In this document: piece after piece, positions 1 to 64,000 of the stretch
Numbering within the stretch: position 1 is the stretch's first letter
Layout: each line of letters begins with the position of its first letter
NCBI GenBank assembly: GCA_964035575.1
Contig: OZ037840.1
Location: 806,001 to 870,000 of the forward strand
Reading direction: 5' to 3'
DNA: 64,000 nucleotides
Source of the DNA: Rhynchopus sp. YZ270_cl-10
Taxonomy: Eukaryota
The notes under the pieces: model-generated
What the model was told of the DNA's origin: nothing
The model's database searches: none
What the model saw: the letters and a program-made list of their open reading frames with translations, nothing else
Translations under genes and position numbers: made by a program

Positions 1-272
1 CGAACACAAAAAAAATCCCAAACCCACCCCACAGCCTGCTCTAAGGCAACACATTGTAATGCAAGACTATCGTGTCAGTAGCAGCTACTGTTTAGCAAAA
101 AAAAGAGAGGTTGTCAAAAGAAATCTTCCCTCCTTTGGTATGAGGTAACTAGGCACTACGAAGTTTCCAATTTCCACCTTCGTGTTATTGCTTCCGTGGT
201 GTGGCTGAATGGGGGGGTGCAAAAAAAAAAAATCGCCTGGAGCAATTCGGGCATTACCTAGAAGCGTGTAGT

Positions 273-322
273 ATAGTGGTGTTCATCTTCGGGGTATCTA
301 CACTAAAACAACCAAGTTTTCA
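273..322. repeat. Dispersed ~50-bp hairpin repeat (TAGTG...tetraloop...CACTA-ATACAAC); other copies ~3319-3365, 36867-36906, 47201-47246, 47356-47402
   Basis: Five recognisably similar copies, with an outer TAGTG/CACTA stem and an inner 4-bp stem closed by a TTCG, CTCG or CTAG loop. Most are followed by an A-tract. Confidence 0.75.
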
Positions 323-840
323 CAAAAGAGTGCGCAAGCAGTGTGAATTCACCCCCTTCAGCCACCCCAGCAAGGTTGTGTGTGCATCCAGGGCTAGCAG
401 TATGCGCGTCAAGGTCGGAGGTGTGTGCCTGCGTCAATACCAACCATTTATTTCTTTCTTTCTGTGCAGTGCCTGCACCCGCTGTGTACGGTGAGGTGTT
501 TGCACTTTCAACCTCTCTTTTCTCGGCAATGATAGTAGCGAAAATATGTGTGTGAATAGGCATGCTTCTTCTTTTACCGTATACAAAATGTTGGACCGGG
601 GCTTTTTGGGGGTTTTTTTTTGAGTATTGGGAGTTTTTCTGGTCCATTTTTATTACGATCTTTTTGTTTTCTTTTCTATGATTACTTTCCCCTCGGTTTA
701 GCTGTGGAAAAAGTGTGTTTTGCCAAAATGAAGGCAACAGCTTTTTATTTTCTTGTTCACTTACTAAGACGAAAGGTGTACAAAGGAAGTACACGGCTGG
801 TTTTTGGCCATTCAGCATTTCTTTACTGTTGTAGGCCGCA

Positions 841-905
841 GGGTACTTCTGTTTTTATCCGGATGGCTGGCATCGTACGTCAGTCGGAGGTGCCTGCATC
901 AACTA
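841..905. repeat. Dispersed ~65-bp repeat (GGCTGGCATCG...GTCAGTCGGAGGTGCCTGCATC); other copies ~385-440, 25250-25306, 36659-36723
   Basis: Four similar copies seen by eye. Confidence 0.7.
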
Positions 906-1175
906 GTTTCTTTTCCTTCAGATGTGTGTGCGCGAGAGGCGCATTTCATCTTCCAAGTTTTTTCTTTCTTTTCTGTGGATGGTGTGTTCCAAAACAAAAA
1001 GGTACCCCAGGGTACGCTCAGAGTCATTTGGATGATTGTTATTGTTATTTCAATGTAAAATCAAGGTGGCTACTCAAGAGAGTAGCGATAACATACAAAA
1101 AAAAAAACAAATGACTGATGAATAGACCAAAGAATAATCTAATCAGACTAAGCAAATGAGAGGCTTAGGTTCATC

Positions 1176-1322
1176 ATGGTTTGTTGTCAGACTGAGTCAG
1201 ACTGGCTCATCTCGCGCCCCTCTCGCACTCGAGTGCGCGAGAAGTGCGAGATGAGCGTGAGAGGAGTTCCGACCCTCAGCCTTTGGCCCAAAATCCGGAA
1301 AATCAGTCTGACTACAAACCAT
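1176..1322. mobile_element. 147-bp MITE with 8-bp TSD
   Basis: TIR ATGGTTTGTTGTCAGACTGA / TCAGTCTGACTACAAACCAT (1 mismatch). GGTTCATC is duplicated at 1168-1175 and 1323-1330. Internal imperfect palindrome ~1205-1257. Confidence 0.8.
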
Positions 1323-2505
1323 GGTTCATCCGATAGATTAGTCTTTTATGGTACAGTGCATCGTTATTGATGTGGTGTAGCGGTGACGATCGCAACTTAC
1401 CGTGCGTTTTTTTTTTTCTTCTTTTGACTTTCCCCCCGTTTTGGACCACACCAATGAATTGAAAGACCTGAATTCCTTATTTTTTTTTGTGCGAAAACGA
1501 AAACCATCGTTTTTTTTTTTCTCCCCCAAGCGGTTTTATTGCCTATAGCGTACAACCCCACCGGGATTTTTCCTGTTTTTTTCTTCTTCAAAAACCATTT
1601 TTTTGACACAATTTTTTTTTAGAAACCACATTTACTCTATTATTTTCTTCTCGGGCACAAATGTGGGGTTTTTTTTTTTGTTGTGTTTTTTTTTTTCTTT
1701 TGTTCTCTGTGTCGAGTTGTTGCCAACAATCTTGTGACATATCAAGGACTCCTTCCTGCATTGTTTTGCAGGTATGTGGTTGGCTGTGCTGTTCTGAATG
1801 TCTTTGAAGCTCGTTTTCAACCCACGATTCGACTTTGCTTCTGGGGGTTTGTGGAGTAGTTTTTTTTTTTTTCGGGTGATTGTATTTTCTTAAGGTTTTC
1901 TTTGGAAGTGAACGCACTGCGAGGCACATCCACCTTTGGATCCTTCTTTTTGTCAAAAAAAAAAAAAAATGACAACCAACGCACAGCTTTTATTCATCCT
2001 TTCCCTCCCTCCCCTTTTTTTGTCTGGTCCTATTCGTTTTCGTTTTGTCGGAGGAACCCTTCCCGTTTCCTTTATCCATGAGGAAAAAGGGGTCGGAAAC
2101 CTGCCACGTCTTTTGACTTAGCAATGTAAAAAAAAATAATAGAAAACACGAACCAAAATATTTTTTCCCACAGAAAGAACATATTTCCAGACTGCCATAC
2201 AAAATAATAAAAAAACTCACAGAAAAATACACCCCCCTTGGTTAGCCAATGGAGGCTGTGAAATGCAAAGTGATCCGGCCATGGGGTGTGTGGTATGTGT
2301 GTGACGGCGTCTTTGCCGTTTCATGCGATTTTCTTCGAAGTTTTCAAAGAAAAAAGAAAAAAAAGAAAAAAAAGAAAAAAAATGGTGTGGTGGGTGTTGT
2401 CTTTATCTCTCTCGTGCAGTGACGTCGTTACGTATCTACTGCCCAACATAAACTCCTCTCTTCTGCCCCCCTACCCCCACATATTCTTTACTGAATGCCA
2501 AAATC

Positions 2506-3138
2506 CAGGGTGTTTCCTAATTTCGGAACTTTTCCGGAAAATTTCGACATCCGGAAGCAAATTTTTTCCCTGAAGAAACGGTAGGTTTTCAGGCCCAAAA
2601 CACACCGCGAATGGCATTTCCGGAATCCGTCCGCGCTGTGGTGGGGTCAATTTGCCGAAATGGCCAAGTTCTTGGTGTTGGTCAAAATGAGTGTAAGGAA
2701 AAGGGGACCAGGTAAATCCCACAACCCAGATTTTCTCTCCCTGATCCTGAAAACATGAAAATGCCCGAAAACACCGGCATTTGCATTTCCGGAATCCGCC
2801 CGTTCTGTGGTGGGGTCAATTTGACGAAATGGACAAGTCCTTGGTTTTGGTCAAAACCCGTCAGTGTAAGGTAAAGGGGGCCAAGTGTTTGCCTGTAGAA
2901 ACTGGTAGGAACAGGCAGCGCCGCAGGCGCACGGTACCCAACATCGGTGAAAATAAAAATTCCCGAAAACTGCTTTATTTGAATGATTGGAGCGATCCAG
3001 AACAGCGAACATACTTCTTTCGGGAAAATACCAAAACATAAGCACTTTAAATACGTCCCTAATTTTTTCCCGCAAATTTTTTCCCTGGCCAATTTTTTCC
3101 AAATCCCCGGAAGCGGAAGCAAATTAGGAAACACCCTG
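2506..3138. mobile_element. hAT-like non-autonomous DNA transposon (633 bp)
   Basis: Perfect 18-bp TIR CAGGGTGTTTCCTAATTT / AAATTAGGAAACACCCTG. 8-bp TSD CCAAAATC at 2498-2505 and 3139-3146. Internal module duplicated at ~2613-2700 and ~2783-2870. Confidence 0.92.
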
Positions 3139-3148
3139 CCAAAATCTC

Positions 3149-3185
<37 letters not shown>

Positions 3186-3642
3186 CAAAAGATGCGCTTC
3201 TTTGTATACATAAATTCCCTTCTTCCCTCAAACCCCCAATACACAACCAAAGAAATGCAAAACAAAAACAGACGACGGCCGAGCATTGCATAGAGTAACT
3301 CTGGCATCACTTAGAGAAAAGTAGAGTTCATCTTCGGGTGTCTACACTAAAACAACTAAGTTTTCAAAAAAACAAAAAAAAAAATAAAAATATTCACAAC
3401 TCCCTTCGTCATTACACAACCACTACAGCACACACATAACATTCCTTTCTTTGTGTCTCTTTTTCAAACCCCCTTTTTGCTTTTTTTTTAGATTATCCCT
3501 TCAATCTCAGCCCCCCCACAATGCTTGTTTTCTTATTCCTCTGATAAGGAGGGAAAGATTTAAGCAAAACCAATACCGTACAATATTCTCTTCGCTGTTT
3601 TGTACAAAAAAAGAACCGATTTTTTTTTTGTTGAAAAAATAA

Positions 3643-6600
3643 ATGGAGTATCAGAGCCATCCGTTGAAGGCATCGGATTTGCAGCAGAACAATGTAGGGT
3701 ATGAGGACAATGATGCCTCCAGCTCTGCGTCTACGAAGATGACGGTGTTCGTTGAAGAGTGGGGGGACGGTGCACGGAACTGGGTGAGGAGTGTTATTTT
3801 ATTAAATCCGTGGTTCGAACGGTTCTGGCTGTTGATTATTATTGCAAACTGCGTGGTCCTCGCGATGGAAGACCCGACAGACAAGGACTGCGAAACAGAG
3901 CGCTGCAAATTCACGAAAATCGCAGACTACGTCTTCACGAACCTCTTCGTCGTGGAGATGGTCTTGAAGCTCATTGGCTATGGAACCTTTCGCCGGCATG
4001 ATTCGTATCTGCGTGACGTGTGGTGTCTCATAGATGGGTTGATAGTGGTGTCCGGTGTCATCGCCTTCCTGCTTGACGTGATCTTCTCAGCGTCGGGCCC
4101 AGCGTTGACGGGGCTGCGTGCATTCCGTCTGCTGCGTCCGCTCAAGGCGATCCAGTCGTTTCCCGCGGTGCGTATTTTGATTCAGTCCATTCTCGCATCG
4201 TTGCCAAAGCTGGGGGATGTGTTTGTGTTGTACTTCTTCTTCGTGCTTGTGATGGGGATCATCTCGCTGCAGCAGTGGAAGGGCTCGCTCAGTGTGCACT
4301 GTGCAACGGAGGAGTCGTACCAGGCAGCGTTGCTGGAGGACAACGACTCCCTGGTCGAGCTTGCGGAAGATGGGCGTGTGTGCACGAACTCAAGCTACTT
4401 CCACGTAGGTGGGCATCTCTGTGACTTCGGATACGTCTGCGTGCGGCACGGCGGGAACCCTGAGGGCGGGCTGCTCTCCTTCGACAACATCGGGGTGGCG
4501 GCACTGACGCTGTTTGTGGCGCTGACGCTTGAAGGGTGGACCGACGCGATGTACGAGACCATGGACGCGACGACGTACTTTGCTGCCTTTTTCTGGGTGA
4601 TCCTTGTCATCTTTGGCGCCTTTTTCATTCTCAACCTTACTATTGTCATTATTACTGAGGCTTTTGAGATGAAGCAATACGAGCAGAAGACTTCTGCGTT
4701 TCGCGCCATTGACAAGGACGGCGGGGGCGAACTGGACAAGGAAGAGGTGCGCCGCCTGCTGAAGAAGCTTAATGGACAGGATCCCTCTGAGGAGGAGCTG
4801 GACAAGGTCTTTACGGAGATGGACACTGACGGGGGTGGCACGGTGTCGTTGGAGGAGTTCCTTGAATACGCAGAGAAGCACGCAGCCACTGTGGGCGCCG
4901 CACTCACCAAAGGGAGACCTGGCGCAACAGGCATGATGACATCCGTCAAGCAAGTAGCATCGAAGCTCCCCCTCCTCGGGAACGTGAAAGGCGCCGTGGA
5001 GCGTGCCACAGAAGACCTAGGGGAAAGGGAGGAGAAGCGTGCACCCTGGCGTGACCGGATTTACCAAGTGGTGGAGCCCACAGGGTTGGAGACAACAATG
5101 CCCGTGGCAAACAGGCTCTTCGACAGAACAGTGATGGTGGTCATCATCCTCAACACCATCGCCCTCGCAATCGAGCACCACGGCCAGCCTGATGAGATGA
5201 CCACTGTGCTTGAGGTCTTCAACTACATCTTCACAATATTCTTTGCCCTCGAAGCCGCTATAAAGATCATAGGTTTGGGCATCATGGGGTATGTTCGTGA
5301 TAAGTTCAATATCTTCGACTTCATCGTGTCCCTGCTCTCGGTGGTGGGTCTCTTTGGCGTTGTCGGGAATGTGTCGGTGTTCCGCACGTTCCGTGCCCTG
5401 CGTGTGCTGCGCCTGGCGAAGCAGGTGCCACTCCTGCAGCGCTGGATCGGGATTCTGCTGAACTCAATGAAAGGTGCTGCGGTGCTGACGTCGCTGCTGA
5501 TGCTTGTGGTCTTTATTGTGGCACTGCTCGGGATGCAGCTGTTTGGGGGGAACTTCTGCCACCTTGACGAGGACTTTGATGCAAACGCCGCAGGGCTGAC
5601 GGATGCAGAACGCGGGACGGGACGTGGCTGTGGTGGTGTACCACGCTCCAACTACGACGACTTGGCGAGCGCGCTGATGACAACATTCCAGATCCTGACT
5701 GGCGAGGACTGGAACAAGATCATGTACAACGGGATGCGTGCTGCGGGGGACTGGGTGTCTGTGTACTACGTGCTGTACTACATGCTGGGGAACTACATGA
5801 TGCTGAACCTCTTCATTGCTGTGCTTCTCAACAGCAGGGAGATGACCGACTCCTCTTCCTCCATCACCGAGGCGCCTGGCGACGACGACCCCCTCGACAT
5901 GCCTGCGAGCCCTGCCACAGCGAGCCCTGCCACCCTCAGCAAGGCCATCTCCGATGACCCTGCCTCACCCAAGGTGGAGTGGCAGAAGCTGTGTGACGAC
6001 ACGAATACGGATCACAACGAGGCAGCCAGCCCCGTCGCTGATGCCGCAGTCGTCCTAGGGCGCAGAAACATGGGATACCAGGACGCCATCGACCGCAAGG
6101 AAGGCCCCAAGCGTCGCCTCCCTGACTGGCTCAACGAGCTTGTCGAGTCCGAGCGCTCCCTCCTAGTCTTCAGCAAGGACAACGTCATCCGCCAGAAGAT
6201 GCTCTGGATCATCAGCACCACAGCCTTCGAAGCAGTCGTGCTGCTCTGCATCCTCGTCTCCACAGTCACCCTTGCCCTCGAGAACCCGGTCCGCCCACCA
6301 GACCACCCACAGGAGCTCCTCCTGGCACAGGTCAACTTCGTCATGGTCTGGGTCTTCCTCACAGAATGCTTCTTTAAGGTAGTCGGGATGGGGTTTGTTT
6401 TGCACAAAACAAGTTATCTGCGTTCAGAAGGGTGGAACATTCTTGACTTTGTGATCGTGTGTGTCAGCCTTCTGTCGTTGGTGATCCCAGGAGGCAACTC
6501 GCTTGAGTTCATCAAGATCATGCGCACGCTGCGTCCCCTGCGCTTCATCAACAAGTCTGAGGGGATGAAGGTCGTTGTCCAGGCGTTGGTGAAGAGTATT

Positions 6601-9498
6601 ACGCCGTTGCTGAACGTGATGTTGATCTCGCTGCTGGTGTGGGTGATCTTTGGCATCATGGGTGTGCAGCTTTTTGCGGGGAAGTTCCACCGCTGTTCGC
6701 TCAACGAGTATGGCGACATGGATGCGATCACCTTCCGCGTGGACTGCCTCGACATCGACAAATGTTCCGGCGACGACGGCGAGCCCTGCAGGTGGCTGAA
6801 CTACGTCTCACACTTCGACCACCTGCCTGCAGCGTTCCTGAACCTCTTTGAGGTGGCGTCGCTTGAAGGGTGGGTCGACGTGATGAACCTTGGGATTGAC
6901 TCCGTTTCGTACGACGAGGCGCCGAGACGGAACAACAACCGGTGGATGGCGCTGTACTTTTTGATTTTTGTTGTGTTTGGCGCCTTTTTCATTATCAACA
7001 TGTTTATTGGCGTGCTTATTGACACATACTACCAGGAAAAGGAAAAGGCTTCCAGCACGGGTGGAATATTTCTGAATGATCGGCAGAAGCTGTGGGTCAC
7101 ACATCATACTAAGATGCTCAACATTATGTCAGCCACGAATCGCGAGGCGGTGACGAGACGCCAGCCACGTGACAGCTTTCTTTTCAAACTGATGACCTCT
7201 TCTGCCTGCGACGTATTCATCACGGGGTGCATCATCCTCAACGTCCTGCTCATGGCCACAGAGCACTATCCTGGGGGAGTCTGGCTGGACGTTCTGCACA
7301 TCATTAACTTAATCTTCTACGGTATATTCTTGCTGGAAGCAATTCTGAAGAATCTTGCATTAGGACCAACAGAGTACTTCAAGGATATGTGGAATAGGTT
7401 CGATATGTTCATCGTGTGCCTGTCCACGGTGGGCGTAATAATGGAGTTAGTGTTGACAGCAAGCCCCGCAGTAAGTATTTTCCGGATTCTGCGTCTGGCC
7501 CGCCTGCTGCGCATGGTGAAGAAGGCAAAGGGCATCAAACGCATCCTGCGCACGCTGCTGCTCTCCCTCCCCTCAATGATGAACGTGGCGGGGATCCTCT
7601 TCCTCATGTTCTTCGTCTACGCGGTGCTCGGTGTGAAGCTCTTCGCAAAGCTGCGGCGTGGCGGGCCCGACGATGCGATGGGGCGGTACGCAAACTTCGA
7701 GAACTTTGGGTTCTCCCTTTTGCTTCTCCTCCGCATGACGACAGGCGAGGCGTGGCAGTCCGTTCTCAAGGAGGCCTCTGTGGAGCCGCCGCACGCATGC
7801 TCCGAGCACCTCGGGAACTGCGGGCATCCCTTCATCGCGGTGGTCTACTTCTGCTCCTTCACGCTTGCGGGGATGTACGTTCTTCTCAACCTTTTCATTG
7901 CTGTTATCTTGGACGCCTTTTCACAGTCCAACGAGGAAGGCGTTTGCACAGACGAATACATGGAGCGCATCAAATACTGCTGGGACGATGTCAGGGAAGA
8001 CGACGCCGACGGCGTCGACCCTAGGAACCTTTACAGCTTTTTAACCGCTATCGGACCACCCTTGGGGATGGAAGTGGACTCTTTAGAATCTGATCTGGAA
8101 GCCTTCATTGCACCTATGGACCTCGAAGTGTGCCCAGAGACGGGCCTCATCTTGCAGGTAGAGTTGATCCCAAAGCTCTTCAAGATGCGCTATGGCCAGT
8201 CCCTCCCTGACGACCTGCAGGAGCACCTCACCGCCAAAGAACGTGAGCACATCACCCTAGGCCGCCAGGTGACCGGAGTGTCGCTGAAGCAGCAGCACTC
8301 TAATGTGGAGTTGAGTGTCCTCCCTTCGTACGACGCTGCCTTGTTGGGGGGGCCGAACACAGACGGTGAGCAGAAGACACATAGACCCAGGAGGTTGACA
8401 GTCACGCTGCCTGACGAAGAAGAAAGCACCTTCCCCGGCACGCCGTTGGGGGTAAAGGAAAGCAGCGCAAATGGGGGGACGACCTACACGGCCCCCTCGC
8501 TGCTGCTCTCTTCCGCTTCCACTGCGTTGCTGGAGGCTCCTGTGCAGACCGCTCCACGACGTGACCCTCATCGCACACCACACCCATGGGTCTCTCAAGG
8601 GGTCTGGCCAGATGGCGGCATAGACAGGAGGAATGTTACCTTACATAAGCCCCCTCTGTTAGGCGCGTCATTAGGGTTCAAGGTAAACCCAGATACTGCT
8701 AGGGTGACTACGGTTGAAGAAGGGTCTGTCGCTGATGCGTCGGGGATCACTCCGGGAATGCGGTTGACCGGGGTCGATGGGGAGGTGGTGACGGCAGGGA
8801 ATATTGAGGCTGCGACGAAGGATATACGGTATGCAAAAAGCGCGGTGAATCTGGAGTTGGAGACGCCGGACCCTACTGATATGTTGATGGAGCGGTATGC
8901 GGGTCCAAACAAATGCCTGAACTTTTTGCAGCTAAGCGGAATGTGCACCGCCCTCGGTGTCAGCGGACCGAACAATTTAAAAACCTTCGAAGCAGTGTGC
9001 GCAGCAAAGGGTCTCAACCCGAGACAAGGTTTTGGATGGTCCGACACACACGAAATGATGTCCGCGCTCCCATACGAAGGCAGACGGCGTGTACTCCTCT
9101 CCCTAGGGCTGCTCCCTGAAGAGAGGGGGTTGGGCATGGCCAGCTCTGCGTCTCCACACCACAGCCAGGTGGTGCAGGAACACTGGGAGGAGGTGTATGA
9201 GTTGAAGTCGCTGTCCCCTGTGCAGCCGCTCCTGCGGCAGCAGCAGCAGCAGCATCCGTTGACGCACCCACTGCTGGCGCCTGCGGGGTCAGGTGCGGAA
9301 GGTCTGCCACACCATCGTCTCAGCCACAATGCATTAACAGCGAACAACAGACTGCTCGGCAAGTTTGAGCATGCTTTTATGGAGGTGCGGGATGGAGCAG
9401 GAGGAGGAGTGCACCACCACCATCACCACAACCACAACCCACACGGTGGATTTGCGGGTCCTGGCGATTATCTGTCTCGCTCATATGTCCCGTTGTGA
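3643..9498 (+). CDS. Four-domain voltage-gated Ca2+-type (Cav/Nav family) channel alpha subunit with an EF-hand pair in the I-II loop and a C-terminal PDZ-like domain
   Basis: 1951-aa intronless ORF with four S4 helices (e.g. LRAFRLLRPLK, FRTFRALRVLRLAK). Pore loops TLEGW/TGEDW/SLEGW/TGEAW give an EEEE filter. EF-hands DKDGGGELDKEE and DTDGGGTVSLEE. PDZ-like segment LGFKV...VEEGSVADASGITPGMRLTGVDG. Confidence 0.96.
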   Translation: MEYQSHPLKASDLQQNNVGYEDNDASSSASTKMTVFVEEWGDGARNWVRSVILLNPWFERFWLLIIIANCVVLAMEDPTDKDCETERCKFTKIADYVFTNLFVVEMVLKLIGYGTFRRHDSYLRDVWCLIDGLIVVSGVIAFLLDVIFSASGPALTGLRAFRLLRPLKAIQSFPAVRILIQSILASLPKLGDVFVLYFFFVLVMGIISLQQWKGSLSVHCATEESYQAALLEDNDSLVELAEDGRVCTNSSYFHVGGHLCDFGYVCVRHGGNPEGGLLSFDNIGVAALTLFVALTLEGWTDAMYETMDATTYFAAFFWVILVIFGAFFILNLTIVIITEAFEMKQYEQKTSAFRAIDKDGGGELDKEEVRRLLKKLNGQDPSEEELDKVFTEMDTDGGGTVSLEEFLEYAEKHAATVGAALTKGRPGATGMMTSVKQVASKLPLLGNVKGAVERATEDLGEREEKRAPWRDRIYQVVEPTGLETTMPVANRLFDRTVMVVIILNTIALAIEHHGQPDEMTTVLEVFNYIFTIFFALEAAIKIIGLGIMGYVRDKFNIFDFIVSLLSVVGLFGVVGNVSVFRTFRALRVLRLAKQVPLLQRWIGILLNSMKGAAVLTSLLMLVVFIVALLGMQLFGGNFCHLDEDFDANAAGLTDAERGTGRGCGGVPRSNYDDLASALMTTFQILTGEDWNKIMYNGMRAAGDWVSVYYVLYYMLGNYMMLNLFIAVLLNSREMTDSSSSITEAPGDDDPLDMPASPATASPATLSKAISDDPASPKVEWQKLCDDTNTDHNEAASPVADAAVVLGRRNMGYQDAIDRKEGPKRRLPDWLNELVESERSLLVFSKDNVIRQKMLWIISTTAFEAVVLLCILVSTVTLALENPVRPPDHPQELLLAQVNFVMVWVFLTECFFKVVGMGFVLHKTSYLRSEGWNILDFVIVCVSLLSLVIPGGNSLEFIKIMRTLRPLRFINKSEGMKVVVQALVKSITPLLNVMLISLLVWVIFGIMGVQLFAGKFHRCSLNEYGDMDAITFRVDCLDIDKCSGDDGEPCRWLNYVSHFDHLPAAFLNLFEVASLEGWVDVMNLGIDSVSYDEAPRRNNNRWMALYFLIFVVFGAFFIINMFIGVLIDTYYQEKEKASSTGGIFLNDRQKLWVTHHTKMLNIMSATNREAVTRRQPRDSFLFKLMTSSACDVFITGCIILNVLLMATEHYPGGVWLDVLHIINLIFYGIFLLEAILKNLALGPTEYFKDMWNRFDMFIVCLSTVGVIMELVLTASPAVSIFRILRLARLLRMVKKAKGIKRILRTLLLSLPSMMNVAGILFLMFFVYAVLGVKLFAKLRRGGPDDAMGRYANFENFGFSLLLLLRMTTGEAWQSVLKEASVEPPHACSEHLGNCGHPFIAVVYFCSFTLAGMYVLLNLFIAVILDAFSQSNEEGVCTDEYMERIKYCWDDVREDDADGVDPRNLYSFLTAIGPPLGMEVDSLESDLEAFIAPMDLEVCPETGLILQVELIPKLFKMRYGQSLPDDLQEHLTAKEREHITLGRQVTGVSLKQQHSNVELSVLPSYDAALLGGPNTDGEQKTHRPRRLTVTLPDEEESTFPGTPLGVKESSANGGTTYTAPSLLLSSASTALLEAPVQTAPRRDPHRTPHPWVSQGVWPDGGIDRRNVTLHKPPLLGASLGFKVNPDTARVTTVEEGSVADASGITPGMRLTGVDGEVVTAGNIEAATKDIRYAKSAVNLELETPDPTDMLMERYAGPNKCLNFLQLSGMCTALGVSGPNNLKTFEAVCAAKGLNPRQGFGWSDTHEMMSALPYEGRRRVLLSLGLLPEERGLGMASSASPHHSQVVQEHWEEVYELKSLSPVQPLLRQQQQQHPLTHPLLAPAGSGAEGLPHHRLSHNALTANNRLLGKFEHAFMEVRDGAGGGVHHHHHHNHNPHGGFAGPGDYLSRSYVPL

Positions 9499-9916
9499 GT
9501 GTGAAGGGAGGGGGGCAGCCCGGAGAGGGGGGCTAGAGAGCGTGAAAAGGCGATGGGGTAGGTGGACACAGCGTAGTCAAAGGCAAGCTCGAATTGATGT
9601 TATTTTTGTTTTTTTTTTTTTTTTTTTGTGCTGGATGGGGGAAAGGGAATATTTCACAAATTAGGGTTGTAAATGAATGTATTGGGTGGGGGTGGGTGTG
9701 GGGGGGGAGGGTATGGGGCCTTTCGTGTGTTGTTGTGTCATTTTTTTTGGTTCAATCTTGATTGGGATTCCGTGTCATGTCCCCCTTTTATTAGGTGTTC
9801 GTGTCCGCGAGACACTTATTCACAATCTCTATTCGTATTTCAAATCAACTTTATTATTGTGTCGGCGTATGTGAACAAAAGGCGTTTTCACAAATTTTCA
9901 ACTTTTTTTTTCCCCC

Positions 9917-10067
9917 AGATGTTTACCTCGAAAAATGGATGTACAGCTGCATTGGTTTGGGGGGTCCACCCCACGGTGCACCAGTCATGCCAAGGTACAC
10001 TGTCACACAAGAGGGCTGTTGTATTTCAAGTCAACTTTTTGTAGGTGACTCAGCACATAAAGCTTAA
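9917..10067. repeat. Dispersed ~150-200-bp repeat family ending in the GACTAAGC..GCTTAGGTTCATC hairpin; other copies ~13534-13715, 28280-28410, 45440-45620
   Basis: Shared GTACCAAGGTRCACTGTTCACGAGAGGG..GTATTTCAAGTCAA core in four places. Confidence 0.75.
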
Positions 10068-11230
10068 CCCTTTGGGAACTAACCGCCACTGTGGTGGCGG
10101 TTATAACAATTTTTCTTAGGAAGACGAGTTAGACATGATCTACTCAATATTTTCGACCAACTCTTGGCATGGTGGAAAGATTTTATGGCCCATCTTTCCA
10201 AAGAAGCAAGAATAGAAGATTTTGTAAAAAATGCATTCGTGTCAGATGGTGGCGCCCCCAAGCCAATTTTCGAAGAAATCAGAAAAAGTGGGTTTTTTAA
10301 AATTTTTCCGTTTTAGTGCTCCCACGTGAGTAAGATATCTTTAAAATGGTATTTTTCAAAAACTCGGGGTGTCGTGAAAAGATTTCTTGCAAATCTATCC
10401 AATAACGCCATTTTCGGGGGGGAAAAAATAGGTGTGGTATGCAGAAAGCGGAATAAGCAGTTTTTGACAGATCTGTCACAGGCTTTAAATCACCACTCGT
10501 CAAAAAATAAATAAATTTTTTTTTCTGGAACTGATCTCGCATTGCTTTGCATTCCGGCAGTTTCGCGCATTTAACGACGCCAAAAGTTTTCAAAAATGGC
10601 CAATCTGAAGTCAATTTACTCACTTTCCCCCCTAACATACCCTACTTTTTTTCCACTTTTCCCTAGTAAAAGTGCCATTTTTAGACATGTTGCCTGAGGC
10701 CTCAAAATATGGAAAATTCACCCATACCCCGCCCCAAAAATGCCCGGAAATGCGTTTCCGGGCCGAAATTTAGGAAAATATGAAAAAATTGACCCAAAAA
10801 ATGCACTTTTAATTGTTGTCACACCCCGCTTTACCACCTTTTCAGGTGACCCAGGCTCTCCAGTATCTAATAAATTTCCAGGATGCCAAAACTGAAAATT
10901 TTTTGCTTCTTTGGATTTATTTGATGAAAAATCTTTCAATTCCGCCCCTCGACTTTGGTTTTTATGCATGTGGGACCATATTACCCACGTTCTCGGGTGG
11001 CGCTCTGTGAGGACCCCTTTTAAGTATGACACCAGGCTCTCCAGTATCCAATAAATTTCCAGGATGCCAAAAATGATAATTTCTTGCTTCTTTGGATTTA
11101 TTTGATAAAAAATCTTTCAATTCCGCCCCTCGAGTTTTGTTTTTATGCATGTGGGACCATATTACCTACCTTCCTCTGTGGGGACCCCAATTTTGGGTGT
11201 TTAATTCAGCCACCCTTCGGTCCCAAAGGG
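10068..11230. mobile_element. piggyBac-like non-autonomous element (1163 bp)
   Basis: TTAA at 10064-10067 and 11231-11234. TIR CCCTTTGGGA / TCCCAAAGGG. Internal ~180-bp tandem duplication (~10848-11000 / ~11029-11180). No transposase ORF. Confidence 0.92.
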
Positions 11231-12118
11231 TTAAGTTCATCTGGCGGGACTAATAACAGTGTCGTGGTGTATCTGAATATGAGGGCGGTGAAACCGTACA
11301 GCGCAGGAAACACGAGCCGATGATAATACCACTTTCACATTGTATCACAAAACGTTTCTTTTACTATTAAATTTCCACCCCCCCTTCTCACAACAAGCGT
11401 CTGATTGCTCAGAGCAGTCTATCTTTGGCTTAGTTTCAGGAATTTTCCCCCAATTTTTTTTCTTCTTTTTGAAAACGCCCCTTTCCCTTCCCCTTCTTTT
11501 CAGTATATCTCAAATCATGACAGTATACTGCAAATGTGAACGTACATATTTTTTTTTGATAAAACAACTTGTTGTCAATTCTAAAAAGATTGGAGGCAGC
11601 GCTGCGGGCAAACAAAACAGATTGAATTCTTTTTTGCACAGTGCCTTGCATCCGCCCTGAGGTGTCTCCATGTTATCAAAATCACTTTTTTTTTCCCCCC
11701 AGAAAGATGGGAACATTTTTATTGAATCCCTCCTCCTATGCTAACAATTTATTGATTGCATGTTGAAAATACCTTTTTTTTTTTCCTTTTGCTTTTTACT
11801 CAAAGCCCCCCCTTTGTTCAATGCGCCAACTACAGTAGAAAAAAAAAATCCCAATTTTCTTTTTTTTTTCTCTTCCTCAGTTCTAGAAAAAGGACTCTGG
11901 CACCTCCTGCAAAAGCGTACTCCTTCTATTTCCTCTCTTTTAAGGATCCTGTGAAGAAAACCCGTGGCTACTATCTAGTGATAGTAGTCTATAATCAAAC
12001 AAAAATTTTTTCTCTTCCTCAAAAAGCTGGTGGATAAAACTCCATCTTTCGATTGAAAGTTATATATTAATCCTCTTCCTCAAAAATCCACAAAAAACAC
12101 CCCCCCTACAGAGGAAAA

Positions 12119-13318
12119 ATGCATCTGACTGTAAAGGGATTTGGTAAAAATGACTATGTGATTGAGGTGGGTGAGGATGACACAACGGATACGATGCGGC
12201 AGAAGGTTGCATCTGCAGCGGGGTTGTGCGCAGACAGCTTTCATATGGGCTTTGGGGGGAAGGAGGAAGGAGAGGACATCACAGAGCTGAGTGATGGGGA
12301 TACGATCTGGTTGGCGAAGACGAAGAAGTATTTGGCCATTACAGCTCTTCATGCGTTGGGGGAGATGGATATTAGCGCAGAACGGTTGGAGGGTGTGGAG
12401 GATCCGGAGGTGGCGTGCCTGCTTTTGCAGGCGGAGGTTGCGACTGTTATTCCAAAAAAGTTTTTGTCTGCCGTCGTTTTGAGCAGAATCGACCTCAGCA
12501 TGGAGTCAGATGTTACTGAGATTGGCGACGACTTTCTTGCACATTGCGAAACACTTGACAGCGCGGACCTCTCAGGGTTGTGCAACGTGACGCACATCGG
12601 AAACCAAGCCTTTTTCCGTTGCGTATCATTAACCGCAATCGATCTTACAGGGTTGCGCAGTGTGCTTCGTGTCGGCAGCTTCTTCCTAGCGCACTGCACA
12701 GAACTGCAAGAGGTTGACCTCTGCTCATTCAATCGCGTCACCCAAATCGGGGACAGCCTGCTAGCCTATGGAACTGCATTGACATCGATCAATCTTTCAA
12801 GATTGGTCAATGTGGTGCAAATCGGGAATTTTTTTCTTTCATATTGTGAGCGTCTGAAGAAGGTAGATTTAGCGTTTGGTAAGGTGTCGCGGATAGGAGA
12901 CGGCTTTCTTTCGCGGTGTGCACGCTTGGAGGCGGTAGATCTGTCTGTGTTTGAAAAGGTCACGCAGATCGGCGACGGCTTTTTGTTTCACTGCGAAGGT
13001 CTGTTTTCCGTTGATTTGTCGGGTTTAAGGAATGTGGCGCAAATAGGGAACGGCTTTCTCTACCGTTGCTCGTCGCTGCGTGCGATCGATATGGGGCCGT
13101 TGGGTGGCGTCTCGCTGCTCGGGGACGGCTTTCTCTCGCGATGTGAATCCCTCATGATCGTAGATCTGTCCCCATTAATAAACGTGGTGCAAGTAGGAGA
13201 TGGTTTCCTCTTCAATTGTGAGGCGCTAACAGCGATCCACGTCTCTGGAACCAGCAAGGCGCTTCAAGACGAAGTCGCAGCGTACACAGTCGAAAGACGT
13301 TGGATTCAAGTTGCATGA
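12119..13318 (+). CDS. Ubiquitin-like domain plus leucine-rich-repeat (BspA-like/LRR_5-type) protein
   Basis: 399 aa. N-terminal MHLTVKGFG..VIEVGEDDTTDTMRQKV Ubl-like fold, then about 10 repeats of LxxVxxIGDxFLxxCxxLxxVDL. CTACAG acceptor-like site just upstream of the ATG. Confidence 0.9.
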   Translation: MHLTVKGFGKNDYVIEVGEDDTTDTMRQKVASAAGLCADSFHMGFGGKEEGEDITELSDGDTIWLAKTKKYLAITALHALGEMDISAERLEGVEDPEVACLLLQAEVATVIPKKFLSAVVLSRIDLSMESDVTEIGDDFLAHCETLDSADLSGLCNVTHIGNQAFFRCVSLTAIDLTGLRSVLRVGSFFLAHCTELQEVDLCSFNRVTQIGDSLLAYGTALTSINLSRLVNVVQIGNFFLSYCERLKKVDLAFGKVSRIGDGFLSRCARLEAVDLSVFEKVTQIGDGFLFHCEGLFSVDLSGLRNVAQIGNGFLYRCSSLRAIDMGPLGGVSLLGDGFLSRCESLMIVDLSPLINVVQVGDGFLFNCEALTAIHVSGTSKALQDEVAAYTVERRWIQVA

Positions 13319-13897
13319 TTTTTCTAGAATTTCGTGAATGAGAGAGGGAGGCGAGAGGCTTAGGGCCATCTTACAAAACTTTTCTTTCTTTTTTCGAGCT
13401 GTCGCAAGAGTGATTTGTGAATAATCTGTGGATTACGAAAAAGACAAATTTTAAATTTTTAAAATATCTGGCTTCTCTGTTGGTTGGCTAAGCGACGAAA
13501 CGCTTCATCTCTACTAACCCTTTTTTAAAATCCACAGATGTAAACCACGAAATAGACGTAGGACCACATGGTCGGGGACCCATAGTGGTGCACTGCTCAT
13601 GTACCAAAATACACTGTTCACGAGAGGGCTTTTGTGTTTCAAGGCAATTTTGTTTAAAAATAAGATAAGGTGACTAAGCACGAGAGGCTTAGGATCATCT
13701 TATAAACTTTTCTTTGTTTTTGTTTCCCTTTCTTTTTAAAAACGTGCACGGAGAAGCACATTCACCTTTTCAAGTTTTTTTTTCTTTGTTGAAGTATTTC
13801 TCAAAAAATAAAGGTAAGACCAACCCCTGCTTTCTCATTTGTGTCTATTTTGGAGGTTTTTTGCTTTTTGTGAATTTCTGCACAACGCCCACGCTAG

Positions 13898-14079
13898 GCC
13901 CAATGATGGGCGGATACGGTAGGATACGGTCGTATCCCAGGATTAGGGAAACGGATACGGTATCGCACGTATCCTGTATCCTGTATCCCTAATCCTTAAC
14001 AATCCTTAACGTATCCTTACGTATCCCTATCCGTATTTATCCATATCCTCTGTATCCTCGTATCCTGCCATCACTGTGC
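13898..14079. mobile_element. PIF/Harbinger-like MITE with GGATAC/GTATCC subterminal repeats
   Basis: Imperfect TIR GCCCAATGATGGGCGGATACG / CGTATCCTGCCATCACTGTGC. TAG on both flanks (13895-13897, 14080-14082). Confidence 0.7.
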
Positions 14080-14215
14080 TAGGGGCGTTTTGCGCCATCA
14101 ATTTTACTGTCATTGGGATGGCTTCCCACGCCCTCACCCACCTATGTCTGTTCCTCCTTCTGTCACACATTAAAACCCACTCGCCTTCACACCTCTGCCA
14201 GATTCTGCTGGACAA

Positions 14216-16072
14216 ATGGATTCGCTAGATTCCCTAGATAGCCGAGGTACCATAGATCCCGTAACGGAAAATGTGACGATGGTGGGCAAGATAAAGCGTT
14301 GGGTCAAATCGGTCTTGTCCATGGACGGCACACTAAGCAAGAGGAAGGAGCGGAAACGTGGTCTGTTCTGTTTCTTCAACCTCTTCTGTTTAATGGCAAC
14401 GGTCGCCTCTGTCCCAGCGAATATCGAAGTCTTTCAACTAGAGCCTATGTTTGGAGTAGCGTACGGTGTGGTGATCCTGGTGTCGCTCTTGGGGGTGTTG
14501 GCTATGGTATCCAAGATGAATATGACACCTGGGGTGATCGTATTGTGTGCGTACGGCTACGGGTTTGCCACATTCCTGTCAGATCTGACCAACCGTGTGA
14601 AGGGGGAAACAATGTGGGCACCCTTAGTGCTCATAGTCGACCTCCTGCTTGTGATGGAGGTGCCCACACGCTACACAGTGGTGTTCGTTGCTGGTGTCAC
14701 AGTGTGGCTGTGTGCTGTGGCGTCGGAGGAAATGTTTCGCTTTGGCCTGTTCGACCTTCCCGGGTTGCTCCCGCAACACGGTGTTCACGGGAGATGGGAG
14801 CTACACCGTAAGCAAGGTGAGTGCACGGAGCTTCCCTGTGCCAGGGACAGTGGTCTGCTGGTGTCCTCGTTGGCAGTGTTCCTGATTGACTTCATCGCAA
14901 CAAGGGGGTTTGCACGCGACATCCTGAGAGAGCAAAAGTCGATGGAGCGGACGATCAACGCTGTGCAGGAGATTGCCTCCCTTCTTGCGGGGTACGACGT
15001 GGAGGAGGTGGCGGAGCTGCTGGAGGCTCATGAACACGAGCTGCCTGAGGGGATGACGACGGCACTGCGGAGTCTTGAACAGAACCTGCGTGTGTACAAG
15101 GCGTACCTCCCGCAGACGTGTCTGTCGTTTGAGAGACGGGCGACTGAGGCGTGCGAATTGCACGAGGTGTCTTTCCGTACTGGTACGACAGACGCTTCTC
15201 TGTCGTCTGTGTCATCTGGAGGTGGAAGAAGAAAGACGTTGGTACAGCAGACTTTGGACCTCTCGTTCACAAATGCAACACTGCTGACACTGAACATCAA
15301 AGACACGTTGCACCGCTTGGAGGAGGACAGAGCACGCTTCTCCGACCTGTTCACAACTCTTCTTCAGAAGACGTTGCAGGCAACAGAAGTACGCCGTGGG
15401 ATGGTGGACGTCTTTGTTGGGGACAGGATCCACTGCTCGTTCAACACATCAAAGCAGTGTGCACCACACGCAACCTCAGCACTGCACGCTGCCACATTGC
15501 TGCTCCGTTGTGATGACATTGCACCACACGTGAACATGGGAGTTGCGACCGGGAGGGTACTGCGTGGTGACATGGGGTGCGAAGTGATGCGCCGCTTCAG
15601 CATGGTGGGCACACTTGTACATGACGTGAACGTGCTGGAACGTGCAGGCCGTGTGTTGGGGTGCAATGTGCTCTGCAACCGCCTCTGCTTCAGCGACGGT
15701 GAATGCGAACACGACCTGCGTCTGGTTCCTTGCAAGGTGGAAGTTGGTGAGTCCCGTGTGGAGGTTGTTGCTGAGTTGGTTGTGCTGAAGGAGGCAGTGG
15801 CGCACAGACAAGAAGAAGAGTGGATGTACATGCTGCAAGGAAACAAGCAGTGCGATGAGTACAACACCGCAGTGCGTGGGTACCTGCGGGGTAATGTGTC
15901 TGCCTCTCAGGCAGCAGCAGCAGCCGCAATCGCGTTAGGAAAACCCGTTGGCGATAATAGTGATGGCGACATTCCTGAGTTCTCGGAGGTGTGCGAAGTT
16001 TTACAGCTTCCCGTGCAGACGAGGCAGATTGCGAACATGAACACAAACTCTTCCGATGCTTGTGTGAAGTGA
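14216..16072 (+). CDS. Multi-pass membrane receptor adenylate/guanylate cyclase-like protein with a degenerate class III cyclase domain
   Basis: 618 aa. About 6 TM segments homologous to the 18401 gene (RFGLFDLPGLLPQ, NLRVYKAYLP). Cyclase-like motifs GMVDVFVGDRIHCSFN and GVATGRVLRGDMG, but the first metal-binding Asp and the NxAxR motif are absent. Confidence 0.85.
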   Translation: MDSLDSLDSRGTIDPVTENVTMVGKIKRWVKSVLSMDGTLSKRKERKRGLFCFFNLFCLMATVASVPANIEVFQLEPMFGVAYGVVILVSLLGVLAMVSKMNMTPGVIVLCAYGYGFATFLSDLTNRVKGETMWAPLVLIVDLLLVMEVPTRYTVVFVAGVTVWLCAVASEEMFRFGLFDLPGLLPQHGVHGRWELHRKQGECTELPCARDSGLLVSSLAVFLIDFIATRGFARDILREQKSMERTINAVQEIASLLAGYDVEEVAELLEAHEHELPEGMTTALRSLEQNLRVYKAYLPQTCLSFERRATEACELHEVSFRTGTTDASLSSVSSGGGRRKTLVQQTLDLSFTNATLLTLNIKDTLHRLEEDRARFSDLFTTLLQKTLQATEVRRGMVDVFVGDRIHCSFNTSKQCAPHATSALHAATLLLRCDDIAPHVNMGVATGRVLRGDMGCEVMRRFSMVGTLVHDVNVLERAGRVLGCNVLCNRLCFSDGECEHDLRLVPCKVEVGESRVEVVAELVVLKEAVAHRQEEEWMYMLQGNKQCDEYNTAVRGYLRGNVSASQAAAAAAIALGKPVGDNSDGDIPEFSEVCEVLQLPVQTRQIANMNTNSSDACVK

Positions 16073-16341
16073 GCAACAGTCTAGGTGTCTCCCCCTTTTT
16101 ATGTGAGGAAGAAACCAAAACGGTGTAATGAAGCTTGTGAAATGAGAGTGGAGGTTGTTTCGTATTGTTTCATTCTTCCCCTCACACTTCGCAGGAAAAA
16201 ACTCTTTTTTCGTTCGCGAGTTTGTTTTGCGTCTTCTGCAATTTACAATTTTTTTTTTGGCCCCGTACGAAGCTGGTGGATAAAACTCCATCTTTCGATT
16301 GAAAATTATATCTTAATCTTTTTTTTTTGGCCCCGTATCAC

Positions 16342-17406
16342 CAGGGTCCTCAACCGTAGACAAAGTCTGGCCACAGATTTGTCTAAGTTAAAAAAAAAGG
16401 CTAAAAAAAAATTTTCGCGCTCCGCGCGAAAAGGTCCTGTACAAAGCTAAAAATTGGGGGCTTTTTTTTTTGGTGTTCGTGAGGTTGGGATTGTTCGTGT
16501 TGGAGTGCGTGGGACCTAAGAAGACAACATCGCCGTCAGAAGAGTACTCGTCGACATCATCGATTTCCATTGCTGCCTCGGGTTGCTCGGATGCTGCGTT
16601 GCGTCTCACTGGCACACATTGCTCCTCCTCCTCTTCTTCGGACGTTGAATCCACGTACTTAACAGCACTCACCTGTGGAGCCATCATCACCACACGTTTC
16701 TTCACCTTCTTGCCTTGCGACACCTGGCTCTGCACAGACACGGCAGAGGCATCGCTGTCTCCCCCCTTCTCTGCTTCGTTCATGGCGAACTCATGCGCCT
16801 CCGCAACGATCGTCAGGATCGTCTTCCGCTTGCTCCCCTCCCTGTCGTCGTCCGCCAGTTTGGCGCGATCAAACTCCTTCAACCAGAGTTTGAGCACCTT
16901 GTTGGTGTCGTTCTGGTGGTTTTTAAACCCCCTCACCGTCCCCTCCGCCACAAGAAAAAGGTGAAGGGAAGCGAGCCGGGGTGTCGGACCATCGGGGATG
17001 GACTTGTACTTGCCTGAAGACCACAGGTCGTAGTGCGTATCCCCTTTGTTGGGTTCCACCACACGTACCACAGGTGCCGCAACAGCTCCCTTCTTGAACA
17101 TGGACACGATGGTGGGCTGTGCTTTGGAGGTCTTGGCAGTGGCAGGCATTTTTGCGGATGAGTTTGTTCAATTGTAGTTAGTCTGAGGAGGTGGCTTGTG
17201 TGGGTGGGTACAATGGGGTCCGCGCAGGTGAGGACTGAGGGAGTCTTGAGGGAACTCATTTTTTTTTTTGTTTTCAGTAAAGCTTCTTCTCTTTCAAACC
17301 ACCCAAAAACCCAAAACCCAGGTTTTGTCTAACTTAGACAAAGCGTTTTTCAAAAAAAAAAAAATTGTCTAAGTTAAGGCCTAACTTAGACAGGTTGAGG
17401 ACCCTG
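16342..17406. mobile_element. hAT-like non-autonomous element (1065 bp) carrying a cargo ORF
   Basis: Perfect 14-bp TIR CAGGGTCCTCAACC / GGTTGAGGACCCTG. 8-bp TSD CGTATCAC at 16334-16341 and 17407-17414. TGTCTAAGTT/AACTTAGACA subterminal repeats. Confidence 0.93.
16388..17149 (-). CDS. Transposon-borne hypothetical protein with an N-terminal PIP-box-like motif and an acidic low-complexity tail
   Basis: 253-aa ORF with coding-like composition, the only credible minus-strand gene, lying wholly within the TIRs. QPTIVSMF near the N-terminus. The C-terminal end is uncertain because it runs through homopolymers. Confidence 0.65.
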   Translation of the reverse strand: MPATAKTSKAQPTIVSMFKKGAVAAPVVRVVEPNKGDTHYDLWSSGKYKSIPDGPTPRLASLHLFLVAEGTVRGFKNHQNDTNKVLKLWLKEFDRAKLADDDREGSKRKTILTIVAEAHEFAMNEAEKGGDSDASAVSVQSQVSQGKKVKKRVVMMAPQVSAVKYVDSTSEEEEEEQCVPVRRNAASEQPEAAMEIDDVDEYSSDGDVVFLGPTHSNTNNPNLTNTKKKSPQFLALYRTFSRGARKFFFSLFF

Positions 17407-18400
17407 CGTATCACTTGATACCATTTCCATGGATAGACAGGAAAGGGGCAGCACACAGGTGGTTCCGTGCTGGTTTTTCTACAGAACTGACTCGTAGGGC
17501 GTGTCTCCCAAACAACAATAAAGTAAATGAATAAAAAATGTTGCAAGCAAAAAGGAAGAACAAAACATATGTGGTTTTTCAAAGGGGACTATAAAAAATG
17601 ATTACATGCCTTTTACTAACGTATCAGAGTTACTATTTTTTGTGTTTTTTTTTGAGACCTTGTTGTCCATAACCAAACAAATTTTTTTTTGGTTGTGGCG
17701 TTGCAGATTTCCGGGTGTCGAGTCGACGCTCGCTATTGTTGGTACCTTTGCGGATTTCCCCCCCACCCCACCCTTTTGAATACAACTGTATGATTCTTAG
17801 GACTGAAACAGGGTTATTGTCAGAAACCAATCTACTTTCAACTTGTGCACGAAGCATTTTACTTTTCTTTTTTACATTTTGCAAAACATACAGCATAAAA
17901 AGAAAGATGGGACCATTTTTGTTGAGTGCGTGGCGCGGATCTAATGTTCGACTTTCTTGAAAGATACGTGCACTGAAGGGGCACCTTTTTTTTTTGTGAT
18001 TTTTAATAAGAACCGCTTTCCTACCAAATAACTTGTCGACCGAAAAATATTGGCGGGTTTTGGGGGTTTTCTTGCAATTGGCGACTTTTTTGGTTGCCAA
18101 AATTACTTGTCCGACTGTATGTTATTTGTCCTATTTATTACACCGTGCAATATTTGGGTGAAACTCAAAGCATGCACATAAAAAACAAACAAATAAGAGG
18201 CCGCCTCGTACCCCCTCCAGGCAAACAAAGAAGTAAAAGAATGCCCTTCCTCAGTCTGGAAGTATCACCTCAATCGGTTACCTGCCGTAAAAGCGTGTAG
18301 AGGTGACAGAGTATTATTAATCACAAAAGTATAAAAAAAAACATAAAATGAATGTTATCTCCCCTCTTTTCCGAACAGTCTTTGCTCTTTATTCCTGCAC

Positions 18401-20668
18401 ATGGCACACTTCCTCGCCTACCTGCTGTTGCACAGCACATTCGCTATTAACCTTTTGCCACTGCACATCCTGTTGCAGCAAGCCTCCCCACCACCCCACC
18501 TCTCTTCCCTTACAGATGCACAGTGGTTGCCAGATATGTACCAGACTATGCTGCGCTGTTTGGAGCCAGCACTGACGCTTGATGGGCAGACGTCTGCGAA
18601 CGAGCGGAAGAAGCGGACGCTGTTTTTTCTGTTCTTCGTTATGACGGGGCTTTTTACAGCACTGGACTTTCTTAGTAGCTTGGGCGAACGTTACGCTGCC
18701 ACGTCCGTGGGGACAATTAATTTGTTGGTTATCTCAGCAGCATGTGTGTGCAGTGTGCTCCTCAAGATCAAGATCCACGACTGCACTGCTGCCTTCGCCA
18801 TTTTTGGTGTCTCCTTCACCATCTTCTGCTGGGACCTGGCCGCTCGGGTACGTCTCGACAGTGCGTGGCCATTGCTTGTCCTGTGTGTGGATATGCTGTT
18901 GGTCATGGAGCTGCCTGCACGCTACAGTGTTGGTCTTGTGGTGTTCACGTGTGTGTGGCTTCTGGTGTTGGCAGCGGAACAAAGCCTTAGGTTTGGCCTG
19001 TTTGACCTTCCTGGGCTTCTACCACAGGAGGGTGTCAATGGACGCAAGGATCTGGTAAGAAAAATGTCTGAATGCAGCTCGCTGCCGTGCCCCGTGCCAT
19101 TCCCACCTCCGATATTGTTCACGTCGCTTGCAGTGTTCAGCATAGACTTCCTCGCAACACGAAGCTTCGCCGCACAGGTGCTGAAGGAGCAGGCAGCAAT
19201 GGAGAGGACGATCAGTGTGGTGCAGGAGATTGCGAGTCTGCTTGCCAAGTACGATGTGGAGGGTGTGGCGGTGATGCTGAAGGTGCAAAGGGACGAGCTC
19301 CCAGAGGAGATGCACGCAACACTGCAGAGGATGGAGGAGAACCTGCGGAAGTACCGTCCCTACCTCCCTGCAGCGCTGTTTGAGGAGGAGGGTGGTGCGC
19401 CAAGCGCGTCTGTGCCGCCACCTGTGCTTGTGAACGACGTGGGAACGATTGTCTTTACAGACATCCGTTCGTCGACGTCGATCTGGGAGTGTGCGCCAGA
19501 AGGGATGTGTGCTGCGCTGAAGATCCACAACGCTGTGCTGCGTGAGGTGATGCAGGTGTTTGGTGGGTACGAAGTGAAGACAATCGGCGACGCCTTCATG
19601 GTTGCCTTCGCAACTACAGCTGACGGTGTGAACTTTGGCCTGAAGGTGCACGAGCGTCTTTTGGAAGCAAACTGGCCTGCGTCGCTGCTTGAGGAGGCAC
19701 CGATCTGTGCTGAACAGGGACCACTTTGGGGTGGACTGACTGTGCGCATTGGTGTGAACAGTGGTCCTGTGACTGTGGAGCAGAACACACTGACGGGACG
19801 GACAGACTACTTTGGACACACGGTGAACGTTGCATCACGTCTTGAGAGCACATGCACACCAGGAGCTGTGGCAGTACTTTGTGACCTGTGGACTTCTGTC
19901 TGTGGGTTGTGCACTGCTGTTGCTAGTGAGGCTGAAGCACTTGACTTGAAGGGTGTGTCACAGCCAATGCGTGTGCGTTGCTTGTGGCCTGCTTCACTTG
20001 CGGGGCGAGCACACAACCCTCTTGCTGATGTGGACATGTGTGCACACTCAGTAGCCATGTCTATCAAGGGATGCGGGATGTCAGTTAAGTCACTGGGGTC
20101 ATCAATTCGCAGCTCAGCTGGGTCAGAGTGCGCATCTCCCATGCTGCGCACACAACTGGGTCGTCAGGTGACCGGCACTGTCGGTGTTGTGGACATTGAA
20201 GTGGGTGACGAATCTGCCCTGAAAGCACTGCACACAATGAACGCAGGACTTGCAACACTCACGATTACCCTGGACCAGAGCGGTGGGAGCCTGGTGACAC
20301 TGCTTGGGAGCTGTGTGTGCGTTGGGTGGAACGTGACCCGTTCGGCACCTGCACACATGGAGAACGCGGTGCGGTTTGCACAACGGATGATGGCGAAGAC
20401 TGCGTACTTCAAGGGTGCTGGTGTTGTGAGTGGTCCTGTGCAGCACGGGGACATTGGCAGCCACAAACAACGCTTTGTGACAGTGTTGGGGCACATTGTG
20501 CGACGGAGCTGGACGCTGTGTGAAGAAGCTGTGCGTGAGGGGGGCACATGCCTTTACGAACCCGACAGCACAACACTGCCGTCTGCACTTGAAGACACTC
20601 TTGTGCAACACAAGGGTGGTGGCTACAGAGTGGTTCAGGAGAGCAGGGACAGAGTGGAGTGCATTTGA
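18401..20668 (+). CDS. Receptor-type adenylate cyclase: TM bundle, one intact class III domain and a second degenerate cyclase domain
   Basis: 755 aa (the true start may be a downstream ATG near 18536/18548). TIVFTDIRSST, GYEVKTIGDAFM and DYFGHTVNVASRLES retain both Asp, the ATP-specifying Lys/Asp and the Asn/Arg pair. Second domain remnants GVVSGPVQHGDIG and RFVTVLG. Confidence 0.93.
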   Translation: MAHFLAYLLLHSTFAINLLPLHILLQQASPPPHLSSLTDAQWLPDMYQTMLRCLEPALTLDGQTSANERKKRTLFFLFFVMTGLFTALDFLSSLGERYAATSVGTINLLVISAACVCSVLLKIKIHDCTAAFAIFGVSFTIFCWDLAARVRLDSAWPLLVLCVDMLLVMELPARYSVGLVVFTCVWLLVLAAEQSLRFGLFDLPGLLPQEGVNGRKDLVRKMSECSSLPCPVPFPPPILFTSLAVFSIDFLATRSFAAQVLKEQAAMERTISVVQEIASLLAKYDVEGVAVMLKVQRDELPEEMHATLQRMEENLRKYRPYLPAALFEEEGGAPSASVPPPVLVNDVGTIVFTDIRSSTSIWECAPEGMCAALKIHNAVLREVMQVFGGYEVKTIGDAFMVAFATTADGVNFGLKVHERLLEANWPASLLEEAPICAEQGPLWGGLTVRIGVNSGPVTVEQNTLTGRTDYFGHTVNVASRLESTCTPGAVAVLCDLWTSVCGLCTAVASEAEALDLKGVSQPMRVRCLWPASLAGRAHNPLADVDMCAHSVAMSIKGCGMSVKSLGSSIRSSAGSECASPMLRTQLGRQVTGTVGVVDIEVGDESALKALHTMNAGLATLTITLDQSGGSLVTLLGSCVCVGWNVTRSAPAHMENAVRFAQRMMAKTAYFKGAGVVSGPVQHGDIGSHKQRFVTVLGHIVRRSWTLCEEAVREGGTCLYEPDSTTLPSALEDTLVQHKGGGYRVVQESRDRVECI

Positions 20669-20701
20669 TGACAGTTGCAATATATCAGTTTGGTTTTGAT
20701 T

Positions 20702-21049
20702 ATGTTATTTGTCTTCTTTATTACACAGTGCAATATTGAGTGAAGCTAAAAACATGCACATAAAATGAATATTCTCTCCCCTCTTTTCCGAACAATCTTT
20801 GCTCTTTATTCCTGCTTCGACCACAAGAGGGTGTCAATGGACGCAAGGAGCTGGTACTCGCAGGTGCTGAAGGAGCAGGCAGCAATGGAGAGGACGATCA
20901 GTGTGGTGCAGGAGATTGCGAGTCTGCTTGCCAAGTACGATGTGGAGGGTGTGGCGGAGATGCTGAAGGTGCAAAGGGACGAGCTCCCAGAGGAGATGCA
21001 CGCAACACTGCAGAGGATGGAGGAGAACCTGCGGAAGTACCGTCCCTAC
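20702..21049 (+). pseudogene. Internally deleted, truncated duplicate of the 18401 cyclase gene and its upstream region
   Basis: Pieces match ~18119-18182, ~18344-18397, ~19021-19056 and ~19172-19363 in order, the last nearly identical. It ends exactly at a TIR element. Confidence 0.9.
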
Positions 21050-21744
21050 TAAAGGGGGGGCCCAAATAAGTTTACCCCCAAATAATAGCTATTTTCCCAA
21101 ATAACTTTTTTTTTTCTCAGATTTTGGGTGCCGAAAAAGTTACCGAATAACTTCGCCCCCTCTCACCTCCTTTTTTATTTTTCAAAATTTTCCCCCAAAC
21201 TGATAGTGTACTATATAAAATGGCGCCGCAGGCGAAAAAAATTTATGGTACGGTGTAAAAAGCTAGTTTTTTACACCACAGATATAATCATCTAGGCGGC
21301 AGCCACGCTGGAGAAGGAAGTCTGGGGCGAAACAGATTTAAAGCAGCATCATCATTCGGGTGGTCGGGTCTTCTGGGGTCTTTACCAAACTACAAAACAG
21401 GAAAACAGAAAATAAGAGTTGACCCTCCCGCCGACTCCCGACTTTTGGACCCCCAACCCCCGACCTCTGGTGCTGTCCTGCTACTGTGTACTATGAGGAA
21501 ATTGATCAAAAACGAGAACTTGTCCATTTTGGCAAATTGACCCCACCACTGGCCGGACGGATTCCAAAAATGCAAATACCGGTGTCTAAAAGCTCCACCA
21601 AGTTGGCAACGAGAAAAAACCCTGTTTTCAGTGCCCAAATAAGTTTACCCCCAAATAACTTAGGTTCCAAATAACTTTTTTTTTTGCCGCGATTTTGGCT
21701 TTTCAAAGTTACCGAATAATATCGTTATTTGGACCCCCCCTTTA
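21050..21744. mobile_element. Non-autonomous TIR element (695 bp), no TSD visible
   Basis: TIR TAAAGGGGGGGCCCAAATAA / TTATTTGGACCCCCCCTTTA (1 mismatch). CCAAATAA subterminal repeats at both ends. Confidence 0.8.
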
Positions 21745-22469
21745 TGTTGAAAATACTATTTTTTTTTTTTATTATAAGACATGCATGCATTTCTAGTGAA
21801 ATTTTTCAGTATCCACGAGTCGTTTTTTCCCTCCCGTGCTCCCCATCTCTCACACATACATTACATCTTCATCAGGAAAATTGTCAATTTTTCGTTCATT
21901 ATTGTGAACAGCGTTTGGTGTTTTTCAAAAAAAAAAAAAAATGTGTGACTGAGTGTGGGGATGCGTTCAAGAATTAAACTCTTCCCCCCAAACCCCCTTT
22001 CATCTCTAGTTTTCTTTATCCAAACGTCGAGTGGACGCGTAATAATTTTTTTTTGTAAATCAAGGTACTTGACAATAGGAAATAGAAACGACGGAAGGTG
22101 CGTGCCCGCCAGCTTGTGTTTTTCTCATTCATTGTTTTTTCTCTCTCACACACAACACACACTTCAGCGAAAAAACACACCAAGCTTGCGGAGCGATAAA
22201 CGAAAAAAGTTGTTTTTCATTGTTTTCTTTTTATTCAGAACCGGAAGTTAGTTTCTATTTTTGATTTTTTGATAACTTTGTTGGAGTAGTTTGCCTCTGC
22301 TACCAGCTGTGCGATCTCCACTTTTCCAGAAAGTTCATAATGTGCAATTTCAGGTTTTCGAAACAACAAAGTTACTGATCCAGAGATTGAATATTTTTCA
22401 AAGCACGAGCCTTCTTGGGCACTTTACACCAGACTGCACCTTCCCCACACCCACCCTATTTTGGCAGTA

Positions 22470-22503
<34 letters not shown>

Positions 22504-22505
22504 AT

Positions 22506-24584
22506 ATGTCATCCATATCTTCAATGGATATGTCTGGGTCTGATTCGAATAGCAGCTCCTCAGGGTCGGATGAGGAAATAGACATCCCGCGCCAGGTCTT
22601 TACTTTGGTCCTGTTGTTCATTTTGCTTGCGGGGATGGCGTCTGGGGTTGACATAGTACTCTTCCGCTCGCTGTTTCGAAAGCCGAAGCCAATCATTGTT
22701 GGGCTGTCCTGCCAGTTTTTCATTCTCCCTGCGCTTGCGTACAGCAGTGTACGCATCTTTGACGTAAGCGAAGTGGTCTCCGTAGCGTTGCTCTCCACCT
22801 GCATGTCCCCAGGGGGCGCCTTCTCGAATTGGTTCTGCGCCCTTTTCAACGCTGATCTGGCACTCAGTATAGCAATGACGACTGTGTCAACGGTGATGGC
22901 CTTGGCGGTGCTTCCGCTCAATATGTATCTGTACATCGAGGTGTTTTATGACTCGACAGTGCATCTGGACTGGCCAGCGCTTGTCATCTCAGTGGCATCT
23001 GCGGCGGGTGGGTTGGTAACGGGGCTTGTCATCTCCGCGAAGAAGCCGTCGTGGCGCCCGTGGTGCAGCCGTGCTGCAACGGTGGCGGGGGTGATTTTGG
23101 TGGTGTTTGGTGCGATTGCGTCGTCTACGGTATGGGTTTGTTTGCAAATACAATGTGAAGCAGAGAAAATCAATAAAAGCCATGCCACCCGATAGATCTC
23201 GGACAAAAAAAAGCGTTCTTTTTGTTTGAAAAATTCTCCTTTTTATGTTCAACGAAATACTTGGTATAGTCGGAACCAGACGGGATAAGTACTGCGAATT
23301 AATTCGGAGGTGTTCCCCCGGGGAAATTAAAGAAGGTGACTTCTTAAAAATAATAAGTTGGCCCTGAGGGTGTAAAATATTGTTCTGGAGGGGAAAGTGT
23401 CGAGAATGGGAAGGGAGGAGGTACGGCAAAAATTAAGTTGAACTATTTTGATATTGATTGAGACTCGAGTTGTTGCATTGTCAACTCCTTTTCCTCTTCA
23501 TCCGTGTCCATTATTCGGTAGCACTGGTCTTCATGCTCAAGCGCAGTCACCCAGTGGGGATACCCTCCTTGTTGAGGCCCCATCAGGTACGCCACAAGAG
23601 AGCTCTGGGGTTCGAGGGAATGTCTTCATGACGGACAAGCACTCCGCGACTGAGGAATTGTACTCAGTGAAAAATTCCCCCCCGTCATCTCTTCCTCTGA
23701 CTTGTCACCCAAAGTCAATCAGATTGCCGGACAGGTGGGCCTGTACGTTGTGGGCAAGAGAATATGCAGTTCTCTCCCCCCCCAACGTGGTGCAGAACCC
23801 AGTTCATGCACGCCCACCCCCGCACTCGAACTCGGTCCGCTGCTCCCCTCTCCGGTTCCTCCTGCTAGTAGACGTACGACAACAAGAACGGGGCATTTTG
23901 GGTTCCGATCACAACACCTCACCCACCCCCCCTTTTTTGAGTATCATAGTTGGTTTAGGGGTTTTCTCCCTCCCCCTCTTCACTCTCCACCTCTCCACCC
24001 CCCCTACACAGAAAGCACCTCTTTGGGACAGAAGCGGTCTGTTCTATTTGCAGGTTATTTTTCCTTGCATGGCAGGTCTGGCCTGCGCGCATTGTCTTGC
24101 AAGGATTGCAGGGGTGCCTCCACCGCAGGCTGTCGCGATTGCAGTGGAATGCGGCTATCAGAACACCGGAATCGCTATGAGCATTGTCCTTGCAACGTTT
24201 AAGGGGGACACGCAAGGAGAGGCGCTTGGGGTGCCTTTGTTTTATGGGCTGACGCAGTGTTTGCTGTTGCTTCCTTATTGTGCGGTGATGTGGAAGCTTG
24301 GGAGCACGCATGCACCTTCCTCAGAAAGTTTCATCAAGGCTGTCCGCGGGAACTACCAACCAATGGAGGTGGCCGAGGCGCAGCTTGGGGACGATAGCAT
24401 GGCCTCTCTCGAGCGGATGTCATCCCTCGGGGAGACAAAGGAGCACCGCCTCCCCACACCACGTGACCGTTCCCTCTGTGAAAACGACTCCGTTCTCAAA
24501 GCACTCCTCAAAGCAGACAGACAAGACACCTTCGATCCTCTCCCAGAACCAACGGAGATGGGTGCAGTTCCTGTGTTGCAGTGA
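22506..24584 (+). CDS. Bile acid:Na+ symporter (SLC10/BASS family) transporter; join(22506..23129,24012..24584)
   Basis: Motifs KPIIVGLSCQFFILP, SPGGAFSNWF, DLALSIAMT in exon 1 and AIAVECGYQNTGIA, PLFYG in exon 2. 882-nt phase-0 intron GTATGG...CTACACAG. Confidence 0.9.
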
Positions 24585-24681
24585 GATGTAGTGAGGTGGT
24601 GGGGGGAGAGAGAGAGAGGGTATTTTAGAGAAAAAGTGGAAAAGGAAGAGGGGGAAAAAAAAAGCCTTCCGTAGTACAAAG

Positions 24682-24865
24682 GGCTTCGGCCGACATTGAG
24701 TGCAAAAGACCGTATTAGACCTAAGTGGGTTCTAAGGCGATTTGTAGGTACAACAACAACAAAAAAAAAAGAGTTGAGGACGACCTCCGTCTATATCTTT
24801 TAAGTACAATAGCCTTCGGGCGACATTGAGTACAGATCCTGCACTAGCAGGTGATTGTCGACACA
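24682..24865 (+). repeat. Two adjacent copies of a UUCG-hairpin structured motif (third copy 44584-44648)
   Basis: GGC-TTCG-GCC or GCC-TTCG-GGC, then GACATTGAGTRCA, a variable hairpin, and a GATTGTCGAYACAAC-like end with an A-tract. Confidence 0.7.
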
Positions 24866-26318
24866 ACAAAAAAGAATTCAATTATGGGGGTGATTCCTTA
24901 AGAGAGGTTGATTTGATTGTGTTTTTGTGTTTTTTTTTTGGTTCACTTTAGTTAGTTGAATCTTATCGGGGGGGTTTTTTTTTGGTGTGTTTCACTGTAA
25001 ACGGAAAATGGAAAAAGAGAGGTTTGTCGGTAATTAAAAAAGGAACTGATGTATTAGGTAATCTTTACCTAGTATTGAAAAGTGTGGTTCGAAACAAAGG
25101 AAAAAACGCTTTATCTAGGTGTGTCTCATGAACAAAAGACTGCGGTCTTCTGGTGATTAGGAGCTTTGTTGTTGTTGGTATTGTTAAATTGCTTGGAGCA
25201 GTGAGTTACCTCGGCGTGTGTTGCTGCAGGTGTGCAATCTCTTGCTTTGGTGCTTTCATCAGATGGCTGGCACCGTCCGTGGGTCAGTTGGAGGTGCCTG
25301 CATCAGCAAACGATTATTTTTGTTGCATTTTTTGGATCCCATTTGCATCCACCTTTCCCCTTCCATAAAAAAAACCCCAAATCGGTTCACCCGGGTTTTT
25401 TCAAAAACCGGTAAAGCGGGAAATCAACCCCTGGTTTTGGCGATTTTTTTTTGTCTTTTGTGTGCACAGTGATGCACACAGTCATCTTCTTTCAAAATTC
25501 TTTTCAGAACGTGGTCAGAGGCAGTACCAGGGTCAAAGTGCCTGCACTAAACCCGCCTACACTGTTAGGCAGTCTCTAAAAAAGCAGCACGCTTGTTTTT
25601 GAGTAACACAAAAAGACCACCCAAAAATAACCAAAACGCGAACAGAACAAAATATTTGATTTTTTTTTTAAACCAATCAATCCTATCGCTATCCTCCCTT
25701 GCCAGCATGCACTACTTTGTTCAATCATACACAGCAAAACCCCCCAAAGGCGTACCGTTAGCGTGGCGTGCAAGAGAGGAGTGTGTAGACGGGAAGGGGG
25801 GATAAAACCTGTGTAAAAACTGCCGGTCTCGACACACTGGGGTTGTGCCAATCTCTCAAAAAAAAAAAAAAACCCCCCCCCCGTTTTTTTCCAGCTCTTG
25901 AAGGCTTTTTTTTTTGATATATTATTGTTGTTCACAGGATGTGCGTGAGACACGTTCATCTTTCAAAAAATTCTCTGTTGAAGCTCAGAAAATTTCAGTC
26001 GATCCGTATTGATACATAGCTTCGTCGCTTTTTTTTTTCTGGCAGTGTTTGATTTTGATTTGATTTGATTTTTTTTTTTTTTTGTGAAAACAGATGCACC
26101 CACACTGCCTTGTTGTGGATACAATGAATGTGGGTTTGCCGTCTGTCCTCTGAATTAGCAGAGTGTGCTTCGTTTCGTATGTTTTTTTGTCGTTTATTTT
26201 CTCGCCATGTTCCCCCACTCCCACTCCGCTTGTTGTGTTGGTCGCTTGAAAACTATCAATTTTAAGCCTTTGTTCGTCACCTGGTGATATCTTTTCAAAG
26301 TGACTAAGCACGAATTTT

Positions 26319-26657
26319 TTTTTTTTGAACATGATCCACTTTTATTTTTGCAATTTTGATTTTTTCATTCTTTTACAATGTAGGTTTCGAAAACTGTCTG
26401 GGCCTTGAGCGACAGCGGAACACTAACTACAAGTCCACAGAGGGTCATGCACTGATGAAGTCCACCTCTGTTTACAACTAATGTATGCGTTTAGGACTGA
26501 AACATGGACTTGTGGTACAGATGTACCACCCTACAAAAACTTTTGAATATGCATATTTACAAAAAAACAAAAACAAAACAAAAAGGATCCAAAAATACAA
26601 CAAAAAAGATTGATGAATAACCAATGTTCAAAACATTAAGTAATCTAATCAGACTAA
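26319..26657 (+). repeat. 339-bp direct repeat, copy 1 (contains a hammerhead ribozyme)
   Basis: Appears identical to 27899-28237 (offset 1580). Confidence 0.95.
26426..26516 (+). ncRNA. Hammerhead ribozyme candidate with a permuted/pseudoknotted topology; predicted cleavage after GUA at 26485
   Basis: CTGATGA 26452-26458 and GAAA 26499-26502. Stem II AGTCC/GGACT, stem III ATGT/ACAT, stem I ATGCA/TGCGT. Extra helix ACAGAGG/CCTCTGT. Outer stem ACTACAAGTCCA/TGGACTTGTGGT. Confidence 0.82.
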
Positions 26658-27898
26658 CCCCTGTGATACCGCGTCCTAGACGGTCTGTTGGTCGCAGCAT
26701 TTTGTTTGCAACAAGCAGGCAGCCACATAAAACGTAGGAAGTGGCTTTTTTCTGCTTCCAGTAGTAATAAGACCATGGACGTTTTATATAGTTGAATAAA
26801 AATATAAAAAAATATGTGTTCAACCTGGCGGACGAGCGGCTTAGAAACAGATACGCCAGTCCATGAATGCCAGAACATCAATCAAACTTTTCATTCAAAA
26901 GACTTTTTCCTTTTTTTATTTTTTTGAAACAAAACACCGATGAAGACGAACCTGCTGTTATCCAGTGAACGGGTTCCACGAAACAAAAAGTATTCATGTC
27001 TCGCTTCAGTGAACGCGGGGATTTTTGTCTCGCGTACTAATTACGTTGAGAATAACCACGAACAAAGTGTGCCGCAACATTTTTTGCGAAGAGGATATAC
27101 CCGTACACCAAATATCCATTTTCACCTTTTTTTCCTTTTTTTACCTTTTTTTACGGTCAGCCCGGATAATACCGCTACATACTTGGGGAAAGATGTACAG
27201 GCTGTACCCCGAATAACTTTTGTGTACCTTCAGCAACACAAAAAGCGCAAAAATAAGATACACTCATTTTTCTAAGCTTAGCCTGACATGTGGCAAACAA
27301 GAAAACATTGCAACAAGTTGGCGACTATTAAATATCACCAACATGCACCTTTGTTCATCCAAGATAAAAAAAACAAAAGAACCAAACAGATGTAAGCAAT
27401 CAAGACAGCGCTTCTGCATAACAAATGATAGAGTCGATGTCGATAGCTAACTTTTATTTTTTACTTCGTGCCTGATAGACAAGCAATGGCGAGTATGGGC
27501 AGCCAACCCATTCCGACCAAGGGCAAGCTTGGGCGATGAACCCATTAAGACCCACAGGGCGAGCCGGGATATATACCCGAGCCGACCCTGCCCCCAACCC
27601 CCAACCCCCTGCCGAGCCGAGCCGAGCCGAGCGAGTGTGCCGAGCCGAGCCGAGCAGAAAAGACTTGATCAACCAGAGTTACAAAGTTTCTTCATAAAAA
27701 AAGCTAAAAAAATGGTTGAAGATTAAAATGTACTAACAACCTGCAAACCACCTGTGTCACTATTATGCTGACTATCGACCCACGTGGCGAGTCAGTAGTG
27801 GCGTTATATTTGACCTTTTTTTAACAAAGTACCCTGCTATATGCAGAGTAACTGCCTTGGATGAGGTGAGCTACGATCATCCGAAAATATAAAACAAG

Positions 27899-28237
27899 TT
27901 TTTTTTGAACATGATCCACTTTTATTTTTGCAATTTTGATTTTTTCATTCTTTTACAATGTAGGTTTCGAAAACTGTCTGGGCCTTGAGCGACAGCGGAA
28001 CACTAACTACAAGTCCACAGAGGGTCATGCACTGATGAAGTCCACCTCTGTTTACAACTAATGTATGCGTTTAGGACTGAAACATGGACTTGTGGTACAG
28101 ATGTACCACCCTACAAAAACTTTTGAATATGCATATTTACAAAAAAACAAAAACAAAACAAAAAGGATCCAAAAATACAACAAAAAAGATTGATGAATAA
28201 CCAATGTTCAAAACATTAAGTAATCTAATCAGACTAA
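27899..28237 (+). repeat. 339-bp direct repeat, copy 2
   Basis: Appears identical to 26319-26657. Confidence 0.95.
28006..28096 (+). ncRNA. Hammerhead ribozyme candidate, second identical copy; predicted cleavage after 28065
   Basis: Same sequence as 26426-26516. Confidence 0.82.
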
Positions 28238-29191
28238 GCACGAAAGGCTCAGGTTATTTCTCATAATGTTTGGTCCATTTCAGATGTAAACCACGAAAAA
28301 TGGATGTAGGACTGCATGGTTGGGTGACCACCCCCCGGTACAGCCGGTCATGTACCCAAGGTGCACTGTTCACGAGAGGGGGTTGTATTTCAAGGTCAAT
28401 TTTTGTTTTGTCCATTTCAAAAAACCTCAAAAACACCAGGGCTTTCTTTGGACTATATCCTGGGACAGAGCCTATTTAACACAACCCCCAGCCAATTCCG
28501 CCTGAGAACAGGAGTCTACTGGAAGTTGTCCTACACGACGTGGTCCAGGACCAATTTCACTTGTCATGGTGACAACTGAAATGACAAGTGACATTGATGA
28601 GGCACCTCGTGCACTGTGTGTGTCTGGGTGACAGACCCACACCTTGCCACGTCGTGCGACACCACAAGCTTCGCCTCCGTCGCCACCGTGTTTAAATAAG
28701 GCCAAAAAAAGGGAGGGGGGGTTTTTTTTTATAGCATAGCCTTTGTTTTGTTCAATCTACGTTATGTCCGTTTCTTCTCTCTACCCCCCTCTATCATCTC
28801 ACTGTGCTGCGATTGCCCAAAAAAAAACAAAAAACAAAAAAAAACCCCTAGTCGGCTTGCTTCACAATGAGTTATCCCATGACAAATTATCCCTGTTTCG
28901 GTGACTGACGAAGAGAGTTGGATAGGTACTAGGGTGACTCAACGTAGACTGCGACAAATGGAAGTAAGCTGGCGGGAGGGGGAGGTGGGTGTACTGTTGC
29001 AACACGTGATATTTTATTTTATTTTTCGAATTTTTTTTTTTCAAAAAAAAAAAAATAGAAAATACAATGGGGCATCCTTAGACCCCTTGGGTGACATTCT
29101 GTGGCCAACCTATAGCGGGGCCATAGTCGATGCAACAAAAAAACCCCACAAAAAAAATCCAAACAAAAAAATATTGTTGTAACGAAGTCGG

Positions 29192-29245
29192 AAAAAGAAT
29201 TTACCCCCTCTTCCCCCCTTGATTAATTCTTGATACACCTCCACA
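29192..29245 (+). repeat. 54/55-bp direct repeat flanking the ART-NACHT-WD40 gene (partner 34934-34988)
   Basis: AAAAAGAATTTACCCCCTCTTC(n)TTGATTAATTCTTGATACACCTCCACA occurs at both sites, differing by one C. Confidence 0.9.
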
Positions 29246-29448
29246 TACTTTGTAAGTCCGCCTCGGTGCTAGAGGGAGTCCGCCCTGAGTTGAGGCGGAC
29301 TTGGCGGACTCTGGGCGGACTCAGTCAAAAGTCCGTCTCAACTCGGGCGGGTCAGTAACTAGGATTCTCCTTCTTCTCACAACGCACAACAGGAACAGCA
29401 AACCAACATCTGTGAACAAGTACATACCACACATTTTCTTTCAGGAAG

Positions 29449-32400
29449 ATGGGATCCGGAGCGTCGAAGCCTGAAAAGGACGAGATTGCAAAGGGAATTA
29501 CTGGGAAGGAGAGGCCCGTGGACGCAGTCGACAGCGTGGACGGGAGGACAATGCTGCACAGTGCTGTGCTTGCGGGAGACGTGGAGGCAGTGCGGTTTCT
29601 TGTGGAGAACGGGGCAGGGAACGTGCGTGACAGGGACGGGAACGTGCCGCTATGGTATGCACTGCAGCACAGGGACGCGGATGTGCGGGGGCGACTTGAG
29701 GCGGAGCTGGGGGCGCATGCAGCAGAAATCCTTGTGGAGGTGGAGGATGCTGTGCAGGTGTACCTCACTCACGGTGTCGCCACAACAACGACAACGACAG
29801 CAACACCAAGAACAACAACAACAGGTGTGGCGGTGGAACGGAGCAGTGGTGATGCAACGACAGCACCTCTTACTGACCCTCACATGGACATGGCGAAAGA
29901 CACGAAGACCTCGACTGAAGACAGGCACCTAGGAGAGGACGATCTTGACGGGGACACGGGTGCACTGCGGCACACAGACGGACGGAAGGTGGAGTGGCTG
30001 CGGAAAACAGAGGACAACAACAACAAGAACGGCAATGGAGGTGAAGACCTGCTGTGCTGGCTGCGTGGTCTGCCAAAGGTGGATCCGCCGTTGGGCTACA
30101 CAGACGAACACGTGCGGCACATGGAGGCGGGGTTCCGTGTGGTGTGCAAGCGTCTGCTGGAGGACATCAGAGGACGGAGGGAGGCTGCGGGGACACGTGG
30201 GCACGTGGAGGTGGAGGACTGGATGGCGGCACGCGACCCGTTTGAGCTGCTGCTGTCGGGGTTCCTGTTCACGTCTGACTGCGTGGAGTATGTGCTGGAC
30301 AGCGGCGGGGATGTTGTGTGCGACGAGGATGACGGGACACCACAGATTGCGAAAGGGCCTGACGGGAAGCTGCGGTACATCAAACTGACGGAGCGGGCTG
30401 TGCTGGACAACCACGGGAGTGCTGCTAATTCACAGTCGCTTGCGCTGTACATGACGATGAACACTGCGATGCGTGCTGTGGGGTGGCTGCCTGCGGTGAA
30501 GGAGTGGAAGGGGACACCTGAGAAGACAGCACCGAACGTGTTTGAGCTGTCGCCTGCACCCCCGCAGCTGCACGTGATTGCGACCTTTGCGCCGCTGATC
30601 CGTGGTCTGGACCGGCTGATTGGGAGCCGTCGGAAGCAGCTGCGGACTGTGTTCCGTGGGATCAATGTAAACGTGTCTGCGAAGTACGCGCTGGGGACGC
30701 ACGTTGTGGAACTGCTTCACGTCGACAACACTGAAGCGGGATGTGGCTCGGAGCTTCATGTACGGGAAGGGAGGCACGTTCTTTGTGGTGGTGGCGAAGG
30801 AGGGTGCTGCAGATGTGAAGTTCTCGTCTGTGTATGCTTCGGAGGACGAGCTGCTGTACACAGCGAACATCGAGTACCGGGTGCAGTGGAAGCTTTCGCC
30901 GACGTTACTGCGGATGATGGGGCTGCGCTTTGACGTGATTGTGATGCAGGAGGTGTGTGCGGATGCGGGTGTGGGTGTGGGGGAGACGAGTGCGGCTGAG
31001 CAGGTGGGTGCGCTGCAGGAGGTGATGGGACACACAGTCGCATTCTTCAAGGACTACCTTGCGCAGTACGTGGAGGGGCGTGTGGGTGACGACACGCGTG
31101 TGGATGAGTCGGAGACAAGTCCGCTGATGGAGGAGGTGCGGAGGTGGCTTCGTGCACGTGGAGGTGGGAAGCAGATGTCTGCAGTGTGCACACAGGCAGC
31201 AGCGCGCACAGAGCGCAAGCCTGATGTGGAGGCAAAAGAAGAAAGACAAGGGACGTGTGGTGTGCTGTGTGTGATCGGAGAAGGAGGGAGCGGGAAGACG
31301 TCTGCTTCGATTGCAATTCTGAGCGACCTTGCAACGTCTGCGAAGAAGAGTGAAGGCACCAGCAACGAAGACACAAACAGGAACAGGAACAGCGTGGTGA
31401 GTGATGTGACTGCGGATGCGGATGCGAAACCATACTTCCCTGTGTTTGTGGCGCTGCCGACTGTGAAGCGGCACCTGCTTGAGAAGGGAGGGCTGGACAG
31501 GTTTGTGCTGGAGTCGTTTGCGCTGCGGGAGGCGGACCGTGCGTACCTTGCGGAGACGTACGAAGTGGTTCTGGTGCTGGACTCGCTAGACGAGGTGGGT
31601 CTGACGCAGAAGAATGTGGGTGCTGTGGTGTCTGAGGGTGGCCTTCTGTGCCGGCACCCGTGGGTGGAGGCACACTGCAGCGTTATTGTGACTGTGCGTG
31701 GTGAGTACCTGAAGGGTGTGGACACGTCTCCGTCTGGTGTGTGTGGGGCTGGTGTGCGTGCTCTGTACATGCAGCCGTTCACAGAGGTGGATGCGAGAAC
31801 GTACATCAAGCGTGCAAACACAGCCTGGGAGAAGGAACACAAAGTGGAGCAGCCAGCCCACAAGGAAGAGTCTTCGTGCGTGAGGAGGACGTTGAGGGAC
31901 TTGTGCAGCTGCGGAACCCGTTTGTACTGCACATGGCGTGCCACGCGCAGTGCAGCGGGAAGGCTTCTGAGGAGGTGATCTACGAGACCTACCTGGAGAC
32001 GTGGACGAAGAAAGAGATGTCGTCTGGTGGTGCTGCTGTTGCTATTTCCGATGTGTCTTTGGAGGATGTGGTGCGTGCAGGGGAGCTTGTTGCATGCAGG
32101 ATGTTGGAGACAAACGAATGGCAGGGGACTGTGGGTGTGGCGTCGGAGGTTCTTGTGTCGCGGCACGGTGTGTGTGAGGCTGTGCGGGATGCGTGCTTCC
32201 GCTGCCTGCCGTTCCGGATTGAAGACTTGGGGGAGGAGCGGAGTGCGTTCACGTTCCGGCACAAGTCGCTTGGGGAGCACCTTGCAGCACGGCGGCTTGC
32301 ACGTGATCCAGCAGGGACACTGAGAACGCTGGTGCAGCGGAGCTTCAGCAAAGACTCGCAGCGTGTGCTTGGGTTCTTTGCGGCGCTGGTGTGTGGAGAC

Positions 32401-34644
32401 AGTGGGCTGTACGAACGTGCCTGCACAGTGTTGCTTGCGGCTGTGAAGGCAACACGCGGCAGTGGTGGAGGTGCAGGTGTTTGTGGGGAGGATGCTGTGA
32501 CAGCAGGGTCGAATGCAGCAGCACTGCTGGCACGTGCACGCATCCCTGTGAGTGGGGAGGACCTGAGCGGGATCCGTGTGTCGAACTGCGACCTGCGCGG
32601 GTCTCTGTTTGTGGAGACGGCGCTGACGGGCGCTTCCTTCTCGAACTGCTGGCTGGAGCACACTGAGTTCCACACCTGCGACATGGGTGGCACGATGCTG
32701 CCTGACTGCTCCCTTGGCACGCCACTTCCTGTACTGCAGAGTCATGCCTTTGGTGTGGCAGTGACACCTGATGGCAGTCAAATGGTAACCGGTGGCTATG
32801 ACGGCAGTGTACATGTGTGGAGCATGTCTTCTGGGGAAGAAGTCATGGTCTTGGAAGGACATTCGAACCACATAAAAAGAGTGACATTAACACCTGACGG
32901 CACCCACGTTATTTCGTGCTCTGTTGACAAAACTGTGCGTGTGTGGGGTATGCACACTGGGGAGGCAGTGTTCGTCTTGGAAGGCCACAAAGGTATTGTG
33001 GAAGAAGTGTCAGTCACTCCCGACAGTTCTAAAGTTGTTTCAATTTCTGCAAAAGATGGCATCCGTGTGTGGGATCTCTCGACGGGGATGGAAGTGCTGG
33101 CAATAAAGTCGCTCGGCATTCGCAGCATGGTTATTACCAAGGATGGAAGTCAAATAGTGACATGGTCCAAGGAGATGCTGTGCGTATGGGGTCTGGTCAC
33201 GGGGAAGCAGGAGATGCAGTGGCCTTGTTGTGTGGAGTCTTCGCATGCACTAGCAGTCACTCCCGATGGATGCCATGTCGTTTCGTGCACTGATGGCGCA
33301 CATCTTTGGAACCTCTCCACTGGGGCAGAGGTGATGGTGTTCCATGCCGACGCTGAGTTGACAGCAGTGGCAGTCACCCCCGATGGATGTCACGTGGTTG
33401 CTGGGTCCGGGAGCGGCACTGTGCACGTTTGGAGCATTTCGACTGGGAAGGAGGTGACGGTGTTGCAAGGGCACACCTCTCGTGTGAATGTAGTGACAGT
33501 GTCACCAGATGGATGCCACGTGGTTTCATGCTCCTGCGAAGACGGTACTGTTCGAGTGTGGAACATCGCGACCGGGAAGGAGACACCAGGTTTCGAAGGA
33601 TTCCCAGGCTGGTCTGTGGTAGTGGCCCCTGATGGATCTATCATTTCGTACGGTGGCAAAAGACACTCCATCTGGAACACATCCACCGGCAGGCAGACAC
33701 AGGTAGTCGAAGCAGGAATAATGCATAGCGACGATGTTGCTGCCGTGTCCCCAGCTGGCTCTCATGTAGTTTATTGCTCTTGCGGCGACGCTGGCGAAAG
33801 GAGAGCGTGTGTGTGGGACGTTGCGACGGGGAAAGTGCGGCCTTTGTGCACAGCTTCCAGTGAGTTTGCGGTGTTCTTGAAAAAGGTTGGAATACTTGAG
33901 TTCTTCGCAGTGTCTCCCGATGCATCTCACGTGGTGACCTTTTCAAAGGCTCCACAGGAGGAAGACACTTACTGTACGTATGTGTGGAGCATGCCGACTG
34001 GGAAGAAGGTGTCAGTGTATGAAGGAACTACTTGCCCTCCCAGCGGAGTGGTAGTGACTCCTGATGGAGTGCATGTGGTTTCGTACTTTGAGGATTACAC
34101 CGTACACATGTGGAAACTTCACACTGGAGAAGAGACGATGGTGTTCACAGGACATACTGAAGATGTCTCAGACGTGGACGTGACTCGCGATGGGTCTCGT
34201 CTTGTTTCATGCTCTTACGACGAAACTGTGCGTGTGTGGGATGTTGCCAGCGGGAAGGAAATCTTCACCTTGGAGTATGATCGTTCAGTATTACGAGTGG
34301 CACTGACACCTGATGGAGCTCACATGGTGTCGTTCTGTGACGGTTCTATGAGTGTGTGGAACATGACCACTGGTGAGAAGGTGGTAGTGATTACACCACA
34401 TTGTGGTTTGTACAACGTTGCTGTGAGCCCTGATGGACGCGAAGTGATCTGTGGTTGTGATGACCACACTGTGCGTGTGTGGAGCATCTGCACTGGGGAA
34501 GACGGCACGATTGATGGGTTGCGGCTGAAGAGAGTGATCGGTGTCCCTCCAACAGTTCCTCGTGCAGTTGGCTGTCGCAATGCTGATGCTGTGGAACCTG
34601 AACTTGCGAGACGGATTCTTTGTCCTGTCGAGGAGGAGGAGTGA
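29449..34644 (+). CDS. Ankyrin - ADP-ribosyltransferase - NACHT NTPase - pentapeptide - WD40 protein, split by two frameshifts (~30705 and ~31880); pseudogene or assembly error
   Basis: ANK GRTMLHSAVLAGDVEAVRFLVENGA. ART R-S-E motifs VFRG / FTSTT / EDELL. Walker A GEGGSGKT, Walker B VLVLDSLDE, and FRHKSLGEHLAA. Pentapeptide repeats. About 14 WD40 repeats (VAVTPDG...VRVW). Domains continue across ORFs 29449, 30704 and 31741. Confidence 0.88.
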
Positions 34645-35045
34645 GCGCACTGTTCGTACTTGCTCTTTGTGTTTGCTTCTCTTTTCCAAGACGAATGCAG
34701 TCTGAGTGACGAGTACGAACTGTGTTGAACACTGCCTGTGCGGTGGTGCCCTGCGTTGTGCGACGACAGAAGAGCGGCTTGTCGAAGTGTCCCACTGCCA
34801 GTGCACTAAGTGTGCTGTCTGTTCATATTCACACGTCTTTTCCAAGATGTGTTGCGATTACACATGTGTTTTGACCACTTGGTTTTTTGGAGTGTCACAT
34901 ACTGCCACTTCCACATTTGTACACTTTTCATTTAAAAAGAATTTACCCCCTCTTCCCCCCCTTGATTAATTCTTGATACACCTCCACACCTTTTCCACAT
35001 ACACCCTTCCTTCAAACACAAGGTGCGACGTTTTCACTCCACACA

Positions 35046-36314
35046 ATGCTTTTATTAAAACGAGTTAAACAGAAGCTAACCCGCAGCAATGCCGACTACG
35101 GCAACCCCGACATGGAGGCTGGATGCAGTACAAAGCCTCTTGCCCTGGCTGCATACGAACCGCCAGCACACATCCCCACCCCTACCTCTGTTCACAACAT
35201 GACGCACCATCCCGCCCATCTACTGCCGTTGGTGAAGGTACCTCCCGCTCATACGCGAATTTTTGACCTAAATGGCAATGTTTTACTCTATTTCGGATCG
35301 GTGTTGAGTATCGGCAAGACCGCGAAGAAACGGATTGGCATTATTTCTGACCAATGTATTTACATTGGTGACACAAAAGGAGTGGTTCTGCGCTGTCTTG
35401 CTATTAAAAAGATTGCGAATCTGTACAATCATTCCCTGCAGATAGGTGTTCACATGGAAGATGGCTACGACGTCGCGATAGAGTTTCCAAATGAAGAGGA
35501 GTTGACGAAGTTTGCGTTGGTTGTGGTGACTGTTCGTTCGAAGATGGACGTTTCGCCGCTCGAAGTTGAAGGTGTCAGTCCCAAGAATCTTTTTAATTCG
35601 CTTTCATTGGAAAAACCGTTGTCGTTTATTCCTGGAAAAGAAATTTTCCCGATACCGACATTAAAGACGTTGTTTCAGCATTACGAAACATTGTCAAAGC
35701 CGCGCAACACCGTAGGCCTGGTAGAGGTCCCGGGGTTGCCGGGTGCGAAAATAGACGTCTCAGATCCAGCATCGCCTGCAGAGATGACGCACCACCCCCT
35801 CACTCTGCTTCCTCTCATCCCTGTCCCCACGCAGTACAAGAATTTATCATATCTCACCAACTCTGTAGTGCATTACATCTCTGCTGTGAATAAGCTGAGC
35901 AGGAAGGGGGCAGATAAGGAGCGTGTGTTGGTTGTGTCGGATAAAGCAGTGTATATTATGCAGAAAGATGGGGAGGTGGCGAGGTGCATCACTATGGAGT
36001 CGATAGCGAAGCTGGCCACAGAGGGGCAGAGGTTGGGGATCGTGGTGTCGGATGGGTACGACGTAGCGTGTGAATTTGAGACTTCCGAAGAAGTGGCGCG
36101 TGTGGTCGACATCTTTGTGAGAATATGCGCAAAGATGAAAACGGTGCAGACTCCGCTCCGAGTCGAGGTGACACGCGTGCAACCCCCACAGAACATCGCA
36201 AGTCCACAAGGTTCTATGCAAAGTGTGTCTGCACCGTCATCTCTCGACACCCTCCACCAGAATTACAAGGCGCTGTATGCAGAGGGGAGGAGAATGAGCT
36301 TGGAAAAAATCTGA
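35046..36314 (+). CDS. Hypothetical protein with two tandem PH-like (myosin TH1-like) domains
   Basis: 422 aa. Internal duplication MTHHP.LLPL..VP / R..IISD..IYI...G.V.RC / DGYDVA.EF...EE. The fold assignment is by motif resemblance only. Confidence 0.75.
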   Translation: MLLLKRVKQKLTRSNADYGNPDMEAGCSTKPLALAAYEPPAHIPTPTSVHNMTHHPAHLLPLVKVPPAHTRIFDLNGNVLLYFGSVLSIGKTAKKRIGIISDQCIYIGDTKGVVLRCLAIKKIANLYNHSLQIGVHMEDGYDVAIEFPNEEELTKFALVVVTVRSKMDVSPLEVEGVSPKNLFNSLSLEKPLSFIPGKEIFPIPTLKTLFQHYETLSKPRNTVGLVEVPGLPGAKIDVSDPASPAEMTHHPLTLLPLIPVPTQYKNLSYLTNSVVHYISAVNKLSRKGADKERVLVVSDKAVYIMQKDGEVARCITMESIAKLATEGQRLGIVVSDGYDVACEFETSEEVARVVDIFVRICAKMKTVQTPLRVEVTRVQPPQNIASPQGSMQSVSAPSSLDTLHQNYKALYAEGRRMSLEKI

Positions 36315-37095
36315 GTAAGATGCAAGACCTAAACAAGACAGTGGAGCTTGTACAGGTGGTAGCTACATAACTATTCCAACAATTTTTCAAAAAAAAAAAA
36401 AAAAAAGCTAAAAATAGTTTTATCTAACAGTAAATTCACGAAAGGTCCCGCCCAACAAAGAGTCATCCCTAACAAAAGAACTGCCCGTCGATTTACCGAT
36501 TCGCCCTTTATGTTTGGGCGGGGCTTGTCGTGATTTACTATACTTTTCAAAGAAGAGAAAAAAGCACAAAAGAACGTTCAAAAGAGCAGATGTATCGTAT
36601 AAAACACATTTTTTTTTTTTTTTAGGTTTCCTTTTCACATCTACTGTTGTAGGTCATAGGGTACTTCTGCTTTCATCCGGGGCTGGCATCGTATGTGGGT
36701 CAGTCGGAGGTGCCTACATCAACAACTACAGTTTTTTTTTTCGATACCGAGAATGTGTTTTCATCTCGCTTTGTGTAGTAATGTGCGGATACGTGATACC
36801 ACTCGCTTCGTGGAAAATTAAACCTCTGAACCTCGGGTGTGGGATGGGGTAAAACAAAAAAATGTATAGTGGAGCACACTCTAGGGTGGCTACACTAATA
36901 CAACCAAAAAAAATAGAAAACGACTTCAGGATATGACAGTTAAATGAAATAAAGAAAACACTTTTTCGTTTATCGCACCGCAAAAGGATTGTGTTTTTCA
37001 CTGATGAATGTGAGTGATGTTAGTGGAAAAACAATACGCTAAAGCGGGCACGCACCATCCGTCGTTTTCCATTTCTATTCGTCAATGCTTGATAA

Positions 37096-37394
37096 GGGCT
37101 TAGTTATTTTTTTTTTTGGTACGCGTCCGGGACCCCCTCAAATTTTGAGCGCGCGCGCGCAAAAAAAAATAAAATACCAAAAAAAAATAACTTGTTTTGG
37201 CCTGCAAAATCAATGTTGTGCCCAAAAAAAAATATTTCGAAAAAAAAATTGTTGAAATTTTCCAACTTTTTTTATTATACTTTTCCATGCACACCACACC
37301 GGCATATTTTTTTTTATTTTTTATTTTTTATTTTTGGATTTCCAAAAATTTGAGCGCGCGCGGACGCGTACCAAAAAAAAAAATAACTAAGCCC
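37096..37394. mobile_element. PIF/Harbinger (Tourist-like) MITE, 299 bp
   Basis: Near-perfect ~34-bp TIR GGGCTTAGTTAT(n)GGTACGCGTCCG. TAA TSD at 37093-37095 and 37395-37397. Confidence 0.92.
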
Positions 37395-37851
37395 TAACAC
37401 AAAAAAAAAAAAAGTTTCAAATTTCAAAAAAAACAAAAACCACCTTAGTTGGTACCCATGGTTTTTGCAAAACGAGCCCCTCAAGAACCCCTCACGAACC
37501 CCAGCAAGAACCCCGCAAAATGGGTCTCGAGATGAATATTTTGCCCTCTTTTGTTAGTGTTTTTTGGTTCTTTTGTTTTTGGTAGTACTAGTAGTATTTT
37601 TTTTGATAAATTTTCCACACCTCTCTCACGCAGAACATTTTCTCCCATTATTCTGATACGCTTCAGGGATCTGTTTTGTGCATTGGGGTGTGAGGCTCTC
37701 CTAGTCAAAAAAAAAAATTCAATTTCATTCAAAAAAAAAAGTGCGCAGATGCTTCCCAAAAAGAAATATTGCTCTACGCAGTTGTCGACACAACAAACGC
37801 ATCACATCACCTCCAGGCGCCCCTCCCTTCTTGGACTCCCTCCCACCCACT

Positions 37852-39075
37852 ATGGAAGTCCACATCGAGGAGACCAGCAGCGGTGCCACCTACACCGTCG
37901 TCGTTGGTACCGAGGACACCGTCCGCTGCCTGCGTGCCAAGGTGGCTGCAGCGACCTCCCCCTCCTGCCACACACACCCACCCAGCTCTCTCCCGGACGC
38001 ACCACCGCCACCCCTCCCGCACCTCCTCCTGCACGGCACGCCCCTCGGGGATGACGACACCCCCATCAGCACAACACGACTCTGCAGTGGCGACAGGCTT
38101 ACGGCAGACGTCTCCCCCATGGAGGTGGAGGAGGAGGAGGCTGCCTGTACGTGGAAGCACCCTGCACGATACGAGGCAGGAGGGGGTCTCATGGCGATGT
38201 CCCCCTGTGGAAGGTACTGTGTGCACACCGTGGTGGGGTGTGGCGTTCATATTGTCGATCTGGTGGCAGGAGAGAGTGTTGTGGTGGTGTCTGGAGATAA
38301 GAGCAATGTGGTTTCTTCGTTGGATGTGACGGAACACCACATTGTGTATGCAGTGTACGGAATGTCCCGAACAGAGGTCGCTGTGGTGGACCGGAGAACG
38401 CATTTGACCCTGCAGTCTCTGCATTGTGATAGCGCAGTGACGGCGTTGTCTGCGACGTCAGATGGAGTGTTTCTGGTGGTAAGCTGTTATGCTGGGATCT
38501 GTGTGTTCAATATCTTAACGGCAGAGTGCGTCAGAAAGAAGCGAGGGTATGGACACATTGCGACAGTTTCGCCGTGCAACCGATGGATCGCAAGCTGTGA
38601 TCGGCTGATTGATTTTGAGACATTGGAGCAGATACATCACTTGGGGCACACAGGCACCCCAATTCGAGCACCGGTGTTTTCACCAGAAGGGGATGTGGTG
38701 GCGATTCTGAATGGAGGTGTTGTGGATGTGTTTGCGACAAGAGACGGCACGCATCTGCATCGCACAGGGCACCGGCATATCATCTCTGCGGTGACGTTCA
38801 GTGCGGACGGAGTGTACCTCTTCACAGCCTCCTTTAACCAGGTGGACTCCTGGGTCACGGCATCCCACCTTGCCACCCACTCCCGCACACCCTTCTTATC
38901 GTGCACATCTTCTCTGTGTGGTCTAGCTGTCTCACGCGATATGCAGGTAGCATTGATCCTGGATAGGCAGAAGATCGACGTTGTCAGCAGACGTATCCCT
39001 GATACCAGAACTGCTAGCGTAAAGGATGCAAATAGCAGCAGCCAGGCAAGCAGCAGCGTCTGTCCATGCTGCTGA
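37852..39075 (+). CDS. Ubiquitin-like domain plus WD40-like beta-propeller protein, C-terminal CPCC; paralogue 1
   Basis: ATG chosen by alignment with the 40497 copy. MEVHIEETSSGATYTVVVGTEDTV..LRAKV Ubl-like start. Propeller repeats (MSPCGRY, FSPEGD, FSADG). Confidence 0.88.
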   Translation: MEVHIEETSSGATYTVVVGTEDTVRCLRAKVAAATSPSCHTHPPSSLPDAPPPPLPHLLLHGTPLGDDDTPISTTRLCSGDRLTADVSPMEVEEEEAACTWKHPARYEAGGGLMAMSPCGRYCVHTVVGCGVHIVDLVAGESVVVVSGDKSNVVSSLDVTEHHIVYAVYGMSRTEVAVVDRRTHLTLQSLHCDSAVTALSATSDGVFLVVSCYAGICVFNILTAECVRKKRGYGHIATVSPCNRWIASCDRLIDFETLEQIHHLGHTGTPIRAPVFSPEGDVVAILNGGVVDVFATRDGTHLHRTGHRHIISAVTFSADGVYLFTASFNQVDSWVTASHLATHSRTPFLSCTSSLCGLAVSRDMQVALILDRQKIDVVSRRIPDTRTASVKDANSSSQASSSVCPCC

Positions 39076-39682
39076 GAGGCCAGGGTATCATTTTAGGTGA
39101 CGAAAGAGAGTGCGGTGAAGGTTGTCTGATAAGCGTTCTTTTGGTACCTCCATTGCAGCCTCCCTGGAAGCCGTGTGCCAAATGAAATGTTCTGTCCTAT
39201 GTACACTTTTGGTAATATAAAAAAAACGGTTAAGACAATGCATGTCTTCAGACAGCTGTCGCTTCCCCGACCTCCGTAAAGTGCACATCGAGAGGAGATC
39301 GGGAGGCGATAGCATTAGCTAGTGAGCCCTCGTTTGGTGATACCAGGTGGGGAGGTGGGGAGTTTGGCTGGGGCGGTAGATCTGTTATGCATTAACACAA
39401 CAAACACAACACAACCCCCAGGCCCTTCTTGGACTCCCTCCCACCAGGGGTACCTGTAACGAGGGGGGTAAAAACGGCCCGGCCCCCGGCCCCCGGCCCT
39501 TGGTTATCAAATGGAGAAAATCACGTGTATGTATACACGGTATACACAACGCAACCTTGTGCGCGGGTTTTTGGGTCATTGTTGCCCACAAACGGGCCGG
39601 CATTTGCATTCCGGAATCCGTCCGGCCAGTGGTGGGGTCAATTTGACGAAATGGACAAGTTCTCGTTTTTGGTCAATTTTTG

Positions 39683-40015
39683 CAGTATACACAGTATACA
39701 CAGTATACACAGTATACACAGTATACACAGTATACACAGTATACACAGTATACACAGTATACACAGTATACACAGTATACACAGTATACACAGTATACAC
39801 AGTATACACAGTATACACAGTATACACAGTATACACAGTATACACAGTATACACAGTATACACAGTATACACAGTATACACAGTATACACAGTATACACA
39901 GTATACACAGTATACACAGTATACACAGTATACACAGTATACACAGTATACACAGTATACACAGTATACACAGTATACACAGTATACACAGTATACACAG
40001 TATACACAGTATACA
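39683..40015. repeat. (CAGTATACA)37 tandem repeat
   Basis: 333 bp of perfect 9-mer units. Confidence 0.97.
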
Positions 40016-40020
40016 CAATA

Positions 40021-40250
40021 CAGTACAGTACAGTACAGTACAGTACAGTACAGTACAGTACAGTACAGTACAGTACAGTACAGTACAGTACAGTACAGTA
40101 CAGTACAGTACAGTACAGTACAGTACAGTACAGTACAGTACAGTACAGTACAGTACAGTACAGTACAGTACAGTACAGTACAGTACAGTACAGTACAGTA
40201 CAGTACAGTACAGTACAGTACAGTACAGTACAGTACAGTACAGTACAGTA
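40021..40250. repeat. (CAGTA)46 tandem repeat
   Basis: 230 bp of perfect 5-mer units. Confidence 0.97.
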
Positions 40251-40496
40251 CAGTGTAAAAAAACTCAAAAATCCCTCTCGCGCCTTGGCGAAAAATGTTT
40301 TTTTTCAAAACCGGCTTTATTTGAAAGATTGAGATCCGCTGACCCCAAAAAACAAAATCGGCCCCAGCCAAGAATAGCTATACAAAAGCAGAATAACGGC
40401 GAGAGCATTTCCCACGTAATTTCTTAAGGGATTTTTCTCGGCCCAGAGGCCCGGCCCGCGGCCCCACGTTACAGGTACCCCTGCCTCCCACCCACT

Positions 40497-41708
40497 ATGG
40501 AAGTCCACATCGAGGAGACCAGCAGCGGTGCCACCTACACCGTCGTCGTTGGTACCGAGGACACCGTCCGCTGCCTGCGTGCCAAGGTGGCTGCAGCGAC
40601 CTCCGCCCCCTCCTGCCACACACACCCACCCAGCTCTCTCCCGGACGCACCACCGCCACCCCTCCCGCACCTCCTCCTGCACGGCACGCCCCTCGGGGAT
40701 GACGACACCCCCATCAGCACAACACGACTCTGCAGTGGCGACAGGCTTACGGCAGACGTCTCCCCCATGGAGGTGGAGGAGGAGGAGGCTGCCTGTACGT
40801 GGAAGCACCCTGCACGATACGAGGCAGGAGGGGGTCTCATGGCGATGTCCCCCTGTGGAAGGTACTGTGTGCACACCGTGGTGGGGTGTGGCGTTCATAT
40901 TGTCGATCTGGTGGCAGGAGAGAGTGTTGAGGTGGTGTCTGGTGAGAGGAGCAATGTGATCACTGCGTTGGGTGTGACGGAACACCACATTGTGTACGGA
41001 ATGTCCCGAACAGAGGTCGCTGTGGTGGACCGGAGAACGCATTTGACCCTGCAGTCTCTGCATTGTGATAGCGCAGTGACGGCGTTGTCTGCGACGTCAG
41101 ATGGAGTGTTTGTGGTGGTAAGCTGTTATGCTGGGATCTGTGTGTTCAATATCTTAACGGCAGAGTGCGTCAGAAAGAAGCGAGGGTATGGACACATTGC
41201 GACAGTTTCGCCGTGCAACCGATGGATCGCAAGCTGTGATCGGCTGCTTGATTTTGAGACATTAGAGCAGATACGGCGCTTTGGCGTGTCTATTCGAGAG
41301 TCCACTAGAGCACCGGTGTTTTCACCAGAAGGGGATGTGGTGGCGATCCCGAGGGGGAACTTTGTGGATGTGTTTGCGACCAGAGACGGCACGCATCTGC
41401 ATTGCACAAGACACGCGAACGTCATCTCCGCAGTGACGTTCAGTGCGGACGGAGAGTACCTCTTCACAGCCTCCTTCGACTCCCGGGTCATGGCATCCAA
41501 CCTCACCACCCACGCCTACGTCCGCACGCTCTTCTTCTCACATAGAACGTCTCTGTGGGGTCTAGCCATATCGCACGATATGCAGGTTGCGTTGATCCTG
41601 GATATGCAGAGTATCCACGTTGTCAGCAAGACCTCGTACACCAGAGGTCATCGCGTAGATGCAAATAGAAGCAGCCAGGCAAGCAGCAGCGTCTGTCCAT
41701 GCTGCTGA
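40497..41708 (+). CDS. Ubiquitin-like domain plus WD40-like beta-propeller protein, C-terminal CPCC; paralogue 2
   Basis: 403 aa. The first ~140 aa are almost identical to paralogue 1, with patchy divergence afterwards. Confidence 0.88.
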   Translation: MEVHIEETSSGATYTVVVGTEDTVRCLRAKVAAATSAPSCHTHPPSSLPDAPPPPLPHLLLHGTPLGDDDTPISTTRLCSGDRLTADVSPMEVEEEEAACTWKHPARYEAGGGLMAMSPCGRYCVHTVVGCGVHIVDLVAGESVEVVSGERSNVITALGVTEHHIVYGMSRTEVAVVDRRTHLTLQSLHCDSAVTALSATSDGVFVVVSCYAGICVFNILTAECVRKKRGYGHIATVSPCNRWIASCDRLLDFETLEQIRRFGVSIRESTRAPVFSPEGDVVAIPRGNFVDVFATRDGTHLHCTRHANVISAVTFSADGEYLFTASFDSRVMASNLTTHAYVRTLFFSHRTSLWGLAISHDMQVALILDMQSIHVVSKTSYTRGHRVDANRSSQASSSVCPCC

Positions 41709-42494
41709 GAGTCCAGAGTTGTGCTGTTCGGGTGCTGTGCATGATGCAGGTAGACGCTGCTCTGTAGGCTGTTCTTGGCAATGCTCAGCACCAATGTGTA
41801 ATCTTCCGCTTTTTAGACACTTTTGATAAGTCAGCGTCAACGTCAAGCCACCACGCAAAGTGGTCTTGTTGGGAATCTCATGGAATCTCTTGCAAAAAAA
41901 AAAAAGGCCTCCTTTCCACACCTTTTTTTCGCATACAACCCAGCCCTGCTAGCTTCCTCCTCCCAAAAATAAGAATAAAAAGGTATCGGTCCCAACTACT
42001 CAAACGTTCTCTCACCCCAGGTTTGCTTAACCTGAGTTTTCATCGATTCTTCCCATTCGTCACCCACCAATGAGATATGGAGAGGAGGGCATAGCTCTTA
42101 TGTGAATGGAGCCTAAGACGGAGATGGATTCCGTGTCAAGACACATTTTTTTCTCGTTTTTCGGTGTGTTGTTACCGACTGCAAAGCGTGCTCCTCCTAT
42201 TTGTTCTCTTTTAAGGATCCTGCGAAGAAATCGTAGCTACCATAAGTAGTCTATAATAAAACAATAGCTTTGGTGGTGCAGCTGAAGGGAGGTGCTATGT
42301 TTGTGCTATGTTCTGCTATGTTCTGCTATTCTGGGCATCTGGATTTTTTGGTGCGGCTGAAGGGAGGGTGCTATTTTGTGCTATTTTTGGGGTCGTCGGC
42401 CACACCAATTTGCCTTGACCATTTTTGTTTTTACATTGATACATTGCATTACCACACAGCTTACACACACCCCACCCTACCACTCTTACCTACG

Positions 42495-43427
42495 ATGTCT
42501 GCCGCCATGGTCACCCCCGCAACCAACAAGAAGGTGCAGCAGCAGCCTGCGCAACAGCAGTCGTCCCTTGCGAGCATCGTGCCCCGCTTTCTGTGCAGCT
42601 CCTCTGCCGCGTGCATTGCGGAGATCTTCACCTTCCCCATCGACACTACTAGGGTTCGTGTGCAGATGACCGGAAAGAAGGTTGGCATGTTTGCAACCGC
42701 AGCTGAGGTCTATCAGAAGCAGGGCTTTATGACATTCTACAAAGGTATTTCCCCAGCATTGGTCAGACAGTTTGTGCAGTGCGGGATGAACCTTGGAACG
42801 TATGTGCCCATCAGGAATGCGCTTGGGGCCGACAAAGATCAGTCGGTGTTGAAGAAAGGGATGGCCGGAGCGATGAGTGGGTCGTTCGGACAGTTCTGTG
42901 CAATCCCGACCGATATCGTGAAGGTCCGCATGCAGGCTGACAACAAAAGCATTTTGATGGGAGGACAGCCGAAGTACAATGGCGCGCTGCACTGCGCGCA
43001 GGCCTGCTACAAGGAGGCTGGGTTCTTGGGGATGTGGAGGGGCGCGACTCCGAGCTGTACCCGCTCCGCCGCGATCCATTCCTCAGGGCTTGCGAGCTAC
43101 GACACCTCGAAGACGTTGGTTGTCTCGAGGCTCGGATTCGACAGTGAAAAGACCTCAACACACATTTTGTGTTCTGCCATCAGTGGTGTGGTCAGCAGTA
43201 CCGTTGGCTGCCCCTTCGATGTCATCAAGACACGTGTCATGAACCACGACAACTTCTCGACAACAACCCCCCGTCAAATTCTGGTCGAAACCATCAGGAA
43301 GGAAGGTGTCCGCGCGCTCTTCAAGGGTTACATCCCTACCCTCTCCCGTCTTGGACCCTGGCAGGTGTGCTGGTTGACGTGCTACGAGAAGTTCTGCATT
43401 CTCGCAACAGGGCAGTCGAAGATTTAA
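42495..43427 (+). CDS. Mitochondrial carrier family (SLC25) protein, UCP/dicarboxylate-oxoglutarate clade-like
   Basis: Three Px[DE]xx[KR] signatures (PIDTTRVR, PTDIVKVRMQ, PFDVIKTRVM), plus EGVRALFKG and RLGPW. Start set at the first ATG after the upstream ACAG acceptor-like site. Confidence 0.93.
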   Translation: MSAAMVTPATNKKVQQQPAQQQSSLASIVPRFLCSSSAACIAEIFTFPIDTTRVRVQMTGKKVGMFATAAEVYQKQGFMTFYKGISPALVRQFVQCGMNLGTYVPIRNALGADKDQSVLKKGMAGAMSGSFGQFCAIPTDIVKVRMQADNKSILMGGQPKYNGALHCAQACYKEAGFLGMWRGATPSCTRSAAIHSSGLASYDTSKTLVVSRLGFDSEKTSTHILCSAISGVVSSTVGCPFDVIKTRVMNHDNFSTTTPRQILVETIRKEGVRALFKGYIPTLSRLGPWQVCWLTCYEKFCILATGQSKI

Positions 43428-45195
43428 AGAAACGCTGAATCAGAGATTAGAAGCGGATTCATTGCAAACTTTTTATTGTTTCGTTTTTTTTCTCACGCAA
43501 AGTAACATACAATACAACGAGGCTATAGGATACGCCTGAAAATAGGCAGATCTGGAATATCTATGTGAGGCGTGTCTGAGGCGTGACTGATCCGGCCTGA
43601 GAGAGGGGCTGCTTCGACCTCGTTGCATTGCATGAAAGTACAAGAAATCTTTGCATTTTTCATTTTTTATTTATGTTGTTACCACCAGGCAGAACCCCTA
43701 TTTTCAATCTTTTTTTCTAGTTGGTTTGGGGAATTTTATTTTATCTTGCAGGCGCAATCCCGACTTAGCTTTCTTTATTTTTTTTGTCTTTTTTAAAAAA
43801 AGGTGAATAAATGATGATGCGATTTAGTGCATTTTTTTTTTATCTCCCCCTCCTCCTCCTCCTCCTCCTCTCTTGCCCAGCGTCGGTGTTCTGACCATGA
43901 TACAGTATGATACAAGAGGTTACCCCGTCCCTGCTCTCTTTTCCCCCCAAAAAAAAGAAGTGTCTGAGAAAGCGTGCACGTTAGTCGACTCCCTGCAACA
44001 TATAAAAACCCACCCATCCCCTTCCTTCTTGCATGGCTCTTTGGAAAATATGGTGTTGATTTATTTTTTTTTTTGTGCCAAAATGGAGGTACCGTTTGGT
44101 TTTATTTGGCTATTGGCCATCAGTGCCTGCGTCCCAGAGGCGTTTGTACTATCAACTTTTCTTTTATTTCTCCTTTTTGAGATTTTTTTTTTTGCTTTTT
44201 TTGCTTCTTTTGGTTTTCTTTTCTTTGTTTTTTTTTTTGCTTTTTTTGTTTTTTTCTCTTTTTTTGTGCTACATCTGTTGGGTATTGTGTGTTTTTTTAA
44301 TATCAACCTTCTTTTTTTACTTGGGGGATTTCCTCAGTAACCTTTATAGAGTAAGAGGAAGTGCCACAAAAGGGCCCCCCGGATGAAATTTAACGTCCAG
44401 CCCAGGACAGTGGTGGATTTTTCTTTTTCTTTTTCTTTTTTTTTGAGCAGGCTGAAAAAAAAAAAACACAAAACACATACCCCAAAAAGCACCTCCTCTC
44501 CCCATCTCCTCTTCACCCTCCAAAAAACGTGAAGCGCATAAGAAACCCTGACCCATCCCCTTCATGGGGGTTTCAATTAAAAAGGCTTCGGCCGACATTG
44601 AGTACAGATCGTTATACCAGTAGGTATAACGTGATTGTCGATACAACAAAAAAAACACTTCTTCTGATTTTTGGTGAGACGTCGAGCTTTTTTTCCCCCC
44701 TCCGAATTGCATTCCACCTACCCCTCCCTTCACTCTCCGTCTCCACCCCCTTCCTTAAAAACCCCTTCATAAAAACCCCACCCAAGGCCCTCTCCCTAAA
44801 ACCCCATTCTCCCCTGATTGGCTAGCTTCTGCTGCGTCTTTCCCTTCCGGGATCTTCTGTCTTGTTACACGCAAGATAATTAGCCCCCCCCCCCCCCCCA
44901 CCCCGACCTGAAATAGAACCCCTGAAATTTCTAGAATTTAACGTTCTATTTTATCAAATAATCCCCCGACCCCTAGTTTTATGCAATCAGATTTTTTTTT
45001 TTGTGGAAGCGAACAACAACCTTAATGTTTCCTCTTCCCGTTTTCCAGCCTTTTGAGCAACAAGCAAAGAGTAACGAGTCTCTCGAGCATTTTTTTGCCT
45101 TTTTTTTTTTTGAGAGAGTTACCAGATATCTCTTTGCATTTGTACCACCAACGACTGAGAAGGGGTAAGGCCTTATAAGGGGGGAAAACAAACAC

Positions 45196-45316
45196 AGTAG
45201 TCCAAATTAAGTTTGGCGTCCAAAAAGAACAAGGCACCGAATTACTCCAAAATAAAATCTCCAAAATCCGCCAAACTTTTTTTTTTTTGGACGCAAAGCT
45301 TTCTTTTGGACTATTG
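45196..45316. mobile_element. Short Tc1/mariner-like MITE (related diverged copy ~53715-53814)
   Basis: TIR CAGTAGTCCAAA / TTTGGACTATTG followed by TA. Confidence 0.55.
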
Positions 45317-47419
45317 TATGGTGTATCCCCACCTTTTCAAATACAATACAAAACAAACAGAGTAGCAAAAACAAAAAAAAACAAAAAGCAAACAAGCTTA
45401 CAAACCCCCCCGCCTTTTCACTTCACCTTTTTCTTCATAGATTACATGGTTGAGGGTTCACCCCGGTACAGCCGGTCATTGTACCAAGGTACTGTTCACG
45501 AGAGGGCTGTTGTGATTTCAAGTCAACTTTGTTTTTGGCGTGATTTGCGAAGAACACAAACCAGGAGGGAAATTTTTTGTGAATCAGGTGACTGAGCGCT
45601 TCAGGCTTTAGGGCTCCTCTTTAACAAAATGCTGAAGAAAGGGTTTTGTATTTCAAGTCGACTTTTTCTTCCCCTTTCCTCATGCCTTAATGACTTGAGG
45701 GGTTGATGCCCTGCATTGACTTTCTATGCAGCAAAAACATGGATGAGTGAAAGAGTGTCTTGTATGGGCTACACTCGAACAGAATATCAAAAAAAAAAAC
45801 AAAACAAAAATAGTTAGTAATTTCACGACAATGAAGTAGTCATTTTTTACTCGAGTATGTTTTTTTTTTGCACGCGAGAAAAATTGTATCTGCTGTCCTC
45901 TGGATGAGGGTCTGCAGATTTCATTTGGGTTTTATTTAGAAGGTTCAGAGGTGACCTACGATGTTTAGGTTCACCTTACCAACTTTTATTCCTGTGTTTT
46001 CGATGTGAACCGCGTGCATTTCGTGTGAATTTAGTTCTTCCGATTTTCTTTTTTCTTTTTTTTTCTTTTTTGTGTGAAGAAAAATCGTGGCTGTTATCTT
46101 GTGGTAGTCAATCAAACAATTTTTTGCTTTCCCTCCCCTCTCGATTTCTCCCTCCAAAAAACAAACAAAAAAATAATAAAAAAAATAATAATAACACAGA
46201 AAGGGGAGATGCCAAAGATATGATTTTCCCACTATTGTTGCCTGCATATTTTGCAGCATTTATCATGGGGCAACACTATGCACACAGAGCCACCCCTATC
46301 CCCTAAGTTCCCCTCAAAGGTAACCTATTGCGGAGCTCCCCCAGCCGCCCCAACGTGACATAGCGAAGAAATGCAAAATTGTCCTTCCACACCCACGCAC
46401 GCACACCCTCGGGTTTTTGCTGTTGTGGGGAAAATGGTATTTCTTTGTGCGCACATCAAGGCACATTCTTTCGCAATTTTTTCTTCTTTTAGACGCCCTT
46501 TTTATATGGTTGATGGGTAGAATGTAAAAGGGTGGCTAATCACAGAGGATTGGGTTTCTTCTTCTTTTATAAAAAAAAATGAAAACAAAAGGTGAAATTT
46601 ATTCTGTTCCCCGCGAGACCTATCTACTCTTCTGGGGGTCTCCCTGACTGCGAGATGTGGTCACGAGGGAATTTATCTTTCACATGTTTATTTTTTATTT
46701 TTGGTGTAGGTAGGTGACCCAAGCCAGTGAGTCTTGGGTTCATATTACCATGCCATTTCTCTCTTGTATTCCGGTGGTGTGCTCTATTCTTTATTCCGAG
46801 ATACGTGGACAAGAGGTGCATGGTTCATTTCATTTTATTTTTTTCGCTCTTCCTTGTAACATCTAGTTCCTCTTCTTCGAAACTGTGCTTCCCAGTGTGT
46901 GAGGCCACCTTCCAACCTTCGCTATCTCGTTTTTTTAAATTTGTACGCACACTACTTTTGTGAGCGGAAAGTGTCAACGTCGTTCACTCACCTTAACCGT
47001 GCTGCGCAACACCACCACCCAACATGTGTGGAAGCGTCAACGCATCAAACAACTACAAGAAGGGGGGTGAGGGAACGACAAGGTGACACTTTTTATTTCT
47101 TATCTGCTGAACAGGCCTGGTGCTAAGTGCCATTTCGCCGTTTCGGGTTTTTTCGTAGGGATCTCTTACTCATGTGAAAAAGAAAAAAATAAATGAAGTA
47201 TAGTGGAGCACACTCTAGGGTGGCTACACTAATACAACCAAGTTTCCAATAAATGAAAAAAAAAAAAAAAAAACGGCCTGGGTGTCCTGGGAAAATATGT
47301 TGGGAGTCTTGTATAACTGTGTGGGAAATGCAAAAAAAAAATAATAATAAAAAAATAGTGGAGCTCGCCCTCGGGTGTCGACACTAATACAACTAAGTTT
47401 TCAAAAAAAAAATATTTAA

Positions 47420-48423
47420 CCCTTTATGGACCACGACCGATTTTTTCGATTTGCTAGGATCTTCTCTCCCATAGGTAAAATGAGATCCGATGCATATTTT
47501 TGATCGTACCTGGCCGCAATTGAAAGATTTTGAGCAGATCTTTCAAATGGAGCAGAAATCGAAATAAAATGAGAAAAATGGAAAATTGAAAATTGAGGAG
47601 AGCTGATATTTTTTTCTGAAAATTTTGAAGAAAAAAATTATTCCGGTTGCGTACCTGTTTTTTCGGTTTTCGAAAATGGCTTTATTTGAAAGATCGGTTC
47701 AAAATCTTTCAAAAGAAAAAAAAATCGATCAAAAAGTCCTAGTAGATAATGTCTCACTGCATGGAGAGAAGGTACCAACCAACTATATATACCGTAATTG
47801 TACAGAGGTAGGACAGTACAAAAGTTGGGGCTTTTGGGACTTTTGGCCAACTTGGCCTGGTGCTGAACAAAGGTGAACGCCGCATCCCACGCACATGTAA
47901 TCTGTTTTCAGACGCCTGTTTCCCAAGCAAGAAGAAGTTGTCGACCAACACCCTCCTGCCAGTGTCTCTGTACCTTGACCGTGTTGATATAGATTTTCTG
48001 TACAATGTCCCTCAAAAGACAAAATGCAATAAATACACGGAGAAGAGGCACATCCAGTTCAGGGTCAGGAACTGCAACTACGCGTGTTACTTTGCCCAGT
48101 CGCGGGTATTTTCCATTATTTTGGTTTCGTTCTGAAGACCGTACAAAATGGTTCCCTGCACACCAAAGTTTGAATCCTCTGATGACTCAAGCGCGTCAGA
48201 ATGGTACATTATTCCCAAAAAATGACCCAAAATACCCTATTATGTGATAATGCCGGGTGTGGATGAGAGGGGATGAGAGCGTCAAAAAAAATCGAATCTT
48301 GCGTCTTTTGAAAGATTTCGCACAAAATCTTCTCATTTAAAAAAAAAAATCTTCAAAAAATCCTAGTGGAAGCCAATTTAGGTGGTTGCGTGGACATATA
48401 TGTCCCCTCTGGTCCTTAAAGGG
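47420..48423. mobile_element. piggyBac-like non-autonomous element (1004 bp)
   Basis: TTAA at 47416-47419 and 48424-48427. TIR CCCTTTATGGACCA / TGGTCCTTAAAGGG (13/14). Confidence 0.92.
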
Positions 48424-50044
48424 TTAAAAAAAAAAAAAATGCCCAAATTCCCCACAGTACAAGACCCCTAACATATTTGCAGGCAGTGTACCACATCTTG
48501 ATTATTTATGTTCTCTCCCCTCCAGAGAAAAGCCTTTCAATTCTCCCCCGTCGTCAGTGCCATTTGGCAAATAATTCCCTCCTCCCCGTTTTTGCGGGTA
48601 TTTTTTGAACCATTTTTTTTCTTCCATTACTGTAACCTCCCAGTAACCTCCCCGTTTTTGCGGGTAAAAACACCCCTTTTTTGTGGGCAAAAAGAAAAAA
48701 AAAAAAAAAAAACACAACAGAAAAGGAAATCAAAAAGAAAAGGGGGGCATGATGGCTTGTAGCAGCTGCATAGCCGCTCTGATTATTTTTTAAAAAAAAC
48801 GAGGGTTTTTGATAGGTGTCTACTTTCGCTGCCTCAAAGTGCTCCCTCCCTCAGGAACCGAATAATAAAATTCTTCGAAAAAAAATAAAAAAAAAATAAA
48901 AACCAGTGACAGGTCTCCTGTCTAAGAACAAAATGTTGAAAAAAGCAAAACAAAAAAAAGAAAAACTTAAGTAACGAAGTTAGGGTCATCTTACCAACCG
49001 TTTTTTCTATTGTGTGTATGCCCTGTTTGTGTGATGATTTTTTTTTTTTTTTTTTTGCACACAGATTATCGCTTTTTTGCACAAAGAACGGTGATAGTGG
49101 TGACTGGGCTTTGCCTTCATCCTCGTTTCTCAAATTTCATCGTGATTTTGAAGCACTCAAGGTACCCTTAGTGAAGTTAAGAAGCAGTGCAAGGCATTCG
49201 CGTTGCCCCTCTGCAATCTCTCAACTTACAAAGTACTACAATGAAATGCAATACAAAACAAACAGAGTAGCAAAAACAAAAACAAAAAACAACAAAGTTG
49301 AAACAAACTTTTTGAAGCCCCTCTGCGGTGCCTCGTGCAGGATGGAAAGGATCGAAGGTAACTGTTCTGCTGTCTGTGGGGAAGCTTTTCAAAGGAACGC
49401 CCGCACATTAGTAGTGTCGCCGTTCCATCACCATGGCCAGCCTCTCCACCCAACGACCTCTGCAGAAAGCTGTCTTTTCTCTTTGGCGGGTTCTCGTCCT
49501 GCGTGCTGATCTGCGTGTCTGCTTTGACATTGTGTGTGTTGTCTTGTCTTCTGTGTTGGGTTCTGTGCAGAGGTTGTGACGAGAGAGGACAAAAAAATGC
49601 AACACACCCCTGTGAGCGAACGGAATACGCGTGGGGGCACGTCACTCACATTTTGTCATCTTATAAAGGTGTCTACAATAGCTCCGCTCTTTTTTTTTTT
49701 ATCCTTTTCAGAAAGTAGTGATTGGTTACATAAGGCATGGTCACACTATTCTGGGATAATTTTTTTTAGAACCAGCGTCCACTACGATTGTTCGGTGAGG
49801 CGCTTTATTTTTTTTGCACTTTCAACTTATCTTTTAGGGAAATAGCTACAACTCCCCCTTTTCACAGGGTTGCACTTTGGAGGATATCACAGCGTCTCCC
49901 CCTCTCAGGCAGCCTTTTTCTTCAGATGACCAAATTGCTCTCAAAAAAAAATACAATTGTTTTTAAAAAATACAATTTTCCCCCAATAACTTCTTCCCTC
50001 TAACTCTCTCTCTCCCTCTCTCTCGTTTTCCCTTCCTCCCCCAC

Positions 50045-50591
50045 CAGGCCTCAGCCTAACTGGGGGGGGTAGGCAGGCCAACACGGATTAGGGGTGGTGG
50101 GTCCCCCCCGCCCCCCCGCCCCCCCCTCTGTACACGGTTGTACAGGGGCTGGGCCGAAGAAAAATTTTTCCAACCAATTTTTGCCCACAAAAAATCGAGA
50201 AAAAAAAAATTTTTTTTTCGATTCTCCTGTGTCTGTGCGTGCTGTGATGGGGTCATTTCGCGCTCAGAAATGAGTATTTTTGACCCAAAATACATGTGTC
50301 AGTTTTGGACTGAAAATTTCAAAAATCGTGTAAAAACTGACACATGTATTTTGGGTCAAAAATACTCATTTCTGAGCGCGAAATGACCCCATCACAGCAC
50401 GCACAGACACAGGAGAATCGAAAAAAAAAATTTTTTTTTTCGATTTTTTGTGGGCAAAAATTGGTCGGAAAAATTTTTCTTCGGCCCACCCCCTGTATAA
50501 CTGTGTACAGAGGTGGGGGGGGGGGGGGGGGGGGGGGGGTACCACCCACCCCCCAAGGCCAACATCGGCCGAAAAATTACCCAGAGGCCTG
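50045..50591. mobile_element. Fold-back element: probable hAT-like ends enclosing a ~215-bp-arm inverted repeat
   Basis: Arms ~50091-50306 / 50333-50555 with a 26-nt spacer. Outer CAGGCCTC/GAGGCCTG. Flanks TCCCCCAC / TCCCCCCC (7/8, low complexity). Confidence 0.8.
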
Positions 50592-50688
50592 TCCCCCCCC
50601 CCCCCCTCTCTCTTTTTTATTATTCCAAAGTGTACTCAAAAAAACAATGACTCGACAAAAGTGTTCATGTTTTTACTTTTTATTTTAA

Positions 50689-50759
50689 GCCCTTGCTCCT
50701 TCTGATGAGCGCGGTCGAAGGGCACTTTTCCTGGTCAGGGAGCAGACCGCCGAAACCAG
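50689..50759 (+). ncRNA. Hammerhead ribozyme candidate with the same permuted topology; predicted cleavage after GUC at 50736
   Basis: CTGATGA 50702-50708 and GAAA 50752-50755. Stem II G(C)GCGGTC/GACCGCC, stem III CTGGT/ACCAG, stem I TGCTCCTT/AGGGAGCA. Extra helix GCCCT(T)/(A)AGGGC. Confidence 0.87.
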
Positions 50760-51459
50760 TTTTTAACTTTTCCTTTTCTTTTATTTTGAAAAACACGAAA
50801 AAAGATTCCTGAAGACCAATTGGTCATGGATCCAAAACACAAAAGCAACAACAAAACAAAAAAGCAAATAGTACATTTTTAAAGACCACCAAAACAAAAA
50901 GAGCACAAAGCAAAAACAACAACTTTCTGACAAACACCCCCCCCTCTCAGATCTATATAATAGGTCATTCGAGTGTACACCATGCGTATAAGTCAGGGTG
51001 TTAGCTACTTTTTCGAACTTTCCTGGAGAAAAAAAAAATTCACCAATTCCGGAACCAACTTTTTTTTCCCCTGAAGAAAAAAGGGGGGTGAAAGTTAAAG
51101 CGATGGATATGGCTCACGTGCACACACATCTTTGTTTTGTTGCATCTCATCTCTGTCTCAAAGCGCCTCATTTATTTTTGCCTGCATATTTTGCAGCATT
51201 TATCATGGGGCAACACTATGCACACAGAGCCACCCCTATCCCCTAAGTTCCCCTCAAAGGTAACCTATTGCGGAGCTCCCCCAGCCGCCCCAACGTGACA
51301 TAGCGAAGAAATACGAATTGTCCACCCCACCCATGCGCCCTACACCCTCGGGTTTTGCTGTTGTGGGGAAAATGGTATTTCTTTGTGCGCACATCAAGGC
51401 ACATTCCTTCGCAAATTTTTCTTCTTTTAGACGCCCTTTTTAAATTGTTGATGAGTATC

Positions 51460-51555
51460 CAGTAGGACAATATTGGCGACCAAAAAATTCGCCAATTGCA
51501 AGAAAAACCCCCAAATCCGCCATTTTTTTTGGTCGCCAAGCTTCTTGTCCAACTG
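51460..51555. mobile_element. Short Tc1/mariner-like MITE inserted in a satellite unit (related reverse copy ~18030-18118)
   Basis: TIR CAGTAGGACAA / TTGTCCAACTG followed by TA. Absent from sister units at GATGGGTAGAATGTAAAAGGG. Confidence 0.7.
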
Positions 51556-52814
51556 TAATGTAAAAGGGTGGCTAATCACAGAGGATTGGGTTCATCTGAG
51601 AAACCTTTTCTTTTGCAGTTTCAAAACTCTTTAATTTGATGGGTGTGCACGTGATGCATATTACATCTTTCAGCTTTTTCCCCTTTTTTTGCATCTCATC
51701 TCTGTCTCAAGATGCCTCTTCTCTTTAGAAATAGATGACCAAGCACGAGAGGCTCAGGTTAGTCTTATCAACTTTTTTTCTTTTGCCTGCACATATTTTG
51801 CAGCATTTATCATGGCTTGGTGCACACAGAGCCACCCCTATCCCCTAAGTTCCCCTCAAAGGTAACCTATTGCGGAGCTCCCCCAGCCGCCCCAACGTGA
51901 CATAGCGAAGAAATACGAATTGTCCACCCCACCCATGCACCCTACACCCTCGGGTTTTGCTGTTGTAGGGAAATGGTATTTCTTTGTGCGCACATCAAGG
52001 CACATTCCTTCGCAAATTTTTCTTCTTTTAGACGTCCTTTTTATATTGTTGATGGGTAGAATGTAAAAGGGTGGCTAATCACAGAGGATTGGGTTCATCT
52101 GATAAACCTTTTCTTTTGCAGTTTCAAGTTCTCCTTTTTTCTTTTTGATGGGTGTGCACGTGAAGCGTATGTGATCGTTCAGTTTTTTTCCTTTTCATCT
52201 CATCTCTGTTTCAAGATGTTTCACTTATTTTTGCCTGCACATATTTTGCAGCACTTATCATGGCACGGTGCACAATAGCCACCCCTATCCCCTAAGTTCC
52301 TCAACTCCCTTTTGTAAGGTGACTGAACAGCCTTTCAGTTAATCTTGACAAAGTTTTTCTCTGACAAACTGTTTTGAGACTTTTTATTTTGGATAACGAA
52401 AAAACCGCCCCCCCCGTTATTCCCCATTGCGGAGCTCCCCCAGCCGCCCCAACGTGACATAGCGAAGAAATACAAAATTGTCCTTCCCACCCGTGCACGC
52501 ACACCCCTCGGGTTTTTGCTGTTGTGGGGAAATTGTATTTCTTTGTGCGCACATCAAGGCACATTCCTTCGCAAATTTTTCTTCTTTTAGACGTCCTTTT
52601 TATATGGTTGATGGGTAGAATGTATAAGGGTGGCTAATCACAGAGGATTGGGTTCATCTGATAAACCTTTTCTTTGCATTTTCAAGTTCTCTCTATTTTG
52701 ATGGGCACATTCCATCTTGCAACTTTTTTTTCCTTTGCTGCATCTATCTCTGTCTCAAGATGCCTCTTCTCTTTTGCCTGCATATTTTGCAGCATTTATC
52801 ATGGGGCAACACTA

Positions 52815-52984
52815 CACGACGGTGAAGTAAATCACATGGCATGTGCTTTACATGTAACTTTTTTTTACATGTCCTCACATGTCATTTTACCTGTAAAATA
52901 ACATGTAAGGTAACGTATACTGACCATAAAAAGGTCAACCGACATGTAAAATGCACATGTCATGTCATTTACTTCACCGTCGTG
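52815..52984. mobile_element. 170-bp MITE with CAC..GTG ends inserted in a satellite unit
   Basis: Perfect 18-bp TIR CACGACGGTGAAGTAAAT / ATTTACTTCACCGTCGTG. ACATGT subterminal repeats. Empty site CAACACTA^TGCACACAG in sister units. Confidence 0.88.
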
Positions 52985-54652
52985 TGCACACAGAGCCACC
53001 CCTATCCCCTAAGTTCCCCTCAAAGGTAACCTATTGTGGAGCTCCCCCAGCCGCCCCAACGTGACATAGCGAAGAAATGCAAATTGTCCACCCCACCCAT
53101 GCACCCGCACTCTCGGGTTTTGCTGTGTGGGGAAATGGTATTTCTTTGTGCGCACATCAAGGCACATTCCTTCGCAAATTTTTCTTCTTTTAGTCGCCCT
53201 TTTTATATTGTTGATGGGTAGAATGTAAAAAGGTGGCTAATCACAGAGGATTGGGTTCATCTGAGAAACCTTTTTCTTTTCACTTTCAGCATTTTCATTT
53301 TTTAATTTGATGGGTGTGCACGTGGTGCATATTCCGTCAATTCAGCTTTTTCCCTTTTTGCATCTCATCTCTGTTTCAAGATGCCTCTTCTTTTGCCTGC
53401 ATATTTTGCAGTATAGGACTTGAGGTCTCTTTTTTGGAAAACAGAAAAAAACCCCCATCATTCCCCATTGCGGAGCTCCCCCAGCCGCCCCAACGTGACA
53501 TAGCGAAGAAATACAAAATTGTCCTTCCCACCCGTGCACACACACCCTCGGGTTTTTGCTGTTGTGGGGAAAATTGTATTTCTTTGTGCGCACATCAAGG
53601 CACATTCCTTCGCAAGCTTTTCTTCTTTTTTTTTAGATCTAATCCGACGCCCTTTTTTTTTATCCTTGATGAGGGGATAATTGGTCGGTGGTCAGTAGAG
53701 ATTTCAGTTATCTGCAGTAGTTCAAGTATTTTGGTGGCCAAATAAGTTTGGTGGATTTGGAGATTTTGGAGTAATTTGGTGCCTATTGTGACACCAATCA
53801 TATCTGTACTGCTGTGATAACCGTTTTCTTTGCGCTTTCAACGTCTCTTTCGTTTTGCATCTCATCTCTGTCTCAAAGCGCCTCATTTATTTTTGCCTGC
53901 ATATTTTGCAGCATTTATCATGGGGCAACACTATGCACACAGAGCCACCCCTATCCCCTAAGTTCCCCTCAAAGGTAACCTATTGCGGAGCTCCCCCAGC
54001 CGCCCCAACGTGACATAGCGAAGAAATGCAAATTGTCCACCCCACCCATGCACCCTACACCCTCGGGTTTTGCTGTTGTGGGGAAATTGTATTTCTTTGT
54101 GCGCACATCAAGGCACATTCCTTCGCAAATTTTTCTTCTTTTAGACGCCCTTTTTATATTGATGGGTAGAATGTAAAAGGGTGGCTAATCACAGAGGATT
54201 GGGTTCATCTGATAAACCTTTTCTTTTTGCTTTCAACTTCTCTTTTTTCTTTCAAAATACGCACACTACTTTTGTGAGCGGAAAGTGTCAACGTCGTTCA
54301 CTCACCTAACCGTGCTGCGCAACACCACCACCCAACAGGCGAGAGAGTAGTGCGTGGAAGCGTCAACGCATCAAACAACTACAAGAAGGGGGGGTGAGGG
54401 AACGACAAGGTAACACTTCTTTATTTTCCATCTACCAACTTTTCTCCCCCCCCTTTGTTGCATCTCATCTCTGTCTCAAGGTGCCTCATTTATTTTTGCC
54501 TGCATATTTTGCAGCATTTATCATGGGGCACCACTATGCACACAGAGCCACCCCTATCCCCTAAGTTCCCCTCAAAGGTAACCTATTGCGGAGCTCCCCC
54601 AGCCGCCCCAACGTGACATAGCGAAGAAATCCATATGTCCTCCCCACTCACC

Positions 54653-55471
54653 TAAGGATCCCCCATGTCTTTTTAACGTAGACGTTGTAAAGGCATCTGC
54701 TATGTCGTTATTATTTTTTTGGTATTTTTTTTTTGGATTAAAATTGACTGTTTTTCTCAAAAACAACGACTCAAAAGGCATGAGAGACACCTACGGTGTG
54801 TCATTGTCGCCAACACTACGGTGTCATACAACTATACGGTTTCTTTCTTCGACAGATGTACACTGGTTTATGTTTTGCACAAACCTTTGGTACGTCTGTT
54901 CCTTCGAAGACAGAATAAAACACAGTACAGAATGCACACCGTGGTGTTGGCGACAATCAGCAAAGAGGACGCCGCATGGGCAGGGGTGGCTGCATTCCTT
55001 TTCGGACCGGGGAGCTCCATCCTATTTTGACAAACGTTTATTAGCAAAGAGTACGGCAGCATTTAGAATAGCAGACAAGACAACAACCGGAGCGTTGCTG
55101 TGCAGTTGGCGGGGGAAGCTACTAGAAGATGTCGTAAAGCAGTTCTTTGCGTTACGAAGTGACGCACTCAAAGTCAGCTAGGAGGGGGTTTTTTTTCTCC
55201 AACAACATGGAGATAGACTCGAACAGCTGTGCAGGCAACTCTGCCTGCACAGCTGAACGGCAGTTGCCAAGGGCTCTCAAGAAGCGGGGTGTTTGGAAGA
55301 GAAAGAAGCCAAAAAGAAAATCAGAACGAAAAAAAAAAAACCGACCGAACAAAAAAAAGTGATCATCGCTGTCAGGTTCCATGTGAACTCAGAGTGTGTA
55401 TTTTAACACAACTCTTTTATATCTGTTATTTTCTATTTTCGAAATTTTGAAAAAAAAGGGGGGGATCCTTA
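54653..55471. mobile_element. Mutator(MULE)-like non-autonomous element (819 bp) with a possible coding remnant
   Basis: TIR TAAGGATCCCCC / GGGGGATCCTTA. 9-bp flanks CCACTCACC / CCACCCACC (8/9). It splits the last satellite unit, which resumes at ~55472. Confidence 0.8.
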
Positions 55472-56642
55472 CCACCCACCTCTCGGGTTTTGCTGTTGTG
55501 GGGAAAATGGTATTTCTTTGTGCGCACATCAAGGCACATTCCTTCGCAAAATTCTTCTTTTTTTTTTAGACTTTTTTTTTTCTTGATGGAGGTTTAAAAA
55601 GGATGACTGAGCACAGCTTAGGTTCATCTGAAGACCTTTTCTTTATTGTTTTTTTCTTCTTTTTTTTTTGTTCCCACCCCCCCCGCTTCCTCTTCTCTAA
55701 AACAAAATAATGGTGAACGCGCATCTCACAGGGTTTCCACGCTACTTCGATGACAGAAGATGCGTGACTGCAAATTGGGGGATTTTTTTTTTATTTCATC
55801 ATTCTGTTCGTTTAGAAAAGAATGAAGAAATTATGAAAAAAATCATTTCAGTATTTTGTTCGCAAGATGACTAAGCGCGAGAGGCTTAGGGTCATATGCG
55901 AGTCAGCATGCGAGAATCATTTTCGCTCACGTAGAAGATTTTGGTCGTGCGAGAACGAGCGAGAATTGTGCGAGAGAATTTTTCGCCAGACCAAAATAGT
56001 GCGAGAATGCGAGAAATGCGGCTCGCATCGAGTGTATGCTTAGAGTCATCTTAAAAAAACTTTTCTTTGTGTTGCCTCACTCGAACACAGCTCAAACAGC
56101 GGAGAAACACAAACAAAAATTTGCAGAGCGATAAAACGAAACGCGTCGTTTTTTTTTTCCTCCCTTTGTTTTCTATGGTATTCAGTTATATCCTGAAGTC
56201 AGATTCTATTGTCCCCCATAAAGCAAAGCATCAACAACAATACGAGATTATTTTTCAATCACCTCTACACCTCTCCCCTCCCCCTTAACCCTTTACGGAC
56301 CGGAGCCATTTAAAGTGCCGCGGCTAATCCCGCAAAAAATTGTGGGGTGTACCAAAGGCAACACACATCCACACCCAGTGTCACATCATTTCACCACATT
56401 TCACCACATCACAACACCTTGCCCAAATCCTCCAAACCCTCCCAAAATGCCGCTTAAACCTCAAAACAGAAAAAAAATCAACCCCCAAGACACACACTTC
56501 CCCCTATATAATATGCCTAACTCTTCGCCATAACCTTCGTTTTCTTTCTTTCTCTTTCTCCTCTCCCCTTTCTAAAATACCTCATTCCTGTTCTCTCTGT
56601 TTGCGTTCTCCCTCTCTCCCCCTCCTTTGTATTTCTCCTAAA

Positions 56643-59600
56643 ATGCGGTGGTTTTTTGCCTTGCTATGTGTATACATGGTAGAAGCGTTAGTGGACTCAC
56701 AGCAGGTTATGAGAAGTGCTGAAGTGACGCAAGCTGATCAATGCATCTGGAAGGAACTGGATCTGCTCCCAGAATGCGCGGTCATCCGCAACCTTCAACC
56801 ATTAGGGGACACAACGATCACCCCGACGGATGTACAGCAGATCTGCAGTTTTTGCCTCAAGGCGGTTACCCATTTTCTTTCAACCAACGATCTTTCTGTT
56901 TGCTCCCAATTTCTTACGTGGACTTCCACTATTACTAAGGCATGCACGAAATCGGATCTCATTGATATTCCTTGCCCAGATCTTACCTCCGCTGGGTGTG
57001 CGCAACTTCATGACCTAGGGTTGTTAACGTGGAAGGATAGCAAGCCTGATGTTCCTATTCCGGTTGGAACGATAAAGGTGTATTGTGATCAATGTGTTGC
57101 GGTCATGGGAATGGATTTGACACCGTGCCCTGCGGAGAAGGCGTTTGATAAGGCGCTACGTGCTGCGTGCACTTTGGTGCAAGCGTCGTACTGCTTTAGG
57201 AAGGAATATCCAAAGGCGTTTCCCTCCTCTCCTTGCGGCGCAACGATAGCAGCATACGGAATGTACGGTGCAGTGATGCCGAGCAACGTAGTCACCACAA
57301 CCTGCGGGGAGTGTCTTCCGTTTGTTCAGGACAACTATGATGCCTGGAATCCACAGTGTGCGACAACGTCGAAGCGTTCGGTCGTTACCGTCGCAAAGTC
57401 GCAATGTATCACCGGAGATGCAAAATGTACCGCAGATTTTCTGCTTCGCATACCCGGCTGTGAGGCGCTGGCATCTATTTTGCTTGGTCTGAACGCTTTT
57501 ATGACGCAGCCTGACTGCACAGCGTGTCTTTCTGTCGCGATTCGACAGGTTTCGAATAGCGATCGGGCGTCGTGCGCTACTATTGAGGCGACCCTCGCGC
57601 AGCTGCAGGTGGAATGTCTCGCAGGGGGCTTTCTTGACATAAAGTGCTCTGTGCTGTACGCCTGGCTGGACAGCAACCATTCCTACGTCCCGCCCCCGAG
57701 AAACAGCTCCTCCACGCTGTCGGTGACCCTCACCCTCCCCTCCGTCACCATAACCGAGACCATCTCCTCCGTCCCAGGGGTGCTCACCGCCGCCCCTGCA
57801 GTTTATCAACCCCCAGGGCCCTGCAAGGACCCACTCTCATGCAGTTGTGCCTTTGCGATGAAGGACAGCTTTTATCAAAAATGGCGTTTCTATTTACAAA
57901 AATGCGGCACTACACCTGTTGCCACACGAATCAAATGCACCTGCGGAATGATCAAAACAAAACTCTATGATACGGTCCCTACTTGCAATGGAGTGTTGGA
58001 TCGGCCAAATCTATTTTCCTTATGCTCTGACTGCCATCCGGAGCTTGGGTTGATCGCCCCCATCCTGCAAGACTATGACACCTGCACTAAGAGCAGCGTA
58101 GGCGCGGCGACCCTTCGCGGAATTAACGCTACCTGCCAAGAAGGAGGCATAGGTCATGCCATCTGCCCAGATGCCATTCTCGCCGCAGCGGCAACCCAGC
58201 ATTGCGAAGGCACCTTTGACCGTCTTATCGAATCCTCCCTCCGTTCCACTGTCGTCACGCAAACCATCTTCCGCGACTGGGTCTGCGCGAACAGTACCCG
58301 CTGCCCTGACAACATCCTCCAAAACCCTTCTTTGACAGACTCTCTCAAAACCTGTGGGATTGATGTCGGGAAAGAACGCGCTGTGTGCCTCTGCTGGCCG
58401 CTCCGTAAGAAGATTCTTGCGACAACCAACTGTGAAGTGCTTCTGAACGACCAATGGAAAATGTCGGAGTTAAACTATTCTAAACTCTGCCTAAAATGCC
58501 TGAAAGACATTCAAATCTATGGGAGTCTGGTGTCTGAATATGGTACCTGCATGGGGTGGGGGCACTACTATGCTTCTGACCTTGCAGGGAATGTCAACAC
58601 CATTTGCGCGCAACGCTACCTCGGTGTAGGTGGGTATGTGTCACATAGTCCGGCAGTTTCTGCTTGCCATGCTCGCCAGGATGGTGCCTCCAGCTGTACC
58701 CCTGCTCGGCTTTGTGATATAGAACGTTACGTCCCCCCCTGCTCGCTTGCCTATCAAGATAGGGGGTGGCGAGCGCAAGGATCAGGAAACCTTGCAACAG
58801 TGTGCACATCATGTGTCATCCCTTTGCTTGAGGCGTTTGCGCAAAATGCGTTGGGGGTGCAGACCCCTCTTGGCGGAGCGGTGGTGAGACTGCAGGAGTG
58901 CAACGCAGCTTGGGGTGCTGTGGAGCTGCAGGCAACGTGCCAGCACTCTGCGGATGTGTGCACAGCGTACCCTGATGGGTGCACCAGCTTGCAGGTCGCG
59001 GAGGGCACCTCTGGGTGTGATGTGCAGGTGTTGGAGGAGAGGGGGCAACGTTGGTCCCGCTGCCTTGCCTCGACCCCAGGGGACCAATGTAGCTGTACCC
59101 GCGACTTCCTTGCAGGGATGAGTGAGGGCTGCACAAACCATTCGATTCTCGTGGCCTGGCTCTGCACGGTGAGGCAGCAGGGCTGCAGTGGTGTGCCGTA
59201 TCCGCCAGGGGTGGGTGCTGCGGAGTGTGCGTTGTTGATCCCAACGTTGGGGTATGTTGCTGGTTTGGGAATTATTTTTGCTACAAGAGAAAACCGAATG
59301 GAGTAGGAACGCAAACGAGCTTTTATTCATAATGTTTTATTCTCCCCCAAAATCTCATGAAGAAATACCATTTGATCTGCACCCCCCTTTCCCACCTCCC
59401 ACAGATACAACACCCACGGACTGCACACCCAGTACGCGCTCTGCTCCCGCCCCACCGTCGACAAGCTCTACTCTGATGCCGCTGTGTGCCTCGACTTCGC
59501 CAACTCGGTATGCCCCGTTTCTCCTTTTTGGATATCCACAAGCATAGGCAGTTCTGTTCCCCCAGAAAGGCCATTGGTAGCCAAGCCTAAAAGGTTGTTT

Positions 59601-62600
59601 AATAGCCTATTCTTCACCATCCTCCACAGAACGACACCTGCGCCTGCATTAATGCGACCATCCAGGCACTTCCTGTTGCGTGCCATTGGGGCGAGACGCG
59701 TCAGGACATCACACGGGTGTCGTGTCTGGCTCAGGGCCGCTGCCCTGCTGCTGTCGCGGTATCTGAGTGCGAGGTGCTGCTGACAGAGTACGACACTGAG
59801 GTGGCGACACGCCCGCTGCAGGAGCGGATATTTAGGGCGAGTTTGTGTAGCGCTGGGATGGCGAAGGTGGCGGCGTACATGGTGGCAACGCTGTGGGACG
59901 CATGCACCAACATCGACAAATGTGTGTGCATGGACGCAGTGCACCGTGCAATGAAGACCCTCCGCTACTGCGCGTACGGCGCACCCGAGTGGGAAACCCT
60001 TCGCTGCATTGCCCACCTGCACTGTGCGCCACGCTTTCCGAACCGCTACACACCACCCGACATGCCAAGCAAATGTCAGCTCCTCACACACAACCCCACC
60101 ATCGCGCATGAGCAGAACGACTACATAGCCTCAGGCGCGCCGTTGCTCCGTGCGCCGGTCTGTGAATGGACCAATATCAACGCAACGTACACCAGGTTTC
60201 TTTCCTGTTTGCAGGAAACTGCGGTGACGCGAGAGGGGAGGTGCCATTGTGTGGTGCTGTTTTCGTTTCAGATTCCGCTTCCGTGCAGGATGCAGCCGAG
60301 TCTTGCGTGGAATCATGCTCGGTGTTTGGCGTCTGACCTAGGGTGCACAGCGTTGCCGATGTTGCAGACGCAGTCGTGCGATACGATGTACGCACTGCTC
60401 CAAGTGCAACCAGACTTCCCCCTCGTCTCCCGCTCCGAATCAGAAATCAACACCGTCGAGCAACAGATCCGAGAGGTACCAGATCGGTGTCTGCTTTCCT
60501 CGCAGCCTTCTCATGCCATCACAGCGTGCTATACCCAGGGCGCTTCGGCCCCGGACCCGACGTTGGTGAAGATAAATATTTTAATGTGCTCTTGCATCAT
60601 GACGACGTACTTCGACATGGTGCCCTGCGCGCCTTGGCAGCCCTTTGCGCTGGAGGAGCTGCGCTGCATCGCTAAGGAATGGGACTGCTACGGCGTGCCC
60701 CTCCCGCTGACGAAGTGCGCCTCCGTCGCGGGCACGCTTCTGACAAACCCTTCCGTCGCTCCGTGCATGGCGGTCGACAAAATCCTTCGCAAACACACCA
60801 TTCTCGACACCTGTGTGGCATTGGACCACTTCCGTGCGTTCATCCCATACATCTGCCGCTACTCCAGCATCACCTCGGAGGACTACCAAGCTAGCTTATG
60901 CCGTTCCGCTCAGTTGGGATGCGCATTGACAGAGATTCCAATGCTAAAATGCACCCGATTTTTGAACGACAAAGGGCACACCATTGCGTTCGAAGCTGCG
61001 AGACGATCACGACAGCTTCTGGCATCGGTGGCGAAGGAGTGTGCTCCTGTGTTTCTCATGGCGTCGCACGAACGCACCGTCGCATCCTCCTGCAACGGCC
61101 GCTGTGGCGACATGCTCAGCGAGCTGCAAAACGCGCTTCTCTCCGGCGCCTCTTCAGACAACAAATGGTACGTGAAATACCTCGTCGCGGCATGTGTCCG
61201 AAACAACAACCTGCTCCCCGTCTTCGTCGCTCTGCGCACCTCGCACCACCAGATACAACACATCGATGTGGACACCCCAATCGCCTTGGGCAACGTCCCT
61301 CACTTCATTGGCCGTCGCGTTCGCGGTGCGCTTCTTGGCAGCTGGCCTGGACCGAAGGGGGAAGTGCAGATGCCGACATCCCCCTCCGCCAATGCCATGA
61401 GGTCTGTCTGCAGCGCGCAGTACGTCCGCGCCTTAGGCATACTAGCAGGTTATGTTCTTGTGGATGCACAGCTCGAACTCTGCTCTCAAATGATCTCCTC
61501 TACAACGCAACGGAAAATGTGCGCCTTCGAGAAACACCTCTGGCATGACACCATACCTGCGGGGGTCGACGCGCAATGCAGTTCACGGTGTTACAACAAG
61601 GTGGTGCAAAGTGTAGGAAAGCGCGCCGGACCTGCTCTCGAGAGCGCTAGCAAAGCTGCGCTTGCGTTAACCTGCAAACGCGACCCTCTCACAAGCACGC
61701 TCTGTATGGGTGCGATCTCTGCTAACCTTGCTGGGGTGGGAGGAACGGTGGGCACAACGTTCTATGACGGGACGTACCCTATAAAGCTCTGTCGCCATGC
61801 GCTCGCCGCGTTTGAACAGTGTAGGAGAGGAGGGGACGTTCACCTCTGTGACTGCGTCCGAGCATTAAGCCGCGCCGAGCCGAACAGCGCATGCCTCGTC
61901 CACGAAAACGTCGCTCCAACCACACTATGCCTTCTAAACAACCTCTTCCCTTGTGTTCACACCGAATTTAAGTTGGCATATTCGAAATATTGCACACCAT
62001 CCATGGCATTAGACATGACCTGTCGTGAGCATATATGGAACCCTCAAATGCGGTGTACAGAAAGCTGTATACAACGTTTTCATAAATACTCTGAAACCTG
62101 GGGGTGTTGTGCCGGGGTATATAATGCATATTTGCAGACGAAAGGGCGGGGGTCGCTTGACAATGTCGCCAACGCCTGCAAAATCCAATTCGGAGGGACC
62201 TGTCCGGACACAGAATACCCAGATGGATTTACCGGGAGGATTGTGATTGACGCCGATATCACGGTTTTCCGCGCCTACGAGGCAGAGTTGATTGCTGCTG
62301 CGAGATATGATGTTGTGACCACTCTAGGGCTTGTCGACTCCAACATCGTTGCAACCGCAGTCGGTACTGTCGATATTCAATTCGCCCTCAAAGAAAATGA
62401 GCAAACCTTATCTCGAGATGCCATCACCCTTCAGGCAGCAGGTGGCGTTTTTCTATCCAACGAAACCACCCAAGAAGTTTCCATCGTCTTCCTCGTAAGA
62501 GGGGAACGGCGTGGCGAAGCGGACACTCTAAGAAGGGATTTTCAGTCCTTCGTCACAACAGGGTTTCCAATGGGTCGTCTTGAGGAGGTGTACCTCAAAA

Positions 62601-62803
62601 GGGCGGCTCGGAATTTCTTGGTCAGCACTCATCTCAGTCTCGTCTCGACGACGGTACGACCGTTCAACTACTTTCAAAAGAACATCACAATTGGCCTCGA
62701 TGACACCGATACTGTTGCATATGAGCTTACCCCGTTTGATGCATGTGGCATGTTATCACCAGGGATGGCAGTCACCTTGACGCTCTTCGTTTTGTTAATC
62801 TGA
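56643..62803 (+). CDS. Large cysteine-rich secreted/surface protein (~1961 aa); join(56643..59251,59405..59507,59630..62803)
   Basis: Signal peptide MRWFFALLCVYMVEA. Introns 59252-59404 (GTATGT..ACAG, phase 2) and 59508-59629 (GTATGC..ACAG, phase 0) join the frames without stops. Hydrophobic C-terminus MAVTLTLFVLLI with no cytosolic tail. Confidence 0.88.
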
Positions 62804-62875
62804 TAATGGTGTGGGGGGAAAGAAGAGAATTATGGGGGGGGGTATAATTTTTTTTTTATTTTTTGCATGGCTTCA

Positions 62876-63014
62876 TAAATATATTGAATATCGTCAATAT
62901 ATTGATTTGGTGATGAATATTATTGATTGAATATTGAAAGTGTCAATAATATTGACTGAAAACTGTCAATATTTCAATAATATTGAAATATTGATCATAT
63001 TATTGAATATTGAC
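62876..63014. repeat. AT-rich patch of ATATTG/CAATAT repeats
   Basis: About a dozen (A)ATATTGA/TCAATAT motifs in 140 bp. Confidence 0.7.
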
Positions 63015-63050
63015 GTTGCAGTGCCTGCTTTTTCCTTGAGGGGGGGCCAT

Positions 63051-63284
63051 AGCTGAGAATAAGACTTGGGGACCCGGGACCCGGTTATTCTCAGTGGGAC
63101 TGGGCACAATATGTCGAAAACGCTGTGAAAACGCCTGAAAGCGGGTCAGGGACCCGGGCGCGGGAGGGTGGGGCATGGATGGAGGGGTATTCCCAGTCCC
63201 TAGGACTGGGACTGTACCCAGTGCCCAGTACCCGTCCTAGTTCTAGTCCTGGGACAGTACCCGGGACCCGGCTTATTCTCAGCT
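63051..63284. mobile_element. MITE-like element with GGGACCCG subterminal repeats
   Basis: 13-bp TIR AGCTGAGAATAAG / CTTATTCTCAGCT. No TSD seen. Confidence 0.6.
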
Positions 63285-64000
63285 CCCTTCCAGCCACAGA
63301 GTGGAGAGGCAAAGGGTCAAACTTTTCTGTTGAAGCCATGTGCGCAATATTTCAAAGATTGTGCCATAAATCGCACATTGTTACCGCCAAACTATATCAT
63401 AGATAGGGTAGAGCTGCGGGCTACCGCTCGTAATTCCTAAACACTTGTGTTTAGGTTTTTAAGGTTGCTGCCCTCCCAGTACCCTCCTGGTGCACCCACC
63501 CGAAAATGCACCAAAGTGTAAGATTTTTTCGGCGTTGGAAAGATTGGGCCTCAAAAATGCGGATCACCAAATCAGATCTGTGAGAGATTTGTTTTTACTT
63601 CCTATTTTCGTGTCACGAGTTTACGTGGGAAATGCTTTAGAAACGTGCGTTCCTTAAGTACCCTATGGGCAAAACAGGCGTTTTTCACCAAAAACCGGGA
63701 TTTTCGCCTTTTTGGGTGGTTTTTTGGGCCATACCCGGCTATATGGACTGGGAAACGCGATTCTGGGGTGCTAGAACCAGGTCTAGGCCGCACAGGGGTA
63801 CTTCTGTGGGCAAAAACAACCCACAAAACCATGCACTGCGTTGTGTTCTGTGACCATTCAGGTGTTTTAGCTAGTCGTAGTGTACGAGGCGTTGCGATCG
63901 ATTTGGTTTCGTTCTCGCTCATCAACCACACGAGCTAGCAAAAAATATTTAGGATTCACAAAACCAAATTTTGTCCGCGCCGCAGGCGCACGGTGCGCTA

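Follow-up and report, generated by a model that had tools for sequence, protein, structure and literature searches.

The hammerheads that are closest to the motif reported here belong to type-CSG, which was introduced as a non-circularly permuted hammerhead by Eckert, Friedrich, Weinberg & Weinberg (NAR 2023, PMC10085705): according to that description, type-CSG consisted of two near-identical soil-metagenome sequences (termed CSG-1 and CSG-2) on contigs without context, whose in vitro cleavage was slow (0.004 and 0.026 per min), and its discoverers regarded its biological relevance as less well supported than that of type-SGC. The type-SGC hammerheads of the same paper (the HRIMA-1 motif and its variants) have the same reversed cyclic order of strands, as SGC, GCS and CSG are mutual rotations, but their chain is opened elsewhere than in type-CSG, and they come from metatranscriptomes of presumed circular RNA agents, not from genomic DNA. 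A literature search for the term “type-CSG” returned PMC10085705 alone. Judged by title or abstract, the literature on Diplonema and hammerheads includes no nuclear ribozymes, and the matches listed for kinetoplastid hammerhead ribozymes deal, at the same level, with engineered or assay ribozymes, or with unrelated topics.

Hammerheads of other types are carried by several kinds of mobile elements. Penelope-like elements insert as partial tandems that produce pseudo-LTRs (pLTRs), are frequently and strongly 5'-truncated, and contain hammerheads that are placed close to the 3' end, within the pLTR (PMC8557442); the hammerheads that reside in these pLTRs are of the minimal type I (PMC7229834; preprint 10.64898/2026.07.22.740005). 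The Naiads, on the other hand, spread without canonical hammerheads, which, as Craig et al. have remarked, may simply parasitise Penelope-like elements (PMC8557442). The animal non-LTR retrozymes are non-coding units of a few hundred nt in a tandem or partial-tandem layout, each with a type I (CGS) hammerhead, for which unit-length self-cleavage, circularisation and reliance on Penelope-like enzymes have been proposed (PMC7229834; 10.64898/2026.07.22.740005). In the plant LTR retrozymes, direct repeats of ~350 bp, each with a hammerhead, surround a non-coding body, and a circular RNA has likewise been proposed (PMC4918200); their hallmarks are a type III hammerhead, a PBS, a PPT and 4-bp duplications (PMC4918200; 10.64898/2026.07.22.740005).

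Here, we describe further members of the very rare type-CSG class in a 64-kb stretch of eukaryotic DNA (64,000 nt, analysed as a whole and referred to as “the window”). The wiring of these motifs is not new in itself; what is new is the occurrence of two unrelated type-CSG families in one eukaryotic window, the first of which is located in a repeat element. Every letter of the hammerhead core is found at 26437-26505 of the plus strand (family 1, Table 1), with the cleavage-site strand placed between CUGAUGA and GAAA: the C block (5' strand of stem I, CUGAUGA, 5' strand of stem II) is followed by the S block (one strand of stem III, GUA, 3' strand of stem I), and the S block by the G block (3' strand of stem II, GAAA, the other strand of stem III). 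Stem I and stem II are connected at their outer ends by a 7-bp helix, which we call helix X, and a direct 3-nt linker leads from one stem to the other. Stem III is formed by 26503-05 and 26481-83 (3 bp, plus A26502-U26484; duplex energy -0.3 kcal/mol), the A10.1-U11.1 pair is located where G-C is usual, and C15.2-G16.2 is retained in the type-CSG copies of the window. The cleavage triplet is GUA and the cut is predicted after A26485, by analogy with CSG-1/2; in the minimum-energy fold, the closing stem reaches outward to 26417/26527.

Table 1. Coordinates of the type-CSG hammerheads and of the repeat element in the window.
Feature	Position	Strand	Details
12-nt ACTAAGCACGAA	26303..26314, again 28232-28243	+	at both element ends
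Upstream direct repeat, resembling a pseudo-LTR, interpreted as the 3' end of a copy with 5' truncation	26319..26657	+	339 bp, 100% identical to 27899-28237
Whole ribozyme domain, family 1 copy 1, including extended closing stem	26417..26527	+	long closing stem and helix X both present in the centroid fold
Closing stem (“clamp”), 5' strand, partner 26505-26516	26426..26437	+	12 bp, one G-U; duplex energy -17.5 kcal/mol
Extra helix (helix X), partner 26465-71	26437..26443	+	7 Watson-Crick bp; duplex energy -9.6 kcal/mol
Stem I 5' strand, partner 26486-26490	26447..26451	+	5 bp, one of them G-U
Block C, catalytic core CUGAUGA	26452..26458	+	read from sequence
Stem II 5' strand, partner 26494-26498	26459..26463	+	5 bp; A10.1-U11.1 at core end
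Block S: stem III strand AUG, U16.1, A17, stem I 3' strand UGCGU	26481..26490	+	predicted cut after 26485
Block G: stem II 3' strand GGACU, GAAA (26499-502), stem III strand CAU	26494..26505	+	from sequence
Non-coding body	26658..27898	+	longest ORF 26928-27272
Downstream direct repeat with second ribozyme copy	27899..28237	+	339 bp
Identical second copy of family 1 ribozyme	28006..28096	+	core 28032-38; predicted cut after 28065
Family 2 type-CSG hammerhead	50689..50759	+	same block order as family 1

All the elements that the original prediction had listed for the family 1 site are correct base for base, including the closing stem, which was expected to have 11-12 bp and has the full 12, one of them G-U; the proposed placement of the substrate strand inside the “loop” of stem II, held there by the extra helix, agrees helix for helix with the published type-CSG alignment (PMC10085705). 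The novelty that was implied for this topology is the part that does not stand, as the topology had already been published in 2023 (PMC10085705). A conventional type III hammerhead that cuts at GUC 26446 had been judged less plausible, and it is rejected here as well: only 5 nt separate GUC 26446 from CUGAUGA, so that no stem I hairpin is possible, and the stem III that such a hammerhead would require does not pair, with G26443 opposite A26504.

The likeness of the window families to CSG-1/CSG-2, as these are presented in PMC10085705, extends to the C-S-G block order, to the identity of the invariant core letters, to the position of stems I, II and III next to the blocks, to the helix that links stems I and II at their outer ends, to the short linker that leads from the first of these stems to the second and to their presence as DNA, not as RNA alone. 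Outside the core, by contrast, there is zero sequence similarity, and the dimensions vary: helix X and stems I, II and III have 7/5/5/3 bp plus A-U in family 1 and 5-6/8/7/4 bp plus A-U in family 2, versus 8 bp, 6 bp, 5 bp plus A9-G12 and 4 bp plus A-U, respectively, in CSG-1/2; the linker between helix X and stem III has 9 and 7 nt here versus 2 nt, and the one that runs from stem I to stem II has 3 and 0 nt here versus 5. Family 1 further differs from CSG-1/2 in its GUA triplet (instead of GUC), in its A-U pair at 10.1/11.1 and in the extra 12-bp closing stem. Cleavage has been demonstrated for CSG-1/2, at the site that is analogous to 26485/26486, whereas for the window families it is predicted; the setting is a eukaryote host and a repeat element here, in contrast to the context-free soil contigs of CSG-1/2.

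The second copy of family 1 is located 1580 bp downstream of the first, and family 2 adds an independent example of the same arrangement: helix X is formed by 50689-93/50719-23 (5-6 bp), stem I by 50694-701/50737-44 (8 bp), stem II by 50709 and 50711-16 with 50745-51 (7 bp, C50710 bulged), and stem III by 50756-59/50731-34 (4 bp plus A-U), with CUGAUGA at 50702-08, GAAA at 50752-55, no nucleotide between stems I and II, and a GUC triplet with a predicted cut after C50736. CUGAUGA, GAAA and UA or UC are present in 3/3 copies, as is the complete invariant core (C3 U4 G5 A6 N7 G8 A9, G12 A13 A14, A15.1-U16.1, H17), and stems I/II/III adjoin the blocks in both families (5/5/3 bp in family 1, 8/7/4 bp in family 2). 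The families are not alignable homologues: nearly every helix position differs while the pairing is kept, and outside the core there is no detectable similarity other than an A-rich low-complexity match (score 37, versus a shuffle best of 32-37). This bears out the earlier claim that the site at 50689 has the same block order and has only the core in common with family 1, all of its helices being divergent and nevertheless paired.

In order to estimate how often such motifs arise by chance, we have used a descriptor of our own, consisting of CUGANGA, GAAA and UH in type-CSG order, with at least 4 bp in stem I, at least 4 bp in stem II and at least 3 bp in stem III. It matches the plus strand of the window exactly at 26452, 28032 and 50702, and the minus strand nowhere; 1500 dinucleotide-shuffled windows yield 22 matches (0.015 per window), of which only 6 also contain a fourth helix that is 5 bp or longer. 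That two unrelated families satisfy the descriptor and also form the fourth helix, against an expectation of 0.015, is counted in favour of a ribozyme. A simple pattern with the spacing CTGATGA N5-35 GAAA occurs once (1.58 expected by chance), whereas the N35-65 spacing occurs five times (1.52 expected), three of these matches being the type-CSG sites; the other two, which overlap at 21804/21826 on the minus strand, fail the descriptor. The hammerhead families of Rfam are types I, II, III, HH9 and HH10. Its covariance models give no match anywhere in the window at the gathering score; at E<=10 there is no match in 26300-26650, and the four weak matches in 50600-50850 include none to hammerhead families. 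As the four helices are all retained in two type-CSG sequences that are unrelated to each other, these provide support for the fold that is independent of the original soil pair; they are also two short natural constructs, one of them with a built-in closing stem, for the structure and kinetics of permuted hammerheads.

Both copies of family 1 belong to a non-coding element of ~1.9 kb, one copy in each of two direct repeats (339 bp, 100% identical, 1580 bp spacing), at 141-232 nt from the 3' end of the repeat. The element has the orientation of all the surrounding genes; its body matches no protein family of Pfam, nor does its longest frame (115 aa), and neither a convincing PBS nor a convincing PPT is visible by eye. 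The sequence ACTAAGCACGAA is either a flanking duplication (GCACGAA, 7 nt, followed by 5 nt in common with the 3' end of the element) or the two halves of a split hairpin motif, and the target and the 3' end of the element have an ACTAA microhomology. Perfect identity of the repeats could in principle reflect an assembly duplication.

The partial-tandem (pseudo-LTR) layout, in which each repeat has a ribozyme close to the 3' end, and the lack of coding capacity of its own, are both as in derivatives of Penelope-like elements and non-LTR retrozymes. The animal non-LTR retrozymes differ in the hammerhead type, in the size of the unit and in their hosts, as the element of the window is type-CSG, has a 1580-nt unit and comes from a protist (PMC7229834; 10.64898/2026.07.22.740005). 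The direct repeats around a non-coding body recall the plant LTR retrozymes; the latter have a type III hammerhead, a PBS and PPT, and a 4-bp duplication (PMC4918200; 10.64898/2026.07.22.740005), in contrast to the type-CSG hammerhead and the flanking repeat of 7-12 nt here, where no convincing PBS or PPT is visible by eye. As far as the setting is concerned, this is the first in which type-CSG is visible: the nuclear genome of a eukaryote, together with a repeat element that is laid out like the ribozyme-bearing retroelements.

Copies outside the window were sought among the contigs of coded sequencing runs, which were aligned over 26000-26890 and evaluated for depth, joints and loose ends. 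The summed depth of the repeat is far above that of the unique flank: in run X3, the flank contig (26096-26346) has a depth of 125, an exact contig over 26386-26530 has 7800, and the bin at 26600-29 reaches 318,609. In the same run, 22 contigs diverge at 26657; in run X7, one contig contains the last 55 nt only, with GCAATGAG on both sides (an 8-nt duplication), and no other part of the element comes close to these terminal 55 nt in abundance. The higher depth of the repeat, the divergence at 26657 and the 55-nt copy indicate a family that is dispersed and in many cases 5'-truncated. The ribozyme region recurs as exact copies in the contigs of four further runs (X3, X6, X7 and X8); the sole variant is a 29-letter loose end in X3, with only one strand visible, in which CUGANGA is kept, while position 10.1 (now a pyrimidine) and the outermost base of stem I are changed. 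A metagenome scan with a family 1 pattern that leaves stems I, III and X free has returned 34 loci, which are chance matches, as none passes the descriptor and none matches the element by BLAST.

Both families and the twin copy are located on the plus strand, as are 13 of the 14 long ORFs that were scanned, 10 of them with Pfam families. Both ribozyme families are intergenic, on the strand that carries the genes of this one-strand cluster. The host is likely a diplonemid, although a protein atlas gave the taxon only as Eukaryota. The mitochondrial carrier of the window has its best named homologue in Diplonema papillatum (59% identity), whose gene clusters are described in its genome paper as unidirectional and polycistronic. 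No reverse transcriptase or GIY-YIG endonuclease is found by Pfam in the 41 ORFs of the window.

Taken together, we consider it probable that family 1 is a type-CSG hammerhead motif, with predicted self-cleavage after A26485 and A28065, in what appears to be a non-autonomous retroelement that was inserted as a partial tandem: a truncated copy would stand upstream of a complete one of 1580 nt (26658-28237), in the pseudo-LTR layout of Penelope-like elements and retrozymes. Transcription would occur by read-through in the one-strand (polycistronic) gene cluster of the host, and the two ribozyme copies would excise a unit-length RNA of 1580 nt (26486-28065) from the long host transcripts; this RNA may circularise and then be reverse-transcribed by an enzyme that is encoded elsewhere.

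The putative Penelope-like assignment is drawn from the layout, and a LINE-type enzyme would explain the 5' truncation and the 7-12-nt duplication as well. It may be asked whether the ribozyme is correctly recognised, but the element is a SINE-like passenger of a LINE-type (non-LTR) reverse transcriptase, its A-B-A structure having arisen from rolling-circle copying of a circular RNA or from a tandem master copy. The abundance of the terminal 55 nt and the 55-nt copy with its 8-nt duplication are classic signs of 5' truncation, the flanking duplication and the ACTAA microhomology fit the same enzyme, and among the reverse transcriptases given in the D. papillatum genome paper are LINE-1 and SLACS, whereas the word “Penelope” is absent from it. 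We nonetheless find this account doubtful, because pseudo-LTR partial tandems with a hammerhead near the 3' end are a hallmark of Penelope-like elements, which are also strongly 5'-truncated (PMC8557442), and because three Naiad consensi end, by eye, in type-CSG folds, as presented below. A different concern is whether family 1, although a true type-CSG hammerhead by descent, is by now a catalytically weak or dead relic on a repeat that spreads without it: its A-U pair at 10.1/11.1 and 3-bp stem III, the pyrimidine at 10.1 in the X3 variant, the low published rates of type-CSG (PMC10085705) and the proliferation of Naiads without the canonical, perhaps merely parasitic, hammerheads (PMC8557442) would agree with this. 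Such a decay is unlikely, given that the element carries its two copies intact and without any difference, that two unrelated families retain all the invariant core letters, that the fourth helix and the long closing stem are retained at a cost in sequence space, and that the exact ribozyme region recurs in four runs.

The position of both families between genes, on the coding strand of the cluster, would also suit an RNA-processing site that the host has adopted within its polycistronic precursors, with mobility being irrelevant; this is very improbable for a motif that occurs in only 2 of the many intergenic regions in 64 kb, the first time in a dispersed repeat with a flanking duplication and a copy number far above that of the unique flanks, and in organisms where trans-splicing and polyadenylation already separate the mRNAs, according to the D. 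papillatum genome paper. Lastly, the nested minimum-energy fold of family 1 consists of the closing stem and helix X only and is modestly better than that of its shuffles (z = -1.89; 9/200 shuffles fold equally well), as if the site were no ribozyme but a stable hairpin, with coincidental core letters and coincidental further pairings. For family 2, nested folding does not give a better energy than in the shuffles (z = +0.73), which is to be expected of a pseudoknot and gives no support. A mere hairpin is scarcely credible in view of the 0.015 descriptor matches expected per window, compared with two unrelated sequences that fit, fourth helix included, and of the exact match to the published architecture (PMC10085705); the closing stem and helix X, moreover, fit into the hammerhead fold instead of competing with it.

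The Naiads provide a further comparison. Craig, Yushenova, Rodriguez & Arkhipova (MBE 2021, PMC8557442) flagged Naiad 3' ends as “HHR_half_core” and recognised no hammerhead fold in them; of four records from their supplement that we have parsed by eye, three Nippostrongylus consensi (Naiad-2_Nbra, Naiad-3_Nbra and the record that precedes them) have complete type-CSG folds at their ends, with the order [X][I]CUGAnGA[II][X']...[III]GUC^[I'] 3-4 nt [II']GAAA[III'], while the 3' region given for the fourth (Naiad-3_Dst) has no clear type-CSG parse. The CUGANGA-GAAA spacing is 35-50 nt at these Naiad ends and 40 and 43 nt here, and in both cases the motif is located near the 3' end of an element whose insertions form pseudo-LTRs. 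The Naiads are autonomous animal elements (EN plus RT ORF), whereas the element of the window is non-coding and comes from a protist, with a ribozyme that is ~140-230 nt away from the 3' end, unlike that of the Naiads. Together with the families of the window, these by-eye folds suggest that a whole Penelope-like clade was reported without hammerheads because the descriptors that were used there assume the three circular permutations.

On this basis we tentatively propose, as possible rather than probable, that the ribozymes of Naiad/Chlamys-type Penelope-like elements and of their non-coding passengers, from nematodes to diplonemids, are type-CSG hammerheads that have been overlooked; the promoterless passengers of diplonemids would ride on polycistronic transcripts, and their paired ribozymes would excise a 1.58-kb RNA that becomes a circle and is copied into hairpin-shaped targets. 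A partnership that extends from nematodes to diplonemid protists would, if true, be ancient in eukaryotes. When folded as a circle, the 1580-nt unit has an energy of -373.6 kcal/mol, compared with -348.0 +/- 8.5 kcal/mol in 24 shuffles (z = -3.0). Since the direct repeats are identical, the sequence at the ligation junction of such a circle would be equal to the genomic sequence.

The hammerhead ribozymes of the window, i.e. those of family 1 (core at 26452, with an identical copy whose core is at 28032) and the divergent copy of family 2 (core at 50702), have their conserved blocks in the order C-S-G. In the nomenclature of Eckert, Friedrich, Weinberg and Weinberg (NAR 2023, PMC10085705), C stands for CUGAnGA, S for the cleavage site and G for GAAA: hammerheads of type I, type II and type III have the block orders CGS, GSC and SCG, while in the reversed cyclic order type SGC was discovered and type CSG was then found through a pattern search. 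In their type-CSG alignment, stem I (6 bp), CUGAUGA and stem II (5 bp plus A9-G12) are followed by the 3′ strand of a joining helix, a 2-nt linker, a stem III strand, UC and the cut, and then by the 3′ strand of stem I, a 5-nt linker, the 3′ strand of stem II, GAAA and stem III. The window copies match this layout, and their topology is therefore already known: what the original prediction had described as a nested topology with an extra helix is equal to the published layout with its joining helix, here called the fourth helix, which ties together the outer ends of stems I and II. The predicted feature is real and was correctly read, and the window ribozymes are, by their sequences, further members of an already published, very rare hammerhead class, with cleavage being predicted.

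As presented in the alignment of PMC10085705, type CSG consists of two sequences only, which differ at eight positions and both originate from soil metagenome DNA; their cleavage rates are 0.004 and 0.026 per min, and the evidence for biological relevance is graded by the authors as weaker than that for type SGC. Among the papers searched, PMC10085705 is the only one with the term "type-CSG". The window extends this class by two independent sequences and places it in a eukaryotic host and in a probable retroelement setting; it also contributes an accessory closing stem. Compared with the published type, the linker from the joining helix to stem III is longer (9 and 7 nt, instead of 2 nt), whereas the linker from stem I to stem II is shorter (3 and 0 nt, instead of 5 nt); family 1 also differs in having GUA as its triplet, an A-U pair at 10.1/11.1, a stem III that is short and a closing stem in addition. 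The two ends brought together by the closing stem are precisely those that form the 5′ and 3′ termini in the published motif, which makes this stem appear sterically plausible.

Features of the two ribozyme families and of the GACTAAGCACGAGAGGCT motif (window coordinates)
Feature	Position	Strand	Remarks
Family 1, CUGAUGA core	26452-58	+	sequence reading 26300-26650
Family 1, GAAA	26499-502	+	sequence reading 26300-26650
Family 1, stem I AUGCA/UGCGU	26447-51 with 26486-90	+	5 bp, one G-U
Family 1, stem II AGUCC/GGACU	26459-63 with 26494-98	+	5 bp
Family 1, stem III CAU/AUG	26503-05 with 26481-83	+	plus pair A26502-U26484
Family 1, cleavage triplet GUA	predicted cut after A26485	+	sequence reading
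Family 1, fourth helix ACAGAGG/CCUCUGU	26437-43 with 26465-71	+	sequence reading
Family 1, closing stem	26426-37 with 26505-16	+	12 bp, one G-U
Family 2, CUGAUGA	50702-08	+	sequence reading
Family 2, GAAA	50752-55	+	sequence reading
Family 2, triplet GUC	predicted cut after C50736	+	sequence reading
Family 2, stem I (8 bp), stem III (4 bp)	near 50702 core	+	sequence reading
Family 2, stem II (1 + 6 bp flanking bulged C)	near 50702 core	+	sequence reading
Family 2, fourth helix (5-6 bp)	near 50702 core	+	sequence reading
GACTAAGCACGAGAGGCT motif	10047-10064, 13672-13689, 28232-28249, 51737-51754, 55869-55886	+	pattern search

All the family-1 elements that had been predicted (the core, stems I to III, GUA, the extra helix and the closing stem) are present at 26300-26650, the closing stem having the larger of the two lengths proposed (11-12 bp). 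The nested minimum-energy fold (-32.9 kcal/mol, z = -1.89; 9 of 200 shuffles are equally stable) keeps the fourth helix, and keeps the closing stem and lengthens it to 26417/26527; stems I and II cross these two helices and are thus invisible to a nested folding program. The stem III duplex is weak (-0.3 kcal/mol), and 10.1/11.1 is non-standard. A conventional type III hammerhead cutting at GUC 26446, which had already been doubted, is ruled out, because neither stem I nor stem III is able to form there. Rfam gives no match in the window at gathering score and, at E ≤ 10, no hammerhead match near either family, and a metagenome scan for family-1 relatives has given chance matches only; a single family-1 variant, found in contigs of public sequencing runs, retains CUGANGA, its partner strand lying outside the visible sequence. 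At 26512-26529, GUGGUAC AGAU GUACCAC reads as a possible hairpin of 7 bp, which shares 26512-16 with the 3′ strand of the closing stem and might compete with the outer part of this stem.

As predicted, families 1 and 2 have only the core in common, apart from an A-rich low-complexity stretch. For this order of strands, we have used a descriptor that contains CUGANGA, then UH, then GAAA, with all stems adjoining the core and minima of at least 4 bp for stem I, at least 4 bp for stem II (one bulge permitted) and at least 3 bp for stem III. It has exactly three matches on the + strand of the window (26452, 28032, 50702) and none on the - strand; among these are two instances unrelated in sequence, and the scan gives each of them a fourth helix of 6-7 bp. 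A match occurs in 6 of 300 dinucleotide shuffles of the window, while 1500 further shuffles contain 22 matches, 6 of them also having a fourth helix that reaches 5 bp or more; the type-CSG matches in the window exceed the chance expectation. A large palindrome of 433 bp (50103-50535), 92% identical to its own reverse complement, is located immediately upstream of a poly-C tract and of the family-2 ribozyme; downstream of this ribozyme, dense dispersed or tandem repeat units of ~150-430 bp (79-98% identity) occupy 46233-55667, an array without descriptor matches.

The family-1 ribozyme is located in each of two direct repeats of 339 bp (26319-26657 and 27899-28237, 100% identical), which enclose a body of 1241 bp where no protein family has been found; the two copies are 1580 bp apart, the second with a predicted cut after 28065. 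The 12-nt sequence ACTAAGCACGAA occurs just before the first repeat (26303-14) and overlapping the end of the second (28232-43); as the repeat itself ends in the five letters ACTAA, the duplication amounts to 12 nt or, alternatively, to 7 nt with 5 nt of microhomology. The perfect 339-bp duplication could be an assembly effect. According to the contigs of four public sequencing runs (coded X3, X6, X7 and X8), this element is a dispersed family: exact copies of the ribozyme region occur in all four runs, which are possibly not independent of the source. The depth in X3 is 125 for the unique flank and 7800 for an exact contig across the ribozyme, and X7 contains the body-to-repeat junction with a body that differs slightly. 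The last 55 nt of the repeat (26603-26657) may be a tail common to other elements, possibly including an autonomous partner: in X3, the bin holding them has a summed contig depth of 318,609, far above the rest of the repeat, and 22 contigs part ways immediately after 26657, while one X7 contig has only these 55 nt, with GCAATGAG on both sides (an 8-nt flanking duplication).

A motif of ~35-45 nt around GACTAAGCACGAGAGGCT has five copies in the window, all on the + strand and all intergenic; five matches are attained in none of 100 shuffles, and two of the four intact copies folded form a hairpin (z = -5.3, -2.9). The family-1 element interrupts one copy (halves at ~26297-26314 and 28238-28260), and in contigs of other runs the motif adjoins the 3′ end of the element; possibly, it is a favoured site of insertion or a common 3′ structure. 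A ~125-bp repeat (9916-10042, 13535-13655, 28281-28408, and in part 45445-45537; 78-83% identity between copies) closely neighbours the hairpin motif, on its upstream side at two sites and on its downstream side at 28232.

The family-1 element consists of a truncated and then a full copy, shows strong 5′ truncation, lacks an ORF and has its ribozyme close to the 3′ end; Craig et al. 2021 (PMC8557442) give the same picture of Penelope-like elements and their non-autonomous derivatives. According to these authors, canonical hammerheads are absent from Naiad and from most Chlamys elements, but eight Naiad families are flagged "HHR_half_core", with a CUGANGA-GAAA spacing of 35-50 nt; the spacings in the window are 40 and 43 nt. 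We have read four records of their supplement by eye: the 3′ ends of Naiad-2_Nbra, Naiad-3_Nbra and the preceding record, all from Nippostrongylus brasiliensis, parse as complete type-CSG hammerheads (joining helix 7-10 bp, stem I terminating in UUA/UAA, stem II 4-5 bp, GUC, linker 3-4 nt, stem III 4-10 bp), while the 3′ region of Naiad-3_Dst has given no clear type-CSG parse. This link supports a Penelope-like origin, which it favours short of proof; mobilisation by a LINE-type enzyme is a live alternative, and a domain of a reverse transcriptase or of the GIY-YIG type is present in none of the 41 ORFs of the window.

What is observed is the motif with its twin, the layout of the repeats and an orientation in common with the genes; we infer that the element would be transcribed within the long one-strand transcripts of the host, and that folding would begin with a nested scaffold of the closing stem and the fourth helix, stems I and II docking afterwards as pseudoknots. 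The predicted cuts after A26485 and A28065 would release a 1580-nt RNA (26486-28065), which, by analogy with retrozymes, may be ligated to a circle and serve as the template for a reverse transcriptase encoded elsewhere. Folded as a circle, this unit reaches -373.6 kcal/mol, against -348.0 ± 8.5 in 24 shuffles (z = -3.0), a modelled energy that lends modest support to a structured RNA. A cut in the intergenic part of a polycistronic precursor would have little cost for the host, which would explain the sense-strand insertions; trypanosome L1Tc elements, whose 5′ end carries an HDV-like ribozyme, follow a comparable logic.

The window is eukaryotic; its encoded proteins include an ion channel of four domains with EF hands, a carrier of the mitochondrial type, proteins with WD40 and with ankyrin domains, and a cyclase, all Pfam-bearing frames being on the + strand. 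Among the named homologues of the mitochondrial carrier, the best one belongs to Diplonema papillatum (59% identity), and identities rise to 74% in unnamed transcriptome proteins. The D. papillatum genome paper reports unidirectional gene clusters, transcription into polycistronic RNA and a repeat content of 52%, and contains neither "ribozyme" nor "Penelope". On the basis of the carrier homology and the similar one-strand gene arrangement, we call the host diplonemid-like. The frame at 30671-31975 (+), which overlaps other long frames, has weak, sub-threshold Pfam matches (E ~0.003) to an ADP-ribosyltransferase exoenzyme domain and a STAND NTPase. Two WD40-type genes (37836-39086 and 40481-41719) are 89.6% identical across 1264 bp, an identity suggestive of a recent gene duplication in tandem.

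Follow-up and report, generated by a model that had tools for sequence, protein, structure and literature searches.

What placed two identical, ribozyme-bearing direct repeats around a stretch of non-coding DNA in the nuclear genome of Rhynchopus, and did an RNA intermediate take part? We examined this question within a 64-kb window, i.e., the whole 64,000-nt stretch of DNA analyzed here, whose numbering is used throughout. The answer we consider probable, as far as assembled sequence can tell, is that 1917 bp of non-coding DNA were inserted as a non-autonomous retroelement, which would derive from a self-cut and probably circular RNA copied by a borrowed RT.

Layout of the insertion and its target

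An exact repeat search returned the same coordinates for the 339-bp direct repeats as the earlier note (26319–26657 and 27899–28237, + strand, 100% identical, offset 1580; a maximal exact repeat), and the sequence flanking each repeat differs on both sides. The parts of the element and of its surroundings are as follows.

26302..26314, + strand: left TSD copy, 13 bp, GACTAAGCACGAA; 5′ arm of the target hairpin and part of its loop
26315..26326, + strand: run of T12 at the left junction, where the equivalent position of repeat 2 has T8; putative end of cDNA synthesis
26319..26657, + strand: direct repeat 1, 339 bp; the portion of the unit that is present twice
26658..27898, + strand: non-coding interior, 1241 bp, 43% GC, single copy in the window
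27899..28237, + strand: direct repeat 2, 339 bp; same sequence as repeat 1
28232..28244, + strand: right TSD copy, beginning with GACTAA, the 6-nt microhomology in which it overlaps the end of the repeat
28245..28262, + strand: 3′ half of the interrupted target hairpin
1110..1151, + strand: short diverged match to the right end of the element, abutting another target-hairpin copy at the same base

Counted from 26315, the insert totals 1917 bp, i.e., 1.21 units, with GC contents of 33% and 43% (the latter for the interior); the difference between T12 and T8 may be a homopolymer length error. Two further claims of the earlier note held: the element contains no credible ORF (the longest frames reach 115 aa from stop to stop, and a 111-aa ATG frame is without Pfam match), and its repeats lack TG..CA ends. 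Within the 64-kb window there is neither a second full copy nor a homologue of the interior (best nhmmer E 0.92). Rfam gave no match at gathering level in the window and four chance matches in the element at E up to 10, and the window contains no tRNA. A GC-rich patch inside the element (27540–27660) combines GCCGA repeats with a TATA-like GATATATA and may be an internal promoter. At least half of the words of the stretch occur in six sequencing runs from three studies, one of which may be the source, in an index that records presence only; 12 of its 16 rows contain the stretch or part of it, none of them an RNA run, and only the six with the larger share were considered.

The TSD word is the longest shared by both junction regions and occurs only twice in the window, with about 4e-5 chance matches of 13 bp expected; the duplication measures 13 bp including the 6-nt microhomology and 7 bp without it. 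Its position 13 is A in both copies and G in the three other hairpin copies of the same subtype that were compared, so the duplication is of this very locus. The 13-bp TSD thus points to a real insertion, which argues against an assembly slip and makes unlikely the simple local duplication that had earlier been entertained. An assembly artefact, or an ordinary local duplication around a chance motif, would find some backing in the complete identity of the repeats, in the homopolymer-rich sequence and in junctions that are read from an assembly; it would have to accommodate the locus-specific base in the 13-bp TSD, flanking sequence that differs at both ends of each repeat, a ribozyme that by far exceeds chance expectation (see below) and a further junction of this type at 1146, and we regard it as very improbable.

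The TSD word also forms one half of a bulged hairpin of which the window has several copies, and the insert breaks this motif, which is continuous in other copies. A strict descriptor of the hairpin found seven copies on the + strand and none on the − strand (0.2 in shuffles), and a loose one found 12 and 1, respectively (1.1 in shuffles); of the 12, 10 lie clear of long ORFs. When the empty site is modelled, it proves to be a copy with some wear, which folds yet fails the strict descriptor. Across eight hand-picked copies, 88.5% of cells pair and many changes replace A-U by G-U. Two of the 12 pairs are altered on both sides in this set, and covariation is weak, its score being reached by 18 of 500 shuffles and the count of doubly changed pairs by 334 of 500. 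Rfam holds no match to the family. Overall, the recurring bulged hairpin is the apparent target of the element.

Members of this family span ~45 nt on the + strand, show G-U and some compensatory changes, and are often followed by a pyrimidine run. The first base of the inner stem lies at 1070, 13674, 46536, 51572, 52075, 52634, 53237, 54185, 55607 and 55871, and worn copies lie at 13341 and 51737. Other repeats of the window were noted as well. The region 46186–55670 is a 9-kb gene-free field of modular 500–600-bp repeats, arranged head-to-tail and partly truncated, each unit of which contains the target hairpin; it may represent another non-autonomous element family, and no hammerhead fold was found in it. 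A 434-bp near-perfect inverted repeat (50103–50536, about 92%) is MITE-like or a foldback. A dispersed module of ~125 bp (9916–10042, 13535–13655, 28281–28408 and 45445–45537; 78–83% identical) adjoins hairpin copies at two of its four places. The copy at 28281–28408 resembles the 3′ half of the ribozyme by eye, a likeness for which nhmmer gives no support.

Two junctions lie at the same base of a target hairpin, one of them short and old. At the latter (1110–1151), 11 nt match the end of the element exactly just before GACTAA, compared with at most 3 nt at nine other GACTAA sites outside the repeat ends. The match is short and A-rich: one of 284 random window stretches equals it in local alignment, and nhmmer assigns it an E of 0.013. 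As a free alignment it is therefore marginal, and its position at the same target base is what counts. On the thin support of two junctions, we read it as an old, 5′-truncated insertion. Since it keeps only the right end, copying would start at the right end, and the target would be a preferred one.

A wholly different route to a shared 13-bp word would be a non-autonomous DIRS-type (VIPER/TATE-like) element, whose DNA circle a tyrosine recombinase would have integrated at a 13-bp core common to circle and target. Diplonema papillatum is reported to have TATE-like ORFs (PMC10161547), and shared-core recombination would duplicate the core too. The signature of VIPER and TATE (DIRS order), split direct repeats together with the lack of a TSD, is nevertheless not what this locus displays: split repeats (A1..B1 A2 B2) are absent, VIPER and TATE are described as making no TSDs (PMC12278014), and just 6 of the 13 TSD bases are present inside the unit. 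This reading is hardly credible to us. We conclude from the assembled sequence that the insertion is genuine, recent and non-autonomous, and that it carries a permuted hammerhead of a rare kind.

The predicted ribozyme in the repeats

The earlier note had placed a hammerhead on the + strand of each repeat. Its location and predicted cut sites were borne out; what had been missed is that the fold is of the non-circularly permuted type CSG. Both strands of the window were scanned with a descriptor that permitted any order of the three hammerhead strands. Three matches were returned, i.e., the two repeats and a weak one inside a gene, and none lay on the − strand anywhere in the window. The weak match (CSG order, at 12854) falls within an LRR gene, has a 3-bp stem III and was taken as chance.

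In the repeats, the core words start at 26452 and 28032 on the + strand, the cleavage site is GUA in both, and the strand order runs from CUGAUGA through the substrate strand to GAAA. C-S-G is the only order that gives a full core and stems of at least 4, 4 and 3 bp within 150 nt. A standard type I or III fold breaks down at the 1.1–2.1 pair, and a circularly permuted three-way junction (type I/II/III) does not form within one motif. The parts are listed below for copy 1, together with the second copy and the RNA that cutting of both would release.

26429..26513, + strand: type-CSG hammerhead copy 1, predicted cut after 26485; architecture compared by eye with the supplement of PMC10085705
28009..28093, + strand: type-CSG hammerhead copy 2, predicted cut after 28065
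26429–36/26506–13, + strand: closing helix P0, 8 bp, stacked on stem III
26437–43/26465–71, + strand: stem I/II helix, 7 bp, connecting stems I and II at their far ends
26447–51/26486–90, + strand: stem I, 5 bp
26452–58, + strand: core CUGAUGA
26459–63/26494–98, + strand: stem II, 5 bp
26481–84/26502–05, + strand: stem III, 4 bp
26491–93, + strand: UUA linker, 3 nt, from stem I to stem II
26499–26502, + strand: GAAA
26512..26529, + strand: 7-bp hairpin directly 3′ of the ribozyme, sharing two bases with the end of P0
26486..28065, + strand: predicted cut-to-cut RNA monomer, 1580 nt, deduced from the cut sites

The predicted structure exceeds by far what chance would provide. It pairs 29 bp within 85 nt, with a single G-U. 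No any-order hammerhead with stems of at least 5, 5 and 4 bp appeared in 20,000 dinucleotide shuffles of the repeat, a fitting substrate strand survived in 59 of 100,000 trials when the 30 nt enclosed by stem II were shuffled, and the I/II helix and P0 arose jointly in 3 of 200,000 flank shuffles. Pair probabilities reach 0.84 for the I/II helix and 0.93 for P0 in short context, and 0.47–0.66 in longer contexts. The catalytic stems are minor in nested folding models, which cannot score pseudoknots (stem III 0.07–0.13, stem II 0.08, stem I 0.0), and as isolated duplexes stem I (−3.2 kcal/mol) and stem III (−0.3 kcal/mol) are weak. The geometry would also fit: the UUA linker puts U1.7 beside the A before stem II, and these two positions touch in solved full-length hammerheads (PMC11875169). 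Taken together, the ribozyme has all sequence-level features of type CSG and is predicted to cut itself.

Because the two known copies are identical in sequence, they could also exchange strands, the core and GAAA strands of one repeat cutting the substrate strand of the other, so that only transcripts with both repeats would be cut. Penelope and amphibian hammerheads do cut as dimers, and the GAAA and substrate strands overlap here as the palindrome ACAUGU, comparable to the palindromic stem III of the metagenome hammerhead described below. Such an exchange is nonetheless unlikely in our view: a CSG fold acting in cis depends on the very I/II helix and 3-nt linker present here, the partner repeat is 1580 nt away, and the published CSG-1 and CSG-2 were cut singly as short transcripts (PMC10085705). 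It concerns the ribozyme only and is compatible with the reading of the locus that we prefer.

Pattern scans for covarying relatives of the ribozyme returned none in viral contigs and no credible one among 11 metagenome-contig loci. One of the latter (L004) looks similar, but by eye it is open protein-coding sequence with only a weak substrate strand. L006–L011 are variants of one coding-like stretch, and no fold was obtained for L002, L003 and L005. L001 contains an ordinary type I hammerhead (L001:136–205) with a palindromic stem III, a 20-nt loop II and possibly a pseudoknot to the 5′ tail. Rfam gave no match to the hammerhead of the element, and it also misses the ordinary long-loop type I fold of L001 (E up to 1).

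A proposed route from host transcript to insertion

The hammerheads share their strand with the genes around them. Pfam domains were found in 10 of the 18 ORFs scanned, all on the + strand, so that host transcription would read the ribozymes in sense. In D. papillatum, genes form one-strand clusters that are probably co-transcribed and trans-spliced (PMC10161547); by inference, the + strand of the element may be transcribed without a promoter of its own. The ORFs of the window are long and apparently intron-free, and its genes look intron-poor, unlike those of D. papillatum. A mitochondrial carrier encoded in the window has its nearest relatives among diplonemids, being 74% identical to that of Rhynchopus euleeides, 62% to that of Diplonema japonicum and 59% to that of D. 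papillatum, in keeping with a diplonemid host near Rhynchopus.

Several other genes and repeats of the window are worth recording. A four-domain ion channel of 1951 aa (3643–9498) is apparently intron-free and has EF hands and a weak PDZ match. At 29449–34644 (+ strand), ankyrin, G-rich and WD40 ORFs overlap in successive frames and may belong to a single gene that is frameshifted or split by an intron. Between two duplicated WD40 genes (37741–39075 and 40497–41708; 90% identical) lie arrays of 9-bp and 10-bp units (39593–40314), and related arrays occur in inverted orientation at 2602–2854 and 21482–21585. Two cysteine-rich ORFs without Pfam match (56340–62803; 988 and 1028 aa) possibly encode one surface protein.

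The scheme we propose starts from what can be seen in the sequence, i.e., the repeats, the TSD, the 6-nt microhomology at the right end, the CSG fold, the hairpin target and host genes on the same strand. Specifically, host polycistronic transcription would read the element in sense, both ribozymes would cut after GUA to free a 1580-nt RNA, and a host ligase would close this RNA into a circle. The RT/endonuclease of an autonomous non-LTR element would then nick a copy of the hairpin repeat, the freed target end would pair with GACUAA in the RNA and thereby prime target-primed reverse transcription, and the RT would copy 1.21 rounds before halting in the U run. Finally, repair would leave the TSD. 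The ends that had previously been predicted for the monomer (26486 and 28065) agree with the cut sites recovered here, after 26485 and 28065.

Which template could yield more than one unit? Beyond each of the two cut sites the insert continues for about 170 nt. A linear monomer cut at both ends cannot supply this excess and so cannot have been the template, while a circle, or else an uncut or jumped template, can supply the insert. More-than-unit cDNA copied off a circle is the published retrozyme model (PMC7761336). Folded as a circle, the 1580-nt monomer reaches −373.6 kcal/mol (z −3.2 against 20 shuffles), which lends mild support to this model and may reflect local hairpins.

The same element with the same polarity could also have arisen without a circle, from an uncut or partly cut read-through donor transcript or through an RT jumping between two linear RNAs, with the ribozyme merely trimming RNA ends. 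CSG ribozymes are slow (PMC10085705), so uncut read-through RNA could equally be the template, and a donor of the same layout already contains every base of the insert. Likewise, Penelope-like elements, non-autonomous families included, typically have a truncated copy of the 3′ end in front of the full unit, and RT jumping has been proposed for the partial tandems of Penelope (both PMC8557442). Yet the origin or regeneration of the first repeat is unexplained unless there is a jump or a circle, and the layout predicts exactly two cuts one unit apart. We consider this route rather unlikely and retain the circle as the probable template.

Polarity can be questioned as well, since the T12 run beside the TSD also fits a poly(A) retroposon on the opposite strand. 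Such a SINE-like element would have been copied from the A run at the left, its right end would have been joined by microhomology, and the hammerhead would act on antisense or host transcripts. In line with this, T12 stands directly against the TSD and is longer than the internal T8, and microhomology like that at the right end is frequent at the 5′ ends of non-LTR insertions. In addition, the 13-bp TSD is near the 12 bp given for L1Tc (PMC6765202). Against it, the ribozyme is on the + strand, with no − strand hammerhead in the window and no HDV-like match on either strand; the older fragment at 1110–1151 retains the right end and not the T-run end; and the target end that adjoins the T run offers no T for priming on poly(A). 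A minus-strand retroposon is thus quite unlikely in our assessment, and the + strand reading, with copying from the right end, is the one we carry forward.

The enzyme would have to come from elsewhere, as no RT was found among the 18 ORFs scanned in the window. By guesswork, we give a restriction-like-endonuclease (RLE) LINE roughly an even chance of being the partner, a Penelope-like element a distinctly smaller one, and anything else a small remainder. An RLE LINE is at least as good a candidate as Penelope in this lineage: the majority of RLE LINE clades insert at specific targets (PMC4640811), and diplonemids have an expanded set of SLACS-type RTs (745 in D. papillatum and six in the column Rhum; PMC10161547). 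The D. papillatum paper and its seven text supplements do not name Penelope (PMC10161547), which carries little weight as TEs were not rigorously curated there, and for trypanosomatids the source consulted gives only four clades, PLE not among them (PMC12278014).

Relation to known retroelements and type-CSG ribozymes

The element would work like a retrozyme yet belongs to neither published family. The earlier note had called it retrozyme-like, and this stands as regards hammerheads in direct repeats, a non-coding interior, a predicted 1580-nt monomer and a recent insertion; membership of a published family falls on ribozyme type, TSD length, unit size and the lack of a PBS. With metazoan non-LTR retrozymes (PMC7229834, PMC7761336), it shares a non-coding sequence, one hammerhead per unit, head-to-tail arrangement, GC below 50%, the absence of a PBS and a TSD longer than 4 bp. 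These elements, however, carry type I ribozymes in units of 150–450 bp and occur in animals (PMC7229834), compared with type CSG, a 1580-bp unit and a euglenozoan host here, the unit being three to ten times too long for a metazoan retrozyme. Moreover, circles have been demonstrated for the metazoan elements and are predicted for the Rhynchopus one, which in turn has an apparent fixed target.

Plant LTR retrozymes (PMC7761336, PMC6765202) share the outline of the element: a non-coding centre is enclosed by a pair of direct repeats of ~350 bp, each with a ribozyme. Their ribozyme is of type III, in contrast to type CSG here, and their TSD is 4 bp long, compared with 13 bp (7 bp without the microhomology). 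They also have a tRNA-Met PBS, whereas none follows the first repeat here (no TGG start on either strand). Plant LTR retrozymes further have a PPT and a Ty3-gypsy partner (PMC7761336, PMC6765202); upstream of the second repeat of the Rhynchopus element, 12 of 15 nt are purines, but this sequence is A-rich like much of the element.

Non-autonomous Penelope-like elements (PMC8557442, PMC4209133) likewise place a truncated 3′-end copy ahead of the full unit, have a hammerhead inside the repeat and tend to insert at other repeats. A partial tandem of 1.21 units forming a pseudo-LTR with a hammerhead is indeed present here, although the ribozyme type differs from that of Penelope-like elements. The likeness would thus extend to layout only, and kinship would need the partner. 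Target-specific RLE LINEs (CRE/SLACS, R4, NeSL, HERO; PMC4640811, PMC12278014) resemble the element, whose target base is apparently fixed, in using one base of a repeated target and in making a TSD; they differ in that there is no ORF here and in that the target is a dispersed hairpin and not a spliced-leader gene. The 5′ HDV-like signature of INGI, RIME and SIDER was found on neither strand, by Rfam or by a loose descriptor (0 matches; run without a positive control).

Literature searches joining hammerhead ribozyme, Penelope-like and kinetoplastid returned nothing, most subscription papers lying outside their scope, and no hammerhead retroelement in diplonemids or kinetoplastids was found among papers judged mostly by title. 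We tentatively suggest, as a possibility that falls short of probable, that the Rhynchopus element represents a third kind of retrozyme: site-specific circular-RNA retroelements that are CSG-cut from diplonemid polycistronic pre-mRNA and that an enzyme of LINE or Penelope type inserts at a single position of a dispersed hairpin, with priming by a 6-nt match between RNA and target. If this is true, the CSG fold gains its first natural job and host.

For the ribozyme itself, the closest comparison is with the two sequences on which type CSG was based. The order was named, as a non-circularly permuted one, by Eckert et al. 2023 (PMC10085705), the only paper using the term that we found in a literature that mostly excluded subscription papers; a search joining hammerhead, circular permutation, novel topology and pseudoknot returned none. 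CSG-1 and CSG-2 are two similar soil-metagenome DNA sequences of unknown host; in vitro, both were cleaved where predicted, with rates of 0.004 and 0.03 per min, and their authors grade the evidence for biological relevance as weaker for type CSG than for type SGC (PMC10085705). As described there, they resemble the Rhynchopus ribozyme in several respects: the blocks follow the order CUGAnGA, cleavage site, GAAA and the core is intact; stems I and II are tied together at their far ends by a helix (7 bp here, 8 there); a short linker opening with UUA leads from stem I into stem II; and position 1.7 is U. Differences are found in the stem sequences, which are unrelated, in stems I and III (5 and 4 bp here, 6 and 5 there), in the stem III linker (9 nt here, 2 there), in the cleavage site (GUA here, GUC there) and in the extra 8-bp P0 of the Rhynchopus element. 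The setting differs too, i.e., a TSD-framed insertion in a eukaryote nuclear genome here and soil metagenome DNA there. Type CSG is missed by standard hammerhead searches and by Rfam, and in print it amounts to two similar sequences; to these the Rhynchopus locus adds an unrelated, perfectly paired example that was kept twice in a fresh insertion, which supports the CSG fold as a natural one and links it to retrotransposition.

What the first reader, a model, noticed from the sequence alone, without database searches (positions are those of the whole stretch)
50689..50759. Non-circularly permuted, pseudoknotted hammerhead ribozyme: the cleaved strand lies inside loop II
Seen: the 5'->3' order is GCCCT - TGCTCCTT - CTGATGA - G(C)GCGGTC - AGGGC - linker - CTGGTC^AGGGAGCA - GACCGCC - GAAA - CCAG. 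All canonical core nucleotides (C3-A9, G12-A15.1, U16.1, H17) and stems I (8 bp), II (7 bp) and III (5 bp) are present. However, the substrate strand is nested between the two strands of stem II, and an extra helix pairs the start of loop II with the bases upstream of stem I. Established: hammerhead types I-III are circular permutations and cannot give this order, so standard descriptors would miss it. The dissimilar sequence at 26426-26516 has the same order of helices, so every stem is supported by covariation. Inference: an active family of rearranged hammerheads in this protist genome. I recall that non-circular hammerhead permutations have been reported elsewhere, so whether this topology or host is new must be checked.
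Basis: partly seen in the sequence, partly recalled or inferred. Interest (0 to 1): 0.95.

Follow-up and report, generated by a model that had tools for sequence, protein, structure and literature searches.

The report
Permuted hammerhead ribozymes in diplonemid genome
Three copies of a rare, rearranged (type-CSG) form of the self-cutting hammerhead RNA motif sit in non-coding repeated DNA of a diplonemid protist; they are predicted to cut their own transcripts and likely ride on mobile elements, which would give this ribozyme form, known so far only from two soil-metagenome sequences, its first known host.

Summary
Window 50689-50759 (+) holds every conserved hammerhead nucleotide and stems I (8 bp), II (7 bp, one bulge) and III (5 bp). 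The order is CUGAUGA block, cleavage-site block, GAAA block, with a 5-bp helix tying the far ends of stems I and II.

The topology is already published as the "type-CSG" hammerhead (Eckert et al. 2023, PMC10085705). That paper had two near-identical soil-metagenome sequences, both cleaving in vitro, with no known host.

- **Chance:** my descriptor finds 3 loci in the window, against 31 loci in 1500 shuffles, and 3 when the joining helix is also required.
- **Host:** a diplonemid. Two proteins are 59% identical to Diplonema papillatum.
- **Copy number:** public-run contigs pile up about 50-200 times deeper on the 50.7-kb ribozyme than on unique flank.
- **Mobility:** the 26-kb pair lies in a 1917-bp non-coding insert, 1.2 copies of a 1580-nt unit, flanked by a 13-bp target-site duplication and supported by a paralogous empty site. 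This resembles non-LTR retrozymes and Penelope-like partial tandems.

Cleavage, RNA circles and the mobilising enzyme are untested. Verdict: new members, with a new host and context, of a known kind.

The parts
50689..50759 (+). Type-CSG hammerhead, sequence family 1. Block C 50689-50723 (joining helix 5' strand, stem I 3' strand, CUGAUGA, stem II 5' strand, joining helix 3' strand). Block S 50731-50744 (stem III 5' strand, U16.1, C17, stem I 5' strand). Block G 50745-50759 (stem II 3' strand, GAAA, stem III 3' strand). Predicted cleavage after C50736.
   Evidence: descriptor: I 8, II 7, III 5, joining helix 5 bp; architecture as in PMC10085705
50684..50940 (+). Approximate extent of the multi-copy repeat that holds ribozyme 1. 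High contig depth starts at about 50684. Many contigs diverge after 50923, 50927 or 50940. The T-rich stretch 50761-50791 was skipped by the tool.
   Evidence: tables 2, 7 and 8
26430..26512 (+). Type-CSG hammerhead, sequence family 2, copy a. Outer helix 26430-36/26506-12; joining helix 26438-43/26465-70; stem I 26447-51/26486-90; CUGAUGA 26452-58; stem II 26459-63/26494-98 (A10.1-U11.1); stem III 26481-84/26502-05; GAAA 26499-26502. Predicted cleavage after A26485.
   Evidence: nested fold recovers the outer and joining helices
28010..28092 (+). Family 2, copy b, identical to copy a and shifted by 1580 nt. Predicted cleavage after A28065.
26319..26657 (+). First copy of the 339-bp exact direct repeat that carries ribozyme 2 (pseudo-LTR-like).
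   Evidence: 100% over 339 bp
27899..28237 (+). Second copy of the 339-bp exact direct repeat.
26315..28231 (.). 1917-bp non-coding insert, 1.2 copies of a 1580-nt unit. It begins with T12 (T8 at the internal unit junction). The orientation of the transposed RNA is unresolved.
26302..26314 (.). Left copy of the 13-bp target-site duplication GACTAAGCACGAA.
   Evidence: paralogous uninterrupted site at 13667-13693 (24 of 27 identical across the junction)
28232..28244 (.). Right copy of the 13-bp target-site duplication. Its first 6 nt are also the element's own sequence at the unit junction, so the duplication is 7-13 bp.

Best explanation
The window holds three + strand copies (two unrelated sequences) of the non-circularly permuted 'type-CSG' hammerhead motif, which are predicted to self-cleave after C50736, A26485 and A28065 and likely belong to multi-copy, non-coding retroelements of a diplonemid nuclear genome. 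Shown: all conserved core nucleotides are present. [quoted passage not shown] Such motifs are far more frequent than chance allows. Ribozyme 1 is multi-copy in public contigs. Ribozyme 2 lies in each 339-bp direct repeat of a 1917-bp ORF-less insert flanked by a 13-bp target-site duplication. All three copies lie on the strand of the neighbouring genes. Inferred: the elements are transcribed as passengers of the host's long co-transcribed gene clusters. The fold is two hairpins (the joining helix and stem III) whose loops pair through stems I and II to build the hammerhead core. Cleavage leaves a 2',3'-cyclic phosphate and a 5'-OH. For the 26-kb element, cutting at both ribozymes would release a 1580-nt unit RNA (26486-28065) that could be ligated into a circle. 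A reverse transcriptase supplied in trans, copying more than one unit length, would then give partial-tandem insertions such as the 1.2-mer seen here, as proposed for non-LTR retrozymes and Penelope-like elements.
For: Motif and coordinates. Same block order and the same four helices as the experimentally cleaving CSG-1 and CSG-2: PMC10085705 sections 13, 15, 18 and supplementary Fig. S10/Stockholm file. Statistics: 3 loci observed against 31 loci in 1500 shuffles, and 3 with a joining helix of 5 bp or more. An earlier run gave a mean of 0.015 loci per shuffle in 200 shuffles. Among all six block orders at strict thresholds only C-S-G hits appear, and only on +. Multi-copy: summed contig depth at 50700-50719 is 17357 (X1) and 20258 (X4), against 94 (X1) and 130-371 (X4) in unique 50960-51099. 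269 and 255 contigs were laid. The only variants at 10% or more inside the ribozyme are at 50724 and 50725, in a linker. Mobility: 339-bp repeats are 100% identical and 1580 nt apart. An identical 13-mer lies at both ends, and the joined flanks match a paralogous site ungapped, 24 of 27, with score 39 against a maximum of 27 in 1000 shuffles. Non-coding: the longest stop-to-stop frame inside the insert is 115 aa with no Pfam hit, and no Rfam hit on either strand at E<=1. Host and transcription context: the Mito_carr ORF and the 4-domain channel are each 59% identical to Diplonema papillatum proteins. All ORFs with Pfam hits lie on +. D. papillatum genes are reported as co-transcribed in groups of up to 100 in a genome that is 52% repeats, with LINE-1 and SLACS reverse transcriptases (PMC10161547, passages). 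Partial tandems with a hammerhead in each pseudo-LTR are the known layout of Penelope-like elements (PMC11167929 main text part 1; PMC8557442 passages). Animal non-LTR retrozymes are proposed to be their non-autonomous derivatives (bioRxiv 10.64898/2026.07.22.740005, abstract only).
Against: No cleavage assay and no RNA data: no run is on record as RNA. Ribozyme 2 has A10.1-U11.1 where natural hammerheads nearly always have G-C (recalled, not tested), which may slow it. Ribozyme 1 has no linker between the stem I and stem II strands, against 5 nt in CSG-1 and CSG-2, so some end pairs may have to open. The published CSG ribozymes are slow (0.004 and 0.026 per min). No reverse transcriptase, primer-binding site or polypurine tract was found in the window (sequence). 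The T12 run beside the left duplication would fit a poly(A)-tailed minus-strand RNA as the transposed molecule, which puts the ribozyme on the antisense strand of that intermediate. The flanks of the two families share only an A/C-rich tract (5 of 300 shuffles reach its score) and a GGATCCAAAA 69-80 nt downstream, so common descent is not shown. The depth figures are sums over contigs of runs of unrecorded kind and are not a copy count. No related sequence was found in any collection.
Confidence: 0.7

Rival explanations
1. Real hammerhead-derived motifs that no longer cleave (relics), or that are kept for another reason such as binding a protein or serving as a structural module of the repeat.
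For: Ribozyme 2 has A10.1-U11.1, and ribozyme 1 has a bulge in stem II and a zero-length I/II linker. The published type-CSG examples are already slow. The homogeneity of ribozyme 1 copies could reflect recent amplification rather than selection.
Against: Every invariant core position is intact in two unrelated sequences. All four helices are kept with entirely different base pairs. The only common variants in the high-copy family fall in a linker.
Confidence: 0.12
2. The 26-kb insert is a DNA copy of an exogenous viroid-like circular RNA replicon (a 'retroviroid'-type event), not a genomic retroelement family. Permuted hammerheads were first found in such RNA circles.
For: The insert is longer than unit length (1.2 x 1580 nt), as expected from copying a circle or multimer. 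Type-SGC hammerheads occur in metatranscriptome circular RNAs alongside hairpin ribozymes. The insert has no ORF.
Against: No second ribozyme on the minus strand. The published type-CSG examples occur only in DNA. Ribozyme 1 is a high-copy genomic repeat. Neither pattern matched viral or metagenome collections.
Confidence: 0.08
3. Host-domesticated processing signals that cut polycistronic precursors in long intergenic regions, for example to define RNA ends or control neighbouring genes.
For: All three copies are in the sense orientation of the gene cluster and lie in long gene-poor spacers, 24.6-29.4 kb and 43.4-56.3 kb.
Against: There are only two independent insertions, so orientation is not significant. 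Repeat and target-duplication signatures point to selfish spread. No conserved position relative to genes could be tested.
Confidence: 0.06
4. The motif works only between molecules or between tandem copies: the blocks of one copy pair with those of another, as in dimeric minimal hammerheads, not as a monomeric pseudoknot.
For: The fold has all three stems crossing one another, and the zero-length linker in ribozyme 1 is sterically tight. Penelope-like minimal hammerheads are said to act as dimers (recalled).
Against: CSG-1 and CSG-2, with the same topology, cleave as single transcripts. The joining helix, and the outer helix in ribozyme 2, make sense only for an intramolecular fold.
Confidence: 0.04
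5. Chance resemblance to a hammerhead.
For: One weak relaxed hit inside a coding ORF (12854) shows that loose criteria do give noise.
Against: 31 loci in 1500 shuffles, and 3 with a joining helix, against 3 of 3 real loci with one. The repeat boundary coincides with the ribozyme.
Confidence: 0.01

Closest known systems
Type-CSG hammerhead ribozymes CSG-1 and CSG-2 (Eckert, Friedrich, Weinberg & Weinberg, NAR 2023, PMC10085705)
   Same: Same block order (CUGAUGA block, cleavage-site block, GAAA block). Same intact core. Same stems I, II and III, all crossing one another. Same extra helix joining the distal ends of stems I and II. Similar size (66 nt published, 68-71 nt here). Found in DNA.
   Different: No sequence similarity outside the core, by eye against the alignment. 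Joining helix 5-7 bp against 8. Linker from joining helix to stem III 7-10 nt against 2. Linker from stem I to stem II 0-3 nt against 5. A bulge in stem II (family 1). A10.1-U11.1 and an outer closing helix (family 2). The published pair comes from soil-metagenome contigs with no host or context and differs at 8 positions. Here there are two unrelated sequences in a diplonemid chromosome-size contig, one of them high-copy. Activity is shown for the published pair and not tested here.
Type-SGC hammerheads (HRIMA-1 motif and variants; same paper)
   Same: [quoted passage not shown]
   Different: Block order S-G-C. Found in metatranscriptomes on putative circular RNAs with hairpin ribozymes, not in DNA.
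Non-LTR retrozymes and the pseudo-LTR hammerheads of Penelope-like elements (PMC4209133 search listing only; PMC11167929 main text part 1; PMC8557442 passages; bioRxiv 10.64898/2026.07.22.740005 abstract)
   Same: Non-coding or pseudo-LTR repeats each carrying a hammerhead. Tandem or partial-tandem insertions. Proposed release of unit RNA by self-cleavage and mobilisation by a reverse transcriptase supplied in trans.
   Different: Those ribozymes are type I (circularly permuted, Rfam-detectable). The hosts are animals, plus some plants, fungi and protists; Euglenozoa, Discoba, diplonemids and kinetoplastids are not mentioned in PMC8557442 (0 occurrences of each). No Penelope-like RT/GIY-YIG gene or 30-40-bp 'tail' was identified here.
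Plant LTR retrozymes (Cervera, Urbina & de la Pena 2016; recalled, not read here)
   Same: Two direct repeats of about 350 bp, each with a hammerhead, around a non-coding core. Unit RNA is excised and circularised.
   Different: Type III ribozyme, 4-bp duplication, primer-binding site and polypurine tract. Here the duplication is 7-13 bp, no such sites are evident, and the repeats look like a partial tandem, not LTRs.
HDV-like ribozyme at the 5' end of L1Tc/NARTc retroposons of Trypanosoma cruzi (Pr77; recalled, not read here)
   Same: A self-cleaving ribozyme on a retroelement that depends on read-through transcription in a euglenozoan with polycistronic transcription.
   Different: A different ribozyme class that cuts at its own 5' edge, so the whole ribozyme stays on the element RNA. 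A type-CSG hammerhead cuts internally, which calls for a circular or multimeric intermediate to be inherited.

Membership tests
Hammerhead ribozyme (catalytic core) | C3-U4-G5-A6-N7-G8-A9 between stems I and II | tested here: met
   CUGAUGA at 50702-08, 26452-58 and 28032-38
Hammerhead ribozyme (catalytic core) | G12-A13-A14 between stems II and III, A15.1-U16.1 pair, H17 at the cleavage site | tested here: met
   GAAA at 50752-55 with U50735 and C50736. GAAA at 26499-26502 with U26484 and A26485
Hammerhead ribozyme (catalytic core) | Three Watson-Crick helices I, II and III directly abutting the core | tested here: met
   I/II/III = 8/7/5 bp and 5/5/4 bp
Hammerhead ribozyme (catalytic core) | G10.1-C11.1 pair (near-invariant in natural examples; recalled) | tested here: inconclusive
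   Met in family 1 (G50709-C50751). Family 2 has A26459-U26498.
Hammerhead ribozyme (catalytic core) | Site-specific Mg2+-dependent self-cleavage giving 2',3'-cyclic phosphate and 5'-OH | not testable with these tools
   No RNA run on record.
Type-CSG permutation (Eckert et al. 2023) | 5'-to-3' order Block C, Block S, Block G, with each block uninterrupted | tested here: met
   Definition. One bulged C inside the stem II strand of family 1.
Type-CSG permutation (Eckert et al. 2023) | Helix joining the distal ends of stems I and II (5' of Block C pairs with the 3' end of Block C) | tested here: met
   5 bp (50689-93/50719-23) and 6-7 bp (26437/8-43/26465-70/71). Only 3 of 31 shuffle hits have one of 5 bp or more. 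Structure line of the published alignment.
Type-CSG permutation (Eckert et al. 2023) | Sequence relationship to CSG-1 and CSG-2 | tested here: not met
   By eye against the alignment printed, nothing is shared outside the core. The published contigs are not in the searchable collection: 4 of 4 loci matching a 19-nt motif were chance hits. Membership is therefore by architecture, not descent.
Rfam hammerhead families (types I, II, III, HH9, HH10) | Match to a covariance model at gathering score | tested here: not met
   0 matches on the window. No hammerhead at E<=10 or E<=1. This is expected, because these models cannot represent the order.
Retrozyme / Penelope-like partial tandem | Non-coding unit with a hammerhead in each direct repeat, inserted as a tandem or partial tandem with a target-site duplication | tested here: met
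   (26-kb element only)
Retrozyme / Penelope-like partial tandem | Many dispersed copies of the same unit in the genome | tested here: inconclusive
   Shown by depth for the family 1 ribozyme region.
Retrozyme / Penelope-like partial tandem | Circular unit-length RNA and a partner autonomous element sharing its ends | not testable with these tools
   No RNA data. No RT found in the 64-kb window.
Plant-type LTR retrozyme | 4-bp duplication, TG..CA LTR ends, tRNA-Met primer-binding site, polypurine tract | tested here: not met
   Sequence: the repeat starts with T8GAAC and ends with CAGACTAA, the duplication is 7-13 bp, and no primer-binding site is evident by eye.

The most novel reading that the evidence does not exclude
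Type-CSG hammerheads are the processing ribozymes of a family of diplonemid retrozyme-like elements. These elements ride the host's polycistronic transcripts, cut themselves out as unit RNAs, circularise, and are copied back into DNA by a retroelement reverse transcriptase. This would be the first host, the first biology and the first large natural sequence set for a non-circularly permuted ribozyme. It would also be the first hammerhead-bearing mobile element in Discoba.
Probability: 0.4. Interest if true: 0.8.

Novelty: new member of a known kind. Interest (0 to 1): 0.62.

Why it matters
Non-circular permutation of a ribozyme is a recent and thinly documented idea. For type CSG the whole published record is two near-identical soil-metagenome sequences with "modest covariation", and the authors themselves call its biological relevance weaker than that of type SGC.

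Two unrelated sequences with the same four helices, sitting in an identifiable protist lineage, add independent support for the fold. One of them is a high-copy repeat.

They also turn an orphan motif into something testable in an organism: cleavage, circular RNA, the mobilising enzyme and the effect on polycistronic transcripts. A genome-wide harvest of copies could supply the covariation statistics the published class lacks, and natural length variants of each linker for structural work.

The finding also shows that ribozyme surveys based on type I-III models miss hammerheads in eukaryotic genomes.

Tried and rejected
- **Whole genome:** none is held, so no genome-wide descriptor search was possible.
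- **Window patterns in public collections:**
  - Metagenome contigs, 22-nt block-C pattern: 0.
  - Viral contigs, family 1 and family 2 patterns: 0 and 0.
  - Genome contigs, 25-nt S/G pattern: 0.
- **Published CSG contigs:** a 19-nt motif common to CSG-1 and CSG-2 gave 4 loci. None of the 4 continues as a CSG ribozyme, so they are chance hits, and the published contigs are not in the collection.
- **Sequencing runs:** no RNA holder is listed, so there is no evidence on expression either way. X8 laid nothing on 50540-51130. Copy number and insertion polymorphism of the 1580-nt unit therefore stay open.
- **Flank homology between the two ribozyme loci:**
  - MAFFT did not even align the cores.
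  - Local alignment finds only an A/C-rich tract downstream (5 of 300 shuffles reach it) and nothing upstream (102 of 300).
  - GGATCCAAAA is not enriched in the window: 6 matches against 7.56 expected at up to 1 mismatch. Its exact + strand copies are the three sites 69-80 nt after the ribozymes.
- **Nested folding:** z-scores are unremarkable (+0.93 and -1.10), as expected for a pseudoknot.
- **Relaxed descriptor (3/3/3 bp):** it adds 12854 (+, inside the BspA-LRR ORF, G-U/A-U-rich stems), 25262 (-, GSC) and 21875 (-, SCG). I judged these noise. In one search the 50.7-kb locus was dropped by my own no-overlap rule, because an extra U-G pair runs stem I into the stem II strand., which cap stem I, find it.
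- **Protein atlas:** no help for taxonomy.
- **Earlier findings of this scan:** nothing for this genome, for the sequence, or for the words hammerhead/permuted/pseudoknot/CSG/diplonemid together.
- **Literature:**
  - 'type-CSG' or 'CSG hammerhead' occurs only in Eckert 2023 among 47 papers matching any of the four terms; the rest concern curli Csg proteins and the like.
  - The 5 papers holding both 'hammerhead' and 'diplonem*' are on other topics by title and abstract, and mention hammerhead only once or twice each.
  - 'Ribozyme' occurs 0 times in the main text of the D. papillatum genome paper; its supplements were not read.
Full report
**What is there**

Window 50689-50759 on the + strand reads as follows:

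| Part | Sequence | Coordinates |
|---|---|---|
| Joining helix, 5' strand | GCCCU | 50689-93 |
| Stem I, 3' strand | UGCUCCUU | 50694-50701 |
| Core | CUGAUGA | 50702-08 |
| Stem II, 5' strand (C50710 bulged) | G(C)GCGGUC | 50709-16 |
| Spacer | GA | 50717-18 |
| Joining helix, 3' strand | AGGGC | 50719-23 |
| Linker | 7 nt | 50724-30 |
| Stem III, 5' strand, ending in U16.1 | CUGGU | 50731-35 |
| Cleavage-site nucleotide | C17 | 50736 |
| Stem I, 5' strand | AGGGAGCA | 50737-44 |
| Stem II, 3' strand | GACCGCC | 50745-51 |
| G12-A14 of the GAAA core | GAA | 50752-54 |
| Stem III, 3' strand | ACCAG | 50755-59 |

All three core stems cross one another, so no circular permutation of types I-III can give this order.

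Rfam 15 finds no hammerhead:
- 0 matches on the whole window at gathering score.
- None among the 65 matches at E<=10 in 50400-51000. Those are mostly miRNA models on a poly-G/poly-C hairpin at 50505-50617.
- None at E<=1 in 26200-28450.

**It is a published topology**

Eckert, Friedrich, Weinberg and Weinberg (NAR 2023, PMC10085705) divide the hammerhead into three blocks. I read sections 13, 15 and 18, passages elsewhere, and the supplement's Fig. S10 and Stockholm file.
- Block C is stem I strand, CUGAnGA, stem II strand.
- Block S is stem III strand, cleavage site, stem I strand.
- Block G is stem II strand, GAAA, stem III strand.

Types I, II and III are the orders CGS, GSC and SCG. The authors found type SGC in metatranscriptomes. 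By pattern search they found "type CSG" as two similar sequences (8 differences) from soil-metagenome DNA. Both cleave at the expected site, at 0.004 and 0.026 per minute.

The structure line of their alignment has the same elements in the same order as here:
- the joining helix directly 5' of the stem I strand and directly 3' of the stem II strand;
- then stem III opening;
- then the stem I and stem II partners;
- then GAAA and stem III closing.

The authors rate the evidence for type CSG as weaker than for type SGC, because covariation is modest, and give no host. The topology is known, and the open questions are the host and the family.

**Second and third copies**

My parse is:
- outer helix CAAGUCC at 26430-36;
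- joining helix CAGAGG at 26438-43;
- 3-nt spacer;
- stem I strand AUGCA at 26447-51;
- CUGAUGA at 26452-58;
- stem II strand AGUCC at 26459-63;
- joining helix CCUCUG at 26465-70;
- linker;
- stem III strand AUGU at 26481-84;
- A17 at 26485;
- stem I strand UGCGU at 26486-90;
- UUA;
- stem II strand GGACU at 26494-98;
- GAAA at 26499-26502, with stem III strand ACAU at 26502-05;
- outer helix GGACUUG at 26506-12.

None of its helices shares sequence with the 50.7-kb copy. An identical copy lies 1580 nt downstream, with its core at 28032.

Seen as a nested structure, the fold is two hairpins, the joining helix and stem III. In family 2 they are closed by the outer helix into a three-way junction. 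The loops of the two hairpins pair through stems I and II to build the core. Nested folding indeed returns the joining helix and stem III for family 1, and the outer and joining helices for family 2. Energy z-scores are unremarkable, as expected when half of the pairs are pseudoknotted.

**Chance**

My descriptor required:
- CUGANGA and GAAA;
- U16.1 and H17;
- stem I of at least 4 bp;
- stem II of at least 4 bp, with one bulge allowed;
- stem III of at least 4 bp, including 15.1-16.1;
- order C-S-G within 150 nt.

It did not require the joining helix.

| Test | Result |
|---|---|
| Window, both strands | 3 loci, all on + |
| 200 dinucleotide shuffles | mean 0.015 loci per shuffle |
| 1500 dinucleotide shuffles | 31 loci in all; 31 of 1500 shuffles had one, none had two |
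| Shuffle loci with a joining helix of 5 bp or more | 3 |
| Real loci with a joining helix | 3 of 3, of 7, 7 and 5 bp |

A script testing all six block orders at the same thresholds reported only C-S-G hits, and only on +. In that script the 50.7-kb locus was dropped by my own no-overlap rule, because an extra U-G pair runs stem I into the stem II strand. Relaxed thresholds add three weak hits that I regard as noise. One lies inside a coding ORF with G-U/A-U-rich stems.

**Host and setting**

- ORFs with Pfam domains all lie on the + strand. They include a four-domain cation channel, BspA-type LRR, a cyclase domain, ankyrin, WD40, a mitochondrial carrier and SBF.
- The mitochondrial carrier and the channel are each 59% identical to Diplonema papillatum proteins.
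- Both are 74% identical to unnamed EukProt transcriptome proteins, and the channel is 47% identical to a Hemistasia entry.
- The contig is 1.37 Mb long.

The host is therefore a diplonemid other than D. papillatum. In D. papillatum, genes are reported as co-transcribed in groups of up to 100. [quoted passage not shown] The main text never mentions ribozymes (PMC10161547, passages).

All three ribozymes are in the sense orientation, in long ORF-poor spacers at 24.6-29.4 kb and 43.4-56.3 kb.

**Ribozyme 1 is a high-copy repeat**

I laid the contigs of four public runs on 50540-51130 at 80% likeness or more.

| Region | X1 summed depth | X4 summed depth |
|---|---|---|
| 50680-50759 (the ribozyme) | about 4,900 to 17,400 | about 10,900 to 20,300 |
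| 50960-51099 (unique flank) | 94 | 130 to 371 |

- 269 contigs (X1) and 255 contigs (X4) were laid.
- The high depth begins at about 50684, 5 nt before the joining helix.
- The tool skipped the T-rich stretch 50761-50791.
- Depth is high again at 50800-50940, an A/C-rich region, and many contigs diverge after 50923, 50927 or 50940.
- Inside the ribozyme, the only differences shown by 10% or more of the depth are at 50724 and 50725 (A>T, C>G, and 1-nt deletions). These lie in the linker between the joining helix and stem III. No such differences were seen in any stem or core position.

Caveats: the runs' kind is not on record. They hold 60-84% of the sampled words of a mostly non-coding 10-kb stretch, so they are most likely DNA. 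Summed contig depth is not a copy count. I read the result as dozens to hundreds of copies of a repeat of roughly 250 nt whose best-conserved part is the ribozyme.

**Ribozyme 2 sits in a target-duplicated partial tandem**

- The segments 26319-26657 and 27899-28237 are 100% identical over 339 bp.
- The 13-mer GACTAAGCACGAA lies at 26302-26314 and again at 28232-28244.
- The 1917 bp between them (26315-28231) is 1.2 copies of a 1580-nt unit.
- The 30 nt left of the insert, ending with the left 13-mer, joined to the 30 nt right of the second 13-mer, align without a gap across the junction to a paralogous site at 13667-13693. There, 24 of 27 positions are identical, with score 39 against a maximum of 27 in 1000 shuffles. 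Such an uninterrupted paralogous site is what a target-site duplication predicts.
- The first 6 nt of the right 13-mer are also the element's own sequence at the unit junction, so the duplication is 7-13 bp, with possible microhomology.
- The insert has no frame longer than 115 aa, no Pfam hit and no Rfam hit on either strand.

An insert longer than one unit, with a ribozyme in each repeated end, is the layout of two known kinds of element. Penelope-like elements are described as "tandem or partial-tandem repeats" forming pseudo-LTRs with a hammerhead (PMC11167929 main text part 1; PMC8557442 passages). Animal non-LTR retrozymes are now proposed to be their non-autonomous derivatives, mobilised through a rolling-circle route (bioRxiv 10.64898/2026.07.22.740005, abstract only).

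**Most likely mechanism**

The steps below are inferred unless marked otherwise.
1. The elements have no promoter of their own and are transcribed within the host's polycistronic units.
2. The RNA folds into the two-hairpin pseudoknot.
3. The hammerhead core cuts after H17, leaving 2',3'-cyclic phosphate and 5'-OH ends.
4. For the 26-kb element, cuts after 26485 and 28065 release a 1580-nt RNA (26486-28065) whose ends suit an RtcB-type ligase.
5. A circle or multimer, copied for more than one round by a retroelement reverse transcriptase at a nicked target, gives the 1.2-mer with a target duplication.

Shown directly are the motif, its statistics, the repeat status, the duplication and the empty site.

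An internal cut removes Block C from the downstream product. A linear cleaved RNA therefore could not pass on a whole ribozyme, yet the genomic copies of family 1 do include Block C. That is an argument for a circular, multimeric or uncleaved intermediate.

**What does not fit or stays open**

- The insert starts with T12, against T8 at the internal junction, directly after the left duplication. This would fit a poly(A)-tailed minus-strand RNA as template, with 6-nt microhomology at its 5' junction. The + strand reading fits priming on the GACUAA microhomology. I cannot decide between them.
- No minus-strand ribozyme was found.
- Ribozyme 2 has an A-U pair at 10.1-11.1. In addition, AGUCC and GGACU each occur twice (outer helix and stem II), which allows an alternative, presumably inactive, pairing.
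- Ribozyme 1 has no linker between the stem I and stem II strands.
- The two families share no demonstrable flank homology.
- No relatives were found in metagenome, viral or prokaryote collections, and the published CSG contigs could not be fetched.

**Novelty and verdict**

The ribozyme architecture is known from the 2023 paper, so these are new members of that kind. The following are new as far as my searches reach. 'Type-CSG' occurs only in the 2023 paper, and the papers holding both 'hammerhead' and 'diplonem*' are on other topics by title and abstract.
- An identified host, a diplonemid, which is a eukaryote of the Discoba.
- Two unrelated sequence families that keep all four helices.
- High copy number.
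- A mobile-element signature.

I put the motif being a genuine type-CSG hammerhead at about 0.9, and the whole statement, including mobile-element carriage, at about 0.7. The full retrozyme-like life cycle I put at about 0.4.

Noticed in passing
window 50103-50535: A 435-bp inverted repeat (92% between arms, centre near 50319) lies just upstream of ribozyme 1. It is bordered by long G and C runs (about 50514-50540 and 50590-50607) that draw spurious miRNA-model hits. It may be a foldback or MITE-like element.
   Followed up: partly
window 28281-28406, 9916-10042, 13535-13655, 45445-45537: A repeat of about 125 nt ('element B', about 80% identity, 4 copies) is preceded by a pyrimidine tract plus AG. 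In 2-3 cases it is followed or preceded by the motif GTGACTAAGCACGA(A/G)AGGCT, which is the target site of the 26-kb insert. The consensus fold is weak (-7.4 kcal/mol, 1 compensatory pair of 27), so it is probably not a structured RNA.
   Followed up: partly
window 51126-55592 and 46186-46631: A degenerate tandem array of units of about 500-600 bp (60-100% identity) starts 370 nt after ribozyme 1, with a solitary unit 5 kb upstream. It has no convincing ORF. It recalls the tandemly repeated intergenic and 5'-UTR segments described for D. papillatum (PMC10161547).
   Followed up: no
window 37836-38834 vs 40481-41476, and 39593-40314: Two near-identical (88-100%) segments about 2.64 kb apart overlap WD40-like ORFs. 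They are separated by perfect 9-bp and 10-bp microsatellite arrays of about 40 and 25 units.
   Followed up: no
window 26430-26436, 26459-26463, 26494-26498, 26506-26512: In ribozyme 2 the stem II strands (AGUCC/GGACU) are repeated in the outer helix, so two mutually exclusive pairing schemes are possible. This could act as a conformational switch between cleaving and non-cleaving folds.
   Followed up: no
window 50719 to 50861 (contigs of runs X1 and X4): One contig in each of two runs joins 50719 directly to 50861, at about single-copy depth. This is a genomic variant copy that keeps Block C but lacks the cleavage-site and GAAA blocks.
   Followed up: no
window 50828-50837, 26585-26594, 28165-28174: An exact GGATCCAAAA followed by an A/C-rich tract lies 69-80 nt downstream of each ribozyme. 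The 10-mer is not enriched in the window as a whole, so this is at most a weak hint that the two families share a module.
   Followed up: partly
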